Source of the DNA: a virus
Taxonomy: Duplodnaviria > Caudoviricetes
Reading direction: 5' to 3' (one strand)
Virus record (IMG/VR): IMGVR_UViG_3300028602_002388
Location: 1,590-65,589 of that record
Length of the DNA stretch: 64,000 nt
Made by a program: the position numbers and the translations under genes. The notes below the pieces were generated by a model, which did not search any database, was not told the DNA's origin, and saw only the letters and a list, made by a program, of their open reading frames with translations. How positions within the stretch are numbered: position 1 is the first letter of the stretch; each line of letters begins with the position of its first letter. Positions 1-64,000 of this stretch are shown one piece after another.

Positions 1-3000
1 TATTTTGTAACAGAGACGATTAAAAAAGTTTTAGGAGATGATGTTACAGTTGCCCATGTGATTATGGACACGTATCGTATGGATTATTCTGTACATTATG
101 ATAGAGGAAGTTGGAGTGAGCATCGTCGTGAGTCAAAGGGAAGAGGGGTAACTATGCCTTATGATTATTATATGATGGATAAGTATGAGCTACTTTCATA
201 TCCTTATGGTAATATAGGTTCTGTAAATGACGCAGTTACATTTGTTCAGCAAATGCGTTTTTCGGCGTTTCCTAAGCTGGGGATGATTGTTATGAATAAT
301 AGTGGAGATGTTATTGCTAATTATATTCTTGGCAATACTTTTGACTTTAACAAGGCTTATCATTTGGCATCGTCAACGCCTACTGGAAGTTCAGTCATCT
401 TCTATGGTAACAATCGGGAGGTGGTGAAGGTTGTTGATGAAAAGTACAGATTTTTTATCGGCCAAATGTATGTACGTGATTATATTGTTGTTGATAGCAA
501 TAGTAGTGGTGTTACAGGTTTTTATTCCACGCATGAACAGTTTGATATTACTGTCAGTAAGGCGCAATCAGTTTATGGGACTGATAGTGTTTATAATCAT
601 GGTGAGCCAGATCCTTATATTGTCAGTGAGTCTGATTCAAAGGATTATGATTTACGTAATTGGATAGATGAAGATAAATTGACAAACATGGAATTGTTTA
701 AAATAGAGTTCCCTGAACTTGTCTATCTGGCAAAAGAGTTTTTAAGTGCAGAAGTGATTGTGGGTGTGCTTGCTGCGAATATGTGGGGTCGTGCTATATT
801 TAGTGATAAAGTGAGAAAGATAAAGTTAAGCAAAGAATTGTTTGAAAAGGCTACATATGATGATCTTTCTAAAGTTCTTGGCCATGAAATAGGGCACATT
901 ATAGATCGTTTGGCGAAGGTAAAAGGTAGTAATTTATTAGGAAATATAGCGGGGTTAATGAATTACAGGGAGACATTATTACCTGAATCACCTGGAAGGA
1001 GTAATATACTTACGGATGAGGATAGAAAGAGGTTGAAGAAGGAGGCGGAGAAACAAATTAAGGAAGAGGCTGAAAAGAGTATGGTTGAGATTGTTGAAGA
1101 GGTAGTAAGTAAGATACCATATTATGAGGATATAGGTGTGTCTCCCAAAGACATTGTAGATATTTGGAATAATGTAGATTCGGATTTAAGGAGTAGAAAC
1201 CCTGAACTTTACAATTATATTGCTTCTCTTGACACTAAGGGTAAAAGGGCTATTGTAACAAAGGCCATGCAGGGTTATGTTGACGAGTTTATACAGAGGC
1301 GTTATGGTCGGATACTTAAGTATAAAGATATTGTTGAGAAGATACGTAAGTCCATTAAGACTAAGCCCGTTACGGCGGAAGCTATAAGTGAGCGTTTTTC
1401 CGAATTGTTAAGAGAGGAAATAAATAAAAGGCGACTGTTTGAGTTAGAGACGATAAGAGAGGAACTAAAGACATTGTCTAAGTGGTGGAAGGAGTTTGAT
1501 GAGAAATTAAACCCTAAATATACTAAGTATCGTTTTTCCAATAGGGAGCTTTATGCTGATGCTTTAAGTGTTCTTTTTAATGCTCCACATGAGCTTGCAG
1601 AAAGAGCTCCATTTTTTAACAGGGCTTTCTTTAATTATTTCGGTGTTCGTCCGGAGGCTAAGTCCGGTTATGAGCATTTACAGACTTTACTAAAAGACCC
1701 TAACATGGTATTGGCTGAAAGGAGTCATCGTGTACGTAAAGGCTTTGAGGAAGCTCGACAAAAAGTATTAGAACAATGGAATAAGTCAAAAAAGCATAAA
1801 TTCGGCGTAGCTTCATCTTTTTGGATGAAGTATTTCAGCATCATTGATGTTCTTATAAAAAATGTTCCTGATGTTACCTCCAATTATGGGAAATTAACAC
1901 CTCGTCAGAAGATACAAAATGCAGTCGAGATGATTGCATTTATAGACAATGAACATTTCTCATTACTTGACAAGATCACTCGTGAGGTGGTGTTGCCTTT
2001 AGAGATGCTTGGTGTAGATTTAGATACTTTTGGTGAGGCGTTAACGTATATACGCATTATTGAGGGGCGTAGTGATAAGGCTGCCCCTTTAGGGTTACAG
2101 GAGATGTTTAGTGTGGAGGGATTAAATTTTATACGAGAGAAGATGTCTGTAGAGGTGGAAAAGGTGTTTTTTGATAAGATAAGGCTTTTTCATGAGTATA
2201 TTCATGGAGCTCTTGTAAAGATACAAGCTGAAAGCAACATGTTTTCAGATAAGCAGATGAGTATTATTTTTAAGAACAAGTATAATTATGCTACATTTAG
2301 GGATATAAAGTATGTTGGCAATTTTGTTCCTGCTGTGATAAAGCCGATTAAGGGTACTTTAAACGCTATACAGAATCCTTTTGAAGCTACTCTTGCTTAT
2401 GTTTTTGCATTACAACGGGCGGCACGTAAGACATATGCTAAGAATATGACCCTTGAATTTTTGATGAAGTATGACCCTCTTGGTGTAGAAAATGCGAAAC
2501 GTACCCGTCAAGGTTTTATAGTAAAAAAAGATCGTTATTTGCTGGATTTTTATGAGAAGGGTGAGCATGTTGGATATTATGTTGATCCTTATTTTGAGTA
2601 TATCTTTGAGGTAGTGAAAGATAATGATCTTGCAAGCTTGACAAAACTTTTCAAATATTTTAATAAAGGTTTTAAGCCTTTAGTTACAGAGTTTAATCCT
2701 GGTTTTGCTTTTATGTTTAATGTTTTAAGAGACACTAACAGGGCAAAAGTGGATTTAACGAGTATAGTGGGCGATGGGAAGGTTATTCCTATTGAAGAAT
2801 CATTAAGGGTTAGGGCACATCTTGTTAGTCATTTTTTATCCTCTTTTAAGCAGGGGCGTGGTGTTTATTATGGCAATATAGAGCCTGTGATAAATGAGAT
2901 GATAGATGCAGGTGTCTTTGACATAAGAACGGGTATAAGTTCTAATTATAATGTGAGTGAGCAGGAGTCTGTAGATATTGTTGCTTCGAGGTTGTTTCCA

Positions 3001-4449
3001 GAAGTATATAATAGAAAATACAAACGTTGGCGTGAGTTGAATGAAGCTACAAAGACGTTAAGTGCTTTTGGTCATTTATATCGTTCAACGGCAAGGGGTT
3101 TGGAGTTGGGTACTAAGATTAATGCTTACAAGTTTTTACGTAAATCAGGTTTTGACATTGAGGCGGCTTCTTTTTATGCAAGGAATATAGCTGGTACTCC
3201 TAATTGGAAAAGATACGGGTTGCATACTGTTTGGCTCAATCAATGGTCTCCCTTTTCTAATGTTACCTTACAGGGTTTAGGTATGGATTTAACTCTTGCT
3301 ACGAAAAGGAAGACGGCGGGAGGATTCTGGTATTCTGTTATTGCCGGTGCGGTGCTGCCTGGAATATTACAAGGATTACTTGCGTCAGGTTTGTTTGATG
3401 AGAGATTGCGTAAGATTTATGACAAGATACCTAATTATCATAAGTATAATTTTTTATGTATTCCTTTTGACACTACTGATGATGGTGCTGTTCGTTATTT
3501 TGTATTACCATTTGGGGAGATCACGAGATTATTTTTCTCGATAGGTTTTGCTATGTCAAGGGTTTTAGCTGATGAGCGACCTGTAGGAGTTAGGGAGCTT
3601 AAACATATTTTTAACGTGGGGGCGTCATATACATTGTCTATTCATCCTCTTATTGAGATTGTTCATGGTTGGGGGCAATATTTATTTGGTAAGTCTCCAA
3701 CGACCTACATGGGGTCTGATGTTGTTCCTTCTTATATGATGGCTGCCGGAAAAACATGGGAAGGTACTAAAAAGATGCTTTCGTGGACTGCCAGTACATT
3801 AGGGGCAAGCTGGATACTTACAATGGTTTCTTATGATCCGTATGAAAATCGTTTTACGGAGTATGGTTTTAAAAATGTTCCGATTTTGAATAGGATATAT
3901 AAAGAGACAAAAGCGGGCGAGCTTGAAAAGTATTGGGATTTAGTCTCTAAGGTTGATAAGGATCGCAAGGTTGTAGGTATGCGTGAGAAACTTTATCTTA
4001 AAAAGGTTGTTGAGGAGTATGGTAAACAGTTTACAGAGATGAAGATTGATTTGAGAGACAAGGATCAGGTTGTTGAACAACGCAGGCATCAGCGGGATTT
4101 TCTTGATCGAAAGATCAAGGAATATATAGGTGTAGATAAGATAACGACGGCTGAGCAAGTTGATATTTATCGTCGTATGTTTGATACAGGACACGATTAC
4201 ATTTATGCAGGTGTCCATAATGAGGTTGTTGAGGTTATTAGAGTTTTCACTTACGCCCCCACTTTAGAGGCTAAATGCGAGGTGTTAAATATGTTCAGGC
4301 GGCAGGAAGGTGAGGAGGCTTATCAGGAGTTACTTAATTACTTGAAGTGGCAGGGACGTTTATCAAATGACTTTTTTAGCACATGGCATAAGATGTACGG
4401 GGCGGAAGAGAAAAAGAGAAAGGAAGAGGCGGTAAAGAAAGAAATGTAA
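1..4449 (+). CDS. Giant polyvalent/virion protein, C-terminal part (5'-partial); zincin-like HExxH motif, degenerate JAB/RadC-like segment, LPD38-like C-terminal region
   Basis: Frame is open from base 1 (YFVTETIKKV...), so the 58 start is not the true start. Contains LGHEIGH. The C-terminal YDKIPNYHKYNFLCIPF...FVLPFG region resembles LPD38 of phage large polyvalent proteins. Confidence 0.6.
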   Translation, partial: YFVTETIKKVLGDDVTVAHVIMDTYRMDYSVHYDRGSWSEHRRESKGRGVTMPYDYYMMDKYELLSYPYGNIGSVNDAVTFVQQMRFSAFPKLGMIVMNNSGDVIANYILGNTFDFNKAYHLASSTPTGSSVIFYGNNREVVKVVDEKYRFFIGQMYVRDYIVVDSNSSGVTGFYSTHEQFDITVSKAQSVYGTDSVYNHGEPDPYIVSESDSKDYDLRNWIDEDKLTNMELFKIEFPELVYLAKEFLSAEVIVGVLAANMWGRAIFSDKVRKIKLSKELFEKATYDDLSKVLGHEIGHIIDRLAKVKGSNLLGNIAGLMNYRETLLPESPGRSNILTDEDRKRLKKEAEKQIKEEAEKSMVEIVEEVVSKIPYYEDIGVSPKDIVDIWNNVDSDLRSRNPELYNYIASLDTKGKRAIVTKAMQGYVDEFIQRRYGRILKYKDIVEKIRKSIKTKPVTAEAISERFSELLREEINKRRLFELETIREELKTLSKWWKEFDEKLNPKYTKYRFSNRELYADALSVLFNAPHELAERAPFFNRAFFNYFGVRPEAKSGYEHLQTLLKDPNMVLAERSHRVRKGFEEARQKVLEQWNKSKKHKFGVASSFWMKYFSIIDVLIKNVPDVTSNYGKLTPRQKIQNAVEMIAFIDNEHFSLLDKITREVVLPLEMLGVDLDTFGEALTYIRIIEGRSDKAAPLGLQEMFSVEGLNFIREKMSVEVEKVFFDKIRLFHEYIHGALVKIQAESNMFSDKQMSIIFKNKYNYATFRDIKYVGNFVPAVIKPIKGTLNAIQNPFEATLAYVFALQRAARKTYAKNMTLEFLMKYDPLGVENAKRTRQGFIVKKDRYLLDFYEKGEHVGYYVDPYFEYIFEVVKDNDLASLTKLFKYFNKGFKPLVTEFNPGFAFMFNVLRDTNRAKVDLTSIVGDGKVIPIEESLRVRAHLVSHFLSSFKQGRGVYYGNIEPVINEMIDAGVFDIRTGISSNYNVSEQESVDIVASRLFPEVYNRKYKRWRELNEATKTLSAFGHLYRSTARGLELGTKINAYKFLRKSGFDIEAASFYARNIAGTPNWKRYGLHTVWLNQWSPFSNVTLQGLGMDLTLATKRKTAGGFWYSVIAGAVLPGILQGLLASGLFDERLRKIYDKIPNYHKYNFLCIPFDTTDDGAVRYFVLPFGEITRLFFSIGFAMSRVLADERPVGVRELKHIFNVGASYTLSIHPLIEIVHGWGQYLFGKSPTTYMGSDVVPSYMMAAGKTWEGTKKMLSWTASTLGASWILTMVSYDPYENRFTEYGFKNVPILNRIYKETKAGELEKYWDLVSKVDKDRKVVGMREKLYLKKVVEEYGKQFTEMKIDLRDKDQVVEQRRHQRDFLDRKIKEYIGVDKITTAEQVDIYRRMFDTGHDYIYAGVHNEVVEVIRVFTYAPTLEAKCEVLNMFRRQEGEEAYQELLNYLKWQGRLSNDFFSTWHKMYGAEEKKRKEEAVKKEM

Positions 4450-4506
4450 TCAAAAAATCATTTTTATTAAAAGTATCTTACTTTCGTAAGATATAATAAT
4501 TGCAGT

Positions 4507-6942
4507 ATGTCATTTATTAAACAAGTTATAGGCGTTGACAAATTCGTTGATTTACCTTCAAGAGGTGATAAACGGGTGTTTTATGTTGTTCGAGAGCCTG
4601 TTAGCGGGGTTAACAGTCTTGTCAGAGGGTATATATGGAATAATGGCGGTTATCAGCCTATTGTTGACCCTAACTTTATCATTCATTGTCCTTATAGCAA
4701 GGATGGTTATGATTTTACTACAATAAAGGATGCGCTTGATTTTCTTTTAACAAAGGAATTACAAGTCTCTTTGATTGTTACTCCTGCGCAAACATATGGT
4801 TCATATCCTATTGATATTCAATTCACATGGGTTCTTTCAAAGTTGGTAGAGAATATTGAATCAATAGTTTTAAAGCGTATGATGGGGGGTGGTGAACAGG
4901 TTATTGCGTCTAATCTTATACAATACACCGTTGGCTCGGTAGGGCAGCATAGTGTTCAACAGACGTTATCTGGCGATGCTGTTTATGAGATTACTGTGAT
5001 TGATACATTTGGGAACGTGGCAACGGCCTATGGAGAGGTTAAATATGTGTCAAGTAGTGTGCAGATACTTGAATTTAAGGTGTCGCCAGACTATTGGCAT
5101 GAGCGAGGGGATAGCAATGAGGGTGAGTTTACGTTATCGTGGACGCTTTCTGCGGGCAAAGAGTATTTAAGCAGCATATATGTACAGGATAAGATTTACA
5201 GTTCTGATGAGTACGGCGAGCCTGTTTCATTAATGGATTACACGTTAGCTGACGGTTCGGGAACGCTTACAGTAACAAAAGAATTGACCGAGAGTATTGT
5301 TTTTAAACTTTCAGTGGTCTCTGTCTCATCGCCTGATGTAAGGACGGCAGAAACGGTTGTTGAGTTTATATCTTATATCCCAATCAGTGTTGAAGTTCCT
5401 TTAAGCATTAATCCGGCAAGCTCATCCGGCTCGCAGGTAAATTATACTTTTACCTGTACGTTTAATCGAGTGTTTAATATTGAGAATGGAGGTTACTTAA
5501 GACTTTATCAGGTAGATTCTTTTGGAGAGAAGATACTCGATTCATCGAACGTGTTTGGTGGAGGTTATGTTAATATTGAAGTGTTAAGTAGTAAATTTGT
5601 AATGATACAACGTTTACTTACAATATCACAGACTACATATTTTGAGTTAGAGGCCAGAGAGGTTGACGATTTTATGAATGTGTCGGAAGTCTCGTCGTAT
5701 GCATCTGTATCGTTTAATATTGATATGGAGTTTACTGCCCTTTCGGTAAGTCCTGTAAAGGACTATATGAACAACAATGGTTATCAAAGCGGTTATCTAT
5801 TTACAGCTACATTTAATAATTCATTAAATGATAGTTTAATTAGCCTTGTTAACCTTTCCATTGACGGTGTTAGTTACGAAATAAATAACTATAGCCTTAA
5901 TGTGAATGTGCTTTCTTTTAGTTTCACGCAGCAGTTTACTGAAGGTGCTACCGTTGAGTTTTTGTTAGGAGTAACCTATGATGGGGTTGAGTTAAGTCGC
6001 ACAGTGATGTTAACTATGTATTCCATCCCCAATATAAATGATGTTACATTTATTCATACAGGCAATGCAGGTCAGTTTGGGGTGTCGGGAACATTAACCC
6101 GACAGCTTATTGACACCATTACTGTTCGTTTTGCAGGTAAAGGGTATTCCGCATCATCGGTCATTGATGGTGCGGAATTATCAATAACTGATAGTTTGAA
6201 TAATTTCTCTTTTGTAACGGGTGTAAACACGCAGACGTTACAAATTACAGAGACGTTGAACGGTGGGCGTGCTCCTTATCAGATAAGCAAGTCGCTCACT
6301 TTTACGTTATATAGCATAACATTTATTATAAAACATAACGGTACGCCTGTAAGTGGCGCATCGGTAAATATTAATGGCAAGACGATTACAACAAATTCTT
6401 CTGGACAGGCTGTAGCTAATGCTTTAACAAATGGTGTGTATTCGTATTCAGTAAGTTGTTCTGGATATAATACTATTCAGGATAATGTTCAAGTAAATAA
6501 CGCAAATCAGACGATTAACATTTCTTTAACAGAGGTTACTCCTGATCATTACGTCTATTTTGGCTATATGACTGTAGGGCAGACCTATGGCAGTGTAACT
6601 ATTGTAGAAGACGCTGGACAAAGCGCCTTAGCTGCCTTACAACAACCTTCTGTTGTTACAGGGCAGTCGTCTAAGGGAACTAATATTATTGATCCCGTTA
6701 CTATTCAGTATGCTGTTTATCCATCTCCGTTGCAAGGTCATATGTTTTTAGCTTCTGAATGTTCTGATTATATAGGTTACAAAAATGTGTTTTTTGCGAC
6801 ATTGGATAACATGTGGATTTATGGGCAAGAACATAACGTAACTATTAATGGAAAAGTGTATTATTTATATGTTGCGAAGTTCAGAGTAGAAGGAGAGGGA
6901 GATCCTACGCCGGAGATGACCTTTAGTAGCGTTGTGATTTAA
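4507..6942 (+). CDS. Virion structural/tail protein with Ig-like beta-sandwich domains
   Basis: 811 aa, beta-rich and S/T/V-rich. The segment TFIIKHNGTPVSGASVNINGKTITTNSSGQA looks like an Ig/carboxypeptidase-regulatory-like fold. Confidence 0.5.
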   Translation: MSFIKQVIGVDKFVDLPSRGDKRVFYVVREPVSGVNSLVRGYIWNNGGYQPIVDPNFIIHCPYSKDGYDFTTIKDALDFLLTKELQVSLIVTPAQTYGSYPIDIQFTWVLSKLVENIESIVLKRMMGGGEQVIASNLIQYTVGSVGQHSVQQTLSGDAVYEITVIDTFGNVATAYGEVKYVSSSVQILEFKVSPDYWHERGDSNEGEFTLSWTLSAGKEYLSSIYVQDKIYSSDEYGEPVSLMDYTLADGSGTLTVTKELTESIVFKLSVVSVSSPDVRTAETVVEFISYIPISVEVPLSINPASSSGSQVNYTFTCTFNRVFNIENGGYLRLYQVDSFGEKILDSSNVFGGGYVNIEVLSSKFVMIQRLLTISQTTYFELEAREVDDFMNVSEVSSYASVSFNIDMEFTALSVSPVKDYMNNNGYQSGYLFTATFNNSLNDSLISLVNLSIDGVSYEINNYSLNVNVLSFSFTQQFTEGATVEFLLGVTYDGVELSRTVMLTMYSIPNINDVTFIHTGNAGQFGVSGTLTRQLIDTITVRFAGKGYSASSVIDGAELSITDSLNNFSFVTGVNTQTLQITETLNGGRAPYQISKSLTFTLYSITFIIKHNGTPVSGASVNINGKTITTNSSGQAVANALTNGVYSYSVSCSGYNTIQDNVQVNNANQTINISLTEVTPDHYVYFGYMTVGQTYGSVTIVEDAGQSALAALQQPSVVTGQSSKGTNIIDPVTIQYAVYPSPLQGHMFLASECSDYIGYKNVFFATLDNMWIYGQEHNVTINGKVYYLYVAKFRVEGEGDPTPEMTFSSVVI

Positions 6943-6964
6943 AAATAAAAATATTAATATAGAG

Positions 6965-7480
6965 ATGGCAATAGATTTATTTGATGGAATAAGGGTAAAG
7001 GCAGCAAGTCCTTTGAACTTACATTCTATTGTAGGAACAAAAGATTTGAATATGTTTGGGACTAAACCTGTTTACGCTACAAAAGAGGCTTTTGCAGCAT
7101 CGCCTTATTCTTATTCTGGAGCAACAGTTTATGATGTTGATACTGGAAAAAAATGGTTGTTTGAATGGGAGTGGAATGGCACTGAGGTAGTAAAAAGTTG
7201 GAAAGAGCTGCCTGTAAATCAAGTTAGTAGTTATGATAAGTATTTATTTGTTGTTAATGTGTCAAATCAGAATTATGATAGTCAAACAAAAGTATTAACT
7301 ATTAATGAATTTGGTGGTACATTTGAAGTTGGAGATGAAGTCTATATTGTTGTAAACGGATTAGTGTATAATACTTCTTTTACTCTAAATGGGGGGACAA
7401 ATACTTTAAAATGGATGTTAACCGATTATGATTTGGGCAGTGGTGATGTGGTAGAGATAATATTGTATAAAAAAGTATAA
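6965..7480 (+). CDS. Hypothetical virion/tail protein
   Basis: 171-aa ORF co-oriented within the fibre cluster. Confidence 0.45.
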   Translation: MAIDLFDGIRVKAASPLNLHSIVGTKDLNMFGTKPVYATKEAFAASPYSYSGATVYDVDTGKKWLFEWEWNGTEVVKSWKELPVNQVSSYDKYLFVVNVSNQNYDSQTKVLTINEFGGTFEVGDEVYIVVNGLVYNTSFTLNGGTNTLKWMLTDYDLGSGDVVEIILYKKV

Positions 7481-7497
7481 TTTTAAATAAAAATGAT

Positions 7498-8907
7498 ATG
7501 TTAAAGTTAAAACAAATTGATGGATTAATAGCTGCTTTAAACAATAAGGCTTCAAAGGCAGTAATTGAAAGTGGTAGTTACACAAAGGTAACTGTTAACA
7601 ATGAAGGAATTGTTACCGGCGGTAATAATTTAAATAGCGCCGATTTGCCTATAGTGCCTGTAACAAAGGGCGGCACTGGATTATCTTCGCTTACTTCAGG
7701 GAGTTTCTTAAGAGGTGATGGTACTGGTAATGTATCGTTAAGAACTGCTGCACAAGTTAAGTCAGATATTGAATTGGGTAATGTAACTAATCATGCACAA
7801 GTTAGGAAGGCTGTGAGTTCCACTGACGGTGTTATTCCAAAGTGGAGCGGTGCAGATGGCGTTTCTATTATTGATGGCTTTACTCCCAGAACCACGTTAA
7901 GGGCGTCTGCATCTGCTGATGATGTTAGTATTGCTACGGAGAAAGCTGTGCGAACGGCTGTTGATGCTATAGCAATGGCTGTTGATGCTATGGATTACAA
8001 GGGTGCTATAGACGCCTCCACAAATCCTAACTACCCTGCTGCGAGCAAGGGGGATACTTATAAGTTTTCGGCTAACGGAAAGATAGGTGGGGCAAACGGG
8101 GTAACAGTCTATCTTGGGGATTTTATGATATGTGTGCGTGATACCGTAGGGGGCACTCAGGGAACTGTAGGCGAGGATTGGGATGTTTTTCATTTAAATC
8201 GTGAGGGAGAGGTTATAGGTCCCTCATCGGCCACGAATGGCAATATATCCGTTTTTGACGGCACTACCGGAAAATTGATAAAGGACGGTGGTGTTGGCGT
8301 TGATGCTTTACTTGGGAAGTTAGACTATGCGTATTCGATAGATGCTTCTTCAAATCCTAACTATCCTGCTGCGAGTAAGGGGCAGGTTTTTGATATAAGT
8401 GTTGCGGGAAAGATCGGTGGTGTCAATGGTGTTGAGGTTGGGGTTGGAGATTTGTTGATCTGTTTACAGAATGTGTTAGGGGGCGCACAGGGTGAAGTAG
8501 GTAGTTCATGGGCAAGGATAAGGCGTCCTAACGAGGTATTGGGACCGTCATCTTCTGCTAATAACAGGATAGCCGTCTTTGACGGCACTACCGGAAAATT
8601 GATAAAAGACGGTGGTAGTACAATTGCAGATATTGTCTCAGGACAAGCAAATTTGCGTAACAAGCAGCATAAGATAACCGGCAATGAGGGGAGCATGGCT
8701 ACTGTGATAACTATTACAAACGCCTTGACAGAGAGTGTAATGAGCGGGACTGTTCCTACGTTTAGTGTTAATGGGTTAAGCTATCCTATGGGTGATTATG
8801 CCAGCCTTAATATAGGAGAATGGGCGTTTTCAGGTTCATCAATACGTGTACGGCTTCCTTATAATCTTGAAACAGATGATGTAATATTGATAATTTATAA
8901 TTATTAA
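7498..8907 (+). CDS. Tail fibre-like protein with a duplicated ~108-aa internal module
   Basis: Gly-rich; DASTNPNYPAASKG and GPSS...VFDGTTGKLIKDGG each occur twice. Confidence 0.55.
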   Translation: MLKLKQIDGLIAALNNKASKAVIESGSYTKVTVNNEGIVTGGNNLNSADLPIVPVTKGGTGLSSLTSGSFLRGDGTGNVSLRTAAQVKSDIELGNVTNHAQVRKAVSSTDGVIPKWSGADGVSIIDGFTPRTTLRASASADDVSIATEKAVRTAVDAIAMAVDAMDYKGAIDASTNPNYPAASKGDTYKFSANGKIGGANGVTVYLGDFMICVRDTVGGTQGTVGEDWDVFHLNREGEVIGPSSATNGNISVFDGTTGKLIKDGGVGVDALLGKLDYAYSIDASSNPNYPAASKGQVFDISVAGKIGGVNGVEVGVGDLLICLQNVLGGAQGEVGSSWARIRRPNEVLGPSSSANNRIAVFDGTTGKLIKDGGSTIADIVSGQANLRNKQHKITGNEGSMATVITITNALTESVMSGTVPTFSVNGLSYPMGDYASLNIGEWAFSGSSIRVRLPYNLETDDVILIIYNY

Positions 8908-8909
8908 AA

Positions 8910-9431
8910 ATGATAAAGATAAAACAGGTAAGTGGCTTACAGACAGAATTGGACAAAATTCAAACTACTAAGTTTATTATTCCTGCTGCGGCCATGTTAC
9001 CTATGACTGATGCGTCTGCTTACTATCTCGAAGGATCTATTCCTACTATGGTGTTTGACCATCTGACGAACACATCAGTAAAAGCTCAACTGTGGGATTA
9101 TGAGATCCCACAAGCTGTAGCCAGAATAAAGGCAAGAGTGATTGGTAAGACAGCTGATGAGGTAACTGGAGAACAATTTGCTATGCTTGCAGTTGAAGCC
9201 CAATGGGTAGGAACAAACATTGCGTCAGTAACATTTAATCCAAGAACCGAATTTACAATAACAGGGGATGAAAAACTTGTTTATTCTAATAAAACTACGG
9301 CTTTTTCTATTGATGGCACACGCACAATAGGTTGTGGCTTATGGATAACTTTAAAACGTGTTGCTTTACATAATGTTGATGATTTGACGCAGCCATTAAT
9401 GATTGCGTGGCTTGAAATAGAGTTTTTATGA
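8910..9431 (+). CDS. Hypothetical tail-associated protein
   Basis: 173-aa ORF; N-terminus MIKIKQVSGL parallels MLKLKQIDGL of the upstream gene. Confidence 0.45.
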   Translation: MIKIKQVSGLQTELDKIQTTKFIIPAAAMLPMTDASAYYLEGSIPTMVFDHLTNTSVKAQLWDYEIPQAVARIKARVIGKTADEVTGEQFAMLAVEAQWVGTNIASVTFNPRTEFTITGDEKLVYSNKTTAFSIDGTRTIGCGLWITLKRVALHNVDDLTQPLMIAWLEIEFL

Positions 9432-10519
9432 TAAGGCGTTATAATTATAGGGTTGCTTTGGGTGAGGCGACATTTGAGTTGTTGCCTACAGGTGATGGCA
9501 CGGGTTATGCTATATTAAGAATGGAGGCAAGTGAGACGACGACACTTTCTATTCGTGGTGGGGATGCTAAGTTTTACACAGACAATAGCGGTGCTGGTGA
9601 GAGTTCCACATGGACTATTACAAGTGGTGCTATACGGTCAATATTTGTTAAGTGTACCTCAAGGTCGTTACTTGTTTTTCCAAAGCAGGGTGTTATAACA
9701 AAATGGGGGATTAGTACATCGTTAAACGGGTGGAGTTCTGAAATTAATGCTCCTTTAATTAGTAGTGTAGGCTTCCCTTTACGTAATTTAACACACCTAC
9801 ATTTATCAGGACAATGTGAGTTTTCAGGTTCGCTGCCAAGCGGGTTGACTTATCTTTATTTATTAAGCTCTAACATCAATTGGACGTTTTCAGGTTCGCT
9901 GCCAAGCGGGTTGACTTCTTTAATCCTAAATGGCTCTAACATTAATTGGACGTATTCAGGTTCGCTGCCAAGCGGGTTGACTTATCTTTATTTATTAGGC
10001 ACTAACATCAATTGGACGTATTCAGGTTCGCTGCCAAGCGGGTTGACTTCTTTAATCCTATATGGCACTAACATCAATTGGACGTATTCAGGTTCGCTGC
10101 CAAGCGGGTTGACTTCTTTAATCCTATATGGCACTAACATCAATTGGACGTATTCAGGTTCGCTGCCAAGCGGGTTGACTTCTTTAACCCTATATGGCAC
10201 TAACATCAATTGGACGGCATTTGATGCTTCAGGTTCAGGGAATATTACTACTTATTATAGATTACTTGATTTTGTAACAACTGCTTTTTCGGTTACGAAT
10301 TTCATTAGTCTATTACAGTCAATGGTAAGTAGGGTTGGCGGTTTACCTACCACTTGCTTTATTAGTAATTATGATAATAATCCTACTCCTGATGAGATTA
10401 AAAATGCAACTCCTAATCAATCCGGCACTGATGCGGAAAAGGCAAAACATTGGGTGGAGCAGTTAAGGTCTGTGAAGGGAGTTACCTCATTAATTTTAAA
10501 TAATACAAATATTAGTTAA
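9428..10519 (+). CDS. FNIP/leucine-rich-repeat-like protein, possible receptor-binding protein
   Basis: About six 22-aa repeats SGSLPSGLTSLxLxGTNINWT. Confidence 0.55.
   Translation: MIRRYNYRVALGEATFELLPTGDGTGYAILRMEASETTTLSIRGGDAKFYTDNSGAGESSTWTITSGAIRSIFVKCTSRSLLVFPKQGVITKWGISTSLNGWSSEINAPLISSVGFPLRNLTHLHLSGQCEFSGSLPSGLTYLYLLSSNINWTFSGSLPSGLTSLILNGSNINWTYSGSLPSGLTYLYLLGTNINWTYSGSLPSGLTSLILYGTNINWTYSGSLPSGLTSLILYGTNINWTYSGSLPSGLTSLTLYGTNINWTAFDASGSGNITTYYRLLDFVTTAFSVTNFISLLQSMVSRVGGLPTTCFISNYDNNPTPDEIKNATPNQSGTDAEKAKHWVEQLRSVKGVTSLILNNTNIS
9821..10216 (+). repeat. 66-bp tandem repeat (~6 units) inside the LRR-like gene
   Basis: Near-identical units ...tcaggttcgctgccaagcgggttgact... at 66-bp period. 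Confidence 0.95.
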
Positions 10520-10520
10520 T

Positions 10521-10970
10521 ATGAAAGAATATGTTTTAGTAAATAATGGTAATGTGATTTATCGTTATAGTTCATTTGTTAAACCTACAATAAATGAGAT
10601 TAAAGGCTTTATTTATGAGGTTCAAACGTCAGTTAAGCCTGCTATACCTGTAGGTAAGAAGGTTGTTGAGATTTGGACAATAGAGGGTGATAAGTATATT
10701 CAGGGTTGGGAGTTAGAAGATGTTACATTACAAGACACATGGCATGATCAGAATTACCCTAAAAGGATAAAGATAGCCATGCATGATATTAATACAATAT
10801 CTACTTTACAGGAGTTTGTTAGTAAACTTATACTTTGGTGGATGATAAAAGGTTTAAAACATTATTCTGATAATGATTATGCTTATTTTTATTGTAACTT
10901 TATTTATGAAGAACATCAATCTATTATTGATCAGTTTGGTCAGTACATAGTTATTGAGAGTTTAGAATGA
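10521..10970 (+). CDS. Hypothetical protein (fibre chaperone-like position)
   Basis: 149-aa ORF following the fibre genes. Confidence 0.45.
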   Translation: MKEYVLVNNGNVIYRYSSFVKPTINEIKGFIYEVQTSVKPAIPVGKKVVEIWTIEGDKYIQGWELEDVTLQDTWHDQNYPKRIKIAMHDINTISTLQEFVSKLILWWMIKGLKHYSDNDYAYFYCNFIYEEHQSIIDQFGQYIVIESLE

Positions 10971-10986
10971 TGTAAAATTATTAATT

Positions 10987-11223
10987 ATGGAAAGATTTAA
11001 AAAGTTTATAAAAAAATATTTGCGTGAGCTTATTTCTGATAAAAAGTTGAAAACGGCTCTATGGCAAATTGCCAATACAGCATTAGTTTTGTTCATAACT
11101 TATTTAAGTGGTCTGCAGATTCAAAAGCCCATTTGGATAGCAGTTATTTCTGTGATCATAGCTATTTTAAATTTCACAACAAAGTTTATAAATATAAACT
11201 ATTTGCAAAAAGATATCTATTAA
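10987..11223 (+). CDS. Putative holin
   Basis: 78 aa, two hydrophobic segments, basic N-terminus, in the lysis cluster. Confidence 0.45.
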   Translation: MERFKKFIKKYLRELISDKKLKTALWQIANTALVLFITYLSGLQIQKPIWIAVISVIIAILNFTTKFININYLQKDIY

Positions 11224-11501
11224 TGGAACAGATGGAACAGGAATATATAATAGCCATTGAATTATTGAAAAACAATCAACAAATAATGAATGAGAAGATG
11301 GATGCTATTCGCCATGATTTGACGAAGGGTTTTGAGAGTGTTGAAACAAAGATAAGCGAATTACGAACAGAGATGAAGGAGATGGATACTTGTAACGAGA
11401 AAAAGTATGCATCTATTTTAACTGAAAGGATTGTTTATGGTATGGTTGGGATAATGATTTCCGCCATAATAGTTGCTTTATTAGCGTTAATAATAAGATA
11501 A
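11223..11501 (+). CDS. Coiled-coil protein with C-terminal TM helix (lysis-associated)
   Basis: ATG at 11223 overlaps the holin stop; 92 aa ending in a hydrophobic helix. Confidence 0.45.
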   Translation: MEQMEQEYIIAIELLKNNQQIMNEKMDAIRHDLTKGFESVETKISELRTEMKEMDTCNEKKYASILTERIVYGMVGIMISAIIVALLALIIR

Positions 11502-11540
11502 ATTAATTAAATTAAAAATTTAATATTAATACATGTATTT

Positions 11541-12242
11541 ATGAAAGTGTTAACATTTGCAGGTCGCACTGGTTCTTTACCTCTTGACATTAAGATTGTT
11601 GAGAGGGGTGAGATAATTAAGGGTGCGGATGATAGGGATAAGATCATCTCCTATTTTACAGTTGAGGGAATAAACTATGCTTCTCACTATGGTATTTGTT
11701 CATTACGTAACGGTACAATAGGCAAGGCGATGGAAGATTCTCGTTTGCCTGTTCGTACAGGTTTTTTAAAAGGTGATGCGTTTAATTATGCAGTTTATCA
11801 TAAAGGAAGGTTTAACAAGGTTAATTGGTTAAGAAGTTATTCTAAGGGTGGCCATACTTTGTGGGAAGGGGAATTGGGAGAGGTGGTTGATGTAAGGGAT
11901 AATCCTTATTACTCCTTACCTCCTTATTGGCCTGATACCGATAATTGGGTAACAAAGCCATACGGGGCAGTGCCTACAACAGCCTTCAAGGATCGTTATT
12001 TGTATAAGTATATAAAATTTATCGAATGGTTTCCTTTGTATTATACAAAAGGGAGTATGGGGATGGAGATTGTTGAGGGTAATGGGAAATTTAAGTTGGA
12101 TAAGCGAAATATTTCAAATTCAACTTACATATTTAGCAAGAATGATATTGAACGTGGGCAGATAAAATTAAAATTCACATGCGTTCCTCTTGTCAATTCC
12201 GGAAGTACAGACACTGAACGTATCCTTACTTTAAGGTGGTAA
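11541..12242 (+). CDS. Hypothetical protein
   Basis: 233-aa ORF in the lysis cluster; no motif recognised. Confidence 0.5.
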   Translation: MKVLTFAGRTGSLPLDIKIVERGEIIKGADDRDKIISYFTVEGINYASHYGICSLRNGTIGKAMEDSRLPVRTGFLKGDAFNYAVYHKGRFNKVNWLRSYSKGGHTLWEGELGEVVDVRDNPYYSLPPYWPDTDNWVTKPYGAVPTTAFKDRYLYKYIKFIEWFPLYYTKGSMGMEIVEGNGKFKLDKRNISNSTYIFSKNDIERGQIKLKFTCVPLVNSGSTDTERILTLRW

Positions 12243-12247
12243 ATTCC

Positions 12248-12751
12248 ATGCAGTTACTTAAATATATAATTTTAATTTCTTTATTATTTACTGCCTGTTC
12301 GCTCGAACGGCGATGTTTGAAAAGGTATCCGTTGCCTTCTACAACTGTGATAACGGAGACGGTTGAGGTAGTTGTTTATCGAGATACAACAGTTTATGTT
12401 TACATACCGGCAGATACTATTTATCACACTGATACGATTTTAGTAAAAGACGACGGTATCAATTATCCATTACAGCGTTTAGATGTTGATTATGCTTATT
12501 CTATTTTCCAGATAAGGAACAACAAACTTGATTTTCGTTTATTTCAGAAAGATGCTGTTATAGCTCAAACGATTAATAAGGCAATAAAAGAAAGCTCAAC
12601 AATTGAAAAAGAAGTTGTGAAAGAGCCTTATCCTGTGCCGGCAAAGATAACATGGTGGCAACAGACCATGATTTACTTAGGTTATGTTTTATTTAGTTTG
12701 ATAGTCCTTTTTTTAGGATGGTTTGTAATAAAATTTTTATTAAAGATTTAG
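12248..12751 (+). CDS. Putative unimolecular spanin (lipoprotein with C-terminal TM helix)
   Basis: Signal plus lipobox LFTA-C, C-terminal WWQQTMIYLGYVLFSLIVLFLGW helix; next to the endolysin. Confidence 0.6.
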   Translation: MQLLKYIILISLLFTACSLERRCLKRYPLPSTTVITETVEVVVYRDTTVYVYIPADTIYHTDTILVKDDGINYPLQRLDVDYAYSIFQIRNNKLDFRLFQKDAVIAQTINKAIKESSTIEKEVVKEPYPVPAKITWWQQTMIYLGYVLFSLIVLFLGWFVIKFLLKI

Positions 12752-12756
12752 ATTTT

Positions 12757-13215
12757 ATGACACAGCAAGGCATTATTGAGGAGGTGAGAAAATATTTTCG
12801 TATTGAGGAGCTGGTATGTCCACATACATTTAACAAGTTTGGTGAATCGTCATGGAGATTTTTAAATACTGGATATTTACATACCTTACTTGTTTTACGT
12901 ACAGAGGTTCTGGGTGTTCCTATGACAATGAATGATTATGTATTTGGCGGAAATATTACTCAAAGGGGATTAAGGTGTAATTTGTGTGAACTTGTAAAGA
13001 AGAAAACGTTTGCTAATCAGATTTACCTTTCGGCTCATTGTTTAGGTAATGGTGGCGATGCCGTGTTTGATAGTATTACTGCCGTTGAAGCAAGGGCTAT
13101 AATAAAAGATAAACAAAAATTGTTACCTTATAATATAAGAATAGAAAAGGATGTGTCATGGCTTCATTTTGACACTTACGATGCCGGTGTTAAGGTTTAC
13201 GAATTTAATGGATAA
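12757..13215 (+). CDS. Endolysin, peptidase M15-like
   Basis: YFRIEELVCP start, SAH and WLHFD zinc-binding motifs; ATG at 12757. Confidence 0.7.
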   Translation: MTQQGIIEEVRKYFRIEELVCPHTFNKFGESSWRFLNTGYLHTLLVLRTEVLGVPMTMNDYVFGGNITQRGLRCNLCELVKKKTFANQIYLSAHCLGNGGDAVFDSITAVEARAIIKDKQKLLPYNIRIEKDVSWLHFDTYDAGVKVYEFNG

Positions 13216-13243
13216 ACAATTGTTTCTAACAAAACAATAATAC

Positions 13244-13289
13244 ACTCCTCATGCTTCTCATAGAGAGCACACTTGAGGAGTTTTTTTTT
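13244..13289 (+). terminator. Intrinsic terminator after the lysis genes
   Basis: actcctca...tgaggagt stem followed by a T run. Confidence 0.7.
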
Positions 13290-13382
13290 ATCAATTATTT
13301 AGAAAATCATTTTTTGCATAATTTATTATTTTAGCAATGTTTGGTCAACTGCTTTCATTGTGCATGTACAGCTCCCTCTGTT

Positions 13383-13616
13383 TTATGAGGGAGCTTTTTT
13401 GTTTTGTTTAATATTTCTTTTTTGTTCTTTTCTTTTAGCTTTTTCGGCTATACGTCTATGATTATTTGCAACAGAGGCGTAAAAGTCAACAAATGTTTCA
13501 TCGCCACGTTTAATGAGTAATACGTAAGCGAACACTGTTAGTGCTATTCCTATAGTAAGGCGAATAGTGTCAGGGTCATGTAGTATATCTTTTACTATTT
13601 CAGTAACTATTTTCAT
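13383..13616 (-). CDS. Small membrane protein
   Basis: 77 aa, one TM segment, basic tail. Confidence 0.5.
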   Translation of the reverse strand: MKIVTEIVKDILHDPDTIRLTIGIALTVFAYVLLIKRGDETFVDFYASVANNHRRIAEKAKRKEQKRNIKQNKKAPS

Positions 13617-13637
13617 AAAAAAGTAGATTAAAGTTAA

Positions 13638-13982
13638 TTAAGTGTGATATTTTGTTCTTTTCTTCCTTTTTTTTAAAGAATCTTCTTGTAAAATTTCGTA
13701 GCTTTTGAGTGGAACAATGATTAAAATTTCTTCTTTATCTTTCTCATTTTTATCTTTCTCTTTAAGTTTGAATACCAATGTTTCAAAAGCATGTAATTCA
13801 TTTGTGATTGACAAAAATTTGTCTTCCATCACTTCACAATAATTCATGTCAAAAATAGTTTGAAACATTATTTTTAAGTTTGTTTTCAGTGTTTCTATCG
13901 TTTCTTTTTTGGAAGAAAAAAAACTTTTTTTCTCCATCTCAGCTTTAACAAGTTGAATAAATTCAAAATATTTATCTTTCAT
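13638..13982 (-). CDS. Hypothetical protein
   Basis: 114-aa ORF in a tightly packed - strand operon. Confidence 0.5.
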   Translation of the reverse strand: MKDKYFEFIQLVKAEMEKKSFFSSKKETIETLKTNLKIMFQTIFDMNYCEVMEDKFLSITNELHAFETLVFKLKEKDKNEKDKEEILIIVPLKSYEILQEDSLKKRKKRTKYHT

Positions 13983-14013
13983 AATTTAATTAATTTTTAA
14001 TTTTTATTTTTAT

Positions 14014-14310
14014 TTAATCTTTCCATGACTGATCAATCTTTAGGACGTATTCGAGTATATCTTTAACGTCGAAATTCCAAAGATCTGCAGTATTAATATC
14101 AATTTCTGTATTGCATACGGAAAAGGATGGTTGTGTAACACTGCTTCCAGGTAGATAAGCTACATACCATGAAAACGTAATCGAGAAGAATAATCCATCG
14201 TCGGAATAATCAACCGTTACGTATTGTCTTCCACTATATTTTTTCAGTTGTGAAAGAGCTTCTTGTTTTATTGTACTTACTATTTCTAATAAATAGTCTT
14301 GAAATTTCAT
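14014..14310 (-). CDS. Hypothetical protein
   Basis: 98-aa ORF overlapping its neighbour. Confidence 0.5.
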   Translation of the reverse strand: MKFQDYLLEIVSTIKQEALSQLKKYSGRQYVTVDYSDDGLFFSITFSWYVAYLPGSSVTQPSFSVCNTEIDINTADLWNFDVKDILEYVLKIDQSWKD

Positions 14311-14492
14311 CTGTCAATAATTTCAGTTTTTATATCAGTAATTATTGGTAACGAATTTCGTTTTCCAATTTTTATGAATGATAACACTTTTTCAAGTGCT
14401 TTTTTTTCACTTGAGATGTTATCAATAACGATGGAGTGGGGATATTTTTCTTTTTCACTCCATTTTAGTATGCAACATACTTTTATTGTCAT
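14307..14492 (-). CDS. Hypothetical protein
   Basis: 61-aa ORF, translationally coupled. Confidence 0.45.
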   Translation of the reverse strand: MTIKVCCILKWSEKEKYPHSIVIDNISSEKKALEKVLSFIKIGKRNSLPIITDIKTEIIDR

Positions 14493-14887
14493 TATTTTTT
14501 TAAATATGTTTTTATTATTTGTTTAAACCCATCAAATGAATAACAAACCTCACATTTATAATTTTGTTCTGTGAGTTTGTTCATCATTATTTTTTGGGCT
14601 ATTGTTGGTTTGTTGTTTCCAAACTTCATTTCAATAAATAGTCCGTTATGTTCTGAAGATGGCACAGAAAGAAATAGGTCTGGGACTCCTTTTTGTACTC
14701 CTTCATTTTTCAGCTTTTTTGCTGTTATTTTGTTTCGTAATCCTCCATTAGGAATTGCAAAAAGCAGTTCTTTAATATCATTATACTGAAGACGAAACCA
14801 CTTAACGCATTCCTGTTGAAGAATACTTTCATGTTGGTTAGTATTTTTTCTTTTACTATTTTTCAGTATTATTTTTTGATGGTTCAT
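14492..14887 (-). CDS. VRR-NUC domain nuclease
   Basis: ESILQQECVKWFRLQY, FAIPNGG, GVPDL and FIEMK motifs. Confidence 0.85.
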   Translation of the reverse strand: MNHQKIILKNSKRKNTNQHESILQQECVKWFRLQYNDIKELLFAIPNGGLRNKITAKKLKNEGVQKGVPDLFLSVPSSEHNGLFIEMKFGNNKPTIAQKIMMNKLTEQNYKCEVCYSFDGFKQIIKTYLKK

Positions 14888-15024
14888 TTTACTCCCCCTT
14901 CTCTTTTCCTTTTTTCCTCTTTATATAATTTATTATTTTCATTCAACTTTTTTGCTTTATAGAGCAAAAAAAGTAATGCCCCTAACAGGCTTAAATAGAT
15001 ACTGATTATTATTATCATTTTCAT
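14884..15024 (-). CDS. 46-aa membrane peptide (not in the ORF track)
   Basis: MKMIIIISIYLSLLGALLFLLYKAKKLNENNKLYKEEKRKREGGVK; its stop overlaps the VRR-NUC ATG. Confidence 0.55.
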   Translation of the reverse strand: MKMIIIISIYLSLLGALLFLLYKAKKLNENNKLYKEEKRKREGGVK

Positions 15025-15036
15025 GGCGATTTTTTT

Positions 15037-15855
15037 TTAAGAAAAAGGGTCGTTAATATCCCAATCGGGGTCATCTGCGAATAAATCTTCCATGTCATCA
15101 TCAGGTTTATTTACTTTTGAAGGGAAAATTTGCACTTTCTCTTTTGGAGGTGTATCTTCTACTGTATCTTCCACTTCTTTCTGAAGAGTATTTTTCATGG
15201 TATCAATAATGTTATCTTGTATAAAATAAGAAAAATAGTCGTTTAAATAGATTTGAAGTTCTTTATCTTTTTCGACTGCAATAGCTTCAATTTCATCTTT
15301 AAACTTATTTTCCAATGGTTTATTTTGAAATTCGGGAATTAGGTAATTTTTCCCTAATCTTGTTATCTTAACAAGATTATTTATTTCGATAACCCCTGTA
15401 TAGGGGTTTTTAATACTTTCCACATAGTTAGCAAGTGCCAAGCCTTGCAATTCTATTTTTACAATTTTTATTTTATAATTTTCATTTTCCTTGATGTGCA
15501 TCAAGGCATATATTATTTTGATCCAGCGGCCTCCGGCGGCTTTTACTTTGTCTTTAATTTCGTGCCACTTGCCGGTTATAGGGAAGTCATTACCTCCTCT
15601 ATTTCTAACTTTTACTTTAAAGTGTCCAGGCTCAGTGCCTTTCCACATGTTTGAATATATTCCACAATCGTACTTTGTGCTCCATCCTTTCACAGCTTGG
15701 AGTTCATCAAGCACGATAAAAGATATTGGCGGGGGTAATTCCCCCGATTCTTTTGTTATAAGGTTTGTAGTTTTAAACAAACCTTCCTCTGCCCTCCATT
15801 GCATAATTATCTGTGCAGGATCGGACGTTCTGTTTTGATATTTTGATCTACTCAT
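15037..15855 (-). CDS. Putative ssDNA-binding protein
   Basis: Acidic/aromatic C-tail DDMEDLFADDPDWDINDPF; next to recombination genes. Confidence 0.45.
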   Translation of the reverse strand: MSRSKYQNRTSDPAQIIMQWRAEEGLFKTTNLITKESGELPPPISFIVLDELQAVKGWSTKYDCGIYSNMWKGTEPGHFKVKVRNRGGNDFPITGKWHEIKDKVKAAGGRWIKIIYALMHIKENENYKIKIVKIELQGLALANYVESIKNPYTGVIEINNLVKITRLGKNYLIPEFQNKPLENKFKDEIEAIAVEKDKELQIYLNDYFSYFIQDNIIDTMKNTLQKEVEDTVEDTPPKEKVQIFPSKVNKPDDDMEDLFADDPDWDINDPFS

Positions 15856-15871
15856 AATAACATTGGTTTAA

Positions 15872-16375
15872 TTATTTATTTACAACATTAATTTTTTTTT
15901 TTAGAATTTCGTTTAATTCTTTTTTCATTATAATTGATTTATCATCTTCTTTATTTTCTTTTTTTGTTGGGAAAGAGATAAAGAATGTGTTTTCCGTGTC
16001 AATTTCTTCGATCGAGGCTGTTGTTCCGTATGCAATGCCAATTCCCATTTTGGCTATTGCTCTTGCGGTGGAGCATGTTTCGGCTACTTCAGCCGCAAAC
16101 TTACCCCACATTGTATCTTCTATTTTTTTACAGGAATGTCCTGTAAATAACAATGATTTCTGTTGGTAAGGGGATTCTCCTATAATAGGTATAGTAATAG
16201 TTGTTATTGCATGCCAGCTAACAATTTCTGGCACATAATTTAAAACTGTTTCTATTGAATAGACTGGGTATATCCTTTTTAGGGCTAACAGTCTTTCGTT
16301 AGCTGAAGAAAAATACCCATCTTGGGTTTTGTAATACTTTATCCCATCTTTGTCAATTTTTATATCTGTATTCAT
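15872..16375 (-). CDS. Putative ssDNA-annealing protein (Rad52/Sak-like)
   Basis: SANERL...FTGHS...EVAETCSTARAIAKMGIG...ASIEE pattern; near YqaJ. Confidence 0.55.
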   Translation of the reverse strand: MNTDIKIDKDGIKYYKTQDGYFSSANERLLALKRIYPVYSIETVLNYVPEIVSWHAITTITIPIIGESPYQQKSLLFTGHSCKKIEDTMWGKFAAEVAETCSTARAIAKMGIGIAYGTTASIEEIDTENTFFISFPTKKENKEDDKSIIMKKELNEILKKKINVVNK

Positions 16376-16386
16376 AATTTTGTGTT

Positions 16387-16674
16387 TTAATTAATTAATT
16401 GGAAGTATCTTTCATTTGCATTATAAACGCCTTTTTTTGTTTTATCTAATTTTTTTAAGATAGTTTTATCTTTAAGTACGCTTATCGCCCTTCTAACGGA
16501 CGTTAGCGGCCAATATTTGTTATTGGCAATACAGATGTAATAAACCTCGCTTGCCGTTAAAGGTTTATTTTCTTTTTGGAAGATGTTTTTAATAAAATCT
16601 TCCTGCGATAGAGCTTTGTTTTCTCTTATTGATAGTTCAGGTTCTTTTGTTAGGTTTGTATTAAAAAAAGTCAT
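16387..16674 (-). CDS. Winged HTH DNA-binding protein
   Basis: LTASEV...PLTSVRRAISVLKDKTILKK helix-turn-helix pattern. Confidence 0.55.
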   Translation of the reverse strand: MTFFNTNLTKEPELSIRENKALSQEDFIKNIFQKENKPLTASEVYYICIANNKYWPLTSVRRAISVLKDKTILKKLDKTKKGVYNANERYFQLIN

Positions 16675-17794
16675 TTTTCAACAAATTTTTTTGGATTAAT
16701 TCGGTTATTTGATTTTTATTAAATTTTTTTTTTAAATTGTTTCCCAATTGAGGAAGTGTACTTCCTTTGCGTACAAAGTAGCGCAAATTTCCTTCTTCCT
16801 CAAAATCTATATATTCACAATTATTGTGAAGAAATTCGATGAGAATTTCATTTTTATTTTTTTGTTTTATTTCGTTTAGTGTTGAAATAATTGATGCTAT
16901 ATAAGCATCTTTTTTACCTTTTTTCAAAAGTGTTTCAGACCCCATAATAGAGGTTTTATTTTTTCTATAGTTTTCCTTAACGAACATTTCGGCTGTTTTA
17001 TTACTACCGACTTTTGGTTCAAGCATTTGAATTTGATGCTTACATTCGTTATAATATTGTTCATCGCCGACCATTTGTGCTTTTTCCATTTGTTCTACCC
17101 ATTTTTTTGCAGGTAAAACATGGTCATACCAAAATTTATATGTTTGGTCAATGATAAGTTCACAAATCTCGTAATTTATTTCAAATGGGAATACATCTAA
17201 GTATCTCCCATTTTTCAATATTGCCAATTCTCCATAGTCAGCCTCTAACAGCAGTAAGGCTGTGTTCAATTGTGTTAAATAAGATGGGTCTATTCCGGCT
17301 TCCCATTTTGCCGCTGAGAACCCTTCTGTTGTTTTTATTTCAAGTACACCCTCTTTTTCGAGAGGCTTGCCTGTTATTAGACTAAAACCACCTTTTTTAT
17401 TTATCATCCTATCTACATTAACGAATAGCCAATCATACATTTTGTTTTTGACTATTGCATTTAATTTTTTACATCGTCTTATAATTTTTCCATTGTTTAT
17501 ATTATTAATGTAGCTTGGATTATTATATTCATCTTTTTTCCCATCCCATCCTTGCCAGCACATAGCTACATATTCTTCAAGGTTTCTACCATGGAACATT
17601 GCTTCATTATCTTTTATAGGTTTTTTAAAACCTAATTTTTGATAAAAAAGCACTAATGGGTCGGAATAGTCATCCGCATAAAGTACTGTTCGTACTTCTG
17701 ATGCGCCAATTCCGTTTAACCTGAATTGATGCCATTTCTCGCTTCGATAAGGTATTTGATATCGTTCGATATTTGTTTTTTGTTTTTTTTTCAT
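16661..17794 (-). CDS. yqaJ: YqaJ-like (lambda-exonuclease family) recombination nuclease
   Basis: WHQFRLNGIGASE, MFHGRNLEEYV, NVD and LEIKT motifs. Confidence 0.85.
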   Translation of the reverse strand: MKKKQKTNIERYQIPYRSEKWHQFRLNGIGASEVRTVLYADDYSDPLVLFYQKLGFKKPIKDNEAMFHGRNLEEYVAMCWQGWDGKKDEYNNPSYINNINNGKIIRRCKKLNAIVKNKMYDWLFVNVDRMINKKGGFSLITGKPLEKEGVLEIKTTEGFSAAKWEAGIDPSYLTQLNTALLLLEADYGELAILKNGRYLDVFPFEINYEICELIIDQTYKFWYDHVLPAKKWVEQMEKAQMVGDEQYYNECKHQIQMLEPKVGSNKTAEMFVKENYRKNKTSIMGSETLLKKGKKDAYIASIISTLNEIKQKNKNEILIEFLHNNCEYIDFEEEGNLRYFVRKGSTLPQLGNNLKKKFNKNQITELIQKNLLKNDFF

Positions 17795-17821
17795 GTTTAT
17801 TTAAATGTTTGTTTTTTGTTT

Positions 17822-17844
17822 TAACATTCGTAGATTCTATGTTA
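17822..17844 (+). other. attI-like recombination site 1 (TAACATTCGTAGATTCTATG|TTA)
   Basis: Same 23-mer family at four backbone/cassette junctions; TAACAT...ATGTTA inverted arms. Confidence 0.55.
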
Positions 17845-17853
17845 CCTGCAAGG

Positions 17854-18066
17854 CTAACATCCTGCATCACAAGTATAATTTGGCGTTTTAATTCCCAACA
17901 TAATTCTGAAAGTTCCGATAACTACTGCATAAGTAATCATATCATCTGACTTCCACTTTCTAAATCCTGTTGAATATGCTTTATGAACACCAGGAACTTT
18001 TTTGGCAGTTTTAGGAAATTTGTTAAACGCCAAATAATACTTCTTGTTTTGAAATGCTTTATACAT
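17854..18066 (-). CDS. Small cassette gene, hypothetical
   Basis: 70-aa ORF between attI-like sites 1 and 2. Confidence 0.5.
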   Translation of the reverse strand: MYKAFQNKKYYLAFNKFPKTAKKVPGVHKAYSTGFRKWKSDDMITYAVVIGTFRIMLGIKTPNYTCDAGC

Positions 18067-18118
18067 TATTTGTTTTTTGTTTTTTTTTCATGTTTATTTA
18101 AATGTTTGTTTTTTGTTT

Positions 18119-18141
18119 TAACATTCGTAGATTCTATGTTA
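18119..18141 (+). other. attI-like recombination site 2
   Basis: Identical to site 1. Confidence 0.55.
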
Positions 18142-18534
18142 CCTGCTACCGTATGGTGACACATCCTCAATCCCTGCTTCAATCATTCTACGCTTCAATG
18201 TGTTTGCAAAAAAATCATCTTGCGGGAAAAATGAATAATCACATTGCTTATATATTCGTGAAAGCCTATCAAGGACGCAGTTAAACCATTCCTTGTATTG
18301 CTCTTCCCAAGCATAATTCTGCAACTCAAAATAATTTATTGTAGTTTCATTTTTCCCAAATGGTTTATACCTCATCCCTTCAATGCGTTTTTCACGACCA
18401 ATCATAGTTTGGTAAGGTCTAACAATGTGAGACAAAATAAATTCGTGGTACTGGTCGTTACGAATAACGGCAGCAGGTAACACACGTTTGGCGTCATTTG
18501 GGCTGACGTCTAAGCCTTGAACATTAGTTTCCAT
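18139..18534 (-). CDS. Small cassette gene, hypothetical; its start lies inside an attC-like palindrome
   Basis: 131 aa; stop coincides with the GTTA of site 2. Confidence 0.6.
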   Translation of the reverse strand: METNVQGLDVSPNDAKRVLPAAVIRNDQYHEFILSHIVRPYQTMIGREKRIEGMRYKPFGKNETTINYFELQNYAWEEQYKEWFNCVLDRLSRIYKQCDYSFFPQDDFFANTLKRRMIEAGIEDVSPYGSR

Positions 18535-18605
18535 ATTTATCTTTTATTTTAAGTTGAACATTTGTTTTACAAAATCCCAAACGAATGCCAAGCGTGGGAA
18601 CGTTA
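18478..18605 (+). other. attC-like site (128 bp)
   Basis: TAAC-a-cacgtttggcgtcatttggg ... cccaaacgaatgccaagcgtg-ggaac-GTTA imperfect palindrome. Confidence 0.7.
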
Positions 18606-18838
18606 AGTAACTCCTCCGCTTTTAATTTCTTCTTCTCAATATCTTCAATTAAATAACCCCGCAGGCTTCTCTCGTCATGTGAAAAAAATCGTGCTTCATT
18701 AAGCATTTGGCGAAACAAGTTCATAAACTCAACCGTTGCCTCTGCTCGTTGTAAATCTGATAAACCAGCCGCTAACACACGGTTAGTGCAATTGCCGTTT
18801 TCGATAGTATTCGTAGTTTCTGCCAAGCGGGGTCTCAA
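18524..18838 (-). CDS. Small cassette gene; native start probably destroyed by the hairpin/CRISPR junction
   Basis: ...ETTNTIENGNCTNRVLAAG leader parallels METNV...KRVLPAA of the neighbour; half attC from 18773. Confidence 0.45.
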   Translation of the reverse strand: MRPRLAETTNTIENGNCTNRVLAAGLSDLQRAEATVEFMNLFRQMLNEARFFSHDERSLRGYLIEDIEKKKLKAEELLNVPTLGIRLGFCKTNVQLKIKDKYGN

Positions 18839-18872
18839 CTGCCGATCAGGCAGTTGAGACCCCGCTTGGCAG
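18820..18872. repeat. Perfect 24-bp inverted repeat with 5-nt loop, built from CRISPR repeat and spacer sequence
   Basis: ctgccaagcggggtctcaactgcc-gatca-ggcagttgagaccccgcttggcag. Confidence 0.95.
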
Positions 18873-19291
18873 CGAACCTGAATACGTCCAATTGCTAACT
18901 TTACATTAACTGCCTGATCGGCAATTGAGACTCATTACGTGTTAATGTATGTATCTGACCATTGCTAACTTTACATTAACTGCCTGATCGGCAATTGAGA
19001 CCTTTTTTCCTCTTTATATAATTTGTCATTGTCATTCACTAACTTTACATTAACTGCCTGATCGGCAATTGAGACTCAATCGGATAGCTCGGAAGATAGA
19101 TAGTTACTTTCGCTAACTTTACATTAACTGCCTGATCGGCAATTGAGACTAAACAAAGCTAAAGTCTCTAAAAGTCAGTTTGCTAACTTTACATTAACTG
19201 CCTGATCGGCAATTGAGACTATGTTTTTACTATTTGTTTAAACTCATCAAATGACTAACTTTACATTAACTGCCTGATTGGCAATTGAGAC
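18861..19291 (+). CRISPR. Orphan CRISPR array: 6 x 37-bp repeat CTAACTTTACATTAACTGCCTGATCGGCAATTGAGAC, 6 spacers of 33-37 bp, class 1 (type III-like)
   Basis: Repeats start at 18895, 18965, 19039, 19113, 19183 and 19255 (last has 1 mismatch). The TGCC/GGCA stem is followed by exactly 8 nt, ATTGAGAC. No cas genes in the window. Confidence 0.95.
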
Positions 19292-19308
19292 CCGACCCTA
19301 TTTCATTT

Positions 19309-19593
19309 CAAAGAACTTTTTCTCTAAAAAAAGGGAACGGGGTTTTATTTCCGTTCCCTTTACTCAACTAACATCTTAATTTAAAAACCCACATTGCAAA
19401 GGTAATAATATTATTTTTTAAAAAACAAGTTTTTAATGAATATTTTTTTAAATATTTTTTTAAACATATTGTTAATTTGTCTAAGTGTGTATGATTATCA
19501 ATAAGTTACATCATTATTTAGAATGGTTATAAAATATAAATTAAATGTTTAATAATGATTTTTTTAAGTTAAACATTCGTAAATTTTATGTTA
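19309..19593 (-). promoter_or_regulatory. Repeated promoter-terminator element, copy 1
   Basis: TACCTTTG (- strand 19397-19404) with an upstream TTG at Bacteroidota spacing; GGGAACGG/CCGTTCCC stem plus T7 about 65 nt downstream. Confidence 0.75.
19571..19593 (+). other. attI-like recombination site 3 (AAACATTCGTAAATTTTATG|TTA)
   Basis: 20/23 identical to sites 1 and 2; host-type cassette leader begins immediately after. Confidence 0.6.
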
Positions 19594-19818
19594 CCGCCAA
19601 GTGTAAAAAGACAGACGACAGCGGACAAATTGCTACTTAAAGACAGAAAAAGAAAAAACGATAAAATGAACAGCCAACGCACAAAACAGCACATTTGCAA
19701 ACCGCACAAGCTGACACACGACCGAAGTTTGCAAAAGAGCTGTTTTCTTGCCGACGCACCAGCGGATATTGATATATTTGCTGTTAATTGAAAATGAATT
19801 TTAAATAAGGACTAAATA

Positions 19819-21861
19819 ATGTTTGAACAGACTTTTAAAAACATAGATGACATTCTATACAAAGACGCAGGAGCGGACAGTGAATTGGATTATATCGAAC
19901 AAACTTCTTGGGTTTTATTTTTGCGTTATCTTGACGAATTGGAGAGAGAAAAAGCTGATGAAGAAGCTTTAAAAGGGAAAGATTACCAATTTATACTTGA
20001 CGAAGAATATCGTTGGCTAAATTGGGCAATGCCAAAAACAGCCGACGGAAAACTTGACCATCACAAAGCTATGACAGGCCCCGACCTAGTTAAGTTTGTC
20101 GATTTGAAACTATTCCCTTATTTGGCAGGATTTAAACAAAAAGCGGATAATCCCAAAACGATAGAATACAAGATTGGGGAGATTTTTAGTGAACTTAAAA
20201 ATAAAATTAAGAGTGGTTACAATCTTCGTGAGATTATCGAAATGACAGATGAACTGCCGAAAGGCAGTTCTAAAGATAAGCACGAACTTAGTCATTTATA
20301 TGAAACCAAACTTAAAAACATGGGGAATGCTGGTCGCAATGGTGGACAGTATTATACTCCTCGTCCATTAATTCGTGCTATGATTGAAGTTACACAACCT
20401 GTTATTGGAGAAAGAATATATGATGCAGCTTGTGGTAGTGCTGGTTTTTTATGTGAAGCCTATGGTTATTTGTTTAACAATATGGATAAAACCACAAATA
20501 ATCTAAAAATATTACAAGAGAACACGATGTATGGCAAAGAGAAAAAAAATCTTGCCTACATAATTGGAGTTATGAATATGATTTTGCACGGAATTGAAGC
20601 TCCAAATATTATTCATACAAATACACTTTCTGAAAATATTAGAGATATTCAGGAAAAAGACCGATTTGATGTAATACTAGCTAATCCACCTTTTGGTGGT
20701 AATGAACGTAAAGAAGTTCAACAAAATTTTGACATAAAAACAAGCGAAACAGCATCCTTGTTTTTGCAGCACTTTATTAAAAGTTTAAAAGCTGGTGGTA
20801 GAGCTGCTATTGTTATTAAGAATACATTTTTAAGTAATGCTGATAATGCTTCAATATCATTAAGAAAACATTTATTAGAGAGCTGCGATGTACATACAAT
20901 TCTTGATTTGCCTGTAGGTACATTTACGGGAGTTGGTCAAAAAACAATTGTATTGTTTTTCCAAAAAGGAATGCCGACTAAAAAAATATGGTACTATCAA
21001 TTAGAAATTGAAAGAAGTTTAGGAAAAAACAATCCTATCAACGATAACGATTTAAAAGATTTTCTTAATAAACAAAAAGGAAAGGAAGTTTCTTTAAATT
21101 CTTGGTTTGTAGATTTTGAACATATTAATAAAAAATCATACGATTTGTCGGTTAGCAATCCGAACAAGCAAATAGAAGTAATAAATATTTCTCCTAATGA
21201 ATTGATTTCTGAAATTAATAGAATAGATGCAGACTCAAAGAATCTTATTTCGGATGAAATTTTCAGAAGTACAATTGAATCACTTCTTTCTCATAATTCA
21301 AACAGTTGGGAAAAGACTACATTGTCAAAATGTTGCGATTTTTATAATGGGAAAGCACATGAAAAAGTTATAGATGATGATGGGGACTTTATTGTTGTAA
21401 ATTCTAAATTCATTTCATCTGAAGGAGAAATCTTTAAAAAGACGAGAGAACAATTATTCCCTTTGTATGTCGGTGATATTGTAATGGTGATGAGTGATGT
21501 ACCAAATGGGAAAGCACTCGCAAAGTGTTTCATTATTGATGAAGACGATTTATATACTTTAAACCAACGAATTTGTGCAATAAGAACGAATAAATTTGAT
21601 AAGCGTTTTTTATACTATCAGCTAAATAGACACAAACACTTACTTGCATTTAACAATGGAGAAAATCAAACAAATTTAAGAAAGGAAGACATATTAAATA
21701 CGCCTTTAGTTATTCCTCCAATGCAAGTACAAAAAGAAATCGTAGAAAAATTGGATAACATTTTTGATATAATTAATCAGGCAATTCAGAATCAACAGAG
21801 AATTTTAGACACTTTAGTACAAATGAAATTTAGCATTTTAAACAATACATTTACTGATTAG
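19819..21861 (+). CDS. hsdM: Type I R-M N6-adenine methyltransferase fused to a single specificity (TRD) domain
   Basis: GQYYTPRPLI, YDAACGSAGF and ILANPPF motifs; C-terminal HsdS-like WEKTTLSKCC...LVIPPMQVQKEIVEKLD. Confidence 0.9.
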   Translation: MFEQTFKNIDDILYKDAGADSELDYIEQTSWVLFLRYLDELEREKADEEALKGKDYQFILDEEYRWLNWAMPKTADGKLDHHKAMTGPDLVKFVDLKLFPYLAGFKQKADNPKTIEYKIGEIFSELKNKIKSGYNLREIIEMTDELPKGSSKDKHELSHLYETKLKNMGNAGRNGGQYYTPRPLIRAMIEVTQPVIGERIYDAACGSAGFLCEAYGYLFNNMDKTTNNLKILQENTMYGKEKKNLAYIIGVMNMILHGIEAPNIIHTNTLSENIRDIQEKDRFDVILANPPFGGNERKEVQQNFDIKTSETASLFLQHFIKSLKAGGRAAIVIKNTFLSNADNASISLRKHLLESCDVHTILDLPVGTFTGVGQKTIVLFFQKGMPTKKIWYYQLEIERSLGKNNPINDNDLKDFLNKQKGKEVSLNSWFVDFEHINKKSYDLSVSNPNKQIEVINISPNELISEINRIDADSKNLISDEIFRSTIESLLSHNSNSWEKTTLSKCCDFYNGKAHEKVIDDDGDFIVVNSKFISSEGEIFKKTREQLFPLYVGDIVMVMSDVPNGKALAKCFIIDEDDLYTLNQRICAIRTNKFDKRFLYYQLNRHKHLLAFNNGENQTNLRKEDILNTPLVIPPMQVQKEIVEKLDNIFDIINQAIQNQQRILDTLVQMKFSILNNTFTD

Positions 21862-21883
21862 CCTATTTGCAAAGCCTTATTTT

Positions 21884-22705
21884 ATGAACGAAACCGAAAC
21901 AAGAGCAGAATTAATCGACCCTGTTTTAAAAGCAGCAGGTTGGGGCGTTGTAGAAGGAAGTCGCATTCGCATGGAGTTTCCTATTAACAAAGGTCGATTA
22001 ATCGGGCATGGTCAGCGAAGCAAGCCCGACAAAGCAGATTATATATTGCAATACAAAAACAGGAATCTTGCAGTAATTGAAGCCAAGGCTAGAGATAAAT
22101 ACTATACAGAAGGAGTCGGACAAGCCAAAGATTACGCTGAAAGGTTACAAGTTCGTTTTACGTACAGTACAAACGGTTTACAAATTTATCGCATTGATAT
22201 GCAGGAAGGAATTGAAGGAGATGTAACTTCATATCCTACTCCTGATGAACTTTGGGCTTTGACCTTTGGCGACCAAGACAAATTGCAACCACTTTCAGCC
22301 GTTTGGCGTGATAAATTATTGTCCGTTCCATTCGAAGATAGAAGTGGAACATGGCAGCCACGATACTATCAAGAAAATGCAATAACTAAGGTTTTAGAAG
22401 CCATTTCAAATAATGAACCTCGTATTTTATTAACCCTTGCAACAGGAACAGGTAAAACAGCTATTGCTTTTCAAATTGCATGGAAACTGTTTCAGGCAAA
22501 ATGGAATATAAACAAAGACGGACTAAGAAGTCCAAGAATTTTGTTCTTAGCCGATAGAAATATATTAGCAGACCAAGCTTTTAATGCTTTTTCTGCATTT
22601 GAAGAAGATGCTTTGGTTCGTATCAATCCAAGCGACATAAAGAAAAAAGGGAAAGTGCCTAAAAACGGCAGTATCTTTTTTACCATTTTCCAAACATTTA
22701 ATTAA
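21884..22705 (+). pseudogene. hsdR: Type I restriction subunit, truncated after Walker A (273 aa)
   Basis: EcoEI-like N-terminus, ADY...AVIEAK, LATGTGKT; stops at TIFQTFN before the DEAD box. Confidence 0.85.
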
Positions 22706-22806
22706 TTTTCATGATTTTTCCCAACTCTTTTAAGACATTCTTTAATAATTACATTTTGCAGAAATAAGATTGTTCAATTTTTTCCGAGAGTGCAAAAAAA
22801 ATAAAA

Positions 22807-23574
22807 TCATGCTGCAAAATAGATGTTATTACATTTTCTTTCATACACTTTTTTATTAATGAGAACAAACCTATTTACGATTTCAGGATTCCCTTTCAAT
22901 AGAAACGAAAGGTCTTTTATTTCGCACAAGTATTCGTGCCTTCGTTCTATGATAAGGAGGCCTTTTTTTTCTAATTCCAGCATTCTTTGGCAGGTTGATG
23001 CTGGGGATTTATAACCTAAAATCTTCTGGAGCTTTCTTACGGAGATGGAGTATTTAGAGTTTTGGAGTAACGCTTTGCAGTATTTTGTCAGTCTCGCAGG
23101 CACTCTTCTTTTACCTTCTCTATACATCTGTTGTTGAAGACAAGGTTTGAGGTAGTACAAAATGCACAACCTCATGAGTTCCAACTTGTTTAGGCATCTA
23201 AAGGTTATTTTTTTAATACCTAAGTTAGGAGTGTATTTGGCATACAAAGTGTTTAAGGAAGTAATTCTGTAGGCTGTGTACGTTGGTTTGAGCCAACCGT
23301 TAGCCGTCATTTTATTTATTAGTCTTTGTAGTGTATCTTCTTTTATGCCTAATTCAACGGCAATAGCAGGTATTTCGGAACGTTTAAATGAACCCCCTGC
23401 ATTATCATTATTTATTTTTTTCTTAATTAGTTTACCGTTTTTTCCTTTAATAATTTTTTCTCCGGAATAAACATTTTTTCTAAATTTTATGTAGATAAAC
23501 TTATTAAATGTATCTAACAACCCCAAACTGTTTAGAGTTCCATAGAATATTACAGTTTTTTGGTTGTTAGTCAT
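22807..23574 (-). CDS. Putative DNA-binding/replication protein with HTH motifs
   Basis: SEIPAIAVELGIKEDTLQRLI and SVRKLQKILGYKSPAS HTH-like segments. Confidence 0.4.
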   Translation of the reverse strand: MTNNQKTVIFYGTLNSLGLLDTFNKFIYIKFRKNVYSGEKIIKGKNGKLIKKKINNDNAGGSFKRSEIPAIAVELGIKEDTLQRLINKMTANGWLKPTYTAYRITSLNTLYAKYTPNLGIKKITFRCLNKLELMRLCILYYLKPCLQQQMYREGKRRVPARLTKYCKALLQNSKYSISVRKLQKILGYKSPASTCQRMLELEKKGLLIIERRHEYLCEIKDLSFLLKGNPEIVNRFVLINKKVYERKCNNIYFAA

Positions 23575-23903
23575 TATTGAAGGTTCTTAATCATTTTTTT
23601 ATGCCATTCTTTATATTTTATTGGCATAACTATTTCTACGTCATTACCTGCTTCATAATAGAGGGAGGCCAGGCGTTTATCAAAGATTTGGCCATTAATA
23701 TAGCCAGGTTTGTCTTTAATAAGATAATACTTGCGCAAATGATTTCTTAACCGATAGAAAGTAAGTTGTTTAGATTCTATTGCTTCAGATAAATGTTTGA
23801 CATGTTCATGCCAAACTTCATCTTTATAAACAATATTACCTTTTCGGTCAAAAAATTGATAACCAATAAATTCAACAAAAAATTTTGCGTAGGTGCTAAA
23901 CAT
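23574..23903 (-). CDS. Hypothetical protein
   Basis: 109-aa ORF coupled to the next gene. Confidence 0.5.
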   Translation of the reverse strand: MFSTYAKFFVEFIGYQFFDRKGNIVYKDEVWHEHVKHLSEAIESKQLTFYRLRNHLRKYYLIKDKPGYINGQIFDKRLASLYYEAGNDVEIVMPIKYKEWHKKMIKNLQ

Positions 23904-24110
23904 ATGTGCTAAACATAAATTAATTCAAATGAAATTTTGTAAAAAAGGAGGAGGTATTTACCTCCTCCAATAAAACAACAAAAAAGAAACTGATTGTTAG
24001 CTTGTAATGGACAAACATGTAATTAAGGACAAACCAAATCAACAAAATTAAAAGAAAGCAGGAGGAGGCTAACAATCTTTATTTTAATTATTTTTTTAAC
24101 AATGAATAAT

Positions 24111-24406
24111 CAAAGAACTTTTTCTCTAAAAAAAAGGGAACGGGGTTTTATTTCCGTTCCCTTTACTCAACTAACATCTTAATTTAAAAACCCATGAAAA
24201 AAATCACGTTACAAAGATAATATTATTTTTAAAAAAACAAGTTTTTAATGAATATTTTTTTAAACATTTTTTTTAAACATATTGTTAATTTGTCTAAGTG
24301 TGTATGATTATCAATAAGTTACATCATTATTTAGAATGGTTATAAAATATAAATTAAATGTTTAATAATGATTTTTTTAAGTTAAACATTCGTAAATTTT
24401 ATGTTA
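24111..24406 (-). promoter_or_regulatory. Repeated promoter-terminator element, copy 2
   Basis: Nearly identical to copy 1; TATCTTTG at 24212-24219 (- strand). Confidence 0.75.
24384..24406 (+). other. attI-like recombination site 4
   Basis: Identical to site 3; followed by G|TTAGC, the start of the type III cassette. Confidence 0.6.
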
Positions 24407-24793
24407 GCTGCAAGCGTATTACGACACGACACAACAGAAAATGACCGTTAAACAGACAAGAAAAGAGTAAACCATTTTGACAGGTGACAAACAACATAAA
24501 GACCAAATTTCAACAGGACATTTGAGCCGACACTCAAACCGACCTAATGTTTTTTATTTTTTTCCCACCGCACATTTTTTAAAACCATTTTTGAAAGACA
24601 GCCAACGCACAGCAAGCACATTTGCATTTTTGCCAACCCGCAAGCCGACCCAAAAAATGCAAAAGAGCTTGCTCTTGCCTACGCACCCAAGCCCACCCAC
24701 CACCCTACCAGCGAACAAGTGGATTTCCAGAGAAAAACGGGCAGACAACGGTATTAAATTTTAACTTTGACAATTGGAAAATTGAAGTAATAA

Positions 24794-27703
24794 ATGACGA
24801 CAAAAACGGAAACAAAACAGTTTCAATATGAAATACAAAGCTATCAGGAGGACTGCGTTACAAACATTGTAAGTCTTTTTGAAAGTCTTCGCCAAAAAGT
24901 AAATTTTGGTGAGGTGCTGACAGCACACCACAAAAAGAATAAATACAATTTTCCAGTTCAAGACACTAAAAACATTGATATAATAATGGAAACGGGAACG
25001 GGAAAAACGTTCACGTTTATAAAAACCATTTTTGAACTGAGTAAGCATTTCGGATATAAAAAGTTTATCGTTCTTATTCCGACTGTTCCAATTCGTGAGG
25101 GAACAAAAACAAACTTAGAGGACACCAAAGATTACTTTAAAAGCTTTTACGCCAACGAGAAAGAAAAGGAAATTGAAACCTTTGTTTATGAAGGTGGAAA
25201 TATTTCAGCCGTTAGGCAATTTATCGGAACTTCTCATTTATCGGTTTTGGTAATGACTCCAAGCTCATTCAGCCACAAAGACAATATCTTAAACCGACCT
25301 TTAGAAAAAGACATTAACACACCTGAATTGTTCGTAAACAATCAGGAACCACCAAAATCATATTTGGAATGTTTGAAACGACTGAATCCAATTGTGATAA
25401 TGGACGAACCTCACCGTTTTGAGGGTAACGCTTTTAAAACCTACTTTGACGGTTTTGAAAATTACTTTTTGCGTTTCGGGGCAACATACCCAAAAAAGAA
25501 AGACAGTTTAGTTCTTTCTAATGTGGCTTATGTGTTGGACAGCATTTCTTCTTTCCGACAAAGTTTGGTTAAGAAAATTGTGGTTTACACGCAAGATGTT
25601 GTTGAAAACACCGACACACTCATAGGCATTGACAACAAAAAAGCCATTGTAAGCACACTGACCAACGGAATTATTGCAAGACGTGAATTAGGCGTTGGCT
25701 CGGTTTTCAATGGAAAGAGCATAAAGAAAATAAACAAGGACACGATTGTTTTAGCGGACGACACAATAGAAAAAGTTGATTATTCTTTGTCAGACGAATC
25801 ACTGCGGGCAATGATTAAAGAAACAATTAAAATTCATTTTGAAAAGGAAAAGGGATTGTTTGAGCAAGGCGTAAAAGCACTCACCTTGTTTTTTATGGAA
25901 AGCGACACCAGTTTATTTCGTGGCGACAATCCTAAAATCAAAAACATATTTGAAGAAGAATACAAAAAGCTATACAGCGAAATAGTTAGCAAACTCGACC
26001 AATCAAGCGAGTATTATAAATTCTTGCAAAACGACTTTGACAGCGATAACCATTTGCAAGTTCACAAAGGATATTTTTCAGGTGATAAAGGAAACGCAGA
26101 CGAAAAAGTAAAAGCAGGAGTTGACGAAATTCTGAAAGACAAAAAGAAACTACTTTCTTTTGAAAGTCCAACACGTTTCATTTTCTCCATTTGGGCATTA
26201 CAAGAAGGTTGGGACAACCCGAATGTATTTACCATTTGCAAACTATCCAACCAAGGAAGCGAAATATCTAAACTGCAACAAATTGGGCGAGGTTTACGCA
26301 TTTGCGTAAATCAAAACTTACAGCGTAACACGCTGAAAAATCTAAATGACGACCAGGAGGCATTTTGGAAAATCAATAATCTTGATGTTGTTGTTTCCAA
26401 TAAAGAACACGGTTTTGTTGAGGCAATTCAAAACGAAATTTTAAGCAACTCATTCCTGATTGCTGAAACCTTTACAGAGCAAGAACTCATTAAGACACTC
26501 AAAGAAAAATCGGGCTTTGATGATGACACAGTAGTTACTTTGGTGGATGATATTCTGAAAGAAAAGAAAATGATTGTTCGCAAGGCGATTGTTGACGGAC
26601 AAAAGATTTATGAAAAATCGCCTGAGTTTTCTGCAATTCTGAAAGAACAAAATCTGCCCGAAGAACAAGTGAAAGCCATTGAAAGCTTATTTGCGACTGA
26701 TACAAACACCTATGTTCAGAAAGCCGAGAAGAAAAAAGAGAAAAAGAAAGTTTTCATAAAATCAACGCACCTGCAAGAGTTTCAAAATTTGTGGAATACA
26801 ATCAACAAGAACGCCTTTTATGTTTTAGATTCTTTAAGCGAAGAACAGGAAAGCCAACTGATACAAAACATAAAAGCACAAATTGAAGCTGTAAACATTG
26901 AAGAAATTTTATTGCAAACCATTCGTGCAGAATTGAACGTAAACAAAATTGGCGAACAAGGAGCAATTACTGAAAAACTAACCGATACCGTTTCATACAA
27001 AAGCAAAGTTGATTATTTGGAATTGGTTCGCACTTTATCCAACAACACCAAAACGCCTATTTCCTTTGTGGTAAAAGTTTTCAATGCTTTGAGTAATGAT
27101 TTCAAAACCAAAATGCTTTGCAATAATCCTGAACAGGCACAAAGAGAAATTTCCGAAATAATCAACAAGAACTTAATTGCTATGCTAAAAGCAAACATTA
27201 AGTATGACGGAATTAACGGAACAGGTTTGCCAAATGTATTCAAAACTGAAAAAGGCAAAACTTATTTAGACACAGGAAGCGTTGGGAAATTCCAAAAGGA
27301 AATTGCAAACGACTTTTCTCTGAAAACTAAATGGGTATTTGAAGAAGTGATTGAATACGACAGTGATTTTGAATTGGAAATTGTGGAGCAAGACCCCGAC
27401 ATTGACAGTATTGAGATTTTCGGCAAACTTCCACGCCTTAAAATCAAAACTCCTTTAGGCGATTACAACCCTGATTTTTGCTATGCAATCAAAAGCACCG
27501 AAGGCAACAAAATATTACTTGTAGTAGAAGCCAAAGGCTATAAATCGTCAACGGCAATCCCAGTAGATGAAAAAGGGAAGATTGATTTTGCTAAAAAGTA
27601 TTTTGAAGCCTTATCAGAACACTACAAAGACCAAGACATAAAAATTTCATTTAAAGAACGTATCAATAAAACGCAATTGGCGGCATTGATAAACAACGCA
27701 TAA
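24794..27703 (+). CDS. res: Type III restriction endonuclease Res
   Basis: METGTGKT, DEPH, QEGWDNPN, QQIGRGLR and YNPDF...VEAKG; appears intact. Confidence 0.92.
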   Translation: MTTKTETKQFQYEIQSYQEDCVTNIVSLFESLRQKVNFGEVLTAHHKKNKYNFPVQDTKNIDIIMETGTGKTFTFIKTIFELSKHFGYKKFIVLIPTVPIREGTKTNLEDTKDYFKSFYANEKEKEIETFVYEGGNISAVRQFIGTSHLSVLVMTPSSFSHKDNILNRPLEKDINTPELFVNNQEPPKSYLECLKRLNPIVIMDEPHRFEGNAFKTYFDGFENYFLRFGATYPKKKDSLVLSNVAYVLDSISSFRQSLVKKIVVYTQDVVENTDTLIGIDNKKAIVSTLTNGIIARRELGVGSVFNGKSIKKINKDTIVLADDTIEKVDYSLSDESLRAMIKETIKIHFEKEKGLFEQGVKALTLFFMESDTSLFRGDNPKIKNIFEEEYKKLYSEIVSKLDQSSEYYKFLQNDFDSDNHLQVHKGYFSGDKGNADEKVKAGVDEILKDKKKLLSFESPTRFIFSIWALQEGWDNPNVFTICKLSNQGSEISKLQQIGRGLRICVNQNLQRNTLKNLNDDQEAFWKINNLDVVVSNKEHGFVEAIQNEILSNSFLIAETFTEQELIKTLKEKSGFDDDTVVTLVDDILKEKKMIVRKAIVDGQKIYEKSPEFSAILKEQNLPEEQVKAIESLFATDTNTYVQKAEKKKEKKKVFIKSTHLQEFQNLWNTINKNAFYVLDSLSEEQESQLIQNIKAQIEAVNIEEILLQTIRAELNVNKIGEQGAITEKLTDTVSYKSKVDYLELVRTLSNNTKTPISFVVKVFNALSNDFKTKMLCNNPEQAQREISEIINKNLIAMLKANIKYDGINGTGLPNVFKTEKGKTYLDTGSVGKFQKEIANDFSLKTKWVFEEVIEYDSDFELEIVEQDPDIDSIEIFGKLPRLKIKTPLGDYNPDFCYAIKSTEGNKILLVVEAKGYKSSTAIPVDEKGKIDFAKKYFEALSEHYKDQDIKISFKERINKTQLAALINNA

Positions 27704-27707
27704 GACA

Positions 27708-29615
27708 ATGGCAGAACAAGATTTTATAAAAGCAGGCTTTACTGTAGTTGGAACTGAAACCAACGAAAACAAACTTTTGAGTTTTCTGAAAGAGAACTAC
27801 CCGAATGTAATTAAAGACACCGAAATAAATATTGAAGAACTGAAAGCCGTTTTGGGTTTGCCAATTGACGAAAAAGTAAACGGCTACGGTTTAAACTTTG
27901 TGGGTAGAAACTTTGCAAGGGCAAAATATGCCCAAAAGACTGAAAAGGAATTAAGCCTCAACAGCTCGTTGAGCAAGAATATTGATACAACCGAAAATTT
28001 GGTGCTGAAAGGCGACAACCTCGACAGCTTGAAAATCCTAAAAAACCATTATAGCGGTCAAATAAAATGTATATATATCGACCCACCTTACAATACAGAG
28101 AAAGACGAGTTTGTTTATCCTGACAGATTCGACAAAGAAGAAGCGGAAGTTTTGGGATTGGCAAATTTGAGCGAAAGCGATTTTGCAAGAATGGATTTTA
28201 GTTTTAAAACCAAGAAAAGCCACAACGGTTGGTTAGCTTTTATGTATCCGCGTTTGTTATTAGCAAGAGACCTGTTAAGCAATGATGGTGCGATTTTCAT
28301 AAGCATTGATGACAATGAACAATCCAACTTGAAATTACTTTGCGATGATGTTTTTGGAGAAGAAAATTTTGTTGAAATATTTTCTTGGACGAAAACAGCA
28401 ACTCCACCAGCATTATCTCATAAGTCAAGGAAAACAAACGAATATATTTTATGCTACGAGAAAAATAAAAACAGTTATAAGTATTTTGGTGAAGAACTCG
28501 ATGGTGGTGACCAACCATTATTAAATGATGGAAACAAAGTTGGTCAATTAATTATTCCAAAAGACAAAGTTAAGTTCAATTTAGAAGATGGCGTTTACCA
28601 AGCAGGAACTTACCATAGAATCAAACTTTTAGAAACAATTGAAATAAAAGACAAAGTATCAAACAAAGATTTATCAATAGAAGGCAGATTTAAATGGCAA
28701 CAATCTTTCCTTGATGCAGAAGTAAAAAAAGGAACTACATTCATTGTAAAGTCTAAAAAGTTCTCAGTAAGGTTTCAGCGTTTTGAAGATGAAAGCTATA
28801 AAACCCCTACAAATCATATTAGAGACAAGATTATCACACCGCTTTTAGATAAAGAGAACGGAAACGTTGACACCAACGAGACAGCTTCAAGCCAGCTTGA
28901 AGAATTGTTTGGAAGCAAAGTATTTGATTTTTCTAAACCTGTTTCACTCATAAAGTATCTTATTAATTTCCTTGTAAATGATGATGATATAATACTTGAC
29001 TTCTTTGCAGGTTCAGGCACAACAGGTCACGCAGTAATGGAATTAAATAAAGACGGTGGTAACAGACGATATATTCTCTGTCAAATTGATGAACCAATTG
29101 ACCCAGCAAAGAAAAAAGAAGCGTATGACTTTTGCCTTGCTAACAACTTGGAGCCAGTTATCTCAAGCATAACTATTGAGCGGTTGAAAAGAGCAGGTGA
29201 GAAAATTGTTAAAGACGTTGAAAACGAAAATAGCAAAAACGAACTATTTGACGAAGACAAAAAACAAGTTCCCGATATTGGCTTTAAAGTATTTGACAGC
29301 GTAGAAGCACCAAAATTGAAAGTGGATGATAAAGGACAAATTTCAATTACCGAGAATGAAACAGATGCCTTGAGTCGTATTTATAATATGATTTTCACCG
29401 TTGGTTTAGACGAGCCAACACAAGTTCCTGAAGAAGTAGTGAAAGATTGCATTTACAAAATCGGAAACCATTATTACATAACCAACAGCGAGAAAATAAC
29501 CAGTGATGATTATTCAAACGCTATTAAAAACGGCAAAGTATTCATTGACGGTTGGACAGCGAGCCTAAACGGAACATTGCAGAACTATAAAGAAGATGTG
29601 AAGATTGTTTTTTAA
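27708..29615 (+). CDS. mod: Type III methyltransferase Mod
   Basis: IDPPYN, WLAFMYPRL, FISIDDNE and DFFAGSGTTGHA motifs. Confidence 0.93.
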   Translation: MAEQDFIKAGFTVVGTETNENKLLSFLKENYPNVIKDTEINIEELKAVLGLPIDEKVNGYGLNFVGRNFARAKYAQKTEKELSLNSSLSKNIDTTENLVLKGDNLDSLKILKNHYSGQIKCIYIDPPYNTEKDEFVYPDRFDKEEAEVLGLANLSESDFARMDFSFKTKKSHNGWLAFMYPRLLLARDLLSNDGAIFISIDDNEQSNLKLLCDDVFGEENFVEIFSWTKTATPPALSHKSRKTNEYILCYEKNKNSYKYFGEELDGGDQPLLNDGNKVGQLIIPKDKVKFNLEDGVYQAGTYHRIKLLETIEIKDKVSNKDLSIEGRFKWQQSFLDAEVKKGTTFIVKSKKFSVRFQRFEDESYKTPTNHIRDKIITPLLDKENGNVDTNETASSQLEELFGSKVFDFSKPVSLIKYLINFLVNDDDIILDFFAGSGTTGHAVMELNKDGGNRRYILCQIDEPIDPAKKKEAYDFCLANNLEPVISSITIERLKRAGEKIVKDVENENSKNELFDEDKKQVPDIGFKVFDSVEAPKLKVDDKGQISITENETDALSRIYNMIFTVGLDEPTQVPEEVVKDCIYKIGNHYYITNSEKITSDDYSNAIKNGKVFIDGWTASLNGTLQNYKEDVKIVF

Positions 29616-29836
29616 GCCCACGCATTTTGCAAGCACATTTGCAAACCGCACAAGCCGACACACAAGCCAAAGTTTGCAAAAGAGCTTGCAAAGCCAACGC
29701 AGACAAAAATGGTTTTAAAAAATTTTCCGACCCTTCAAAAAAAAAATAAAAAACGCAACGCACAACCCGACAGACAAATGACCGAAAACTCAACAACGAC
29801 AATGGTTTACAGACACAGTGGAGAGGAACGCCAGCA

Positions 29837-29966
29837 GCTAACAGCACATTTGCAATAGGCGGGGTTTCGTGCTCCGCAGACAGTTTAGTGGTAGCCGATA
29901 GTTTTGTGCTCCGCATAAAGTTCAGTGGTAAAAATCCCGCCCATCGCAAATCTGCAACCCGTTAGC
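29837..29966 (+). other. attC-like site (130 bp)
   Basis: GCTAAC-ag-cacatttgcaataggcgggg ... cccgcccatcgcaaatctg-caaccc-GTTAGC. Confidence 0.8.
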
Positions 29967-29973
29967 AACAAGG

Positions 29974-30297
29974 CTACGATAGTAATTCTATTAAAGCGTC
30001 TGCATGGCATGGAACTGAAAGAGAACAAAAGCATGCCAAGTCAAAACCGCGCAATTGCTCTAAATTTTCAGACATCCATTTAAATCTATCAAATTGTATG
30101 CTTGCTTCAATTTCATCAATATAATAGTAGCACATGGCATTGTTTAATATACATTCCTTGTATCGCTTTACAGATTCTTCTGCTCCTAAATCCTCCACAC
30201 GAAAAGGGTTTCCCCATTTTGTTGGTCTTCCTACGTATTTCGTGTTTTCTGGTATTCTGTAGCCTTTTGTTCTTTTTCTTTGTACTCTTTTCATCAT
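29974..30297 (-). CDS. DUF4326-family protein in a reversed cassette
   Basis: RVQRKRTKG...YVGRPTKWGNPF...DLACFC...CHADAL. Confidence 0.8.
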   Translation of the reverse strand: MMKRVQRKRTKGYRIPENTKYVGRPTKWGNPFRVEDLGAEESVKRYKECILNNAMCYYYIDEIEASIQFDRFKWMSENLEQLRGFDLACFCSLSVPCHADALIELLS

Positions 30298-30320
30298 TAT
30301 CGGTATTTACCTGCCCAGTT

Positions 30321-30411
30321 GCTAACAAAGTGTAGCCACAATAGGCGGAAAGTTAATACTAAATTGAAAAGTCAGTGTAATGCTTACTATGGTTACACTC
30401 GACCGTTGTGC
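30321..30411 (+). other. attC-like site (91 bp), followed by partial attC arms to ~30566
   Basis: GCTAAC-aa-agtgtagccacaataggc ... gcttactatggttacact-cgacc-GTTGTGC. Confidence 0.7.
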
Positions 30412-30580
30412 GTCAGTGGGGGTTTCGTGTTTCAAGTTATCTGTATTCATGTTATTAAAATTAAGTGTTTCAAATTAAGTGTAGTGCATTTAAGCTCGCA
30501 TTGACGTAAGGCTGCGAACCGTTGTGTGCTATTTTAAAGAGCGACACTACTCTACTCATTCGTTAGCTGCAATATTAAAA

Positions 30581-30865
30581 TTACCGCCTATCACGAGTAA
30601 ATGATGTGACTCTTTTGGAGTAAGTGCCTTTTACAATATTCCAATGACCATACAATTCAGTCCTTAATTTGTCTGCTTTCCTTAACAACTTAGGGTCTAA
30701 TGACCCAGTTGAATTTTTGATTTGTTCTGAAATTTCATTGAGTTCAGAAACTTTTTTGTCTATTTCTTCATTTTTTAATACCACATTAACAATCTGCAAA
30801 GTATCTGGCAAATCGCATTTATTGCAGCATTGGAAATCATTTTCATCATCAAACTTATTTTTCAT
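30581..30865 (-). CDS. Small cassette gene, hypothetical
   Basis: 94 aa; preceded on + by GTTAGC; half attC (TAAC ~30786) lies in its 5' part. Confidence 0.5.
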   Translation of the reverse strand: MKNKFDDENDFQCCNKCDLPDTLQIVNVVLKNEEIDKKVSELNEISEQIKNSTGSLDPKLLRKADKLRTELYGHWNIVKGTYSKRVTSFTRDRR

Positions 30866-30899
30866 TTAAGGTATATTTTTTTAAGTTTTTAAATTGTTT

Positions 30900-32306
30900 T
30901 CACTCTATTTCAATCCATTTGTTTGGGTTGTATGTTGTTCCATAGTCATAGAATGTGCTTTGTGCGAGGTTACAGTTTAATGCTATGTAACCTGTTGCTC
31001 CGTTTCGATGTTTAGCTATGTTTGCAAAACATAGTCCGTCTGTGGTTATTGTTTCTCCTTTGTAAGATACTTCTTTTATGTCGTAATACTGCGGCCGGTA
31101 AAGCATGATGACAATGTCGGCATCTGCTTCTAATGAGCCTGATTCTCTAAGGTCTGAGAGTCTGGGTTCTGGGGGTGTTCGTCCTTCGACGTTTCTGTTT
31201 AGTTGTGATAGTGCTATAATAGTAACATCTAATTCTTTTGCAAGGCTTTTAAGTGCTTTTGTGATCTCTCCTAATTCCTGATCACGTGTTTGGCCTCTTG
31301 TTTTGTTAGTATTTATCAGTTGGATATAGTCAATTATTAGTAGTTTTATTTTATGATTTGCTTTCCATTCTATTGCTTTACTTCTAATGTCGGAAATGTT
31401 TGCAATGCTTTTGTCGTATATGTTTATTGGTGAATTTTTTATAATGTTTGTTGCACGTTGGATTTCCGTCAGTTCCGTATTAGAAATGTTTCCTCGCAAG
31501 GTTCTTGATATCGGAACTGATGATATTATTGATTTTAGTCTAAATTCCAATTGGTTTGAGCTCATTTCTAAAGAGATGAAGCCTATTGGTATATTTTGGT
31601 TTATTGCCAAATTTTTGGCGATATTGAGTGCCAGGGCTGTTTTTCCCATTCCGGGTCGTCCTGCAAGTATTATAAGGTCGGGGGCTATCAGGCCATTGAT
31701 GACGTTATCAATGTCTGTAAGGCAAGTTGAAATGCCGTATCTTTTTATTTCGCCCGTCATTATTTTTTTTATTTGGTTAAGGTTTTCGGTTGCGATAGTT
31801 TGTATATCTGTCTCATTGTTTAGTTCTTCTTTTAGTTTTAATAGTTTTGTGCTAAAATTATTGATTTCCTCGTCAATATTATACTCGTCGGAGTATGCTT
31901 TTTCGATGGCTTGAGAGCACATGTTTATCAGTTCTCGTCTCATCCATCTTTCGATTAGTATAAGGCAGAAGTCGGCGGTTCGATGGCCTGATGCTATTCT
32001 TCTTGTTAGTGTGGCTATGTAATATTCACCTCCGATAGTTTCAAGTTTTTTCATCTCTTTCAACTTGTATGTAACTGTTAGCATATCAACATTTTTGCCT
32101 TCATTAAAGAGTGTTTTTATTGCTCGGAAGATAATTTTATGGTTATTCAGGTAAAATGTTTGTTCATCAACAAGTTGCAACATTGTTATTAATGCTTTTT
32201 TTTCGAGCATGGCTGCTCCTAACACTACTTGTTCAAGGTCTGGTGCTTGGGGTTGGATGTTATCGTATGTGTAGTTTGCTATAATCATTCGTTTCCGGTT
32301 AACCAT
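30900..32306 (-). CDS. dnaB: Replicative DNA helicase DnaB
   Basis: AGRPGMGKT, ISLEMS, IIDYIQL, LSQLNR, SDLRESGSLEADAD and IAKHRNG motifs. Confidence 0.95.
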   Translation of the reverse strand: MVNRKRMIIANYTYDNIQPQAPDLEQVVLGAAMLEKKALITMLQLVDEQTFYLNNHKIIFRAIKTLFNEGKNVDMLTVTYKLKEMKKLETIGGEYYIATLTRRIASGHRTADFCLILIERWMRRELINMCSQAIEKAYSDEYNIDEEINNFSTKLLKLKEELNNETDIQTIATENLNQIKKIMTGEIKRYGISTCLTDIDNVINGLIAPDLIILAGRPGMGKTALALNIAKNLAINQNIPIGFISLEMSSNQLEFRLKSIISSVPISRTLRGNISNTELTEIQRATNIIKNSPINIYDKSIANISDIRSKAIEWKANHKIKLLIIDYIQLINTNKTRGQTRDQELGEITKALKSLAKELDVTIIALSQLNRNVEGRTPPEPRLSDLRESGSLEADADIVIMLYRPQYYDIKEVSYKGETITTDGLCFANIAKHRNGATGYIALNCNLAQSTFYDYGTTYNPNKWIEIE

Positions 32307-32731
32307 ATTTTTTCATGGTTAATTTGTTCTTGAGGTTGTAATTTAGTTTGAATGTTTGTTATTATTTCATTGTTGAATGATTTTTTTCGCAAGTATCTAT
32401 GTAGGTGTAGTCGTTTAGACTTGTCTGGTGTTGCTTGAACGTATAGTGGTGCATGTTCGATAGATTTCATTCTTTCTTTGTCTGTTAATTTACCCCATTG
32501 CAAGATAGCATCTTGTTTATCTACTTTTTTGTCGTAGATATTCCAAATTTCTTCAAATGGAATATTTAGAATTTTATTTTTTGTTGTGTCAATTAGTTTT
32601 TGATAATTTTTTAAAAGAGATAGGATATGTTTGTCAATTTCATTAAGCTTATTAATAGATCTTCTGTAATCTATTCTTTTTTTCTGATAGTCAATACATA
32701 TTTTTATTTTTTTCACGTCTTGGTTTGTCAT
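32285..32731 (-). CDS. Replication-associated protein (initiator C-terminal-like)
   Basis: FEEIWNIYDKKVDKQDA..QWGKL motif typical of phage replication proteins upstream of helicases. Confidence 0.5.
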   Translation of the reverse strand: MTNQDVKKIKICIDYQKKRIDYRRSINKLNEIDKHILSLLKNYQKLIDTTKNKILNIPFEEIWNIYDKKVDKQDAILQWGKLTDKERMKSIEHAPLYVQATPDKSKRLHLHRYLRKKSFNNEIITNIQTKLQPQEQINHEKIWLTGNE

Positions 32732-32732
32732 A

Positions 32733-33014
32733 TTAGATAAGGTTTGAGATGTCGTAGTTTTCGTTTTCTATTTTCAGGAAAGCGTAAATAGTATATTTTA
32801 ATATTTGTTCAGTTGTTATTTCGGTTGTTATTTTCGTGTCATTATCATTTTCGATATAGGTTGTCCAGAACACGAATTTAACAGACAGGTTAAATCCTTC
32901 TTTGTTATATTTTATTGTTTTACTTTGTTCGCCTGTTTTTCTATCAAGGTTATTTAATGCTTGAAGCTCCATTAGCATGACTATTTCGTTTATTTTTTTG
33001 GTTAATTTTTTCAT
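32733..33014 (-). CDS. Hypothetical protein
   Basis: 93-aa ORF with a TAACTTTG promoter just upstream. Confidence 0.5.
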   Translation of the reverse strand: MKKLTKKINEIVMLMELQALNNLDRKTGEQSKTIKYNKEGFNLSVKFVFWTTYIENDNDTKITTEITTEQILKYTIYAFLKIENENYDISNLI

Positions 33015-33283
33015 TAAGAAAGTTTTTATGCGGCAAAGTTAATTTAAAAGTTTGGGAAAAATTACAAAAAAGATTAAAAATAGTATAATTTAGAATTATT
33101 TTAAGTAATAGGTGGTCATTTTTTTGTAAGTATGGGGGATGTATTGGGTTAATTTGTGTAAATTTAGCCTTGTAGGTGAACGTTTGCGGTCTTATACGTG
33201 GTTAACATTGGAAAAGTGAAAAACGTTGTTAAAACGCTTAAAAATGCGTAATTTTATTAAAGGGGTTAAAGGGAATTAAAAAA

Positions 33284-33466
33284 TCACTTTTTTTTAAATT
33301 CATCAATTTCAATTGAGAGAAAATTGATAAAGTCATTAATGAAAAATAGTTTAAGTTGGTAAAAGATTTTTTTTACTCCTTTTGACTTGTTAATAATGTT
33401 AATAAGTTCTCTTTGTCTCATTTCAGCATTATGTTTTTGCCTTCGTAAATAAGAAATGTTTCCCAT
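33284..33466 (-). CDS. Hypothetical protein
   Basis: 60-aa ORF. Confidence 0.35.
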   Translation of the reverse strand: MGNISYLRRQKHNAEMRQRELINIINKSKGVKKIFYQLKLFFINDFINFLSIEIDEFKKK

Positions 33467-33664
33467 ATTATTTTTATTTTTAAAGTTATTTAAAAAATAG
33501 GTATTTTGTTTGTTTTTAAATTTCGAGTTATGTATTTATTGATCAAGCGTGCCGTTTTAATGTTTGTCTCATTTCAGTTAAGGCCCGTTAGCGGGTTGTT
33601 TTAATTCGATTTGACACACCCTTATAGGCAAGTAAGAGAAACCTCTTACCTGCCTGATAACATT

Positions 33665-33829
33665 CTAATCCTCCTTTGAAAAGCGACCACGTATTGCTTG
33701 AACAGTTCCATAGCTTTTCTGTTGCCCGACGTAGAGTTTGTTTATTGCTTCTTTCAAAGTATTAGCCTTAACGGTAACAGGATACCATTTTCCGTTGATT
33801 TTTTCGTCTTTGCCTGAATATTTTGCCAT
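33665..33829 (-). CDS. 54-aa hypothetical protein (not in the ORF track)
   Basis: MAKYSGKDEKINGKWYPVTVKANTLKEAINKLY...; shares a 48-bp 5' region with the 34227 gene. Confidence 0.55.
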   Translation of the reverse strand: MAKYSGKDEKINGKWYPVTVKANTLKEAINKLYVGQQKSYGTVQAIRGRFSKED

Positions 33830-33933
33830 GATTAATTGAATTAAATTATTTATAACTAAAATTGTTAACTTTGATTAAATGACACTTTTTTATTTCATTG
33901 CAGATAAATTTGCCACGCTTTGTTTTTTCATGG

Positions 33934-34227
33934 TTACTCCATTTCTATAACATTGTTTTTTGCTTTTACCAAACTTAATTTATGCCCTTCAAGTTTCTTA
34001 AACCATTTTTCGTTTATGTGTTGAAAACCAATAGTCCCATCAGGCATATTTTGGGTTTCTTGTGGGTATTTTTTTCGCAAATACATTGCTAATACAACTC
34101 CTTGCATATCAAAGCCACCACCTTTTGTAGAAGCAACTTTTTTATCGTTTACAGTTAAAACGCAATTATGATTATAAGGATAACCACCTTTGGTTGCTTT
34201 TGTCCATTTGAATACAAATTTTGCCAT
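33934..34227 (-). CDS. Hypothetical protein
   Basis: 97-aa ORF. Confidence 0.55.
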   Translation of the reverse strand: MAKFVFKWTKATKGGYPYNHNCVLTVNDKKVASTKGGGFDMQGVVLAMYLRKKYPQETQNMPDGTIGFQHINEKWFKKLEGHKLSLVKAKNNVIEME

Positions 34228-34283
34228 GATTTTTTGAATTAAATTATTTATAACTAAAATTGTTAATTGTTAATTATTAATTG

Positions 34284-34826
34284 TTAATTGTTAATTTCTT
34301 GAACTATATTTTTATCTAAAGTAAAATAAATTATAGGCACAGTTATTTTAGTTGAAAAATAATAAAAAAAGAGTTTAACTGCGTCATAATTATTATTTTT
34401 AGAGTAATCTAAAATAACATCTATTAATTTAAAATAAAAGCCATATTTGTCACTTTCCATTGATAAGATGTTTCCGTTTTTGTATATTTCAACGGCTTGC
34501 TCTTTAGAAAGATAGTCGTTACTTATTTGTTCAAATGTTTTTTGCATTTCATTATCATTGGTAAGGTCGAGGATTTTTTTCGATTTGATTAAAAAAGCAT
34601 TAACGTTGCCAAATTTGCGGGCAAAATCATAATCTGAGGCAAAAAATAGTTCTTTCCATTTTTCAAATTCTTCAAGATTTTTATTTTTTACTCCGAATAC
34701 TTTGCTAACTCTGTGCGTTTTTTGTTCTAAAATGTAACCGTTTGAAAATAATGTTTCAATAAGGTATGCTCTTGCCTTTGTTATTTTCATTAGAAAAAAT
34801 GAAATTGCTTTAATGATTTTTTTCAT
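34284..34826 (-). CDS. Hypothetical protein
   Basis: 180-aa ORF. Confidence 0.5.
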   Translation of the reverse strand: MKKIIKAISFFLMKITKARAYLIETLFSNGYILEQKTHRVSKVFGVKNKNLEEFEKWKELFFASDYDFARKFGNVNAFLIKSKKILDLTNDNEMQKTFEQISNDYLSKEQAVEIYKNGNILSMESDKYGFYFKLIDVILDYSKNNNYDAVKLFFYYFSTKITVPIIYFTLDKNIVQEINN

Positions 34827-34845
34827 TGTGTTTAATTGTTAATTG

Positions 34846-36045
34846 TTAGTTATTATCCATTGGCATTAAAAGATAAGTTATTTTATTAGTAACCTCGTTG
34901 TTTATTATAGGTTTTATAATAAAAGGTTTATTATTGTCTTCAGAGAAGTAAATCATTACAAAATTACTTGGGCAATTTTTGAGGATTTCAAGCAAATAGT
35001 GATAATTGAAAATGAAGGAGTAAGCGTTTGGAAAGTTGCCCGAAATAGGAATAAAATCACAACCGCTGTTGTTTGTTTCTTCATCAAATGTAAAGACATT
35101 TAGCCTCCCATTATCAGTAATGAATTTAACACTATTTGTTTTTTTAGTTGTTAATGGTTTTAGGCGCTCAATTATATTGATAAGTAAATTTTTATCAATT
35201 CTTATTTTGTAAGATTGATTTTTAGGGATAACCGCCTGGTAGTTTGGGAACTGGCCAGGAAATAAAGAAGTGGTAAAAATTTTATTGTTAAATGCAAAGG
35301 TAATAATTTCAGTGTTATAGTTAATCATACATAATTTATTAGCTTTTTTTAGGACGTTTAAAAACTTTGTTATTTCTGTTGCATTAACATTTAACGGATG
35401 TTTTAAAGAAATAGGGTTATTTATTTCGTAAACGACGAGTTTATGGGCGTCAGTGGCTGCGAATGTTAATTTAATATCATTATCATTATCATTATTTGAA
35501 TTGTTAATATTTATGTTATTTAATGCAGGACGGAGGTCGTCATTACTTGCTGCAAAGGAGGTTGTTTTTAGTGCTTGAAACAGTTCCTGACTATAGAGAT
35601 AAAATGAACAGTTATCATTTTGTTTGGCTATTGGTTGCTGTGGAAAGGATGCGGTTTGCTCTTCATGGCAATTCATTGTTATTATTGTTTCTTCAAAGGC
35701 TAACTGTAACTTAAAATCATTAATAGAATAATTAAAAATTAATTCGTTGCTTTTGATTGTTTTGATTATTTTAATTAGTGTTTTAGCATCAATGGTAAAA
35801 ATAGCCGTTTTTTCAATTGATAAATTTTTAATTGGGATTATTGAAGTTAACCAGCTATCTAAATTTGTAGCTATTATTTGTAATTTATTGTTAGAAACTG
35901 TAAAGAAAAGATTTTGTGTGATTAAATCATTTTGCAAGTGTGTGAAGTGTTTTAAATGGTTTAACTCATTAAGTAAAATTTTTTTTTCGATTTGAAATTT
36001 TACTAATCCAATGGTTTCGTCAAATGTTTGATCAATTTTTTTCAT
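34846..36045 (-). CDS. dnaN: DNA polymerase III beta sliding clamp
   Basis: LQIIATNLD, AATDAHKL, GQFPNYQAVIP, FNYHYLLEIL and LLMPM motifs. Confidence 0.9.
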   Translation of the reverse strand: MKKIDQTFDETIGLVKFQIEKKILLNELNHLKHFTHLQNDLITQNLFFTVSNNKLQIIATNLDSWLTSIIPIKNLSIEKTAIFTIDAKTLIKIIKTIKSNELIFNYSINDFKLQLAFEETIITMNCHEEQTASFPQQPIAKQNDNCSFYLYSQELFQALKTTSFAASNDDLRPALNNININNSNNDNDNDIKLTFAATDAHKLVVYEINNPISLKHPLNVNATEITKFLNVLKKANKLCMINYNTEIITFAFNNKIFTTSLFPGQFPNYQAVIPKNQSYKIRIDKNLLINIIERLKPLTTKKTNSVKFITDNGRLNVFTFDEETNNSGCDFIPISGNFPNAYSFIFNYHYLLEILKNCPSNFVMIYFSEDNNKPFIIKPIINNEVTNKITYLLMPMDNN

Positions 36046-36086
36046 TGTCTTAAAATTTAATGTTAGTAAAAAAAAGAATTACGAGG

Positions 36087-36094
36087 CAAAGATA
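36087..36094 (-). promoter_or_regulatory. Bacteroidota -7 promoter box upstream of dnaN
   Basis: TATCTTTG on the - strand ~40 bp before the ATG. Confidence 0.6.
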
Positions 36095-36178
36095 ATGGGA
36101 CGAGGTGTGTTTTTCCAAATTTTTTTAGTTAAAAAATGCTAAAAAATTAAAAATTTATTACGACAATATTACACACCA

Positions 36179-36616
36179 TTACTTAATATCCTCATTATCA
36201 GATAATTGCAGCCTCGATGCAAATTCCGATTTTAAGGAAATGTAATAACTAACAATAGTAAATAGTAAATGATCACCAAAAGAAGTAAAAATAAATGATT
36301 TTTTTCCGCTTATCCTTTTTATTACTTTTATCCTTTGTAAATAGTAATAAGTAGCTATTAACGTCTGACGTGTGTAAACAATGTCTAAAAAAGAGAATAA
36401 ATCAGGAATATAGATAACACCTTCGGCGTTTGAAAAAGATTTTGCAGAAAGTAAAAAAAAAGGGGTGATAGTCTGAAAATGTAAGGAATAGCCGTGAGAT
36501 AATAAATGTTTGTTTAATAAGGATGTTAAACGTTTGGTAAAGAAAAAAGATAGTGAAAGGGTGTAAAAGGTGGTTAATAAATGATGATTATCATTATTAT
36601 CAAGATGGTTTAACAT
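36179..36616 (-). CDS. Hypothetical protein
   Basis: 145-aa ORF. Confidence 0.4.
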   Translation of the reverse strand: MLNHLDNNDNHHLLTTFYTLSLSFFFTKRLTSLLNKHLLSHGYSLHFQTITPFFLLSAKSFSNAEGVIYIPDLFSFLDIVYTRQTLIATYYYLQRIKVIKRISGKKSFIFTSFGDHLLFTIVSYYISLKSEFASRLQLSDNEDIK

Positions 36617-36724
36617 AATGAGTTATAATTAAATATTTATATATTAAAATGTGATGTTATTAATAATCAAGCTATTAAGACAATGAAAACACCACAAAGA
36701 TAATAAAAATGATAAAATGAAAAT

Positions 36725-37089
36725 GCCTTTTTGTACTGTTTAGTTTGTCTAACTCCGAATGATTATCAATGAGTTACATTTTAATTTAGAATGATTTAAA
36801 ATAATGACCACACCTTATTATATATAGTGTTCATTTTTTTTGCAGCACATTGTTTAATGTTACATTAACAGGTGGCTTCAAAATAAGCCGCCAGATGCAC
36901 GAAAAATATTTTTTTGATGTAATGTACCAAAACAATTTAAACGTCTTAAAAACGCCTAAAAATGGCCAAATAAAAGAAGTATGAAAAATGGGTAAAAAAA
37001 ATGATGATGTGAAAAAGCCTTTTTGTACTGTTTAGTTTGTCTAACTCCGAATGATTATCAATGAGTTACATTTTAATTTAGAATGATTT
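36725..37089 (+). repeat. 73-bp direct repeat (36725-36797, 37017-37089) in a ~0.9-kb non-coding region
   Basis: gcctttttgtactg...atgattatcaatgagttacattttaatttagaatgattt twice. Confidence 0.9.
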
Positions 37090-37541
37090 TAATTTAAATC
37101 TGCAGAAAGAAAAATGACACTTCACTATTGATTACACTATTTTAGTATATGAATAATTAAGTATTGAAATACTTTTTTACATTTTTATTTTGACCATGCG
37201 AAAAGAAACACTTTGCTTTTTACATTGACTACTCTGGCGATAATGTGTGTTAAACACACCCCCACCCTTCGCACTTTTTGACTTCACAGGCAATGAGGGT
37301 GGGGGTATGTATATATATTAAGTCCTCACCTACATTTATTAAAAAGTGCCGTAAAACTCAGTAAAACTCATTCATCGCTTTAGTGTGGATGGGTAGTTCA
37401 CTCAAGTTCAAAAACTTTTTGTAATTTTAGTTTACTAAATCAAGATTTAGATTTTTCAATAATATAATTTACTTTTGAGATTTGGTTTATTTTCTATTTT
37501 GATTTTAATATTTTTTTTGATTCAATTAATTTTTTTACTTT

Positions 37542-37895
37542 TCATAATTTTTTTCTATTTCTTTTTGTTTGTTCTATTTTCACTTCGAGGTTGTATTCTT
37601 TTATATATTTTAGTATTAGTGTAAGTATCAATCTATTATCTATTGAGACATAATCTTTATTTATTGATGATGTATCATATATTTGGCAAATTTCATTTTT
37701 CACTGTTACTTTTATTCCTGCGAAGAAGTATGATATTTTATTATCATGGTTTATCATCATTTTATTTCCTTCTTCAATTCTTGTAGGTGGGTATTTTTCC
37801 ATCAGCAATTCGATTATATTTTGTTTTATATCTTTTGCTGGTTTTTGATAATTTATTTCCATTCTTTTCTTATTATTGATTCTTTTTCTATCCAT
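37542..37895 (-). CDS. Hypothetical protein
   Basis: 117-aa ORF. Confidence 0.45.
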   Translation of the reverse strand: MDRKRINNKKRMEINYQKPAKDIKQNIIELLMEKYPPTRIEEGNKMMINHDNKISYFFAGIKVTVKNEICQIYDTSSINKDYVSIDNRLILTLILKYIKEYNLEVKIEQTKRNRKKL

Positions 37896-38107
37896 GTAGC
37901 GTGGATAATATATTTTTGATGCATTTTCATCATTATTTCATTTACCATTTTTAGTAGTTTAGGTTTTCCTGCAATTGTATTTAACTTTATCACGTCTCCT
38001 ACTTCCATTAAGTTCCAAAATTCCATTAAAACGTTTTTTAGTTCGTTTTTTGATTTTACGTTATAGACTTTTCTTTTAAACAACAGTTCGTTTTTCATAA
38101 TTTGCAA
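37853..38107 (-). CDS. Hypothetical protein
   Basis: 84-aa ORF divergent from the late arm. Confidence 0.45.
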   Translation of the reverse strand: MQIMKNELLFKRKVYNVKSKNELKNVLMEFWNLMEVGDVIKLNTIAGKPKLLKMVNEIMMKMHQKYIIHATWIEKESIIRKEWK

Positions 38108-38156
38108 AACTAATTAATTAATTAATTATTTTTGCTGTTTACAAAAATTTTTTTTT

Positions 38157-38825
38157 ATGATTATTCCTTACGATTTTGTTTTATTAAGGCTTAAGCCTAT
38201 GAATACTGAAATATCATTTTCCACGAGTAGTTTTTTAATTGATTATTCATTTAATCCATCATTTCATCAAAATCTTGTTGGTGATGTAGTTATGCTTCCT
38301 AATAAGTTTTCCATTCCCACTAAGGATACTGTTAAGCGTGGTATAGAATGGCTTCCTGATATTGATTTAAATGTTGGTGACAGGGTAATAGTTGATTATT
38401 TTCAATTATTGCAGCATTTTGGTAAAATTGTTCATAGGTATTCTAATGATTCGCAGGAACTTTATATTAGGGACGGTAATGATTTTTTAGTTTTTGTAAA
38501 TTATCATGAATTATTTTGCAAGATAGATCCTATAGTTCCTCTTAATGGTTGGGTTATTTATGAGGGTATTTATGATGATGAATCTTATGGTGAATTTAAA
38601 AACAAATTACTTTCCGAGAAGATGGGCAGGGTAAAATATGTTGGTAAGTCTAATTTAGAATATCAAGACGGTTCAATTGATGTTGATGGTTTTGATATAG
38701 GTGATATTATAATTTTCAAAAAAGGTTTTTACAGGAAATTGGAAAATGATCTTTATGCCACACAGGATAAGAATTATTATTTAACTCAAAAAAGATGGAT
38801 ATTAGCGACATTAAAAAATCAGTAA
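38157..38825 (+). CDS. Co-chaperonin GroES-like protein (two domains)
   Basis: PLNGWVI...GRVKYVG...DIGDIIIFKK pattern; similar N-terminal half. Confidence 0.5.
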   Translation: MIIPYDFVLLRLKPMNTEISFSTSSFLIDYSFNPSFHQNLVGDVVMLPNKFSIPTKDTVKRGIEWLPDIDLNVGDRVIVDYFQLLQHFGKIVHRYSNDSQELYIRDGNDFLVFVNYHELFCKIDPIVPLNGWVIYEGIYDDESYGEFKNKLLSEKMGRVKYVGKSNLEYQDGSIDVDGFDIGDIIIFKKGFYRKLENDLYATQDKNYYLTQKRWILATLKNQ

Positions 38826-39016
38826 TTTTTCATATTGGAGATATTTTTGAAATTATGAATGCTGGGACTTACAAGGTTTCTTCTCATAGTGATTGGTATT
38901 CGATACATAATTTGGTAGTTGAGGTTAAAAAAAAGCTTCTTACCTCCAATTATAAACACAAGCCGATAAAAAGGGAAAGGAGATGGATTGTTAACAAAAC
39001 ATTTAAAAAAGAATGA
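38795..39016 (+). CDS. Hypothetical protein
   Basis: 73-aa ORF. Confidence 0.4.
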   Translation: MDISDIKKSVIFHIGDIFEIMNAGTYKVSSHSDWYSIHNLVVEVKKKLLTSNYKHKPIKRERRWIVNKTFKKE

Positions 39017-40239
39017 AACAGACTGAACAACAGACTGAACAACAGACTGAACAACAGACTGAACAACAGACTGAACAACAGACTGAACAACAGACTGAAC
39101 AACAGACTGAACAACAGACTGAACAACAGACTTTAAATATTCTTATTCGTACTTCTGATAGGCCTTTTTATTTTAAGAGGTGTATTGACAGTATTTGTCA
39201 TGCCAAAGGAAACTATAAAATTAAAGTTTTAGTTTCTGTTGATAACAAAAATTCAGAAAATTATTCTAAAGAGATACTTTTACAAAGCAATCTTGATTTT
39301 GAGATTATTTTTGTTATTAAGGGTAGCAGGGATTTTTATTATAATCTTTATCTTAATAAGCTTCTTGATAAAGCCGAAGGGTGGGTGTGGATTATTGATG
39401 ATGATGATACAGTTTTAGATATGGATTTTAAACTTTCAGATAAAAGGGTTGTTTATATTTTCAAATCTAATTATTTTGGGCGTTCACTTCCAGAAGATGA
39501 ATATTGGGAAACGATAACGGAATGCCATATTGCTATGCACTGTTTTATTTTTCATACTGAAGGATTACGGTCGGAATTTGATAATCAACGAAGGGCTGAT
39601 TACAGATTTATTAAGCATTTAAGTTCTTACAGAAAAGTTGAATGGATAGATAAGGTTGTAGCCGTTGTTGATAAAAAGGGTTACGGTTCATGCAATGATT
39701 TACCGGCAAGTATAGATTTTGTTGTTCCTTATGCTTTTGACAAGAATCTTGGTAAAGAATATAATCGGATATTTGAACAGTCGAAAGCCGATTACGTTTG
39801 TATTATGGATGGTGATATTTTGTTTTTTCAAAATAGTTTTGGTCATTTTATTTCTAACGTTATTTCTAAAAATTACGATGGTGCAATTTTTACTTGTGTT
39901 ACTAATCGAATAGGTAATCCTGAACAACGGATAGATAAAAAAATATCATCAGATGCTAATATTTTAAGACACAAGAAGATTGCTCTTAAAAGAAGGCGTA
40001 AATACGGATATTTTGTTACTCAAGCCCACATGCGAACATCAATGCTTATCAGTATTATTTCCAAAAAGGTATGGAATGAGATAAGGTTTAATGAAGGTTT
40101 GAAAGGTATTGATTGGCAATTCACACAATCAGTTCTTGATAAAGGATTTCCTATATATATCATGCAGGGGCTTTACGTCTTCCACCTCTATAGATTAGGT
40201 GATGGCGGCGTTTATTACACAAAACATTTAGATTGTTAA
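39013..40239 (+). CDS. Two-domain GT-A (family 2-like) glycosyltransferase with N-terminal QQTE repeats
   Basis: NILIRTSDRP...WIIDDDD (DxD) and DFVVPY...CIMDGD (second DxD). Confidence 0.75.
   Translation: MKQTEQQTEQQTEQQTEQQTEQQTEQQTEQQTEQQTEQQTLNILIRTSDRPFYFKRCIDSICHAKGNYKIKVLVSVDNKNSENYSKEILLQSNLDFEIIFVIKGSRDFYYNLYLNKLLDKAEGWVWIIDDDDTVLDMDFKLSDKRVVYIFKSNYFGRSLPEDEYWETITECHIAMHCFIFHTEGLRSEFDNQRRADYRFIKHLSSYRKVEWIDKVVAVVDKKGYGSCNDLPASIDFVVPYAFDKNLGKEYNRIFEQSKADYVCIMDGDILFFQNSFGHFISNVISKNYDGAIFTCVTNRIGNPEQRIDKKISSDANILRHKKIALKRRRKYGYFVTQAHMRTSMLISIISKKVWNEIRFNEGLKGIDWQFTQSVLDKGFPIYIMQGLYVFHLYRLGDGGVYYTKHLDC
39019..39132 (+). repeat. 12-bp minisatellite (CAGACTGAACAA) x ~9.5
   Basis: Encodes QQTE repeats right after the start codon. 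Confidence 0.95.
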
Positions 40240-40260
40240 TTACTAATTGTTAATTGCTTT

Positions 40261-40890
40261 ATGAACATTTATGAGGAATACGGATTTTCGGATCATGATT
40301 TTAAAAAGCTATTTGTTCCTATTTATGATATTAAGCCTGATTACAAAAAACATTTACCTTTACTTAGCAAGTATGATGAATTTTCCAAAACGGATGAAAA
40401 AATAGATTTTGACACATTATTCAGATACATAGTTCTTGCATTTGATATTAATTCTCCTATTCGTTATGTTTACAAAACAATACTTGAGCAACGTGTAAAG
40501 GCTGCATTGATAGCTGGATTTACTGTTAACAAATCTGGCAAGTTTCCTAAAAATATAGAACAGATATTATTATGTGAAAATGCCTGTGTTAATCGAATGA
40601 TAGTTAGGTATATTACTATGATTAACAATGAGGATTATTCAACACTTATAGCCTATTCGGAGGCGTTGCGTAAACAACAGGAAAAGATATTAGCGGGAGA
40701 TGTTGATCAAGAAAAGACTAAGGACATGATCTTTAACATTAATACGCTTAAAAATTCCATCAAAGAGTTAAAAGAGGTTCTTTTAGGCGAATCTCACGAT
40801 CTGCATCGAACACTTTATGAATTTGTTGATTCATCTATTCTTGGGATATCGCCCGAAGAGATTGCCTCTTTATATGACTTTACAGTTTGA
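40261..40890 (+). CDS. Hypothetical protein, terminase small subunit position
   Basis: Directly upstream of and overlapping the terminase large subunit. Confidence 0.45.
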   Translation: MNIYEEYGFSDHDFKKLFVPIYDIKPDYKKHLPLLSKYDEFSKTDEKIDFDTLFRYIVLAFDINSPIRYVYKTILEQRVKAALIAGFTVNKSGKFPKNIEQILLCENACVNRMIVRYITMINNEDYSTLIAYSEALRKQQEKILAGDVDQEKTKDMIFNINTLKNSIKELKEVLLGESHDLHRTLYEFVDSSILGISPEEIASLYDFTV

Positions 40891-40892
40891 AA

Positions 40893-43109
40893 ATGAGTAA
40901 ACAGTTTAAATATCAACCTGCCGATAAATATATTGACTTTAATAAGGAAGATGACACACTTAAAACTATTAGGGTTTATCTGCCTAAGCAGCCTGATGAA
41001 AAACTTATTGATGGTTATGGTTTACCCCCCAAAGAACAACGATGGCATGCCCCTCAATTACCTGTAAAACTGAAACAGTTACTTTCTAAACATAATACGC
41101 TTGAGGAACTAAATAATGCTATTTACAATAACCAGCATGAATATTCAAAAGAGATAGAATGGATAAAAAGAGAATGGGATAGGCGTCTTAACGGTTATTG
41201 GTTTTTTAACAATGGTAAAGCCACCTATATGGATGGTTGGCATTATTTTTATTGTGGCTATTGGCATTTGGATATCGGTCTCCCTGATTATCGCTACAGA
41301 GATTATCTATGGTTTCATTTTGCCAGATTTTGTTATACCGACACAAAATTACCTAACGGTGTTTGTCTTGGTCGCAGATTGTGTTACGGATTTAATTATC
41401 CCAAACATCGTCGGGAGGGAGCTACATACAAGGCACAATGTATAAATTATGAAATTATCTCCCGCACACTCAATGCTCATGGGGGAATACAGTCTATGGA
41501 TGGTCCGTCAAGTAAAACTGTATTTTTAGATAAGTTAGTACCTCCCTGGCAAAAGATGGCATTCTTTTTCAAACCCAGATATACCGGTAATTCCGATCCT
41601 AAAACAAGGCTGTATTTCGATCAAATCGCAGTAAGCGCTTCTGCCAAAGGTGGAGTTGCTAATATAGATATCGGCCTGCAATCCAAAATCACTTACGCCT
41701 CATCAGCCAATCGTGGAGCATATGACGGAGATAAATTAATGTTCTATCATGATGATGAAACAGGTAAATGCCTTGAGGAGAATGTTTACGCCAGACACAT
41801 GGTTACTAAAAAATGTTTGAGCCAAGCTAATGGACGTATTATACATGGCCTTACCATCAAAACTTCAACTGTAGGAGGAATGATTAAAGAAGGAGGACAG
41901 AATTTTTATAAACTATGTAAAGATTCTATGTGGGAAGAACGTAATGATAATGGAGAAACCATAACAGGTCTTTATAACCTTTTTATTCCTGCCTATGTAT
42001 GCTTGGACGGTTTTATAGACATTTATGGTAACCCTGTTATTGATGATCCTACAGAAGATGACCTTTGGCGAATACCATATCCTACAAGAGATGTAAATGG
42101 CAAACTCATCGGCGCAAAAACATATCTTGATAACGCAAGGAAGGCATACATGAAAGAAGATAACCATGATGCGCAAACAAATTTTGAAGAAGAAGTACGA
42201 ATGTTCCCTACATCCTTTAACGAATGCTTTATTTCAGAAGGCGGCGTTTCAGGCCTTCCTATACATAAAATTACTAAACGAATAAAAGAACTTCAATTCG
42301 CTACCAATTCGTCTCTTGGTATCGAAATAGGCAACTTTAAATGGTTAAATGATCGCAAAGACGGAACGGTAATTTTTGAAAAAACAAGTAATGGACGCTT
42401 TAAAGTATCATTACTACCGGTAATAAATAACCGTAAAGAAAAAATCTCTATCTGGGATGTTACAGGTATGATTAATACTTACAAACCATCTGGGGTAATA
42501 AAATTCGTCTCTTCAGCAGATCCCTATCAATTCCTAAAAACGGAAAACAGAAGACTTTCTATGGGAGCAGGTTCTACATTCATGCTGAGAGACGAAGAAA
42601 TAGACCCCGATGAAAAACATGTTGACCTGTGGGAGACATATCGAACAGTATGTACATATGTTTACCGCCCTGAAGATCCCGACGACTTCGCTGAAGATAT
42701 GCTAATGATGTGCGTCTATTACGAATCAATGATGTACCCTGAAATAAATATTGACTTGATATGGAAATACTTTAGACGTAGAGGATACTTAGGTTATCTT
42801 CTGCACGGATACGATACCTCTGGCGTAAAACGTAATACGCCTGGATTCTATAATAGAGGAGCAGTGGCACAAAACATATTTAGCTCACATAAAAGATACC
42901 TGGAAACACACTGCAATAGAATAAAACATATTGAAGTGTTGGAAGAATGTAAAGCCATTAAAGGAATAGAAGACCTGACTAATAGAGACCTCTTTGTTGC
43001 CGTTGCAGGTACATACATGGCAGCAGACCAGATACTCTATGAACCATTTAATAGAAAAATACAAAACAAATATACAATTAACGACTTCTTTAATATTAAA
43101 TCATACTAA
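40893..43109 (+). CDS. terL: Terminase large subunit
   Basis: KHRREGAT (Walker A-like), YHDDETGK (Walker B), KTSTVG, and C-terminal nuclease with ADPY and DLFVA. Confidence 0.85.
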   Translation: MSKQFKYQPADKYIDFNKEDDTLKTIRVYLPKQPDEKLIDGYGLPPKEQRWHAPQLPVKLKQLLSKHNTLEELNNAIYNNQHEYSKEIEWIKREWDRRLNGYWFFNNGKATYMDGWHYFYCGYWHLDIGLPDYRYRDYLWFHFARFCYTDTKLPNGVCLGRRLCYGFNYPKHRREGATYKAQCINYEIISRTLNAHGGIQSMDGPSSKTVFLDKLVPPWQKMAFFFKPRYTGNSDPKTRLYFDQIAVSASAKGGVANIDIGLQSKITYASSANRGAYDGDKLMFYHDDETGKCLEENVYARHMVTKKCLSQANGRIIHGLTIKTSTVGGMIKEGGQNFYKLCKDSMWEERNDNGETITGLYNLFIPAYVCLDGFIDIYGNPVIDDPTEDDLWRIPYPTRDVNGKLIGAKTYLDNARKAYMKEDNHDAQTNFEEEVRMFPTSFNECFISEGGVSGLPIHKITKRIKELQFATNSSLGIEIGNFKWLNDRKDGTVIFEKTSNGRFKVSLLPVINNRKEKISIWDVTGMINTYKPSGVIKFVSSADPYQFLKTENRRLSMGAGSTFMLRDEEIDPDEKHVDLWETYRTVCTYVYRPEDPDDFAEDMLMMCVYYESMMYPEINIDLIWKYFRRRGYLGYLLHGYDTSGVKRNTPGFYNRGAVAQNIFSSHKRYLETHCNRIKHIEVLEECKAIKGIEDLTNRDLFVAVAGTYMAADQILYEPFNRKIQNKYTINDFFNIKSY

Positions 43110-43133
43110 ATTGATATGTGAAAATGCAACTTT

Positions 43134-43333
43134 TAATCATTCTAAATAATTGTGTAATTTATTGATAATCATACGTACTTAGACAGATTAACAATATGTT
43201 TAAAAAAATATTCATTAAAAACTTGTTTTTTTAAAAATTATATTATTACTTTTGCAATGTGGGTTTTTTAATTATTTGTGTTAATGAAGGGAACGGGAAT
43301 AAAACCCCGTTCCATTTTTTTAGGGAAAAAGTT
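43134..43333 (+). promoter_or_regulatory. Repeated promoter-terminator element, copy 3 (inverted, lacks the attI-like end)
   Basis: CTTG-N21-TACTTTTG at 43247-43254, then gggaacggg...cccgttcc stem and T run. Confidence 0.7.
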
Positions 43334-43376
43334 TTTTGATTTTTTTAAGTATTCACTAAAAGAAAACGCTTAAGAG

Positions 43377-43592
43377 ATGGAGAAAAACAAGTATGTTATT
43401 GGATTGAGCAACATTGATAATATAGCAGATGAGGTAGTAAAATTATTTTACGAACCTGCTGTTATAAGTTCGGTTTGCACTTGCACAAAAGTTCGTGAAA
43501 CACCAATGATTAATGGCAAGTACATCTGCTCAATTTGTAACAAACCTATTTTGCAAACCGAACTTATAATGATTCAATTATTGCCGCAGTAA
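43377..43592 (+). CDS. Small cassette-like gene with C-terminal CxC..CxxC
   Basis: 71 aa; stop in gcagTAAC. Confidence 0.5.
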   Translation: MEKNKYVIGLSNIDNIADEVVKLFYEPAVISSVCTCTKVRETPMINGKYICSICNKPILQTELIMIQLLPQ

Positions 43593-43633
43593 CGGTTTAA
43601 AAGCACAAAAGTTAAATTTTAAAACCAAAGTAT

Positions 43634-43864
43634 ATGAATAGCACAAACGTTCAAAATAGCACTTTCCCCGCCATTGTCAGCAATAATGTGTCACCAGCAA
43701 TTAGTTGGTATAAATCATTATCGCTTAATCAGAAAATGGCACTCAAAGAAGTATCAGAATTAATTTGTGGTATAAAATGGGAAGATTTTAATATCCTGTT
43801 TTCACCACGAGAAAGGTTCGAAATATTACATAACAAATTAATGATGGAAGGTTTCGATGTCTAA
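43634..43864 (+). CDS. Small cassette-like gene, hypothetical
   Basis: 76 aa; attC-type leader MNSTNVQNSTFPAIVSNNV. Confidence 0.5.
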   Translation: MNSTNVQNSTFPAIVSNNVSPAISWYKSLSLNQKMALKEVSELICGIKWEDFNILFSPRERFEILHNKLMMEGFDV

Positions 43865-43866
43865 TT

Positions 43867-44135
43867 GCCCATAACAAGGCAGGTTACGAAGGTTTTATCC
43901 GTAAAAGGCACGAAAAAGATAGTTGGAGCAAAGGCAGAAACATTGAATATGGAGGTGAAGCGGAAGCGGATTTTATGCCCGAAGCCGAATATCAGGAACA
44001 ACTTTAAAGGTGGCGAAGTCATTTGGACTTAAATACTTTGGTAGCGAAATAAATTCAAACTATTGTCGGTTAGCTAACGAAACTTTGAATGGAACGCTGT
44101 TTTAGCATTACGCTTACCGGCTGACGTTATAGGGC
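43867..44135. other. Long attC-like element (269 bp)
   Basis: gcccaTAAC ... GTTAtagggc inverted ends with weak inner arms. Confidence 0.4.
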
Positions 44136-44250
44136 GTTCATTTTTAATCAAAATGCATGGAGAATATTGTTTTGGTGGCGGTTGGTTTTTAGTGGTTGCA
44201 GTTTTGCCAACTGGTCAAATATCAAACCACTACGAATTGAAGGATTGGGA

Positions 44251-44497
44251 TTTATTAAACATTTAATTTCTATTTTATAATCATTCTAAATAATGGTGTA
44301 ACTTATTGATAATCATACGTACTTAGACAGATTAACAATATGTTTGAAAAAATGTTTAAAAAAATATTCATTAAAAATTTGTTTTTTTAAAAATTATATT
44401 ATCTTTGTAACGTAATTTTTTTCATGGGTCTAAATGTTAGTTGAATAAAGGGAATGGAAATAAAATTCGTTCCCTTTTTTTAGGGAAAAAGTTCTTT
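44251..44497 (+). promoter_or_regulatory. Repeated promoter-terminator element, copy 4 (inverted)
   Basis: TATCTTTG at 44400-44407, gggaat...ttccc stem plus T7; resembles copy 2. Confidence 0.7.
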
Positions 44498-44593
44498 TGT
44501 GAACTACTACTTAGCTAAAGACAAATGTGTAGTTCACAATCCAAATTACGTAAACGGGAGATAATCAAGTTTTTGGGATAATATTTTTCAATC

Positions 44594-44782
44594 ATGGGTA
44601 GTTTGTTAAGGCTTTGCAAAATATATGGTTCGATTGAGATTTGCGATTCAAGTGGTAAAAGAGTAGTTTGGTTTTGGGATTACAAACAAGACAAACCGAG
44701 ATTAAGGTGCGAAATGACAAAGGAAGAAATTGCAGAAAGCGAAAAGGCAAAGTGGCAACACATTAAGTCTCAAAAAAAATGA
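44594..44782 (+). CDS. Hypothetical protein
   Basis: 62-aa ORF. Confidence 0.5.
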   Translation: MGSLLRLCKIYGSIEICDSSGKRVVWFWDYKQDKPRLRCEMTKEEIAESEKAKWQHIKSQKK

Positions 44783-44882
44783 AACTAAAACATTTATGTA
44801 CAGGTCAACATGATTTTAAAAAACCAAATTAGTAATTAATTACTTAATTTTGCTGATTACTTAAAAAGTAAGTACATCGGTA

Positions 44883-47234
44883 ATGTATTTTTCAGAAAAA
44901 TATAATAGGTCATTTTTCAGGCCTACTTGCGACATTGATCCAAAACAAAAAGCCAGTGATCCTAACTGGAGCAGGTCAATGGTAGAGTACATATACTCAC
45001 AATACATGATGGGTAACTGCGCCATTACAAAAAATGATGTAGAACGTTTTAATGTAAATCTATCATATGCAAAAGGGAGGCAAGATACTTCCATATACAA
45101 GGACATGATATTGGACGAGTATAAAGGAAGCAGCAAAAGCCCTAAATATTCTGAGGGAGGAGACAGCTTTAATCCACCTAAAACAAAAAAAGCGAGACAG
45201 GGGTGGGTATCAATAAATTTCGACAATGTGTTTTCTCCTATGCCAAAATACATAAATACTATAATAGGTATTATGGAAGGGCAAGAGCATAACATACATG
45301 TTAGCGCTATTGATGAACATTCGGCTGAACTTAGGGATGAGCTTAAGTACAAAAGATATGTTCAAGGAAAATACATGAATAAACTGGCAATTATAGATAA
45401 CTTGATGGGAATAGAGCATCAGGAGGAAAATATAATTTATCCCTCAAGTATTGAGGAGCTTCGTATGTTTGAGGAGATGGGGGAGTTTAAACTGACATAC
45501 GAGATTGGAATACAAAGAGCGGTTGATCATACGATGAAAGCATCTGGGGATAAAAAAATAAAAACCAATGTTATAAAAGATGCTGTTACCTTTGGGATAG
45601 CATCAACTATGGATTATTTTGATTATGATATAGGCGAGGTAAGGGCTAAACATTTGGACGTGCGTTCATTGATTGTGGAAAAAAGCAAAGAGGATGATTT
45701 TAGTGATGCATCGTTTTGGGCGTACATAGACTACATAAATATTGCGCAACTAAAGAGCGAAACGGGGCTTAAAGATGATGAGTTGTTTGCCGTTGCAGGG
45801 AACTTTTTTGGTAAATTAGGTAATATGACAGCATACGATATGAGGGTAGATAATAGTGGTTCTTATGACTATTACGCCTGCAAAGTACCTGTGCTTGTAG
45901 CATATTGGATAAGCAATGACAGTGTTTATCATACCACCCGCAATGTAAAAGGTGTTGATGTTGATTTTGTTGAACCTTACAGAGCAAATAAGGGCGGGGC
46001 TGTAAAGTTACCAAGAGTGTATGATACGGAAGGAAAGAAAACTACAAAGACGACGTCGCAAAGCCTCTATAGTTGCAAGTGGATTGTTGATACAGATGTT
46101 GTTTATAATATCGGTAAGGCACATGATGTAGCCTTCGACTATGAAGGTAAAAAAGTGGAATCGCCAATAAGGGTTTATAAAATTGATGGGATGCCAATGG
46201 TAGAAAATTGCATACCTATTGTTGATCAGATCGCCCTTACATATTATAGATTACAAAATGGTATCGCCAAAGCCCCTCCACCAGGCCTAAAGATAGAATA
46301 TAATTCTATGCTTGGGATGACTTTTGAGGATGATGATGAATGGAAGCCGTTAGATGGATTAAGGTTATACACGCAGTCCGGACATATCATATTTAATGCC
46401 TCCCCATCAGGGGTTGAGTTGCCACCTAACATGCCAGACCCTATTCAGGAACTTAAAGGCGGGTTAGGTACGGTGATAAAAGATGCTGCTGATAGCCTTG
46501 CTTTGGCTTATCAACAATTGATGGAAATAACAGGAATAGATAGGCTTAGCGCAAGCTCTATTAGCCCCTCCAGAGATCAAGGAAAATATGTGACAGAGGT
46601 AGCTGTGGCTGCAACAACAAATGCACTTAGACCTATATATTCTTGCTATCTTTCTATGAAAGAACAGTTGGCAAGAAGCATTGCACTACGTGTGCAGGCT
46701 GTAATAGTAGGTAGAGATGATACAAAATACCATCGGATATTAGGCGATGCCGCTGTGGAAGCATTAAGGGTTGGTGGCTTCTTTCCTCCAATATCGTTAG
46801 GCGTACATCTTGTTGCTATGCCTGATGAGGTAATGAAAAATGCAGTGAGGGAAGCTGCGATGGCTGCACTCGCTGGAGGAAAGAACGGAATACCGGCACT
46901 CTCCTATAGCGAGTATCTGTTTATTATTGAACAGCTTAATACTAATGCAGGATTATACTATGCAAGAGTTTATATAGCAAGAAAAGAAGCAGAAACACAA
47001 ATGCAGGCACAACAGAGAGCCGAAAGCTCTCAAAAACTTCTTAGCCAAGAAACTATGCGGCAAAATGAACAGAAAGCAAAACAGGAACTTGATAAGTTGA
47101 ATCAACAAAAAAATAATGAAATAGAACTTTTAAACGTTAAAAGCAAACTTGAAAAAGAAATGGAAATGCTAAGGCATGAAAATAAGATGAAAGAATTGGA
47201 AATAATAAATCAAAATAATATTAATAAAGAATGA
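44883..47234 (+). CDS. Portal protein
   Basis: 783 aa between terminase and capsid; SINFDNVFSPMPKYINTIIG pattern; helical Q/E-rich C-terminus. Confidence 0.75.
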   Translation: MYFSEKYNRSFFRPTCDIDPKQKASDPNWSRSMVEYIYSQYMMGNCAITKNDVERFNVNLSYAKGRQDTSIYKDMILDEYKGSSKSPKYSEGGDSFNPPKTKKARQGWVSINFDNVFSPMPKYINTIIGIMEGQEHNIHVSAIDEHSAELRDELKYKRYVQGKYMNKLAIIDNLMGIEHQEENIIYPSSIEELRMFEEMGEFKLTYEIGIQRAVDHTMKASGDKKIKTNVIKDAVTFGIASTMDYFDYDIGEVRAKHLDVRSLIVEKSKEDDFSDASFWAYIDYINIAQLKSETGLKDDELFAVAGNFFGKLGNMTAYDMRVDNSGSYDYYACKVPVLVAYWISNDSVYHTTRNVKGVDVDFVEPYRANKGGAVKLPRVYDTEGKKTTKTTSQSLYSCKWIVDTDVVYNIGKAHDVAFDYEGKKVESPIRVYKIDGMPMVENCIPIVDQIALTYYRLQNGIAKAPPPGLKIEYNSMLGMTFEDDDEWKPLDGLRLYTQSGHIIFNASPSGVELPPNMPDPIQELKGGLGTVIKDAADSLALAYQQLMEITGIDRLSASSISPSRDQGKYVTEVAVAATTNALRPIYSCYLSMKEQLARSIALRVQAVIVGRDDTKYHRILGDAAVEALRVGGFFPPISLGVHLVAMPDEVMKNAVREAAMAALAGGKNGIPALSYSEYLFIIEQLNTNAGLYYARVYIARKEAETQMQAQQRAESSQKLLSQETMRQNEQKAKQELDKLNQQKNNEIELLNVKSKLEKEMEMLRHENKMKELEIINQNNINKE

Positions 47235-48391
47235 CAATGAATGACAGTTTAATAGATCAAATGTTTGAAAGTGCGCTTGGAATAAGCAAGCCTAATGAAC
47301 AACAGACTGTGCAACAGACTGAACAACAGACTGAACAACAGACTGAACAACAGACTGTGCAACAGACTGAACAACAGACTGTGCAACAGACTGTGCAACA
47401 GACTGTGCAACAGACTGAACAACAGACTGAACAACAGACTGTTGTTAATAAAGAACCCATTAAGGGTGAGGATGTAAAAGAAAAGTCTGTAGAAAAATTG
47501 AAGGACAAAAAGGGAGAGGTTAGTTTTTTAGAGAGGAACTTTCCTAAAGAAGAAAACTTTAAGACTTTAGAAGAAGAAAATAAAAGGCTTAAAGAGGATT
47601 ATAATAAGTTACGTAATTCTATGTTAGGATTTGAAGAAGGTATTAATCCTGATTATCTTAGATTACATAAGATAGAAAAAGATAATCCAAAGCTGGCAAG
47701 TGTATATAAAAGGTTACTGTTAGGTAATCTTACGAGTAAGGAATATCTTATGATGTCTATGGTAATGAATGATCCTGACCTTGCTGAAGATAAAGAAATG
47801 CTTAACATGCTGTTGGAGGAGAAATATCCAGGTTTGTTTGACGAGTATTCTGAACCGGAATCAAAAGAATATAAGAAAAGCATGAAACTCTTTGAATATG
47901 ATGCGAAAAAGGCAGAACAAATGTTACGACAGGAGTTTGAGAAGATAGAAGTTCCTAAATTTAAAGATAATGATGTAAAAGATAAAACCAACAAGGTATT
48001 TGAAACATGGAGGGATTTTGATTTTTCTAATAAGGATTTAACGACAGTGAATGTTTCATTGTCGGGGGATAAAGAAGGGGAGACTGTTCCTTTCATGGAT
48101 ATTGAAATACCTGAAAAGGAAAGAGATAGGTATTTAAAGGCTGCGCTTGTCTATATGATTGAAAGAGGTATAGAGAATGGGAAGGATAGTGGAGATATGT
48201 TGAAAAAGTTAGTAACAGGGATGTGGATAGGTGAGAACCTAAACACATATAACCGACTTGTTATTGAACAGCGGATGAGGATGAGCGACCGTGAGTGGCG
48301 GAAGTTTATTCATCATCCTAAAGAACAGAAAACAAATATAAGCACTTCTGAAAAAGACCTTATCGAAACCATGTTTGATGAAATAAGGTAG
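47231..48391 (+). CDS. Putative capsid scaffolding protein with QQT(E/V) repeats
   Basis: Acidic, helical, lies between portal and capsid. Confidence 0.55.
   Translation: MTMNDSLIDQMFESALGISKPNEQQTVQQTEQQTEQQTEQQTVQQTEQQTVQQTVQQTVQQTEQQTEQQTVVNKEPIKGEDVKEKSVEKLKDKKGEVSFLERNFPKEENFKTLEEENKRLKEDYNKLRNSMLGFEEGINPDYLRLHKIEKDNPKLASVYKRLLLGNLTSKEYLMMSMVMNDPDLAEDKEMLNMLLEEKYPGLFDEYSEPESKEYKKSMKLFEYDAKKAEQMLRQEFEKIEVPKFKDNDVKDKTNKVFETWRDFDFSNKDLTTVNVSLSGDKEGETVPFMDIEIPEKERDRYLKAALVYMIERGIENGKDSGDMLKKLVTGMWIGENLNTYNRLVIEQRMRMSDREWRKFIHHPKEQKTNISTSEKDLIETMFDEIR
47297..47443 (+). repeat. 12-bp minisatellite x ~12 (QQTE/QQTV)
   Basis: Same unit as at 39019 and 63680. Confidence 0.95.
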
Positions 48392-48439
48392 TTGACAAAC
48401 AAATGTATTTTTAATTATTAACTAAAAATTTATTTCAAA

Positions 48440-49864
48440 ATGCCAATTTTAAGTAATGTAAATTATAATCAGGCTGCTACCGGCACTTATCCTCGTTCTG
48501 GGATATTAACAGAGCAGCTTGTCTCCTTATATGATATTGTAGAGGAGAAACATATGCCTCAACTTATTTCCCGTTACGGTAAACAACATGCAAACTTTAT
48601 GATGTTGTTTCGTTCAATGGGGCGTGAAGAGCCTATTACTGCTACAGAGTACACGGCTCATGAGGAAAACCGTATTCATGCGAGCATAAAAGTTAAGAAT
48701 GATGCTACGCAAAATACTGAAAAAGCATCAGTAGATGTTGTTAATGATGCAGACTATATGTATGCTCGTGTTGGGGATATAATAACATTGCCACGTTATA
48801 CAGGGGCAACAAATTGGGGCAAGCAAGCCATCGTTACCGCTATTGATGCGGCTAATAAGAAAATAACGATGAAGCCGGTAACGGATTATGCCTTTAAAAC
48901 TATACCGGCCGGAACAATACTTGCTATAACAAACGGAGCGTTTGGTGCAGGTACAGGACAACCTCCAGGTACAATTGTCGGCGTTACTCCGAGACAGTTT
49001 CAGGCTCAAATCTTTAAGGAATCTGTTGGCCTTCAAGGATCTGAGTTTGTGAAAGAAAAATGGTTTAAAGTTATTGATGATGGGCGATCATTGCCAAAAT
49101 GGTACACTACTGGGCTTGGTCGTGCTGAATATCTGTTAAGTCTTAAGATGGATGGTGCATTTACAATGGGAGATCATAACCATTCAGGCTTGACAACGAT
49201 CGCTAATGACGGATCAACCGTTGAGGTGATGACCACAAAAGGGATGATTCCCTGGATCCAAGAATTAGGTACAACGGCAGATGTAGATGGCGGCTTTAGC
49301 AAAGATGTACTAAATGAGACAGCCTTATATATGAAACGTCAAGGGGTCGAATCAGGATTAGCCCTGTGTATATTAGGGGATAGACTTATGCAATCTGTGG
49401 AAGGTGAAATTTTAGATAATTTGGAAAACACAGGCGTTGATTATACAAAGGTGGAGAATACTGTGTTTAGAGGTAATCGTGAACTTTCAATATCATGGAA
49501 TTTCAAGGTTATTACCACAGGAGGGATGACAACAATATTTCATGTCCACGATAACTGGAGTAACCCTGTTGGGTTCGATAGCGCCGACCTTGAGTTGTCG
49601 GAATGTGGTATCATGCTCCCGCTTACAAATGTTAAAGACCCTAAAACAGGTATTCAAATGCCTAACGTCGGATTAAAATATCTGGCCAAAGACGGATATT
49701 CAAGACGTATGGAAACATGGTCGGTGAAAGGCGCTGGAGGCGGTCTTTATGTAAGCGATGTTGATAGAGCAGATTTCTATTTGAGAGCGCACTATATGTT
49801 TACATTTGTAAAAGCTAACCAGGCAATATTTTTATCACCTGGCGTTGGTGGTTCATTAAGTTAA
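48440..49864 (+). CDS. Major capsid protein
   Basis: 474 aa after the scaffold; QIFKESV and TTKGMIPWI HK97-fold-type motifs; followed by a strong terminator. Confidence 0.75.
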   Translation: MPILSNVNYNQAATGTYPRSGILTEQLVSLYDIVEEKHMPQLISRYGKQHANFMMLFRSMGREEPITATEYTAHEENRIHASIKVKNDATQNTEKASVDVVNDADYMYARVGDIITLPRYTGATNWGKQAIVTAIDAANKKITMKPVTDYAFKTIPAGTILAITNGAFGAGTGQPPGTIVGVTPRQFQAQIFKESVGLQGSEFVKEKWFKVIDDGRSLPKWYTTGLGRAEYLLSLKMDGAFTMGDHNHSGLTTIANDGSTVEVMTTKGMIPWIQELGTTADVDGGFSKDVLNETALYMKRQGVESGLALCILGDRLMQSVEGEILDNLENTGVDYTKVENTVFRGNRELSISWNFKVITTGGMTTIFHVHDNWSNPVGFDSADLELSECGIMLPLTNVKDPKTGIQMPNVGLKYLAKDGYSRRMETWSVKGAGGGLYVSDVDRADFYLRAHYMFTFVKANQAIFLSPGVGGSLS

Positions 49865-49871
49865 TGGTAAT

Positions 49872-49904
49872 AAGAGGAGGAAATTCCTCCTCTTAATTTT
49901 TTTT
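49872..49904 (+). terminator. Intrinsic terminator after the capsid gene
   Basis: aagaggagg-aaatt-cctcctctt followed by a T run. Confidence 0.75.
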
Positions 49905-49926
49905 ATTAATTAAATATTAAAAGTAC

Positions 49927-51033
49927 ATGTTATTAATCAATGATGTTAAGCTCTCTATGTTACCAAAGAATGATAAGTTTGTTATCATTTATGATAACGT
50001 TAGACGGGCAATGATGGAGCAGTATGGGAAGACCATTGTGTTGGATTTCCCGCCGGACAAAATAAAAAGTGTTTACACTGCAAATGCAGGTATGCTCATG
50101 GAGACACCTGCGGGGTATCTTCAAAAAGCGTACAAGAGGTATGTTACAGCAAGGGAAGAATATGAGGTTAGGTATTATGTAAGCCAGAGGCAGGCCAGAA
50201 ATGGTGTTGTAAGATATAATCCTGTTTATATCAACTTTAATGGCAAAATGCCTTTGGACATCAAATCACAGTTTGATCTTATCTTTTTTATGCTTTTCGT
50301 GTCTCCTATGTGTGGAGAACTTGGTGAAGGGCTAAGGGAGTATCAAAATCTTCAAAGGGGGGATATTGTTCATTATGTGTTGTATGATGAGGCCAAAGAA
50401 GCCACTGATGAAATAAATCTTGTAAGATTGACATCAGAAATCGAGGCGTTAATCACGTCTGACACTATTGGTCTTTCACACAATATGTTGCGGCAATTTG
50501 CTATCGGGTACGGTCTTATTGATCCGTTTAAAGAGGTACATGTTGATACGATAAGAAAATTGTTGTTGAGCTATCTTCTTGTTAGAGATAGCGCAGGGCG
50601 TATAGATTCTAAGAGGGTACTTGCCTTTAAAAATGATTATAAAGCTGAAGATCGTCTGAAGATCAGGCAACTGATTAAAGAGGCAATAAGTACTAATATA
50701 GTGGCTGTAAAGCGTCAAGGCACAGAACGACACTGGTGTCTGCTTACAAAAGATGGGAACATCCGCAATAATTTGGTGGTATGTAACTATTATCAGAATC
50801 ATGAAAACACGCTTGAGGATTATTTGATGAATGAAGATAATAGCGTAGTGAAAGAAGAAATAGCAAGCCTTGTAGAGATGAAAAAAAATGTAATGGATAT
50901 TGCTTTAGATATTGAGCTTGATAGATCTTCTTTTGATATGGAGTTTATGCTTGAAGATGCAAATGTAAAAAGTAAAGATACAAAAAAGCCTGAAGTTAAG
51001 AAACGAAGGGCTAAGACTGTAGAAAAAAAATAG
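49927..51033 (+). CDS. Hypothetical virion-module protein
   Basis: 368-aa ORF. Confidence 0.55.
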   Translation: MLLINDVKLSMLPKNDKFVIIYDNVRRAMMEQYGKTIVLDFPPDKIKSVYTANAGMLMETPAGYLQKAYKRYVTAREEYEVRYYVSQRQARNGVVRYNPVYINFNGKMPLDIKSQFDLIFFMLFVSPMCGELGEGLREYQNLQRGDIVHYVLYDEAKEATDEINLVRLTSEIEALITSDTIGLSHNMLRQFAIGYGLIDPFKEVHVDTIRKLLLSYLLVRDSAGRIDSKRVLAFKNDYKAEDRLKIRQLIKEAISTNIVAVKRQGTERHWCLLTKDGNIRNNLVVCNYYQNHENTLEDYLMNEDNSVVKEEIASLVEMKKNVMDIALDIELDRSSFDMEFMLEDANVKSKDTKKPEVKKRRAKTVEKK

Positions 51034-51057
51034 TTAATAATAAATAATTAATGAGAT

Positions 51058-52491
51058 ATGGCAACACCGCCTATTATGGTAACACAAGGGGAGCTGGGTA
51101 GTTTGCTCCGTTTTCGTATAGTCTTTGATGAACTGCAACAGAGACTTTTATTTGAGGATTTGTCGCAAGGGCTATACGATAGTCATGGATATTCTGACGT
51201 TAAAGGTCTATTGTGGATAAATCATTCTGTACAAGGATTAATTTATATAAATGATGGTTACAATGTAAATTCTTTTGTTGCCCCTGACACCTCTGAAGAT
51301 GATAGGGTAAAAAGCATACCGCTTGCTGTTATATACAAAGGGCAGTATGTGATAAATTACAAAGTCCAACATGGGGATAAAATTTCTCTTTCTTCAAAGA
51401 GTTATGCTTTTAATTTGCTATCTCCTTCTTTGAACCTTGATAAAAGCGTTAATTATGACATATCCGTTTTAAATATAGAGGACATTTCTAATTATCAAGT
51501 AAGTAGCGAATTGCAGGTGGGGGGAGGTAAAGTGATATTGCCGGCAATGATAAAACGAGCTTTGACCGTACAACCTCCGTTGGGTGTTCCAATGGCTATT
51601 TACTATAATGAGGATGCACCGCAAAAGGTGGTAATAGGACCGCCTATATATACACATCGTTATCAGATAGAACTTGCCTCAACGCTTGTCTATCAGTTAG
51701 AAAAATGGGATAATAATTATTGGGTGGAATGGAAATTTGTAAGCAAGCATTATGATTATGTAGATGTTGAATTTGAGTCTGATTGTATTAGCGGTTGCAT
51801 TGCATGTATCTATCAACTTTCTGAAAGGCTTATTGAAGCAAGAGGAAGAAGCCATAGAGAGGCTGATTACTATGAACGATTGGTGTATGATATAACTTTT
51901 TATTATGGTCTTTATCAGATGTACAAGCAGGCAGGTTTAGACACAGGTTATGCTTGTGAAAAGATAATGACTATATTAAAAAAAGAGTGTACGTTATGGA
52001 CTGAAAAGCCTAATGTGCCTCAAAAAATAGAGCCTATCTATGATATTGGTGAAGGAACACCTGTACCAGGTACACCTGGCACAAAATGGTATTCAGGAAC
52101 AGGAACGCCATCCGACTTGCTTGGGGATAATGGTGATTTTTATTTACAAACTATTAATGGTCATGTTTATAAAAAGGATGGTGGGACGTGGATACTATTG
52201 ATGATCCTTTCCCTTAAAGGTAAACGGATTGTAAAGATTGTAACGAGTAATTATACCATGTCGGCGGTGGATGATACTATTTTTGTGCGAAGCGGCAATA
52301 CGCCTGTTTCTATTATTTTGCCTGTTGGCGAGGAGGGGGATAGTTATACTATTGTTGCTGATTGGATGATATCGCAGATTAGTGTGATGCCGCAAAGTGG
52401 TACGATAGAAAAGAAGTCGGTTTATGACTTTGGTACAGAAGGTGATTCGATAACTGTTGTTTTTCAAAACACAAATTGGAAAATAATATAA
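51058..52491 (+). CDS. Structural protein with phage fibre-type motif
   Basis: GTPGTKWYSGTGTPSDLLGDNGDFYL motif. Confidence 0.5.
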   Translation: MATPPIMVTQGELGSLLRFRIVFDELQQRLLFEDLSQGLYDSHGYSDVKGLLWINHSVQGLIYINDGYNVNSFVAPDTSEDDRVKSIPLAVIYKGQYVINYKVQHGDKISLSSKSYAFNLLSPSLNLDKSVNYDISVLNIEDISNYQVSSELQVGGGKVILPAMIKRALTVQPPLGVPMAIYYNEDAPQKVVIGPPIYTHRYQIELASTLVYQLEKWDNNYWVEWKFVSKHYDYVDVEFESDCISGCIACIYQLSERLIEARGRSHREADYYERLVYDITFYYGLYQMYKQAGLDTGYACEKIMTILKKECTLWTEKPNVPQKIEPIYDIGEGTPVPGTPGTKWYSGTGTPSDLLGDNGDFYLQTINGHVYKKDGGTWILLMILSLKGKRIVKIVTSNYTMSAVDDTIFVRSGNTPVSIILPVGEEGDSYTIVADWMISQISVMPQSGTIEKKSVYDFGTEGDSITVVFQNTNWKII

Positions 52492-52492
52492 T

Positions 52493-53182
52493 ATGACACT
52501 GCTGGAGATAATAAATATAATAAATTTTATTGTTGGCGATCGTAGTCCTGATATTGGCTTTACACCAAAGAGATTTGGTCAAATGCTTCATATAGCAAGC
52601 CTGAAACATTATAAACGTAAATTAGGGTTACCTGAAGAATATCAGCCAGGTATGCCATTGCCAAGACAGGCGTTTGATATTACCCAGAAGATTACGGAGG
52701 ATATGAGGGGTTTTAAGATTGAGTTAAGCGGTAATAATATGTTAAAATTTTACAATGGTAAAGCTGCCTATCCAGATAGGTATTATTATCCTTCATCAAT
52801 GAGTGCTGTGCGTGAAGATGGGGGAATGAAGAAGGTTACTTTTGTGACAGATCAGCGAATGGATGAGATGATGGGAAACTATGTAGATATTCCAAGTTAT
52901 GAGTATCCTGTAGCTACATTTCAAAATGATTATATACAAATAGCGCCTGAAAGTATAACAAAAGCTAAGTTTGTTTATTTAAGGTTGCCTGAAAAACCTG
53001 TTTATTCTGTTAAAGTAATAAACGGAGTAAGTGTTTATGATAGTCAAAATAGCACCCAACTTGAATGGGACGAGGTGAATCAAATAGATATAATGGCTAT
53101 CTTATTATCAGATTTAGGAATTTCATTGAGGCGTGAAGATGTAATGCAGGTTGCGGAAAAGCATAAAATACAGGGAATATGA
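52493..53182 (+). CDS. Tail ring/adaptor-like protein
   Basis: YLRLPEKPVY...LEWDE; paralogous to the next gene. Confidence 0.5.
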   Translation: MTLLEIINIINFIVGDRSPDIGFTPKRFGQMLHIASLKHYKRKLGLPEEYQPGMPLPRQAFDITQKITEDMRGFKIELSGNNMLKFYNGKAAYPDRYYYPSSMSAVREDGGMKKVTFVTDQRMDEMMGNYVDIPSYEYPVATFQNDYIQIAPESITKAKFVYLRLPEKPVYSVKVINGVSVYDSQNSTQLEWDEVNQIDIMAILLSDLGISLRREDVMQVAEKHKIQGI

Positions 53183-53943
53183 TTACACATGAGGAAATAA
53201 TTAATTATTGTAACTATCTGATAACAAAGGATCAAATTGGTGATCCAATATCTCCTATTGAGTACAGTTCAATAATATCAATAGTTAATATTGAGGTGTT
53301 TAATAGAGAGAAAAAACGTTTAATTGAACTTTCTATGGGAGACCATTATAAGTTCATTGAGTTATTGAGAGACAGTTATTTACAAGATACAAAGAGGACT
53401 CTTACTGTTGAAACGGAATTAAGAGAATTGACTCTGGATAAAAATGTTGATATGTTGCTTACTTGTACTGCTTTTTGTAATGGAGCGATTAAGAAGGTCT
53501 CAATTGTGTCTGAAGGCAAAGCATCAGATATGGATAGCGGGCTTTGGGATAGTGAAGATGTTCCTTATGTTTATACTATCGGTAATGTTTTATATTTTTC
53601 ACAAAAAGTAAGTCAGATAAAGATTATTTATTTAAGGTTGCCTGAAAAACCTATTTATGATTATTTTATAACCTCTGATGAATTTTTACATTATTATTTA
53701 CCTCCAGATTATAAGGTTGTTCTACAAAATGGGCAATATAATGTATTATCAGGGGCTGGCAAAATGTATTTTACAAATATTGAACATCCTAAAATAGATG
53801 GTTATATTTCTAAGTCAATTGAATTTGGCTGGAAGGAATCAATGTTAGACATTGTTGTTAATCTAATATTTGAAAAGATGGGTATATCTATGCGTGAAAG
53901 TATTCCGATACAAATAGCGCAAACTAAGAAACAAGATGTATGA
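53179..53943 (+). CDS. Tail ring/adaptor-like protein (paralogue)
   Basis: YLRLPEKPIY...IEFGW. Confidence 0.5.
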   Translation: MITHEEIINYCNYLITKDQIGDPISPIEYSSIISIVNIEVFNREKKRLIELSMGDHYKFIELLRDSYLQDTKRTLTVETELRELTLDKNVDMLLTCTAFCNGAIKKVSIVSEGKASDMDSGLWDSEDVPYVYTIGNVLYFSQKVSQIKIIYLRLPEKPIYDYFITSDEFLHYYLPPDYKVVLQNGQYNVLSGAGKMYFTNIEHPKIDGYISKSIEFGWKESMLDIVVNLIFEKMGISMRESIPIQIAQTKKQDV

Positions 53944-54521
53944 AAAAGAAAGAGTTTACAGAGCTAATAAGATTATCTTTAATTAAGGACGTCAATCCAT
54001 TGGTGGTTGACAAGTATGTATCTATGGCTTATGATAGTTATGTTCAAGGGTATTGGATGAGTATTAAAGGAGGCTCTTTAGACGTTTTTACAAAACTTTT
54101 TGAGGGTGTTGAAATAAGAAATGAGGGTAAGCAATATTATTCCGATTTGCCGGCCTCATTGATAGATCTTCCCAGAACAGGTGGTGGAGTGATGAATATT
54201 CATATGATTGGAAGCATGGATTTAACCTTCGTTCCTGTTACAATAGTTGGGCATCAGTCTCTTAATGAGCTTGAGGTATATAAACTTACGGGGCCTGTTC
54301 CATTTGTAGTAACAAAGGAAAAGGTCTATTATAAAAGTATAATGTATGGAATAGATAAAGTGAACATGCATTTGCTTATCAAATATGAAGAATATTTACC
54401 TGATGATAATATTGTGTTTCCCCCAAATTCCGAGATGGCGATAAGGGATATTGTATGGCAGTTTTTAAATCAAATGCCACCGGAAGATAAGGTAATTGAT
54501 AGTAATGAAAAAACTAATTGA
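53940..54521 (+). CDS. Tail ring-like structural protein
   Basis: 193 aa, coupled within the tail operon. Confidence 0.45.
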   Translation: MKKKEFTELIRLSLIKDVNPLVVDKYVSMAYDSYVQGYWMSIKGGSLDVFTKLFEGVEIRNEGKQYYSDLPASLIDLPRTGGGVMNIHMIGSMDLTFVPVTIVGHQSLNELEVYKLTGPVPFVVTKEKVYYKSIMYGIDKVNMHLLIKYEEYLPDDNIVFPPNSEMAIRDIVWQFLNQMPPEDKVIDSNEKTN

Positions 54522-54531
54522 TAATTGATAA

Positions 54532-55257
54532 TTGTTAATTGATAAGATGGACACACACGGATTGGTAAAAATAGATCATGTAGTTCTTTCATTTTTGAAT
54601 GAGAGGAATGAAGGGTTTGAAAATTACATGCGTTACAAGCAGATAGTTATTGAGGGTTTGACGCAAGAGTTAGGTGTTTCTCATTCGGAAGGAACAAAGA
54701 TTTATTATTCTGTTGTTAATGAGGTAAATAATGTTTATTTACCTGCTGATTACATAACTTATTCAAGGATAGGTATTGTTATCAATGGTCAGATACATAC
54801 ATTAACACGTAATGACAGGCTTGTCATGCCTGAAAAGGTTGTGTGTGGTGTTGAGGAGGTTAATAGAGACCTTTTGGAGAAGCTTAATTTACCTTTAAAG
54901 TTGAACTATGCTAAAGGTGGTGGGTATAATGTTGGAGAATTTAGAGTTGATGATCGGGAGCGTGTAATACGTTTCAGGGGTGCGCTTGCAGGCAAGTTAG
55001 TTGTGGTTGAATATAAAAGTTCAGGCATCTCTCTTGATTCACAGACATTTATCCCTGTAATGATGATACCTACTTTGAAAGAATATTTAGAATATACTCT
55101 TATAAAAAGAGATAGGGATGTGCCTGAAGTAAAGGTTGAACGTTGTCGTCGTCAGTATTTGGAGGCTAAGCGGCAATACATTAAAAGGAAAAATCCTTTT
55201 AATATTTATGATATATTAGATGTTATTAATCAAGGAAGGTCGCAGGGGGTGAAATGA
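54532..55257 (+). CDS. Tail ring-like structural protein; target of CRISPR spacer 1
   Basis: VYLPADYITYSRIG motif; start may be the ATG at 54547. Confidence 0.5.
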   Translation: MLIDKMDTHGLVKIDHVVLSFLNERNEGFENYMRYKQIVIEGLTQELGVSHSEGTKIYYSVVNEVNNVYLPADYITYSRIGIVINGQIHTLTRNDRLVMPEKVVCGVEEVNRDLLEKLNLPLKLNYAKGGGYNVGEFRVDDRERVIRFRGALAGKLVVVEYKSSGISLDSQTFIPVMMIPTLKEYLEYTLIKRDRDVPEVKVERCRRQYLEAKRQYIKRKNPFNIYDILDVINQGRSQGVK

Positions 55258-58200
55258 TAGAGGATGTTAGAAATATGCTTTATATAGATCAGGATTCTGA
55301 TCTTCAGCGTCTATCGGCTGAAGCATGTGTAAGAAAGGTAAATATGCGTTCGCACGGATTAGGTAAAATGGGCGTTAATGAGGTTATTTACGGCACTAAG
55401 TCTATTCAGCAGTTAAGTGGCCGAATAGCAGGATGGTGTCAGGACACTAAGAATAAGGCAATAATTATCTTTGTTGAAAGTCAGTTAGGCGCTAAAAATA
55501 TTTATAGATATTTTGTTGAGTCGTCAGAGGTACAATTTATCTATGGCAATATCTTCCTGGATTTCAACGGTAACGTTGATGCGGACATTGTTGATGATAT
55601 GTTATATTGGACTGGTGGCGTACCGATGAAACTTAATGTTGAAAAGGCATTGAATATTGGTAATGAAACAATTGCCCCATTGTACAAGTATATAAATCTG
55701 AATCGGGACATGCTTACTGTTATAAAACAGCCTCCGCTTATGCCTTTGCGTGTAGAGTATGAAGATGATTTAACGGTTAATAGAAATCATATTAGAGGAT
55801 CTTTGTATCAATTTCGTTATCAGTATGTGTATGATGATGGAGAGGAGAGTGTATGGTCACCAATTAGCGATGTGCCGATCCCTGAAGGTGAGAGTACTGC
55901 GAATGGCCATTATGTAAAGGAGGAGAATAAGGATAATCGGATTAAGCTTACATATGAAGAGGGGAACAGTTTAGTAACAAAAATAAATTTTGCTTATCGT
56001 CGTCTGAATACAGGCGTATGGTCTTTGTTTAAAACAATAGACAAATACGATACTGATGGTCAATTAATAAATATTGAAGGATATGTTTATTTCTACGGTA
56101 ATGAAGTTACATATCCTTTAGATCAAAAAGAGGTTGCGAGGCTTTATCATAATGTTCCGTTATTTGTTAAGCATCAAAGGTTTATTAACGGAACAAATCT
56201 TGTCTATGCAAATTATAATGAAGGATATGGTAATCATGATGTTAGTTTAAGACTAACATTGAATTACAAAGATATAACAACTAATGTTGACAGCCTAAAT
56301 ATTGCATTTACTACACATACGGATATTGTTAATGTTTGGGTTATTACATTTAAGTTATGGGATTACGATTCTGGCGCTTGGATTGAATATGTTGCCGGTG
56401 ATCAGATAATATGTAAACTGTATCAGTTTGATGTAATGAATCCAATTGTTGATTTTACATATACCTGTGTTGGTGGTGAGAGTTATGAGGATATTATGAA
56501 TTTGATACAGAATGAATTATATTCTTACTTTAAGATTGAGAGGTATTTTTATAATGATGGGTTAAGTTATGTTATTGCAAGTCCTCTTAGTCAATGGGCG
56601 TATTATATAGAGAAGTTGCATATTCATCTCTTTAGAAATAGTCAATATACTTCTTGTGTAGAGAAAGTTACTCCGATGAATGTTACTCCTTCTTATCCTG
56701 ATGAATTTAAGGTTGTTGTTCTTCCTATTGGTGATTATGAGTTTAATGCTGGGGATGTAGGGGCGTTATCTTTAGAATATTGGGATGGTACAAATAATGT
56801 AAAGGCTGATTATTTGTATAATTTCATTCAGAGTTCAAATAATTTGACTTTGATAGAGGCTATAATAACATATTATGATAATATTTTTGGTGTAGGTAAA
56901 TTTCTAAAACTTGGTAATGTTATCATAATAAAGAATGACATCTACATAACTTATACTAATGATTATTTAACAGGATTAAGGGCTAAGGTTTTAAGTCGCA
57001 TTTCGGGCGTTTGTAGCACGTTTAAATCTGGGGCTAATGTTGAGGTCGGTATTGTTTATTACGATCAATATGGGCGTTCTGGTGGCGTACAGGGTACAAA
57101 TAAAATTTATGTTAAAACTATTTCTGAAATTAAACCTGCACAAAATATAAATTGGCTTACAAGAAATACAATTACTGTAAATATTGAAGGTAATGCTCCT
57201 TCATGGGCTAAGTTTTATCAATTAGTTGTCTCGCCTAAGCGTAGAGGTTTTTTCCAATATCTTGTTGATCGTTTTGAGACAAGTGATGACGCCAGATATG
57301 TTTATATAAGACTTAACGATGCCATTCTTGATGGTATCTCTTTAAACAGCAAATTGATTTACGGATATTATACTTTTAATAGGGATGATAGAGTACGAAT
57401 ATGTTATGTTTTAGATGGGGATAAGTTTAAGACGACGGATGGCGTTGTGGACATGCAAATACTTGATGTGGGTTATGAAAGTGGAGCGCAATCGTACATT
57501 AAGGATGACGCTGGTGATGATAGTGCTTATATCATTGATGAACACGGCAACAAGATACGTAAGCGTTCAGCCGAATATCTTGTTGTTAAGTATTTTGATT
57601 ATCAACGTCATGGATTAGGGTATAATAAGAGTGTTATTGAGGTTTATACACCAGAGATGAAGGATGATGAAAATAATGTATTTTTTGAGGTAGGCGACAG
57701 GTACGCAGTTATTAATAGCCAGCACAGTCAAAATGAGGTAGAGGTTAACTGTGGGGATGTTTATGTTAGAAGGAGATTGCGGAGAATTGATGATTTTGTA
57801 TGTGAAGATAGTAATTTTTCAGATATTTATTTAAGTGATGCATGGGGCAAAGGGCGTGCTAATATTGAGCTTAAAACTGCTGAAAACAAATGGTATGAAA
57901 GTAATATTAAGCATTCAAAAAGGTATGTTAAAGGAGGTGTTAATGGTCTTTCAGATTGGGACACAAACAGTATAGTGTTAAGCAGCAGGCATGGAGAAAT
58001 AACGGGGTTGGCGGAATCTGGAATAGTGTTAAAGGTAAATCAAGAACGTAAAAGCACATCTATTTATATAGGTCGAACAGTATTTAGCCAAGCAGACGGG
58101 CGAGAAGGTTATGTAGGTATTTCAGATAAATTGCTGGGTACGATAATGCCAAGTCAATTGACGTTTGGAACTATGTTTCCAAATTCAATAGCTACAATAG

Positions 58201-58898
58201 ATACATATCAGTATTTCTTTGATGTATTTAATGGGGCGGTGGTAAGAGATTCTTATAATGGTCCTTATCCTATTTCCAATTATGGAATAGCATCAACGAT
58301 AAAGGATTTAAGTAAAGAGATATTGGATTTAGGAATAGACAATGTAGATGTTGTAAGCGGATGGTCAGGGTTGTTTGATGAATATATGATAACATTCTGT
58401 TTACCTGATAGACGAGAAACGATAGTGTTCTATGAGAAAGAAAACAAGTGGTCTCATTATGTTGAACCAACAGCAAGTAGGTATATGTGGTTTGGAGATA
58501 CTTTATTGTCTCATGATGGTAATACGTTATGGTTAGAAAATCAGAAAGACGAGTTATTGTATGGCAAGCCGATAAAGACGGAAGTTGAATTTGTATCAAA
58601 CGTCGTCCCTTTTAAAAATAAAATATTTAAGAATATTCAGTTAATGGCTAAAGCTCCGTTTACGGGTGAAGTAGAGACTTTAGTTGAGGGGCAGGTAGTT
58701 ATGTCAAGTGTTATATATATTGGTGATTGGGTAAAAAAGCAAGGTGTTTGGTGGGCGAATTTCAGACGTGACGGGCAGACACCTTTAGATACTATTATAA
58801 GTTCTCGATTAAGAGGCCGTATGATGAGATTAAAATTAAAAGGTACTACTGGATTAAGTTACGTTAAAATAAAAAGTAATACATCAGAAAAATCATAA
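55254..58898 (+). CDS. Large tail stabilisation/nozzle-like protein
   Basis: 1214 aa, beta-rich; YQFRYQYVYDDGEESVWSP and C-terminal RLRGRMMRLKL patterns of podovirus tail proteins. Confidence 0.6.
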   Translation: MIEDVRNMLYIDQDSDLQRLSAEACVRKVNMRSHGLGKMGVNEVIYGTKSIQQLSGRIAGWCQDTKNKAIIIFVESQLGAKNIYRYFVESSEVQFIYGNIFLDFNGNVDADIVDDMLYWTGGVPMKLNVEKALNIGNETIAPLYKYINLNRDMLTVIKQPPLMPLRVEYEDDLTVNRNHIRGSLYQFRYQYVYDDGEESVWSPISDVPIPEGESTANGHYVKEENKDNRIKLTYEEGNSLVTKINFAYRRLNTGVWSLFKTIDKYDTDGQLINIEGYVYFYGNEVTYPLDQKEVARLYHNVPLFVKHQRFINGTNLVYANYNEGYGNHDVSLRLTLNYKDITTNVDSLNIAFTTHTDIVNVWVITFKLWDYDSGAWIEYVAGDQIICKLYQFDVMNPIVDFTYTCVGGESYEDIMNLIQNELYSYFKIERYFYNDGLSYVIASPLSQWAYYIEKLHIHLFRNSQYTSCVEKVTPMNVTPSYPDEFKVVVLPIGDYEFNAGDVGALSLEYWDGTNNVKADYLYNFIQSSNNLTLIEAIITYYDNIFGVGKFLKLGNVIIIKNDIYITYTNDYLTGLRAKVLSRISGVCSTFKSGANVEVGIVYYDQYGRSGGVQGTNKIYVKTISEIKPAQNINWLTRNTITVNIEGNAPSWAKFYQLVVSPKRRGFFQYLVDRFETSDDARYVYIRLNDAILDGISLNSKLIYGYYTFNRDDRVRICYVLDGDKFKTTDGVVDMQILDVGYESGAQSYIKDDAGDDSAYIIDEHGNKIRKRSAEYLVVKYFDYQRHGLGYNKSVIEVYTPEMKDDENNVFFEVGDRYAVINSQHSQNEVEVNCGDVYVRRRLRRIDDFVCEDSNFSDIYLSDAWGKGRANIELKTAENKWYESNIKHSKRYVKGGVNGLSDWDTNSIVLSSRHGEITGLAESGIVLKVNQERKSTSIYIGRTVFSQADGREGYVGISDKLLGTIMPSQLTFGTMFPNSIATIDTYQYFFDVFNGAVVRDSYNGPYPISNYGIASTIKDLSKEILDLGIDNVDVVSGWSGLFDEYMITFCLPDRRETIVFYEKENKWSHYVEPTASRYMWFGDTLLSHDGNTLWLENQKDELLYGKPIKTEVEFVSNVVPFKNKIFKNIQLMAKAPFTGEVETLVEGQVVMSSVIYIGDWVKKQGVWWANFRRDGQTPLDTIISSRLRGRMMRLKLKGTTGLSYVKIKSNTSEKS

Positions 58899-58902
58899 AG
58901 AT

Positions 58903-59598
58903 ATGGGAATAGGTTTAGCAACAGGTATATTATCTGGTTTATTTGGGGTTGGCAGTGGCATATTAGCAAATCAGCAGCATCGTAAGTTTGCTGACTATTT
59001 AGGGAATTTAAAGTATAATATGCCTTCTGCCATGAGTTCAGCGGAAGCTGAATATAGAGGATTGGCTGGTCATGGATTGGCTGGAAAAGAGACTATCAAG
59101 GATGATATAGTAAGTCAACTTGCACGTACTATGGGGTTAGGAAAACAGGTGGCTAAAAATCCGAGTGAGTTGTTGGATTTGTTAAGTAAGACTGAAGACA
59201 GCGTTACATCTAATTTAAGGCAGTTGGGTATTCAGGATGAGACGGCTAAATTAAGTAATAGGATGAGGCTTGCTGAGTTCCTTTCAAGGGTTAAAGCTCC
59301 TATGGAGGCCTCGATAGAGGATAAAATGATAAACTTGGGTATTTCTAAAGAGAGAGAAAAGATGGTGGGAATACAGGAGCTTTTAAAAGGTATTTCAGGC
59401 GGCTTGGAAGGGGTTAGCCAAGGGGTGATGTTTAAGTTGATGGAGGATTATATTAAAAATAGGGGAACAACAGGGGAAAGTAGTGTAAGGGGGGAGGAAA
59501 GAATGTTTAATCCATTTTTTAATCCTTATAAAGAAGACTATTTTCCTATTATGAATTTAGGCACTCCTTCTGTTCTTGATAAATATGGTTTAACTTAA
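58903..59598 (+). CDS. Internal virion (ejection) protein
   Basis: Gly-rich hydrophobic N-terminus MGIGLATGILSGLFGVGSG. Confidence 0.55.
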   Translation: MGIGLATGILSGLFGVGSGILANQQHRKFADYLGNLKYNMPSAMSSAEAEYRGLAGHGLAGKETIKDDIVSQLARTMGLGKQVAKNPSELLDLLSKTEDSVTSNLRQLGIQDETAKLSNRMRLAEFLSRVKAPMEASIEDKMINLGISKEREKMVGIQELLKGISGGLEGVSQGVMFKLMEDYIKNRGTTGESSVRGEERMFNPFFNPYKEDYFPIMNLGTPSVLDKYGLT

Positions 59599-59616
59599 TG
59601 GAAAAAATAAGATACA

Positions 59617-60864
59617 ATGTATAGTAGCCGTGTAAAAATAGTACCTGATCAACAGTTAAGGCTTAATCAGTCTTTGGGTAGGCTTAATCAGGTTTATTTA
59701 AGCATGATGCAGAAGGATCAAGCGGAGATGCTTCGTGGCATTGATGAATATAAGAAGATTGTAGATAATTCTTTTAAACCTGTTTATGGTAAGTATCAGC
59801 AGGAGTATCTTGCTAAAAGAGATGAGTTTATTAAGGAGGCAGGACAGATTTATAGAGATAATAATTATCGAAATTTAACGCCTGAACAGCATAGGCGAAT
59901 ATCGGAACGATATAACGAGTTGAATCTATTTGCCGACAAAGCAAATGAAGTAAGGAAGTTGTTTAATGATAGTGTTAATAAAGTGATGTTTAATACCGAT
60001 GGTAAGATAAGGCGGAAGGAGAGTCTTGCTAATCTTGTGCAGGTTGAGAACATGAGTTTAGATGATGCTTTAGATTATCTTGAAAGTGGAATTTGGGCGG
60101 TGGCAGCACCGCCTAAGTTTGATTTTATCGCCGAACGTGGTAAAATACTTAAACAATCGAAGGTTGATGTAGATGATATAAAAAGACATTATCCTGACTA
60201 TGTTCTTGTTGAAGGAAAACAATATTATGATCCTACTAAGTTTAAAGAGTTAACGAGGATGTTATGGGATTCAGGAAAGGAGGCTTTGTATCAACAGTTC
60301 CCGGATTATGAGACATTTGAAAGGTTTATGAGGCCACCAGATGGCGAGTCTGAACCTATTAAGATTGACTATAAGACTAAAAAGGTTGATTCAAAAGGTG
60401 GGAGTAATACAGGTAAGGTTACAATTATAAATCCTTCGACGCATCTTGGCTATACTGTTTGGGATATAGAATCTGTAGGAAAGCATAAGCCTTATACAGT
60501 TAGCAAGGGCATGGAGCTTTATACAGAGGATGGTGAGCTTGTTAGTGTAGATGAAGCTGCTGGTGGGCGTTTGATACGTTTTGCCGAAAGAGACTATGGA
60601 ATGGGAAAAAAACTGTACGCAGTGTTTAGAGGTGATAGCGGTTATCCTTTAAATGTGTTATTCATTAAAGATAAGGTGGCTGATGATGATACAAACAAGC
60701 AGTTAAGGGAAAACAAGAAGATTTTATATATACCTTTTGAACAGTTAGGAGACGGGTATTTAGATTCCATTGGGATAAAATTAGAGGGGTTAGAGAATGT
60801 GTTTAAGGGAAAACGGGGTTTACTTGATGGAGCAAATTTTAATTTGAAAAACAATGAAAGATAA
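59617..60864 (+). CDS. Internal virion protein, hypothetical
   Basis: 415-aa helical ORF. Confidence 0.5.
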   Translation: MYSSRVKIVPDQQLRLNQSLGRLNQVYLSMMQKDQAEMLRGIDEYKKIVDNSFKPVYGKYQQEYLAKRDEFIKEAGQIYRDNNYRNLTPEQHRRISERYNELNLFADKANEVRKLFNDSVNKVMFNTDGKIRRKESLANLVQVENMSLDDALDYLESGIWAVAAPPKFDFIAERGKILKQSKVDVDDIKRHYPDYVLVEGKQYYDPTKFKELTRMLWDSGKEALYQQFPDYETFERFMRPPDGESEPIKIDYKTKKVDSKGGSNTGKVTIINPSTHLGYTVWDIESVGKHKPYTVSKGMELYTEDGELVSVDEAAGGRLIRFAERDYGMGKKLYAVFRGDSGYPLNVLFIKDKVADDDTNKQLRENKKILYIPFEQLGDGYLDSIGIKLEGLENVFKGKRGLLDGANFNLKNNER

Positions 60865-63800
60865 AATAAAATACGTTGAGTTAGTTGAAAGATTAAAAAG
60901 GGATATTGATTTACCTGAAGGGGTTGATGATGTATTTTTGGTAAAGGCCTTTTTTGATAAAAACCCAAAGGCAGCAGAAGGTGTTGATATGGAAGATGTT
61001 ACTATTCCAGAACGATACGATGTTGGTACAATGGCTAAAATTATACGCCATGAAGTTGGTAAATTTGATGGAACAGATGAAGAACTTGTAAATCTGTTCT
61101 TGGAGAAAAATCCTTCTTACAAGGACCAGGTTGATTTAAAAAAAAAAGATTTCAATATTTACGAGGCTACTCAAGAAGGTTTAGGTTATATTGGTGGAAA
61201 AAAAGAAACAGAGAAACGTAGTAATGATCCTATAGGATACATTCAGGAGGATATTGATAAACTTGTGAAGGAAAAGGATAGATTAGAGCGTAAGTCAATA
61301 GTAACGAGTACTAAAGATATTGCATGGTCGAGGTCGATATATACTGGAGATAAAAAGTTTAGTTCCTCTGATGATGCTGTTGAATATGAAAGGATAAATA
61401 AAAAAATATTGGAACTTGAAGATCAGAAGCGCAAGCTTGAAGTACAAATTGAGCGTAAACGCTTAGATAATAAGTATGCGCCTCATTATGAGAGTTATAA
61501 AGAATATATTAAGAATGTTCCTGATGATATAGATGTATTAAAGAATGAGAAGGAGCGGGAATTAAAAGATATAGCTAAGTCTGGGGCTGGTTACAAAGAG
61601 TTTGTTTATGGTAGAACTATGTATGCTTACAAGCCTACACCTATATTGGAAGATGAGGAAAGTCGTAAACGGTATGATCAGCTACAGCGTGAGGTTAAGG
61701 AACTTGATGCTCTTAAATCTTTACGCATGGAGGATGCTTATGCATTAAGCACTGACCTTGATGCGGAGTCAAGACAAGAGTTAAGATATTATATTAAACA
61801 GCGTGTAGAGGAAGATGAAGTTAAACGACAAGCTAATAAGTTGTTTAGGGAGAAATATCCTGATAAGTTATACCCTGATGAGGCGGTTGAAAAGTTTACG
61901 ATTGAGGTAGAAAGATTGTTTGCTGATGCATCAAGGCTTAAAGGTGAGTTATTAAACAAAGCTAAAGTCTCTAAAAGTCAGTTTGATTTAGAGATGAAAG
62001 AGTTAGATGCGTCAATAGAGGCTGAATTATTACAAAAGAAAGCGGAGCTGGAGCAGATGTATGATGCCGGCGCTATTTCTGTTGATGATGCTAATCGTCA
62101 GCTTGAAGAACTAAGAAAGAATAAAACGTTGATATATAATGAACATATTCGCAGATATAACAGCAATGTTATTGATGCTTTGAATAACGCTCATATAAGT
62201 CTTTTTGATACGTTTAAGGGCAAACTAAGTGATTTGGAGCGTGAGTATGGAGTTACTATTGACGGGAAGTTATCTAAAGATGTAGTTGATAGGTATGAAG
62301 ATGTGTTTGCGGAGGTTTATGCGGAACGGCAACGATTCTCGATGGCTAAATGGAATGCTCTTCCACGTAGTGCGCAGATAGCTATGTCGTTTTCTGCTGG
62401 TGTTTTAGATTTATTTAATTCTATCGGTGGAGGCCTTAATTGGTTAGGGTATTATGAAGCAGGTAACTATTTATCGGATATGGCGATGGATTTTTACAAG
62501 AGTGCGGATATTCCTGTTTTTGAGTTAGACAAGTTGCTAACTCCTGATTGGTGGATCGCCAATGGCGTGCGTACACTTCCCTTTACTCTTTCTCTTTTAC
62601 CTACAGGTTATGGAGTTACTTTAGGGTTATCAAGTGCATTGGCAAGGACGGCTATGCCTGTCTTATTAAGACAATTAGTGGCAGGAGCTGGAGGAGCTTT
62701 AATTAATCGTCCGATAGAAGGATGGTTTAATGCGGGTGGATCATTTAATGAGGCAATGGAAATGGGAATGTCTGTTGAACAAGCTTCGCAAGTTGCCGCA
62801 GATGTGATGAAGAATGAAGCATTTTTATATTTTAATGATGCCATGCAACTGGGTTTAGCGTTTACGCCTGCAAAAGGTTTCTTGTCAAAATTATTATTGT
62901 TTCTTTATGAAGGTGCATCGGAGGGAATAGAGGAGTTATTGCAAGGTTATTGGCAGCATAATGCAATAGCCAGACGTGATGATGAAACTCCTATTTTGTC
63001 ATTGATGGAATATGCTAAGACGGATATGGCTCTTACAGAGATGATATTAGGGACTGCTACAGGATTGGCTTTTCAGGGAGGGGCGGAGACTATCAAGTAT
63101 ATAGCAGGTATGAAAAATATTGATGCTGACAAATTTGCTGAAGATAAGATTACTAATTACATGATAACAAATTTCTTTTCAGATGAGGAGAGTAATGTTC
63201 CATTAGAAAAACGTAGGGATGATGCTTTTAATATGATAGATGTTTTTATGGAGCGGGGTTCGCTTACAGAAGAACAGGCTGACTATCATAAGAAAATGAC
63301 AAATTATGCTTATGAACTCAAGGTTAGTGGACTTGGTTTTGATGAAGATACAAGGGTTGCGCTATTGGAATATTATGGTAATATTCTTGCTTCCGAATTA
63401 TTGCTTAGCAAATTAGGTGATAAAAATATTGACGCTGCAATAAGTGAAAAGTTAAATAGGCAGCGTGCTGATTTACAAAAGATGTTATCAGGTGAAATTG
63501 CTATTTACATGATAAATGAGTCAATCATTAGTAATGAGCAATTTAAGAAGTTTATAGATGATCCTTTGTTTATAGAAAAGTTTGTTAATGATAACATAAA
63601 GGTTAAGGTTGTAAACAGTGATTTGACGCTTATGGATAAATTGGCTCAAAGAGCTGATGAGTTTACAAAGTATAAACAACAACAGGCTGAACAACAGACT
63701 GAACAACAGACTGAACAACAGACTGAACAACAGACTGAACAACAGGCTGAACAACAGACTGAACAACAGACTGAACAACAGACTGAACAACAGGCTGAAC

Positions 63801-64000
63801 AACAGACTGAACAACAGACTGAACAACAGACTGAACAACAGGCTGAACAACAGACTGAACAACAGACTGAACAACAGACTGAACAACAGACTGAACAACA
63901 GACTGAACAACAGACTGAACAACAGACTGAACAACAGGCTGAACAACAGGCTGAACAACAGGCTGAACAACAGGCTGAACAACAGACTGAACAACAGGCT
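60854..64000 (+). CDS. Giant virion/cargo protein, N-terminal part (3'-partial, >1049 aa; absent from the ORF track)
   Basis: ATG at 60854 (MKDKIKYVELVERLK...) overlaps the previous stop; frame holds at the points checked and ends in QQ(T/A)E repeats; target of spacer 4. Confidence 0.75.
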   Translation, partial: MKDKIKYVELVERLKRDIDLPEGVDDVFLVKAFFDKNPKAAEGVDMEDVTIPERYDVGTMAKIIRHEVGKFDGTDEELVNLFLEKNPSYKDQVDLKKKDFNIYEATQEGLGYIGGKKETEKRSNDPIGYIQEDIDKLVKEKDRLERKSIVTSTKDIAWSRSIYTGDKKFSSSDDAVEYERINKKILELEDQKRKLEVQIERKRLDNKYAPHYESYKEYIKNVPDDIDVLKNEKERELKDIAKSGAGYKEFVYGRTMYAYKPTPILEDEESRKRYDQLQREVKELDALKSLRMEDAYALSTDLDAESRQELRYYIKQRVEEDEVKRQANKLFREKYPDKLYPDEAVEKFTIEVERLFADASRLKGELLNKAKVSKSQFDLEMKELDASIEAELLQKKAELEQMYDAGAISVDDANRQLEELRKNKTLIYNEHIRRYNSNVIDALNNAHISLFDTFKGKLSDLEREYGVTIDGKLSKDVVDRYEDVFAEVYAERQRFSMAKWNALPRSAQIAMSFSAGVLDLFNSIGGGLNWLGYYEAGNYLSDMAMDFYKSADIPVFELDKLLTPDWWIANGVRTLPFTLSLLPTGYGVTLGLSSALARTAMPVLLRQLVAGAGGALINRPIEGWFNAGGSFNEAMEMGMSVEQASQVAADVMKNEAFLYFNDAMQLGLAFTPAKGFLSKLLLFLYEGASEGIEELLQGYWQHNAIARRDDETPILSLMEYAKTDMALTEMILGTATGLAFQGGAETIKYIAGMKNIDADKFAEDKITNYMITNFFSDEESNVPLEKRRDDAFNMIDVFMERGSLTEEQADYHKKMTNYAYELKVSGLGFDEDTRVALLEYYGNILASELLLSKLGDKNIDAAISEKLNRQRADLQKMLSGEIAIYMINESIISNEQFKKFIDDPLFIEKFVNDNIKVKVVNSDLTLMDKLAQRADEFTKYKQQQAEQQTEQQTEQQTEQQTEQQAEQQTEQQTEQQTEQQAEQQTEQQTEQQTEQQAEQQTEQQTEQQTEQQTEQQTEQQTEQQTEQQAEQQAEQQAEQQAEQQTEQQA
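63680..64000 (+). repeat. 12-bp minisatellite x ~27 (QQTE/QQAE), runs off the window
   Basis: caacag(a/g)ctgaa units. Confidence 0.95.

Follow-up and report, generated by a model that had tools for sequence, protein, structure and literature searches.

A tailed phage (Duplodnaviria; Caudoviricetes; IMG/VR record IMGVR_UViG_3300028602_002388) carries four copies of a 23-bp sequence which probably constitutes an attI-type site for site-specific recombination on the phage backbone, where a Xer-like enzyme supplied by the host would insert gene cassettes. The analysis covers a window of 64,000 nt (positions 1,590 to 65,589 of the record), and all coordinates below refer to this window. The record is linear, 65.6 kb in size and about 74% complete by CheckV estimate. 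The observation behind the original prediction, an integron-like capture platform on a phage, was confirmed, and its first reading is largely supported. New here are the recombinase-less docking site on a virus and the population-scale turnover of cassettes at that docking site.

Docking sites and organization of the cassette island

The 23-mer is present in four exact copies, at the predicted positions 17822, 18119, 19571 and 24384, all on the + strand and with no mismatches, while a fifth copy is absent from the entire 65,589-bp record. The chance expectation is 0.01 copies, and four matches were reached in 0/100 shuffles. The DNA to the left of the sites is that of the phage, as originally described, but rather than unique backbone it consists of two repeated modules (Table 1). 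The two B-type modules share 100% identity, and the repeat includes the start codon and first eight codons of a RecE-like gene (- strand). The two A-type modules resemble one another and comprise a terminator hairpin and an AT-rich region. Two further copies of the A module, at 43131-43344 and 44250-44497, lack the 23-mer, and no cassettes are found there.

Table 1. Modules, docking sites and cassettes of the island, in window coordinates.
Feature	Position	Strand	Details
B-type module and site 1	17770..17849	+	23-mer 17822-17844; crossover G17841/T17842; exact 80-nt repeat
Segment X	17842..18066	-	70-aa ORF 17854-18066 (- strand); present in all variants
Second B module and site 2	18067..18146	+	23-mer 18119-18141; crossover G18138|T18139
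Cassette Y, 464 nt	18139..18602	+	131-aa ORF 18139-18534 (- strand); palindrome 18478-18609
Cassette remnant, then cas-less CRISPR-like array	18603..19325	+	6 repeats, 18892-19298
A-type module and site 3	19326..19593	+	23-mer 19571-19593; crossover G19590|T19591
Type I restriction-modification cassette	19591..22688	+	HsdM-HsdS fusion 19819-21861; truncated HsdR 21884-22705
Backbone segment, common to many variants	22689..24128	-	two - strand genes: 22807-23574, 23574-23903
Second A-type module and site 4	24129..24406	+	23-mer 24384-24406; crossover G24403|T24404
Type III restriction-modification cassette, 5.56 kb	24404..29961	+	res 24794-27703; mod 27708-29615; terminal palindrome 29836-29967
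Small cassette	29962..30405	+	107-aa ORF 29974-30297 (- strand); palindrome 30320-30411, R' GTTGTGC
Array end	30406..30574	+	half-palindrome remnant 30409-30447; 120-nt segment 30455-30574

In five near-identical phage variants, a different cassette each (N1-N5; 278-835 nt) is located exactly at site 1. The right neighbour of segment X is the second B module and not a normal palindrome, and its ORF is flanked by an inverted repeat (17866-17885/18032-18050). The segment closes with a duplicate of the B module, for which simple insertion of a cassette does not account. L045, L073, L096 and L109 have no cassette at site 2, and the 23-mer there runs straight into the sequence found from window position 18603 onward. 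Cassette Y, with the start TTACCTGC, the far arm GCAGCAGGTAAC and the end ...GGGAACG, is found in the window and in L070 and is missing from four variants. The CRISPR-like array is accompanied by a fold-back hairpin (18820-18872); its spacer content varies among the variants, and the spacers match genes of the phage itself.

Site 3 is occupied by other cassettes in L045 and L073, and site 4 by a different cassette in L067. The Pfam matches of the type I cassette are N6_Mtase (1e-60), Methylase_S and ResIII/HSDR_N. This cassette is truncated, and the original claim of site-specific boundaries does not extend to its right end, where the junction (22688/22689) is not G|TT. One of the two genes in the adjacent backbone segment (22807-23574) has a weak winged-helix match. 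The type III cassette, with the start TTAGCTGC and the far arm GCAGCTAAC, has ResIII/RE_endonuc and N6_N4_Mtase matches, and each of five variants (the window, L006, L008, L009 and L010) has different DNA on the left side of C|GTTAGC (29960/29961). The half-palindrome remnant at the array end also occurs in the unrelated phage L005, while a 1.3-kb TnpB element replaces the adjacent 120-nt segment in relatives. The backbone resumes at 30575.

Cassette junctions in related phages

The 23-mer site was found in 109 instances among metagenome, genome and viral contigs. The A-type left flank (55 instances) has two left variants and 41 distinct right flanks, and the B-type left flank (20 instances) a single left variant and 14 right flanks, as expected from the prediction that cassette DNA starts at G|TT. 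In total, very few left flanks precede about 80 right flanks that are unrelated to one another (82 or more distinct cassette junctions), and the information content drops from 2 bits to about 0 immediately past GTT. Both occupied and unoccupied sites occur in relatives, the breakpoint falling exactly at G|TT, and backbones sharing 99-100% identity differ by whole cassettes at precisely this position. Exceptions are the junction in the host contig L120, which reads ACG|AAC, and one cassette with a terminal C in place of G.

Cassette anatomy and cargo

Each cassette has a terminal imperfect palindrome of roughly 130 nt, made up of an AAC arm, asymmetric spacers, a long stem and a GTT arm, while the cassette start consists of TT and 6-8 nt that can base-pair with the far arm of this palindrome. 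This complementarity is complete (6/6) in 44 of the 87 cassettes and averages 4.26, versus 2.40 in shuffled pairings (maximum 2.76 in 200 shuffles), and is also observed in the 5.56-kb type III cassette and in a 6.1-kb type I cassette of a host. Such pairing is characteristic of circular cassettes opened at G|TT, like those of integrons, and the cassettes are circular units permuted around their own palindromes. The two ends of a cassette differ, with the 23-mer on one side only and the palindrome at the other sharing nothing but G|TT.

The palindromes have a common polarity of a short left and a longer right spacer, as had been predicted. The left and right spacers measure 1 and 5 nt in palindrome 29836-29967 and 1 and 4 nt in 30320-30411, while palindrome 18478-18609 has the same layout with an indel in the stem. 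The left spacer is the shorter in 83/97 palindromes, and with the 23-mer as reference, the cassette strand holds 79 palindromes and the opposite strand five. Top-strand mismatches are A.C in 186 cases versus G.T in 51, and at 14 of 15 sites the predicted fold of the bottom strand is the more stable one. The R boxes of the palindromes (GTTAGC, GTTACC and GTTATG) pair over 9-10 bp.

At least 62 of the 115 phage cassette ORFs encode DNA methyltransferases of several families or Mom, and the small phage cassette genes are reversed in 115 of 140 cases. We infer a benefit of this cargo to the phage, with the orphan DNA methyltransferases probably protecting phage DNA from host restriction and the whole restriction-modification systems probably serving against competing phages.

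Search for a recombinase in the phage

Tyrosine (PF00589) and serine (PF00239) recombinases and Y1 transposases (PF01797) are absent from the 65.6-kb phage record. Likewise, no recombinase is present in L005, a 33-kb phage that bears the 23-mer site, and a family HMM detected none in 364 kb of site-bearing contigs. The platform was originally described as integrase-less, which stands for the record but holds only for the sequenced 74% of the genome. Since the linear record is incomplete, the missing ~26% could encode a recombinase of the phage, in which case the platform would be conventional and self-sufficient and the four sites would be its attI. We consider this unlikely in view of the searches above and of the location of the sites: in hosts, enzyme gene and site are immediate neighbours, whereas the phage sites abut the RecE-like gene and the promoter/terminator module.

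The host recombinase and its insertion site

A 280-aa Xer-like tyrosine recombinase which lacks the IntI-specific insert is encoded on Bacteroidales chromosomes. The adjoining site comprises one or two ACGAATGTT repeats and the core TCGTAAAT-N4-YG|TT, and comparison with the 23-mer, as had been suggested, showed the core to be identical to the phage site at 14/16 bases. The repeats and core are located on the far side of the gene in the recombinase lineages L113, P0006, P0001 and P0047. Six contigs that encode an identical P0047 enzyme agree as far as ...AAG(A/T)CG|TT and all differ beyond it, and among the variable genes at the host site are restriction-modification systems, a methylase accompanied by a reverse transcriptase, Fic and others. 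In the platforms L113 and L120-L132 the array lies upstream of the recombinase and is divergent from its gene. The host is assigned to the Bacteroidales from short contigs binned into one Salinivirgaceae MAG.

Sharing of cassettes between the phage and Bacteroidota arrays, also part of the original prediction, is evident from common palindromes (91-96% identity) and one shared cassette. L097 and the first cassette of L120 share 82% identity over 1.5 kb. Furthermore, the leader of the chromosomal cassette L138 is 87.5% identical to that of the type I cassette, with the homology starting exactly at 19590. Adjacency and sequence similarity suggest that the host recombinase is the acting enzyme. 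The prediction of a borrowed host integron integrase is thus upheld insofar as candidate hosts carry a tyrosine recombinase beside a matching site, with cassettes at G|TT, but the enzyme is XerA/rAID-like. It passes the NCBIfam model for XerA (NF040815; 240.8 bits, cut-off 220) and fails that for integron integrases (TIGR02249; 229.7 bits, cut-off 265), which it matches in two stretches that leave model positions about 180-237 unmatched, and its best solved relative is XerA (5hxy).

These matches also agree with a reading in which the enzyme is, or derives from, a chromosome-dimer resolvase with a dif-like site beside its gene, as in XerS/difSL. Cassettes would then integrate as folded hairpins in the manner of CTX-phi and the 23-mer would be a dif mimic, with the same insertion chemistry filed under another name. 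No other protein of MAG G001 reaches the XerC or XerD cut-off, and the recombinase gene lies at 50.8% of one 3.68-Mb contig, both of which favor a resolvase. Chromosome-dimer resolution relies on a near-universal housekeeping enzyme that works at one site in the replication terminus. The distribution of the enzyme studied here is, however, patchy: close homologues, sharing at least 65% identity, are found in different families at 85-92% identity and occur in only one of 81 sampled genomes of the order, while relatives with the rAID layout in 37 other sampled genomes share only 34-51% identity. Moreover, the site has accessory direct repeats like attI1 and is not a plain 28-bp dif, and host arrays contain numerous cassettes, all equipped with a palindrome of their own. 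We therefore regard the resolvase reading as improbable, somewhat more so than a recombinase in the missing part of the phage genome.

Proposed mechanism of cassette capture

We propose that the Xer-like recombinase of Bacteroidales hosts, a relative of the rAID-1 enzyme without the IntI insert, would recognize the insertion site of repeats and core which its gene adjoins, and would stack circular gene cassettes there, each with its palindrome of roughly 130 nt. The phage would carry a copy of the core of the host site (TCGTAAATTTTATG|TT), such that the host enzyme could insert cassettes at the phage G|TT during infection, and probably also excise and swap them. The substrate may, by analogy with integrons, be the palindrome's bottom strand in folded form. 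Canonical integron integrases need their insert to read the extrahelical bases of attC and, as the host enzyme lacks it, the single-strand mechanism is put forward only as an analogy. On balance, though with less assurance than for the docking site itself, we favor a wider reading in which Bacteroidales phages join the cassette economy of their hosts through recombinase-less mimics of the host site, phage and host arrays draw on one cassette pool, and the Xer-like enzyme acts like an integron integrase while lacking the domain regarded as essential for this.

The 23-mer could instead be a regulatory palindrome (promoter or operator; AACAT-N11-ATGTT) that was duplicated with its flanks, the genes being shuffled by homologous recombination. 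It is palindromic and in many phages is found 15-30 nt upstream of where - strand genes start, sites 3 and 4 end a promoter/terminator-like module, and the promoter region of the gene for the host recombinase contains a near-identical element. The hyperplastic regions of T4-type phages offer a precedent, as small accessory genes are shuffled there at short repeated intergenic elements (PeSL cassettes), which is thought to proceed by homologous recombination between identical flanking repeats. The shuffling of small accessory phage genes between genomes is alike, but here the two ends differ, with the 23-mer on one cassette side only, and the junction is fixed to one base, at which homology ends in about 80 junctions. 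The circular permutation of the cassettes and the lack of cassettes at the two A modules without a 23-mer likewise argue against a regulatory palindrome, which we consider very improbable. Still less credible are IS200/IS605-like single-strand transposons with subterminal hairpins and the target ...ATGTT, for while insertion beside a fixed short sequence, the absence of target duplication, the hairpin-rich elements and the TnpB element in the same island of relatives would fit them, the Y1 (HUH) transposase that moves such elements is absent from the phage record, the AAC/GTT arms of the palindrome lie across the junction and cassette starts are paired with the far arms of their own palindromes, unlike IS608-type ends, and host arrays consistently adjoin a tyrosine recombinase.

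Comparison with known cassette systems

The proposed host-supplied capture system resembles integrons in its crossover at G|TT, in a single fixed docking site with many alternative cassettes, and in circular cassettes that end in imperfect AAC...GTT palindromes with a bottom-strand bias. The host site, with direct repeats and a core, and the P0006-type platform beside a divergent recombinase gene are further likenesses. In contrast to integrons, the host recombinase lacks the IntI-specific insert and failed the integron-integrase model, the R boxes are not GTTRRRY, most small phage cassette genes are reversed, and the phage attI-type site, with insertion at G|TT, has no adjacent integrase. Integrase-less attC clusters (CALINs), including some with methyltransferase cargo, are known in phage genomes (Qi et al. 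2023, PMC9892861). While these are clusters of attC, the phage described here also carries attI-type sites, four in number.

The related host arrays are published rAID-1 systems, in which a XerD-like tyrosine recombinase of ~280 aa is associated with AT-rich cassette arrays (Ross et al. 2019, bioRxiv 10.1101/471110; also PMC12247911). These arrays lie downstream of the recombinase in the same orientation, encode type VI toxin immunity genes and have conserved intergenic repeats described as 'reminiscent of integrons' (bioRxiv 10.1101/471110; PMC12247911). Membership is defined by a recombinase with no less than 44% identity to that of B. fragilis 9343 (Ross et al. 2019), and according to a 2025 preprint how rAIDs are generated is still open. 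Homologues in sampled Bacteroidales that are 41-51% identical to P0006 show the rAID layout, the first junction of their arrays likewise reads ...CG|TTA..., and one such cassette leader, the one noted above, is 87.5% identical to that of the phage. The platforms closest to the phage site differ, however, in being divergent from the recombinase and in carrying restriction-modification and other anti-phage genes. rAID-1 is recognized by a set of two or more low-GC genes that lie downstream of the recombinase in the same orientation; such genes are not found in L113 and L120-L132, and the phage record has no recombinase. Neither an attI/attC mechanism nor a link to phages is described for rAID-1 as published.

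Xer-dependent elements, such as the CTX-phi-type IMEX at dif and the pdif modules on plasmids of Acinetobacter, similarly lack a recombinase and use a host Xer-family enzyme, and CTX-phi further shares a folded single-stranded hairpin as substrate and stacking at one site. Here, by contrast, the phage holds the docking site and the cassettes hold the hairpin, accessory repeats are present at the site, and the arrays consist of many unrelated cassettes.

Implications

As the docking site of the phage mimics the cassette-insertion site of the host, the phage could collect swappable cassettes. If this is correct, the 23-mer would represent the first docking site of the attI type on a virus, and the integron principle would extend to a second recombinase lineage. 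Current integron detection, which depends on the IntI insert and on an attC model from proteobacteria, would overlook a large system of cassettes together with its viral branch. Gene acquisition by the widespread rAID-type arrays of gut and digester Bacteroidales, open since 2019, would have defined sites and a candidate enzyme, and the 16-nt core and the palindrome would be amenable to direct assay. The anti-restriction repertoire of a phage could then change within one population without homologous donors, and the defence arrays of the host and the counter-defence arrays of the phage would draw on one shared pool of mobile cassettes.

A repeated candidate docking site at the edge of two left modules

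The original prediction described four copies of a 23-bp site with cassette DNA to the right of each, and a pattern scan of the window bore this out, retrieving (T/A)AACATTCGTA(G/A)ATT(C/T)TATGTTA at 17822, 18119, 19571 and 24384 (sites 1 to 4), always on the + strand and with 0 mismatches. By chance 0.01 matches would be expected, and four were reached in no shuffle. No further copy occurs in the entire 65,589-bp source record, a linear IMG/VR virus contig of about 74% completeness; the window encodes the phage proteins large terminase, a tail-fibre-like protein, DnaB helicase, a sliding clamp and a RecE/YqaJ exonuclease. The 23-mer is an inverted repeat, AACAT-N11-ATGTT, and two longer repeats, the A and B modules, carry it at their right-hand margin. 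The 16-nt core of the site, TCGTAAATTTTATGTT, can be written in consensus form as TCGTAAAT...YG|TT, where the bar marks the crossover. Apart from the 23-mer, the A module comprises about 230 nt and has four phage copies, only two of which carry the 23-mer. This module may be the source of a promoter reading into the cassettes. An Rfam search of the 17-31 kb region returned only sub-threshold chance matches, located at terminator hairpins.

Coordinates of the repeated modules and of features associated with the cassettes
Feature	Location	Description
B module	17770-17849 = 18067-18146	Exact 80-nt repeat; contains the start codon of the RecE-like gene, minus strand
A module	19326-19593 ~ 24129-24406	Roughly 270 nt; terminator hairpin and AT-rich stretch; ends in the 23-mer
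A module copies without 23-mer and without cassettes	43131-43344, 44250-44497	Reverse orientation
CRISPR-like array, cas-less	18820-19298	6 repeats of about 37 nt, spacing 70-74 nt
A/C-rich leaders	19594-19818, 24407-24793, 29616-29836; also in L122, L126 and L138	Common blocks AGCACATTTGCAA... and ...GTTTGCAAAAGAGCT
Gene starts in palindrome loop	Window 30409-30450; L009 (reverse) 1620-1665, 2420-2459; L005 10766-10806	

Junctions in related phages and at population scale

No megablast match to 12 kb of the window was found among GenBank phages, and searches with the RecE-like protein and with a 34-nt exact pattern from its gene found no relatives among viral contigs. Five IMG/VR fragments carry a DnaB gene 100% identical to that of the window, and their collinearity with it extends from the right as far as 29959/29960. 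Beyond this junction, C|GTTAGC, the DNA on the left differs in each of the five, with three methyltransferase genes separated by palindromes in one fragment (L009) and a type II restriction-modification (R-M) pair followed by a palindrome in another (L010). In metagenome contigs sharing 99-100% identity on the RecE side, site 1 is occupied by five different cassettes (278-835 nt), each placed between G17841 and T17842, while in four RecE-side contigs the 464-nt cassette at site 2 is absent and the site is joined straight to window position 18603. Sites 3 and 4 are filled by other cassettes in the related contigs L045, L073 and L067. Contigs of the Ga0116xxx, Ga0209718 and Ga0302xxx series originate from digester samples. 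The proposed alignment of relatives for empty and filled sites thus yielded both states, with the breakpoint at G|TT at sites 1 and 2.

An exact scan for AACATTCGTANATTNTATGTT across IMG/VR, genome contigs and metagenomes matched one unrelated IMG/VR phage (L005), seven genome contigs, two of which belong to a Salinivirgaceae metagenome-assembled genome (MAG), and 95 metagenome stretches. Seven matches to the degenerate pattern, in Mediterraneibacter, Acidobacteriaceae and Arcticibacterium genomes, a human-gut contig and others, were excluded as chance occurrences with unrelated flanks; six of the seven have A, C or G at the second N, where the family has T or C. Among the 109 site instances kept after this exclusion, left flanks of the A type (55 instances) occur in two variants with 41 distinct right flanks, and those of the B type (20 instances) in a single variant with 14. 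The remaining 34 instances have 19 other left flanks, most with a minus-strand start codon 15-30 nt from the site, and 29 right flanks. Conservation is complete up to ...TATGTT and then collapses to the weak consensus TT-A-K-N-N-G-C-A-A. A constant left flank, an open-ended right flank and a break at a fixed base together give the 23-mer the appearance of a site-specific insertion site.

Cassette anatomy and terminal palindromes

The three attC-like palindromes described from the sequence are all present, with the shared polarity attributed to them. The start of each cassette, TT and the 6-8 nt after it, is reverse-complementary to the AAC-arm region in its own far-end palindrome. One cassette, for example, starts with TTATCGGC, has GCCGATAAC as its far arm and ends in ...CCCAACG, and the 5.56-kb type III cassette pairs the start TTAGCTGC with the far arm GCAGCTAAC. 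Opening of a circular cassette at G|TT inside its palindrome would produce such complementarity. The six bases past GTT/AAC are fully complementary in 44 of 87 cassettes, and mean complementarity is 4.26 against 2.40 in shuffled pairings (maximum 2.76 in 200 shuffles).

Palindromes located by a stem-based finder lie on the cassette strand in 79 cases against 5 on the opposite strand, in a count for which A.C mismatches were credited as matches. In 83 of 97 palindromes the left spacer is the shorter of the two, and under symmetric scoring the top-strand stems contain 186 A.C against 51 G.T mismatches, an excess that translates into G.T wobbles on the bottom strand. With DNA parameters, the bottom strand is predicted to form the more stable fold in 14 of 15 sites. 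Within an array, the R' arm is contributed by the next cassette. In these respects the phage cassettes resemble integron cassettes.

Reversed cassette genes begin within the palindrome loop, with the N-terminus encoded by the left arm of the palindrome (e.g. ...ETPTDA... and ...TPLLHIADVS...), such that the recombination site also serves as the 5′ end of the gene.

A Xer-like recombinase at host platforms

The window had been described as lacking a tyrosine recombinase, and this holds for the 74%-complete phage record, where PF00589, PF00239 and PF01797 had no match, nor had they any in the 33-kb record of L005. With a family HMM based on 120 members of the host recombinase family described below, no match was found in 364 kb of phage-type DNA, and no relatives of the host recombinase were found in viral contigs. 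The Salinivirgaceae MAG contains, alongside two short phage-type contigs, a 1,069-bp contig (L113) encoding a Xer-like tyrosine recombinase. Two direct repeats, ACGAATGTT, corresponding to the left half of the 23-mer in reverse-complement form, occur just past the start of this gene and are followed by TTCGTAAATTATACG|TTATGC; the contig ends 39 bases past the crossover. When the phage site was compared with host sites beside the recombinase, as the original prediction had proposed, its 16-nt core and that of L113 and a second host platform, L122 (TCGTAAATTATACGTT), proved identically spaced and agreed in 14 of the 16 bases. In addition, the promoter region of the recombinase gene contains an element that matches the first 14 nt of the phage core.

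The L113 recombinase has thousands of homologues; among the matches listed, nearly all are about 280 aa long and the named ones are from Bacteroidales. In chromosomal contigs, conserved housekeeping genes lie on one side of the recombinase and hypervariable, divergently transcribed genes on the other, including type I R-M, HaeIII-type R-M with an Erm-like methylase, Fic, and reverse transcriptase with a methylase. Six contigs with an identical enzyme are the same through ...TGTCGTAAATAAG(A/T)CG|TT and all different beyond, and their cassette starts are of the TT-R-N-N-N-(G)CAA type, as in the phage. Host arrays carry palindromes of phage-like architecture and polarity, one of which closes a 6.1-kb type I R-M cassette. 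The GC skew of a 20-kb host locus is governed mostly by gene orientation. In the host contig L125, the first gene beside the insertion site (2944-3744, + strand), followed by a HaeIII-type R-M cassette, matches PF00398 (rRNA adenine dimethylase), a family that includes Erm-type resistance methylases.

The host recombinase scores 240.8 bits with the NCBIfam XerA model, above the cut-off of 220, and 229.7 bits with the integron-integrase model, below the cut-off of 265; its match to the latter is in two pieces with the IntI-specific region unmatched. Its best solved relative is XerA, with IntI4 next. The proposal that the phage borrows a host integron integrase is supported with one amendment: the enzyme probably borrowed would, as judged from its sequence, be a Xer-like, rAID-type recombinase rather than a classical integron integrase. 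A less likely reading takes the host enzyme for a Xer that uses a dif-like site, with IMEX-like cassettes and the same insertion chemistry; the accessory repeats at the host site and the patchy distribution of the recombinase, coupled with high identity, argue for a dedicated cassette recombinase. Interpretation of the 23-mer as a promoter or operator, with cassettes shuffled by homologous recombination, was rejected, as it flanks the cassettes on one side only and homology stops at a fixed base. IS200/IS605-type transposition was likewise rejected, given that no Y1 transposase (PF01797) was found in the phage record and the palindrome spans the cassette junction.

Phage-host exchange and cassette cargo

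Phage-type contigs and host arrays have palindromes and one cassette in common. The phage-type contig L097 is 82% identical over 1.5 kb to the recombinase-proximal cassette of the host platform L120, and palindromes of phage contigs and host arrays are 91-96% identical. The leader of the phage type I cassette shares 87.5% identity with that of a chromosomal cassette in another Bacteroidales genome, the alignment starting from exactly G19590.

To the right of sites 1 and 2, the island carries small minus-strand ORFs and the CRISPR-like array, while a fused type I HsdM-HsdS with a truncated HsdR follows site 3 and a complete type III res-mod pair follows site 4. Truncation of the type I cassette occurs at 22688/22689, a boundary that is not site-specific, and the segment following site 1 (17842-18066) runs into the duplicated B module, an arrangement that simple cassette insertion does not explain. 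A/C-rich, T-poor leaders of 200-400 nt, which may represent a cassette-borne promoter or structured leader, lie ahead of the large R-M cassettes of phage and host arrays alike.

A Pfam scan of 115 non-redundant ORFs of at least 100 aa beside phage sites assigned 44 to N6_N4_Mtase, 5 to EcoRI_methylase, 4 each to C5 DNA_methylase and the D12 class methylase, 3 to N6_Mtase, and 2 each to Mom and Eco57I, with further matches to GmrSD, HNH and other families. In the initial set of 140 ORFs, 115 point against the site-to-cassette direction and are thus co-oriented with the leftward operon of the phage; the large R-M cassettes are co-directional with the site-to-cassette direction. We infer that the cassette methylases would provide counter-defence against host restriction and that the phage-borne R-M systems would act against rival phages.

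The CRISPR-like array is bounded on its left by a perfect fold-back hairpin, and its spacer content varies among near-identical phage variants (the window, L045, L070, L073 and L096). Spacers match the phage's own genes, e.g. at 54778-54815, 61953-61985 and 9877-10174; the last lies in a 363-aa gene (9428-10519) containing five tandem 66-nt repeats, each targeted by array spacers. Matches with mismatches occur in the same genome at 14505-14544 and 14908-14945.

In four relatives (L006, L007, L008 and L010), window 30455-30574 is replaced by a 1.3-kb IS605-type element encoding TnpB alone, with an end hairpin of the GGGTGGGTAGTTCAC type; no TnpA was seen with it. This insertion lies at the right end of the island, a boundary that is not site-specific. 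Where the site-3 array ends on the right, near window 22689, remnants of the ends of the TnpB element also occur in L035, L069, L074 and L086.

Relation to known cassette systems

Clusters of attC sites lacking an integrase, some with methyltransferase cassettes and one in a Polaribacter phage, have been described, and the attC sites were assayed with IntI1 (Qi et al. 2023; PMC9892861), but neither a virus-borne attI-type site nor a non-IntI enzyme was described in that study. Integrons are very few in Bacteroidetes according to IntegronFinder 2. Arrays of the rAID-1 type were reported in more than half of 423 Bacteroidales genomes, each with intergenic repeats "reminiscent of integrons" and a XerD-like tyrosine recombinase, downstream of which the array lies, co-oriented and full of immunity genes (Ross et al. 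2019; bioRxiv 10.1101/471110). A 2025 preprint describes the mechanism of rAID biogenesis as an area of active research, and phages are mentioned in neither of these two reports.

A homologue of the host enzyme is present in 38 of 81 sampled genomes of the order, in 37 of them at only 34-51% identity. Among twelve of the 34-51% loci that were read, the first junction in most lies downstream of the gene and is again ...CG|TTA... These rAID-like features suggest that the host system is a relative of rAID-1, although its layout is divergent and its cargo anti-phage. No paper on the sites of the host system or on its viral branch was found in a literature search that covered subscription journals incompletely. 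The 23-mer is confirmed as observed, and its interpretation as a docking site is supported once the borrowed enzyme is amended to a Xer-like recombinase of the rAID type, a system that is open to direct experimental test.

Follow-up and report, generated by a model that had tools for sequence, protein, structure and literature searches.

Why does a phage carry a CRISPR array whose spacers match its own genes, and what could it gain from keeping it? The question is raised by positions 18861-19291 of the window, that is, the whole stretch of 64,000 nucleotides that was analysed, which corresponds to bases 1590-65589 of a 65,589-bp single-contig virus record. An earlier note, made from the letters of this DNA, had described the locus as a phage-borne array without cas genes whose spacers target the carrier, had assigned it to a host type III system, and had read it as a host anti-phage memory carried by its own target.

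The array and its matches to the carrier

The virus record has a GC content of 34% and a completeness rating of 74%, and both of its contig ends fall inside a 12-nt minisatellite. It holds phage hallmark genes, namely a large terminase, a DnaB helicase, a sliding clamp, an endolysin, and tail-fibre and virion proteins, together with genes for a RecE/YqaJ exonuclease, a VRR-NUC nuclease and methyltransferases. Given this gene content, and given that tblastn with the nine proteins of the host cas locus described below retrieves no cas homologue better than E = 0.2 from the record, the claim that the array is phage-borne and cas-less holds. Searches of the record for an AcrIII-1 ring nuclease and for tRNAs were negative, and no Rfam family reaches its gathering score, the weak matches over the promoter/terminator element and the palindrome (see below) being noise. 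The phage GenBank collection contains no match, nor does the viral-contig collection scanned with the repeat, the repeat core and both flanks (near-identical records possibly lie outside this collection), and a search of viral contigs with the RecE-like protein yields no relative. The array stands among exchangeable accessory cassettes that include methyltransferases and R-M genes, and every ORF in 13638-18838 lies on the minus strand.

The array itself consists of six 37-nt repeats on the plus strand, starting at 18895, 18965, 19039, 19113, 19183 and 19255 and forming, with the spacers between them, the block 18895-19291. Five of the six copies are identical, and the last has a single C-to-T change. 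The direct repeats are thus regularly spaced and separate unique spacers of similar size (33-37 nt), which in the plus-strand orientation are S0 (18861-18894, 34 nt), S1 (18932-18964), S2 (19002-19038), S3 (19076-19112), S4 (19150-19182) and S5 (19220-19254). S0 is a genuine spacer, as it has full repeats on both sides in one of the relatives (L016). The repeat RNA is predicted to fold into a hairpin that leaves its 3' end, AUUGAGAC, as an 8-nt tag.

Five of the six spacers match the carrier, exactly where the earlier note had placed the matches. Specifically, S0 has five plus-strand protospacers within 9877-10174, in the 66-bp tandem repeats of an FNIP/LRR-like repeat gene (9428-10519): it is the exact reverse complement of 10009-10042, 10075-10108 and 10141-10174 and differs by one mismatch each from the copies at 9877 and 9943, so that the crRNA sense of S0 is complementary to the mRNA of this gene. 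S1, which matches the minus strand, is exact over 33/33 nt to 54783-54815 within the plus-strand gene of a virion structural protein (54532-55257), and S4 is exact over 33/33 nt to 61953-61985 on the plus strand of a giant gene running from 60854 to the end, with whose mRNA an S4 crRNA would share its sense. The remaining two protospacers lie on the minus strand and are matched imperfectly, S2 matching 14909-14945, an intergenic stretch within a leftward operon, at 34/37 (three mismatches) and S5 matching 14505-14539, in the VRR-NUC gene (14492-14887), at 33/35 (two mismatches). Exact matches of 33-34 nt in 65.6 kb exclude chance. The crRNAs of four of the five matched spacers are complementary to the mRNA of the target gene, a proportion that is not statistically significant at n=5. 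The earlier note had found no match for S3, and this is borne out in the window and extends to the related phages, in which the loci of 9-11 kb from ten relatives contain none either. The array is not located at any of the protospacers.

Origin in a host type III-B array

The earlier note had left the host and its cas subtype to a search with the repeat. Scanned against public collections, the repeat core retrieves a contig of a Lentimicrobium MAG (L001) and 13 metagenome loci. Two of these loci, L004 and L012, are 99.6% identical and represent one host locus, whose gene order is seen in full in L004: a SLATT-domain gene, a 536-aa ORF, Cas10/Cmr2, Cmr3, Cmr4, Cmr5, Cmr6, a Cas6-RT-Cas1 fusion of 1018 aa, and Cas2. 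The 536-aa ORF has no family match and occupies the position expected of Cmr1. Cas2 is followed by an AT-rich leader of ~420 bp and then by an array that has the same repeat and is oriented like the cas genes. The phage repeat is therefore the repeat of the cas-adjacent arrays of L004 and L012, and the assignment to a type III system, which the earlier note had based on variable spacer length, protospacer flanks and spacer orientation, is confirmed by the Cas10/Cmr2, Cmr3-6, Cas6-RT-Cas1 and Cas2 genes directly upstream, the subtype being III-B. The RT-Cas1 fusion, in turn, offers a ready reason for the variable length of the spacers and for their mostly opposing the mRNAs.

The sequence that flanks the host array shares 95-97% identity with the Lentimicrobium MAG and with three further long contigs. 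The RT-Cas1 of the host locus is not found in this MAG, and a search of 23 genomes belonging to the same family as the MAG gives best matches of only ~36% identity, so that the assignment of the host rests on the 95-97% identical flank and on the repeat variants; on these, the host is a Lentimicrobium-like digester bacterium of the Bacteroidota. Moreover, host locus L012 and one of the phage contigs (L009) come from the same metagenome, Ga0255342.

The reading of the locus as host memory finds its most direct support in the spacers. Spacers 7-10 of the L004 array are S2, S3, S4 and S5, in the same order, and the whole block of five repeats and four spacers from the repeat before S2 to the repeat after S5 (window 18965-19291, plus strand, 327 bp) is 100% identical to L004 11653-11979, including the T-variant repeat that follows S5. 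The identity between host and phage ends within 1 nt of the block at either side. The phage array is thus a leaderless fragment of the type III-B array of a Lentimicrobium-like host, as judged from repeats, spacers and their order, and its spacers match the carrier because the host had acquired them from this phage or its kin. The newest spacer of the host array nearly matches the phage at ~22745-22782, with an indel, so that the conflict between the two is evidently still going on. Conversely, the array spacers have no match to the host cas region outside the arrays, the only matches being from array to array.

The most parsimonious direction of transfer is from host to phage, since a leader and cas genes accompany the host array only, the phage array is truncated, and spacers that match phage genes must have been acquired by the host through adaptation. 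In L004, six other, newer spacers take the place of S0 and S1; the donor would thus be a sister host lineage that added S1 and then S0 after S2. This order of addition fits the spacers themselves, because S0 and S1, on the leader-proximal and newer side, match the phage exactly and the older S2 and S5 are mismatched.

The borders of the phage copy bear on how the fragment may have been captured. At the left border, where a leader would be expected, stands a perfect palindrome of 53 bp (18820-18872) with 24-bp arms and a 5-nt loop, whose predicted fold reaches -56.6 kcal/mol (z = -11). Each arm joins the terminal 12 nt of the repeat, in which a single base change perfects the stem, to the first 12 nt of S0, and the centre of the palindrome is the hairpin loop of the repeat itself. 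The first repeat is accordingly truncated and fused into the palindrome, and no similarity to the host leader is found at the phage array. The loop reads GATCA in the window and in L005, L009, L016 and L017, and TGATC in L007 and L020, so that both orientations occur. The palindrome adjoins a small minus-strand ORF, the start codon of which it has replaced. Such a structure looks like the signature of fold-back priming or of template switching at a quasi-palindrome. The captured fragment would have begun within the repeat that precedes S0 and stopped where the repeat following S5 ends; at the repeat hairpin, fold-back or template-switch synthesis would have closed its left end and so given rise to the 53-bp palindrome. 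An origin of the fragment as cDNA made by the host RT was also considered; the ends of the fragment do not coincide with Cas6 cut sites. At the right border, 16 nt (19292-19307, plus strand) separate the last repeat from a promoter/terminator element that is present in four copies in the genome; this segment has no other copy in the phage and may derive either from the phage or from the start of a donor spacer.

Integration of a temperate phage into the CRISPR repeats, followed by an imprecise excision of the kind known from specialised transduction, would also deliver a contiguous array block beside a recombination-prone site and a right end that falls exactly at the end of a repeat. However, no tyrosine or serine recombinase (PF00589, PF00239), integrase or resolvase was found in the record, although at 74% completeness this absence is unproven, and no repressor or lysogeny module was identified in it; the carrier thus appears to be virulent, and this route is very improbable.

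Persistence and rearrangement in the phage lineage

Whether relatives of the phage carry the array, a check that the earlier note had proposed, can be answered in the affirmative. Six relatives were found through the repeat (L005, L007, L009, L010, L011 and L013) and ten others (L015-L024) independently of it, through the exact RecE/YqaJ protein, which is indexed in 194 collection blocks. The array lies between the same phage flanks in these 16 further contigs from 16 other assemblies, or 17 assemblies with the record of the window itself; its orientation is the same in all relatives, and the contigs retrieved through RecE/YqaJ have it in that orientation in 10/10 cases. One of them, a 65,155-bp contig from an ENA assembly (L017), reproduces the architecture of the window exactly. 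The right junction is identical in 15/16 relatives, which are all the contigs that reach the right end except L023; the latter passes from the phage flank through S1-S5 into a host-type downstream array, and may be a true recombinant or else an assembly error in the 327-bp block that phage and host have in common.

These contigs weigh heavily against an assembly chimera, in which a host array would have been mis-joined into a phage contig through k-mers common to spacers and protospacers. A 327-bp block that is identical in host and phage can indeed mislead assemblers, and L023 does pass from phage flank to host-type array. Nevertheless, 16 other assemblies (from JGI and ENA, the ENA contig names carrying k141) repeat the right junction and show left junctions that form a nested series, neither phage-array junction shares sequence with the host locus, and the array does not stand at any protospacer, so that an artefact of this kind is barely credible.

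The left junctions of the other relatives can all be derived from the palindrome junction, to judge by their sequences: that of L013 by recombination of the pseudo-repeat with a downstream repeat, those of L010 and L011 by deletion between two GCAATTG heptamers, and those of L015, L018, L019, L021, L022 and L024 by deletion between the ACCCCGC heptamers at 18657-18663 and 18859-18865. The spacer content varies likewise. The full set S0-S5 is present in the window, L007 and L017, and there are duplications of S0 (L016), of S3-S4 (L015) and of S4 (L019, which has also lost S1). L022 lacks S3, L005 retains S0, S1, S4 and S5, and L021 retains S0 and S2-S5; further losses leave S2-S5 in L010 and L011, S0 and S5 in L009 and L024, and S5 only in L020. 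On sequence grounds, this variation is ordinary repeat-repeat recombination, and the array is both present and reshuffled by this means in the lineage contigs sampled. The spacers themselves hardly change, the only point mutation across the relatives being one SNP in the S0 of L018, and the protospacer alleles of S2 and S5 are identical in all ten relatives.

Probable transcription of the array and its possible roles

What the array does for the phage depends on the strand that is transcribed. A Bacteroidota-type promoter (TTG, a spacer, then TACCTTTG) at 19397-19432 on the minus strand, kept in 4/4 copies of the promoter/terminator element, would fire leftwards into the array, that is, in antisense. 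Between this promoter and the array lies an intrinsic terminator (19323-19361, minus strand) with an 11-bp stem followed by U7, which belongs to the same conserved element of ~240 nt and follows the promoter by ~65 nt in each of its four copies; at least three of the four copies have co-directional genes beyond them. Read leftwards, the window thus presents the promoter/terminator element, the antisense array and then the leftward recombination genes, and relatives of the L018 type are fully co-directional in the order methyltransferase, promoter element, antisense array, ORF70 and RecE. A search of 17500-20000 for the full Bacteroidota motif (TTG, spacer, TAnnTTTG) gives just two matches. The first, on the plus strand at 19773, precedes the ATG (19819) of a methyltransferase gene by 46 nt, and the second is the minus-strand copy at 19404; none was found in this interval on the sense side upstream of the array. 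The motif also stands just upstream of the gene starts at 36045 and 38157, which lends it some weight. However, it is only ~2.4-fold enriched over shuffles, and the host leader likewise has no consensus match to it, which makes the missing motif on the sense side weak evidence. From the arrangement of these elements, phage transcription that reaches the array would be antisense, provided that the terminator is read through. Conversely, the phage probably does not make crRNAs from S0-S5, given an array with no leader and no sense-side motif on the non-coding strand of a leftward operon.

Sense transcription would, moreover, appear harmful. In type III systems, pairing between the crRNA tag and an anti-tag marks the target as self and prevents the activation of Cas10. 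At the genomic protospacers only 1-3 of the 8 flank positions are identical to the tag, and host crRNAs against S0, S1, S2 and S5 should therefore be activating, so that sense crRNAs from the phage copy would be suicidal. This bears directly on the possibility that the array excludes kin or superinfecting phages, in which a sense transcript would be processed by the host Cas6 and the crRNAs would aim Cmr at co-infecting relatives. Such a role is the established one for viral mini-arrays with host-identical repeats (reviewed in PMC11656645), and S2 and S5 differ from the alleles of the carrier by 3 and 2 nt, as though meant for a sister allele; the end of a repeat and S2 also form a sigma-70-like promoter at 18995-19022. 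However, S0 (at five sites), S1 and S4 match the carrier exactly and without a protective anti-tag, and the carrier is thus not spared. Type III systems tolerate 2-3 mismatches, and with the exact matches this means that sense crRNAs would strike the carrier. Furthermore, the array has neither a leader nor a Bacteroidota promoter motif upstream, the S0 of six relatives lacks an upstream repeat and tag and so is not processable, no targeted sister allele was seen, the ten relatives sharing their S2 and S5 protospacer alleles, and motifs and gene order alike oppose sense expression. The exclusion of kin is therefore distinctly less likely than either of the two readings that follow.

The favoured reading, with a probability of roughly 35%, is that the array yields an antisense "anti-crRNA" that acts as a decoy with perfect anti-tags. 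For an array whose origin, structure, orientation and persistence are established, we infer transcription, binding and benefit along the following lines. The array would be transcribed in antisense from the promoter/attenuator element of the leftward operon just upstream, and in the resulting RNA each protospacer would be followed by a perfect 8-nt anti-tag (GUCUCAAU); the complement to the tag is 8 of 8 by construction, and 7 of 8 for S0. Type III complexes would bind and cut this RNA as 'self', with Cas10 staying off, and the RNA could in this way soak up precisely those host Cmr-crRNA complexes that recognise the carrier phage. In addition, it could form duplexes with the host pre-crRNA, both along the 327 identical nucleotides and at every repeat, and so keep Cas6 from processing it. 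Slightly less probable is the broader proposal that stolen host spacers, transcribed backwards, constitute a sequence-specific and updatable target-mimic RNA anti-CRISPR that is renewed by recombination between phage and host arrays. Several points temper the decoy. The terminator between promoter and array means that the antisense RNA needs read-through or antitermination. The orientation stems from one capture event, had a prior of 50% and would be equally expected if the other orientation were simply lethal. Most spacers have been lost in some relatives (only S5 remains in L020, and S0 and S5 in L009 and L024), so that selection for each decoy unit is not evident. Lastly, type III complexes cut and release targets with an anti-tag (Cmr4 cleavage), and a decoy would therefore have to be abundant to rival late mRNAs. 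No precedent was found in the literature for an anti-tag decoy, for a viral anti-crRNA, or for a phage copy of host spacers directed against the carrier.

About equally likely is that the array has no function and is the neutral relic of one illegitimate pick-up in a recombination-prone region, harmless in its leaderless state and silent orientation, which hitch-hiked to fixation and is now decaying by repeat-repeat deletions. The numerous variants with deletions or duplications, in the extreme case left with one spacer, agree with such a decay, as do the erosion of the left junction by microhomology deletions at GCAATTG and ACCCCGC and the destruction of the start of a small cassette ORF by the insertion; the terminator shields the array from the nearby promoter, and S3 is kept although neither the window nor the searched loci of the relatives contain a target for it. 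On the other hand, the array is found in every lineage contig sampled, including the 10/10 that were retrieved without the repeat, even though the surrounding cassettes vary widely, no array-free variant was seen among these contigs despite frequent local deletions, and the spacers are nearly free of point mutations.

Relation to known systems and significance

Cas-less mini-arrays borne by viruses, such as the portogloboviruses SPV1/SPV2 and prophages, have host-identical repeats and spacers that target related viruses (PMC11656645). The phage array resembles them in that it is cas-less, virus-borne and endowed with host-identical repeats, and in that its spacers match viral genes of the same lineage. 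Unlike them, it has three spacers that match the carrier exactly and four consecutive spacers that are, with their repeats, identical to a host array; instead of 1-2 spacers it reaches up to 8 repeats, and it has no leader and lies antisense to the local promoter and operon. Further parallels are offered by Racrs, RNA anti-CRISPRs made of solitary repeats (PMC10651486), and by Cracrs, viral crRNA-like regulatory RNAs (bioRxiv 10.1101/2024.10.29.618823), which, like the phage array, are phage-encoded non-coding copies of host repeats proposed or shown to subvert host Cas complexes. In these RNAs, a solitary repeat or a repeat with a pseudo-spacer is transcribed in sense from a promoter of its own, and the spacers of Cracrs match host cas or toxin promoters. 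Racrs and Cracrs act in sense and load Cas proteins with a useless or regulatory guide, whereas the phage array is proposed to be an antisense mimic of the target; in contrast to them, it also has genuine host spacers, no sense promoter motif, and no match to the host cas region outside the arrays.

The rule on which the decoy would draw is known from the host side. Type III systems reportedly tell self from non-self through crRNA tag:anti-tag pairing (Marraffini and Sontheimer 2010, and later Csm/Cmr biochemistry). As in the self-protection of host arrays, an antisense RNA of the phage array would carry the full 8-nt complement to the tag beside each target; tag:anti-tag pairing is known as a protection of the host, and that a phage might exploit it for a decoy is hypothetical. 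The likeness to the RT-Cas1 system of Marinomonas mediterranea MMB-1, which, according to the published account (PMC5576922), takes spacers from RNA and DNA in either orientation, concerns the donor host system and not the phage element. Like that type III-B system, the host locus has Cas6-RT-Cas1, Cas2 and Cmr genes, and its spacers are variable in length and mostly oppose mRNAs. With regard to the exchange of DNA, spacer-mediated recombination between phages and CRISPR loci and the integration of prophages into CRISPR repeats in Streptococcus pyogenes are said to have been described by the Marraffini laboratory. In those cases, as here, DNA was physically exchanged between a phage and a host CRISPR locus; unlike in those cases, the array lies away from its protospacers, the search for an integrase was negative, and the array is bordered by a fold-back palindrome on one side and a clean repeat end on the other. 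New in the phage array are the verbatim multi-spacer block of the host, the exact matches to the carrier, the leaderless state with a fold-back scar and the antisense placement.

Viral cas-less arrays are known and are thought to be aimed at rival viruses. Here, a natural phage lineage, represented in 17 assemblies, holds a verbatim piece of host immune memory against itself, and CRISPR memory can thus pass from a host to the virus that it targets. Why the phage retains the array is a paradox that can be tested. If neutral, the array would still be a dated marker of recombination between phage and host and a well-resolved viral series of array rearrangements. If the antisense decoy proves true, it would be the first target-mimic anti-CRISPR, in which the type III rule for self and non-self is turned on the host, and it would suggest a simple, guide-by-guide way to switch off type III systems.

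Contig ends and repeated regulatory elements

Both ends of the phage contig fall in one 12-nt minisatellite of the giant gene (unit AACAACAGACTG), which occupies positions 63678-64000 of the window and bases 1-300 of the record, while further copies of the unit occur in two other genes (39017-39132 and 47296-47441). Because the start and the end share this minisatellite, the assembly probably broke within it, in an otherwise near-complete, circularly permuted genome.

The window contains a conserved ~240-nt element four times (19292-19613, 24110-24413, 43131-43339, and 44252-44497). Every copy contains a predicted Bacteroidota-type promoter, followed ~65 nt on by a putative intrinsic terminator, and co-directional genes lie after at least three of the four; the element may act as a multi-copy small RNA or, alternatively, as an attenuator that depends on antitermination. 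Within the CRISPR array, a candidate sense-pointing sigma-70-type promoter (18995-19022, score 11/12), made up of the repeat end TTGAGA and a TATAAT in spacer S2, is unlikely to matter when the host belongs to the Bacteroidota.

An accessory-gene hot spot around the array

The window segment 17770-18601 and its counterparts in related phages (L007, L011, L015-L024) form a hot spot of accessory genes. Two 75-bp direct repeats are located at 17770-17844 and 18067-18141, and the segment adjoining the right side of the second (18142-18601, coding for a 131-aa ORF) is missing in L007; on the higher-coordinate side of the array, methyltransferase or R-M cassettes vary between relatives. Some of the relatives (L015, L018, L019, L021, and L022) carry an IS605 OrfB/TnpB (Cas12f-like) gene (about 8511-9680 in locus coordinates) in the leftward operon, immediately downstream of the VRR-NUC gene, and the window has small ORFs instead at the corresponding position.

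The host-type array and its newest spacer

In the Lentimicrobium-like host contig L004, the distal part of the array (12014-13003) is built of repeated units, in each of which variant repeats enclose a single conserved pseudo-spacer of 36 nt (TAAACACGCCGCGGGCGTTGAGCGTAGTCGAAACGC) and a strong hairpin comes next. Units of this type are also present in the Lentimicrobium-like contigs L001, L002, L003, L006, L008, and L014, with no cas genes in the 3-14 kb fetched, and they may represent mini-arrays of a crRNA-like regulatory or CreA-like kind, or else a mobile element derived from the repeat. One further contig, L023 (ENA ERZ27249271 k141_136978), fuses the phage left flank and spacers S1-S5 to the host-type downstream array, with host spacer 11 and the pseudo-spacer units. 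Either the 327-bp block common to phage and host led to a mis-assembly here, or L023 is a true recombinant between the two.

At the opposite, leader-proximal end of the L004 array, the newest spacer nearly matches a conserved phage site (window about 22745-22782), with 6 and 23 matched nucleotides separated by a 3-nt indel; the host lineage is thus still gaining spacers from kin of this phage.

Follow-up and report, generated by a model that had tools for sequence, protein, structure and literature searches.

An orphan fragment of a host type III-B CRISPR array, most of whose spacers match the genome of the phage that carries it, lies in the 64,000-nt stretch of viral DNA analyzed here (the window), next to a candidate phage promoter that faces it in the antisense direction. 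Comparison of phage and host sequences establishes what the array is, the type and orientation of its cognate system, the spacers that it shares with the host and those that match the phage itself, the loss of its leader, and where the promoter-bearing module beside it lies and how it is conserved. We tentatively favor, at somewhat short of an even chance, the reading that this array was captured from a host, is read antisense through a terminator, and acts as a self-marked decoy for the complexes directed against the phage. The wider view, that a stolen anti-self memory transcribed antisense from an early promoter constitutes a sequence-specific, heritable, and in principle updatable RNA anti-CRISPR, is more doubtful. 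That the array is a functionless passenger is nearly as likely as the decoy reading.

The phage and its accessory island

The window belongs to an IMG/VR viral record and encodes a large terminase, a DnaB helicase, a RecE-like exonuclease, and tail and virion proteins. Because one and the same 12-bp minisatellite, within a single giant gene, is found at both ends of this record, the phage genome is taken to be essentially complete at about 66 kb. The phage appears to infect a Lentimicrobium-like bacterium and is lytic-looking; neither Pfam nor PHROGs revealed an integrase or a serine recombinase in the ORFs scanned, which were most of those of at least 170 aa. In a sister phage with approximately 70% identity, the DnaB gene abuts the RecE gene and no array, module, or R-M genes lie between them, and this true empty state has been seen only there. 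In the window phage, 13 kb of accessory DNA with opposing R-M genes separates DnaB from the RecE block, and this island is highly plastic, its cassettes and R-M genes being swapped between strains. Since the insertion cut off the ancestral promoter on the DnaB side, the RecE block, which forms part of a leftward operon downstream of the array on the minus strand (Table 1), needs a local promoter. Public phage records showed no similarity to the locus. In IMG/VR, no other record contains the repeat, whether exact or degenerate, the RecE-like protein has no relative, and its 131-aa neighbor has one weak partial relative (L029). No Rfam family matched anywhere in the window.

Table 1. Positions of the features of the array, its targets, and its surroundings in the window
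Feature	Position	Strand	Remarks
Six 37-nt repeats with spacers 1-5	18895-19291	+	Repeat search; comparison with host arrays
Partial repeat 0	18837-18860	+	3′ 24 nt of the repeat (stem-loop and 8-nt tag region)
Spacer 0 (sixth spacer)	18861-18894	+	
Spacer 1	18932-18964	+	
Spacer 2	19002-19038	+	
Spacer 3	19076-19112	+	
Spacer 4	19150-19182	+	
Spacer 5	19220-19254	+	
Fold-back palindrome, left array edge	18807-18885		Fold energy and strain comparison
Spacer 0 protospacers (five)	9877-10174	+	FNIP-repeat gene 9428-10519
Spacer 1 protospacer	54783-54815	+	33/33; gene 54532-55257
Spacer 2 protospacer	14909-14945	-	34/37; small minus-strand ORF 14884-15024
Spacer 4 protospacer	61953-61985	+	33/33; giant gene starting at 60854
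Spacer 5 protospacer	14505-14539	-	33/35; VRR-NUC gene
Near-match of newest (leader-proximal) host spacer	22752-22786	+	23-nt exact core and flanks, 3-nt indel
Promoter-terminator module, copy 1	19308-19560	-	-33 TTG ~19428-19426, -7 box 19404-19397; faces the array
Module, copy 2	24110-24373	-	92% identical to copy 1
Module, copy 3	43131-43339	+	
Module, copy 4	44252-44497	+	Upstream of structural gene block
Leftward operon downstream of the array	13638-18838	-	Small cassette genes, RecE-like, VRR-NUC
RecE-like exonuclease	16661-17794	-	Within leftward operon
VRR-NUC nuclease	14492-14887	-	Within leftward operon

Anatomy of the array

Six copies of a 37-nt repeat start at positions 18895, 18965, 19039, 19113, 19183, and 19255 of the window, five of them exact and the last one with a single C-to-T change; none is expected by chance in shuffled sequence. 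These direct repeats are regularly spaced and separated by unique spacers of similar length (33, 37, 37, 33, and 35 nt for spacers 1-5), as is typical of a CRISPR array. Each repeat has a short stem-loop ahead of ATTGAGAC at its 3′ end, which is the 8-nt crRNA tag. An earlier sequence-only reading of this DNA had given 18895-19430 for the array and the promoter facing it; the repeats that it described are real, but its left boundary was wrong, the array starting at 18837 with a partial repeat and a further spacer (spacer 0), so that its full extent, with the partial seventh repeat and six spacers counted in, is 18837-19291. As an autonomous CRISPR locus the array falls short, the host leader being absent and no cas gene occurring in the phage ORFs scanned; judged from these features, it is an orphan fragment.

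The left edge of the array is part of a fold-back palindrome with arms of 37 nt and a perfect 24-bp core (18820-18843 and 18849-18872). Its right arm is made up of partial repeat 0 and the start of spacer 0, its left arm is an inverted copy of these, and its center is the stem-loop of the repeat itself. The predicted fold has an energy of about -62 kcal/mol (z about -12) on either strand. The loop is in the flipped orientation in three strains (L020, L036, and L038), and the palindrome is dispensable, since among the phage contigs compared it is missing in L024/25, L031, L034, L035, L037, and L039.

The cognate host system

The repeat is identical to those of cas-linked arrays at five host loci on Lentimicrobium-like chromosomes, and was found in one species-representative genome, a Lentimicrobium sp. 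MAG, and at 15 metagenome loci; other genomes of the family of this MAG do not contain it. One host locus (L016) encodes Cas10/Cmr2, Cmr3, Cmr4, Cmr5, Cmr6, a Cas6-reverse transcriptase-Cas1 fusion, and Cas2, followed in the same direction by the array, with an AT-rich leader of approximately 420 bp between Cas2 and the array. Three other chromosomal contigs (L043-L045) have cmr4-6, the fusion gene, and cas2 ahead of the array, and a further one (L046) has cas2 alone left there. Beyond the array, Dus and UvrB are encoded in L043, L044, and L046, and the same neighbors occur in the contig of the Lentimicrobium MAG, in which the trailer modules are present and RT-Cas1 was not found, its assembly being incomplete. 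The host Cas10 lacks the HD domain and has the GGED palm motif, and the degenerate host repeats have the canonical ATTGAAAC at their 3′ end. From this gene content (cmr2-6, the Cas6-RT-Cas1 fusion, and cas2), the cognate system is assigned to type III-B and is not a DNA-targeting type I system. Because host cas genes, leader, and array all run in the same direction, the crRNA sense in the window is the plus strand, which agrees with the orientation deduced earlier from the order of the stem and ATTGAGAC.

The expectation that hosts would share the spacers of the phage is borne out. Spacers 2-5, together with their flanking repeat variants, are identical to spacers 7-10 of the host arrays and stand in the same order; positions 18965-19291 of the window are identical to 11653-11979 of L016 and also to L043, L045, and L046. 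The C-to-T variant, once taken for a degenerate trailer repeat at the right end, turns out to be a normal repeat form of the host array, where it occupies the same place after spacer 5. Within the host arrays, the repeat variant of the spacer 2-5 block is unlike that of its neighbors. No target of the host pseudo-spacer modules was found among the loci examined, and none of the 24 host contigs read has a prophage integrated in the array. In a cas-deleted host variant, the cmr genes and most of RT-Cas1 have been lost, and the sample from which it comes also contains the phage.

Targets of the phage-borne spacers

Five of the six phage-borne spacers match the genome of the phage itself, three of them perfectly (spacers 0, 1, and 4), in keeping with the claim that they were raised against this phage. 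Spacer 0 corresponds, in reverse complement, to a 66-nt tandem repeat and has three perfect sites and two with one mismatch. Spacers 2 and 5 differ from the protospacers of their carrier at three and two positions, respectively, and do so in all strains; no target of spacer 3 was found in the essentially complete phage genome. If crRNAs of plus sense are assumed, four of the matched spacers (all except spacer 4) are complementary to predicted mRNA; crRNAs from spacers 0 and 1, for example, would pair with the mRNAs of their target genes. The crRNA of spacer 4 has mRNA sense, and the mRNA of the giant gene is thus not targetable by it. This strand pattern fits a system with spacer acquisition in either orientation (PMC5576922).

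Type III complexes still cut a target RNA when its 3′ flank is fully paired with the crRNA tag, but such pairing represses activation of Cas10 (PMC7214462); the sequence-only reading had stated that tag/anti-tag pairing allows RNA to be bound with Cas10 inactive. The flanks of the native protospacers share just one to three of eight positions with the tag, and these protospacers should therefore be activating targets. As had also been predicted, the antisense (minus) strand of every array unit would supply an exact target copy followed by an anti-tag matching at 8/8 positions, that is, the complementarity to spacer and full tag that characterizes a type III self-marked target RNA. The targets of spacers 2 and 5 lie inside the leftward operon and would be on the same transcript as the putative decoy.

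The newest host spacer nearly matches the phage as well (Table 1). It is the one match among about 10 host-only spacers, against five of six for the phage-borne ones (Fisher p = 0.008), a clustering which would also be expected from a burst of acquisition from one phage.

Candidate promoters and the terminator

As noted before, the leader is gone: no counterpart of the approximately 420-bp host leader was found left of the phage array. No TAnnTTTG box exists on the plus strand upstream of the array and the genes to its left are all on the minus strand, and because of these three features the sense strand looks silent. On the plus strand, repeat 2 and spacer 2 form a sigma-70-like site, which is not of the Bacteroidota promoter type, and each repeat contains a near-consensus -7-like box.

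The candidate promoter on the minus strand consists of a TTG, 21 nt, and a TAnnTTTG box at 19404-19397, and lies 106 nt from the last repeat. By sequence it has the features of a Bacteroidota primary-sigma promoter (TTG at -33, TAnnTTTG at -7, their spacing, an intergenic position, and conservation); the bare TAnnTTTG motif occurs at chance density, with 96 instances in the genome against 82 in shuffles. This box at about 19400 had been presented as the sole promoter to be seen; the box is real, but a second one, a chance occurrence, is present on the minus strand inside spacer 4 (19161). The hairpin described between promoter and array is confirmed as a predicted intrinsic terminator of the minus strand, with an 11-bp stem (19361-19330) followed by seven U residues to about 19322.

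Promoter, AT-rich upstream region, and terminator together form a module of approximately 250 bp, which is present in four copies in the genome, each aimed into a gene block (Table 1). Copies 2 and 4 have an extra promoter-like box ahead of their genes, and the module may be a self-contained small-RNA unit. In IMG/VR, the one other place where it occurs is a further fragment of the same phage. Upstream of the leftward block (18838-13638), the minus strand has just two boxes, that of copy 1 and the chance one in spacer 4. Readthrough of the terminator is therefore plausible, because the RecE block needs a local promoter and that of the module is its only non-chance upstream box. The caveat that readthrough would be required thus stands as far as the terminator is concerned, and is softened by the position of the RecE operon.

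Variation among phage strains

The population set comprised 17 phage contigs from at least 15 metagenome samples; for the identical RecE-like protein, the assembly collection lists 194 blocks. In 16 of the 17 contigs, site and orientation of the array are unchanged, and the same junctions in these independent contigs, from both JGI and ENA assemblies, led to rejection of an assembly artifact. Through duplication and deletion of units, the array varies from 0 to 8 repeats, with at most seven spacer units, and is down to one or two units in L036 and L039. In three different cases, a microhomology deletion at the left edge took away the palindrome and left spacers in place. One contig (L040) has no array yet retains the left arm of the palindrome, and is thus a deletion derivative and not an ancestral empty site.

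The same six spacers recur in all strains, so that a single capture event is visible, and the newer host spacers, including the one that nearly matches the phage, are not mirrored in the phage. Spacer 5 is retained in 14 of 15 contig variants and each of the others in 9-11, these strains being closely related. A gradient of spacer retention towards the promoter was considered and dropped, as only spacer 5 stands out and the strains are too closely related. Phage and spacer-bearing host co-occur in the same samples. In L038, the phage left flank and spacers 1-5 are followed by the next spacer of the host, host modules, and the host flank; this contig may represent the junction of a prophage, a recombinant, or a chimera made in assembly over the 327 bp common to both.

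Proposed mechanism and alternative explanations

For the route of capture, the transcription of the minus strand through the terminator, and a protective effect, we infer the following. Recombination would have brought a leaderless fragment of a host type III-B array into an accessory island specific to this phage lineage. Lying between the module and the RecE operon and opposite to the crRNA sense, the fragment would give rise to no anti-self crRNAs in the phage, and the module promoter, reading through the terminator into the operon, would transcribe it backwards, so that the array RNA would be the leader of a DNA-metabolism operon that is presumably early. This antisense RNA would contain exact copies of the phage targets, each with the full complement of the 8-nt tag, and would also be complementary to the repeats of host pre-crRNA. 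Cmr complexes with matching crRNAs would bind and cut it while Cas10 stays off, and early in infection this would engage the few complexes available for each anti-phage guide. The supply of crRNA could also fall through pairing with host pre-crRNA; antisense "anti-crRNAs" do exist in some hosts, and their presence can be correlated with a reduced amount of crRNA (PMC3479195). A double crossover between spacers and protospacers was rejected as the insertion route, the protospacers being 4-43 kb away from the array and no examined host array having a spacer equal to its right flank.

All sequence-level premises of the earlier reading hold, and its decoy interpretation is partly supported. Persistence of the array in nearly every contig despite the left-edge deletions counts for it, as do the excess of self-matching spacers over the host-only ones and the co-occurrence of phage and spacer-bearing host. 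Against it count the canonical terminator between promoter and array, the extra boxes after module copies 2 and 4, and also the 1:1 ratio in which the targets of spacers 2 and 5 would stand to the decoy on one transcript; the single capture with no updating from newer host spacers and the shrinkage (L036, L039) or loss (L040) of the array likewise count against it, as does the host variant lacking cmr and RT-cas1, which offers an alternative route to coexistence. By itself, the antisense orientation says little and is to be expected in any case: an anti-self array expressed in sense would be lethal to the phage in Cmr-positive hosts and would never be seen. Indeed, an origin as a passenger explains the same anatomy, with the streptococcal phage PhiAP1.1 as precedent. 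Such a functionless passenger, acquired by recombination with a host array, settled in a permissive island in the sole orientation that is not suicidal, and with no measurable effect on immunity from any antisense RNA made, is about as doubtful as the wider anti-CRISPR view given at the outset. PhiAP1.1 has been shown experimentally to pick up host repeat-spacer units at one site, and the plasticity of the DnaB-RecE island, the drift of array content down to one unit and none, and the lack of updating after one visible capture all fit a passenger; its anti-self content would be natural if the host had acquired the spacers in one burst from this phage. It is harder to see why a passenger consisting of 400-470 bp of non-coding repeat DNA should be kept in 16 of 17 contigs where deletions are frequent, and why three independent deletions should have spared spacers that are risky under any sense transcription; moreover, on physical grounds, the antisense RNA, if made, must be bound by the matching host crRNAs.

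Less probable than either of these, and in our view unlikely, is a role of the array as a recombination handle, in which the shared segment of approximately 330 bp would serve as homology for insertion into, or exchange with, the host array by way of the RecE-type or an unrecognized recombinase, so that the host array would be disrupted or edited, or spacers would pass from one host to another. The junction in L038 of phage flank and spacers 1-5 with host array and flank, the deviating repeat variant of the block with spacers 2-5, which looks as if imported into the host arrays, the adjoining RecE-like gene, and the PhiAP1.1 precedent speak for such a handle; however, the scan of most ORFs of at least 170 aa over essentially the whole genome gave no integrase or serine recombinase, none of the 24 host contigs contained a prophage in the array, and L038 ends in multi-copy host modules and is possibly a chimera across the shared 327 bp. 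It is highly improbable that the array works in the sense direction as a mini-array, providing plus-strand crRNAs to host Cmr against sister phages for superinfection exclusion. This would suit the mismatches of spacers 2 and 5 to the carrier, the missing self target of spacer 3, and the plus-strand -7-like boxes and sigma-70-like site in the repeats and spacer 2, but spacers 0, 1, and 4 match the carrier perfectly, those of 0 and 1 being complementary to its own mRNAs, and the array has no leader, no consensus Bacteroidota promoter on the plus strand, and predicted convergent transcription from the module. Type III systems tolerate 2-3 mismatches, which also counts against this reading. The least probable of the readings is a repeat mimic, in which hairpin and repeats would tie up Cas6-RT-Cas1 irrespective of spacer content. 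RNA anti-CRISPRs of the Racr type are an established class (PMC10651486), and the center of the palindrome does present the repeat stem-loop and tag, on a strand that differs between phage strains; however, many strains that keep the spacers lack the palindrome, and Racrs are solitary sense repeats, whereas the strand predicted to be expressed here carries antisense repeats.

Comparison with known systems

One close likeness is with PhiAP1.1 of Streptococcus pyogenes (bioRxiv 10.1101/2020.10.09.333658), which inserts itself into CRISPR repeats and whose excision carries repeat-spacer units into phage particles. In both phages, variable host repeat-spacer units sit at one fixed phage site, here with 0-8 repeats among the 17 contigs, and units can move between phage and host arrays. 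PhiAP1.1 differs in that its host system is of type II-A, its capture is explained by integrase-driven excision at attP, and no anti-self spacers are reported among those that it captured. In the window phage, no integrase at a repeat-derived attP was found in the ORFs scanned, the system is of type III-B, five of six spacers are directed against the carrier, and the array lies antisense behind a promoter. The mini-CRISPR arrays borne by viruses (PMC11656645) are likewise cas-less, have host-type repeats, and depend on host Cas proteins, but they target rival viruses and are expressed in sense. The present array does not spare its carrier, with three perfect self matches (spacers 0, 1, and 4) and two near ones (spacers 2 and 5), shares spacers with the host, and has no leader.

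Racrs (PMC10651486) and Cracrs (bioRxiv 10.1101/2024.10.29.618823) are, like the proposed decoy, CRISPR-derived non-coding RNAs of phages acting against CRISPR immunity. Racrs trap Cas proteins by means of solitary repeats in sense orientation, and Cracrs act as guides, also in sense, by which Cas proteins are diverted to the promoters of cas or toxin genes; neither has antisense repeat-spacer units or uses the tag/anti-tag self signal, and type III is not mentioned in the main text of the Racr paper. The earlier distinction of this array from solitary-repeat Racrs is upheld, as it has six repeats with spacers and a promoter facing the antisense strand in place of a solitary spacerless sense repeat. 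Full complementarity to crRNA and 8-nt tag is shared with non-cognate target RNA (PMC7214462) and anti-crRNAs (PMC3479195), although there the host transcribes its own array and the antisense RNA is a safeguard or by-product, whereas the template in the present case is phage DNA and any benefit would go to the phage. The literature searched, which did include phage mini-arrays, Racrs, viral crRNA-like regulators, and prophages integrating into arrays, contained no phage-borne anti-self array and no anti-tag decoy. A phage that carries its host's memory of the phage itself is distinct from arrays against rival viruses and from lone-repeat traps.

Few families of anti-CRISPRs directed at type III systems have been described, a 2024 paper (PMC11662646) counting three among more than 80, and the decoy, if it can be demonstrated, would represent an anti-CRISPR mechanism of a new kind. 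Escape from type III immunity by point mutation is hard, because mismatches are tolerated. If the decoy works, the tag/anti-tag self-check would be an exploitable weak point, the system's own safeguard against autoimmunity being turned on it, and would offer a simple programmable off-switch for individual type III guides. Even if the array is a passenger, it provides a natural record, over multiple samples, of array DNA moving between a host and a phage without integrase, with both partners and the cas-deleted host variant visible in the same communities.

Accessory Island and Strain Variation

The entire 13 kb between the genes for RecE and DnaB, in which the phage array lies, is a lineage-specific accessory island (see the table); in a sister phage (L047) with about 70% identity to this one, RecE immediately adjoins DnaB. 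Methyltransferase and restriction-modification cassettes are exchanged among phage strains within this island, and the gene starts of cassettes are marked by a 75-nt repeat. The cassette carrying a 131-aa gene is missing in four strain contigs (L020, L025, L027, and L040), and four others (L031, L034, L035, and L037) have an inserted TnpB/IS605 OrfB gene at a site equivalent to window position near 13.6 kb.

The module of about 250 bp that combines a promoter with an immediate terminator, one copy of which faces the array in antisense, occurs in four full copies in the window, each heading a gene block next to accessory islands, and in partial copies. This module represents either a small-RNA gene of ~70 nt in multiple copies or a promoter under antitermination control. 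On the sense strand of the array itself, the terminal part of repeat 2 combines with spacer 2 into an 11/12 match to a sigma-70 promoter (TTGAGA, 16 nt, TATAAT), a promoter type different from that of Bacteroidota.

Coordinates of features in the phage window and in related host and phage sequences
Feature	Sequence	Position	Remarks
Accessory island	window	17795-30900	type I HsdMS gene, 273-aa HsdR fragment, complete type III res/mod pair, small cassettes, array
75-nt repeat	window	17770-17844, 18067-18141	
131-aa-gene cassette	window	18141-18602	
Sigma-70-like site	window	18995-19022 (+)	
Full module copies	window	19308-19560, 24110-24373, 43131-43339, 44252-44497	
Partial module copies	window	36740-36803, 37032-37092	
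Minisatellite ORF	window	1-4449, 60854-64000	
Minisatellite ORF	L042	1-1589	left of window
SLATT-domain membrane protein	L016	435-989	directly upstream of cas10, host locus
536-aa protein	L016	913-2523	directly upstream of cas10, host locus
Cas-deleted host variant	L046	2871-5276	JGI sample 3300061426
Host-array modules	L016	11980-13100	
Host-array modules	L012	4280-4515	
Host-array modules	L013	10470-10890	

Host Loci and Array Modules

In the host locus, the SLATT-domain protein is a possible signalling effector, and the unassigned 536-aa protein may be Cmr1. The cas-deleted variant lacks the cmr genes along with the greater part of Cas6-RT-Cas1; cas2 and the full array are kept, and a GEVED-domain protein is joined to the final 59 aa of Cas1. 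Phage contig L034 comes from the same sample as this variant.

Host arrays are terminated by repeated modules, found also in L019, L021, and L028 and at a second host locus adjoining tRNA-Ser. Each comprises a leader-like region rich in AT, a repeat, a pseudo-spacer that is a conserved hairpin of 38 nt, a degenerate repeat with the end ATTGAAAC, a hairpin of 13 bp, and another, third degenerate repeat. The 12-nt loop of the pseudo-spacer is seen in both orientations, and no target for the pseudo-spacers was found among the loci examined. The modules may encode crRNA-like regulatory RNAs.

Junction Contig and Genome Ends

At the end of contig L038 (ENA ERZ27249271), the left flank of the phage, with spacers 1-5, is followed by the next host spacer, host modules, and host flank; this contig could mark a prophage junction, come from a recombinant phage, or be an assembly chimera. 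One giant ORF carries a QQTE/QQAE 12-bp minisatellite in which both ends of the phage record fall, indicating that the genome is essentially closed at ~66 kb and that the completeness estimate of 74% is too low.
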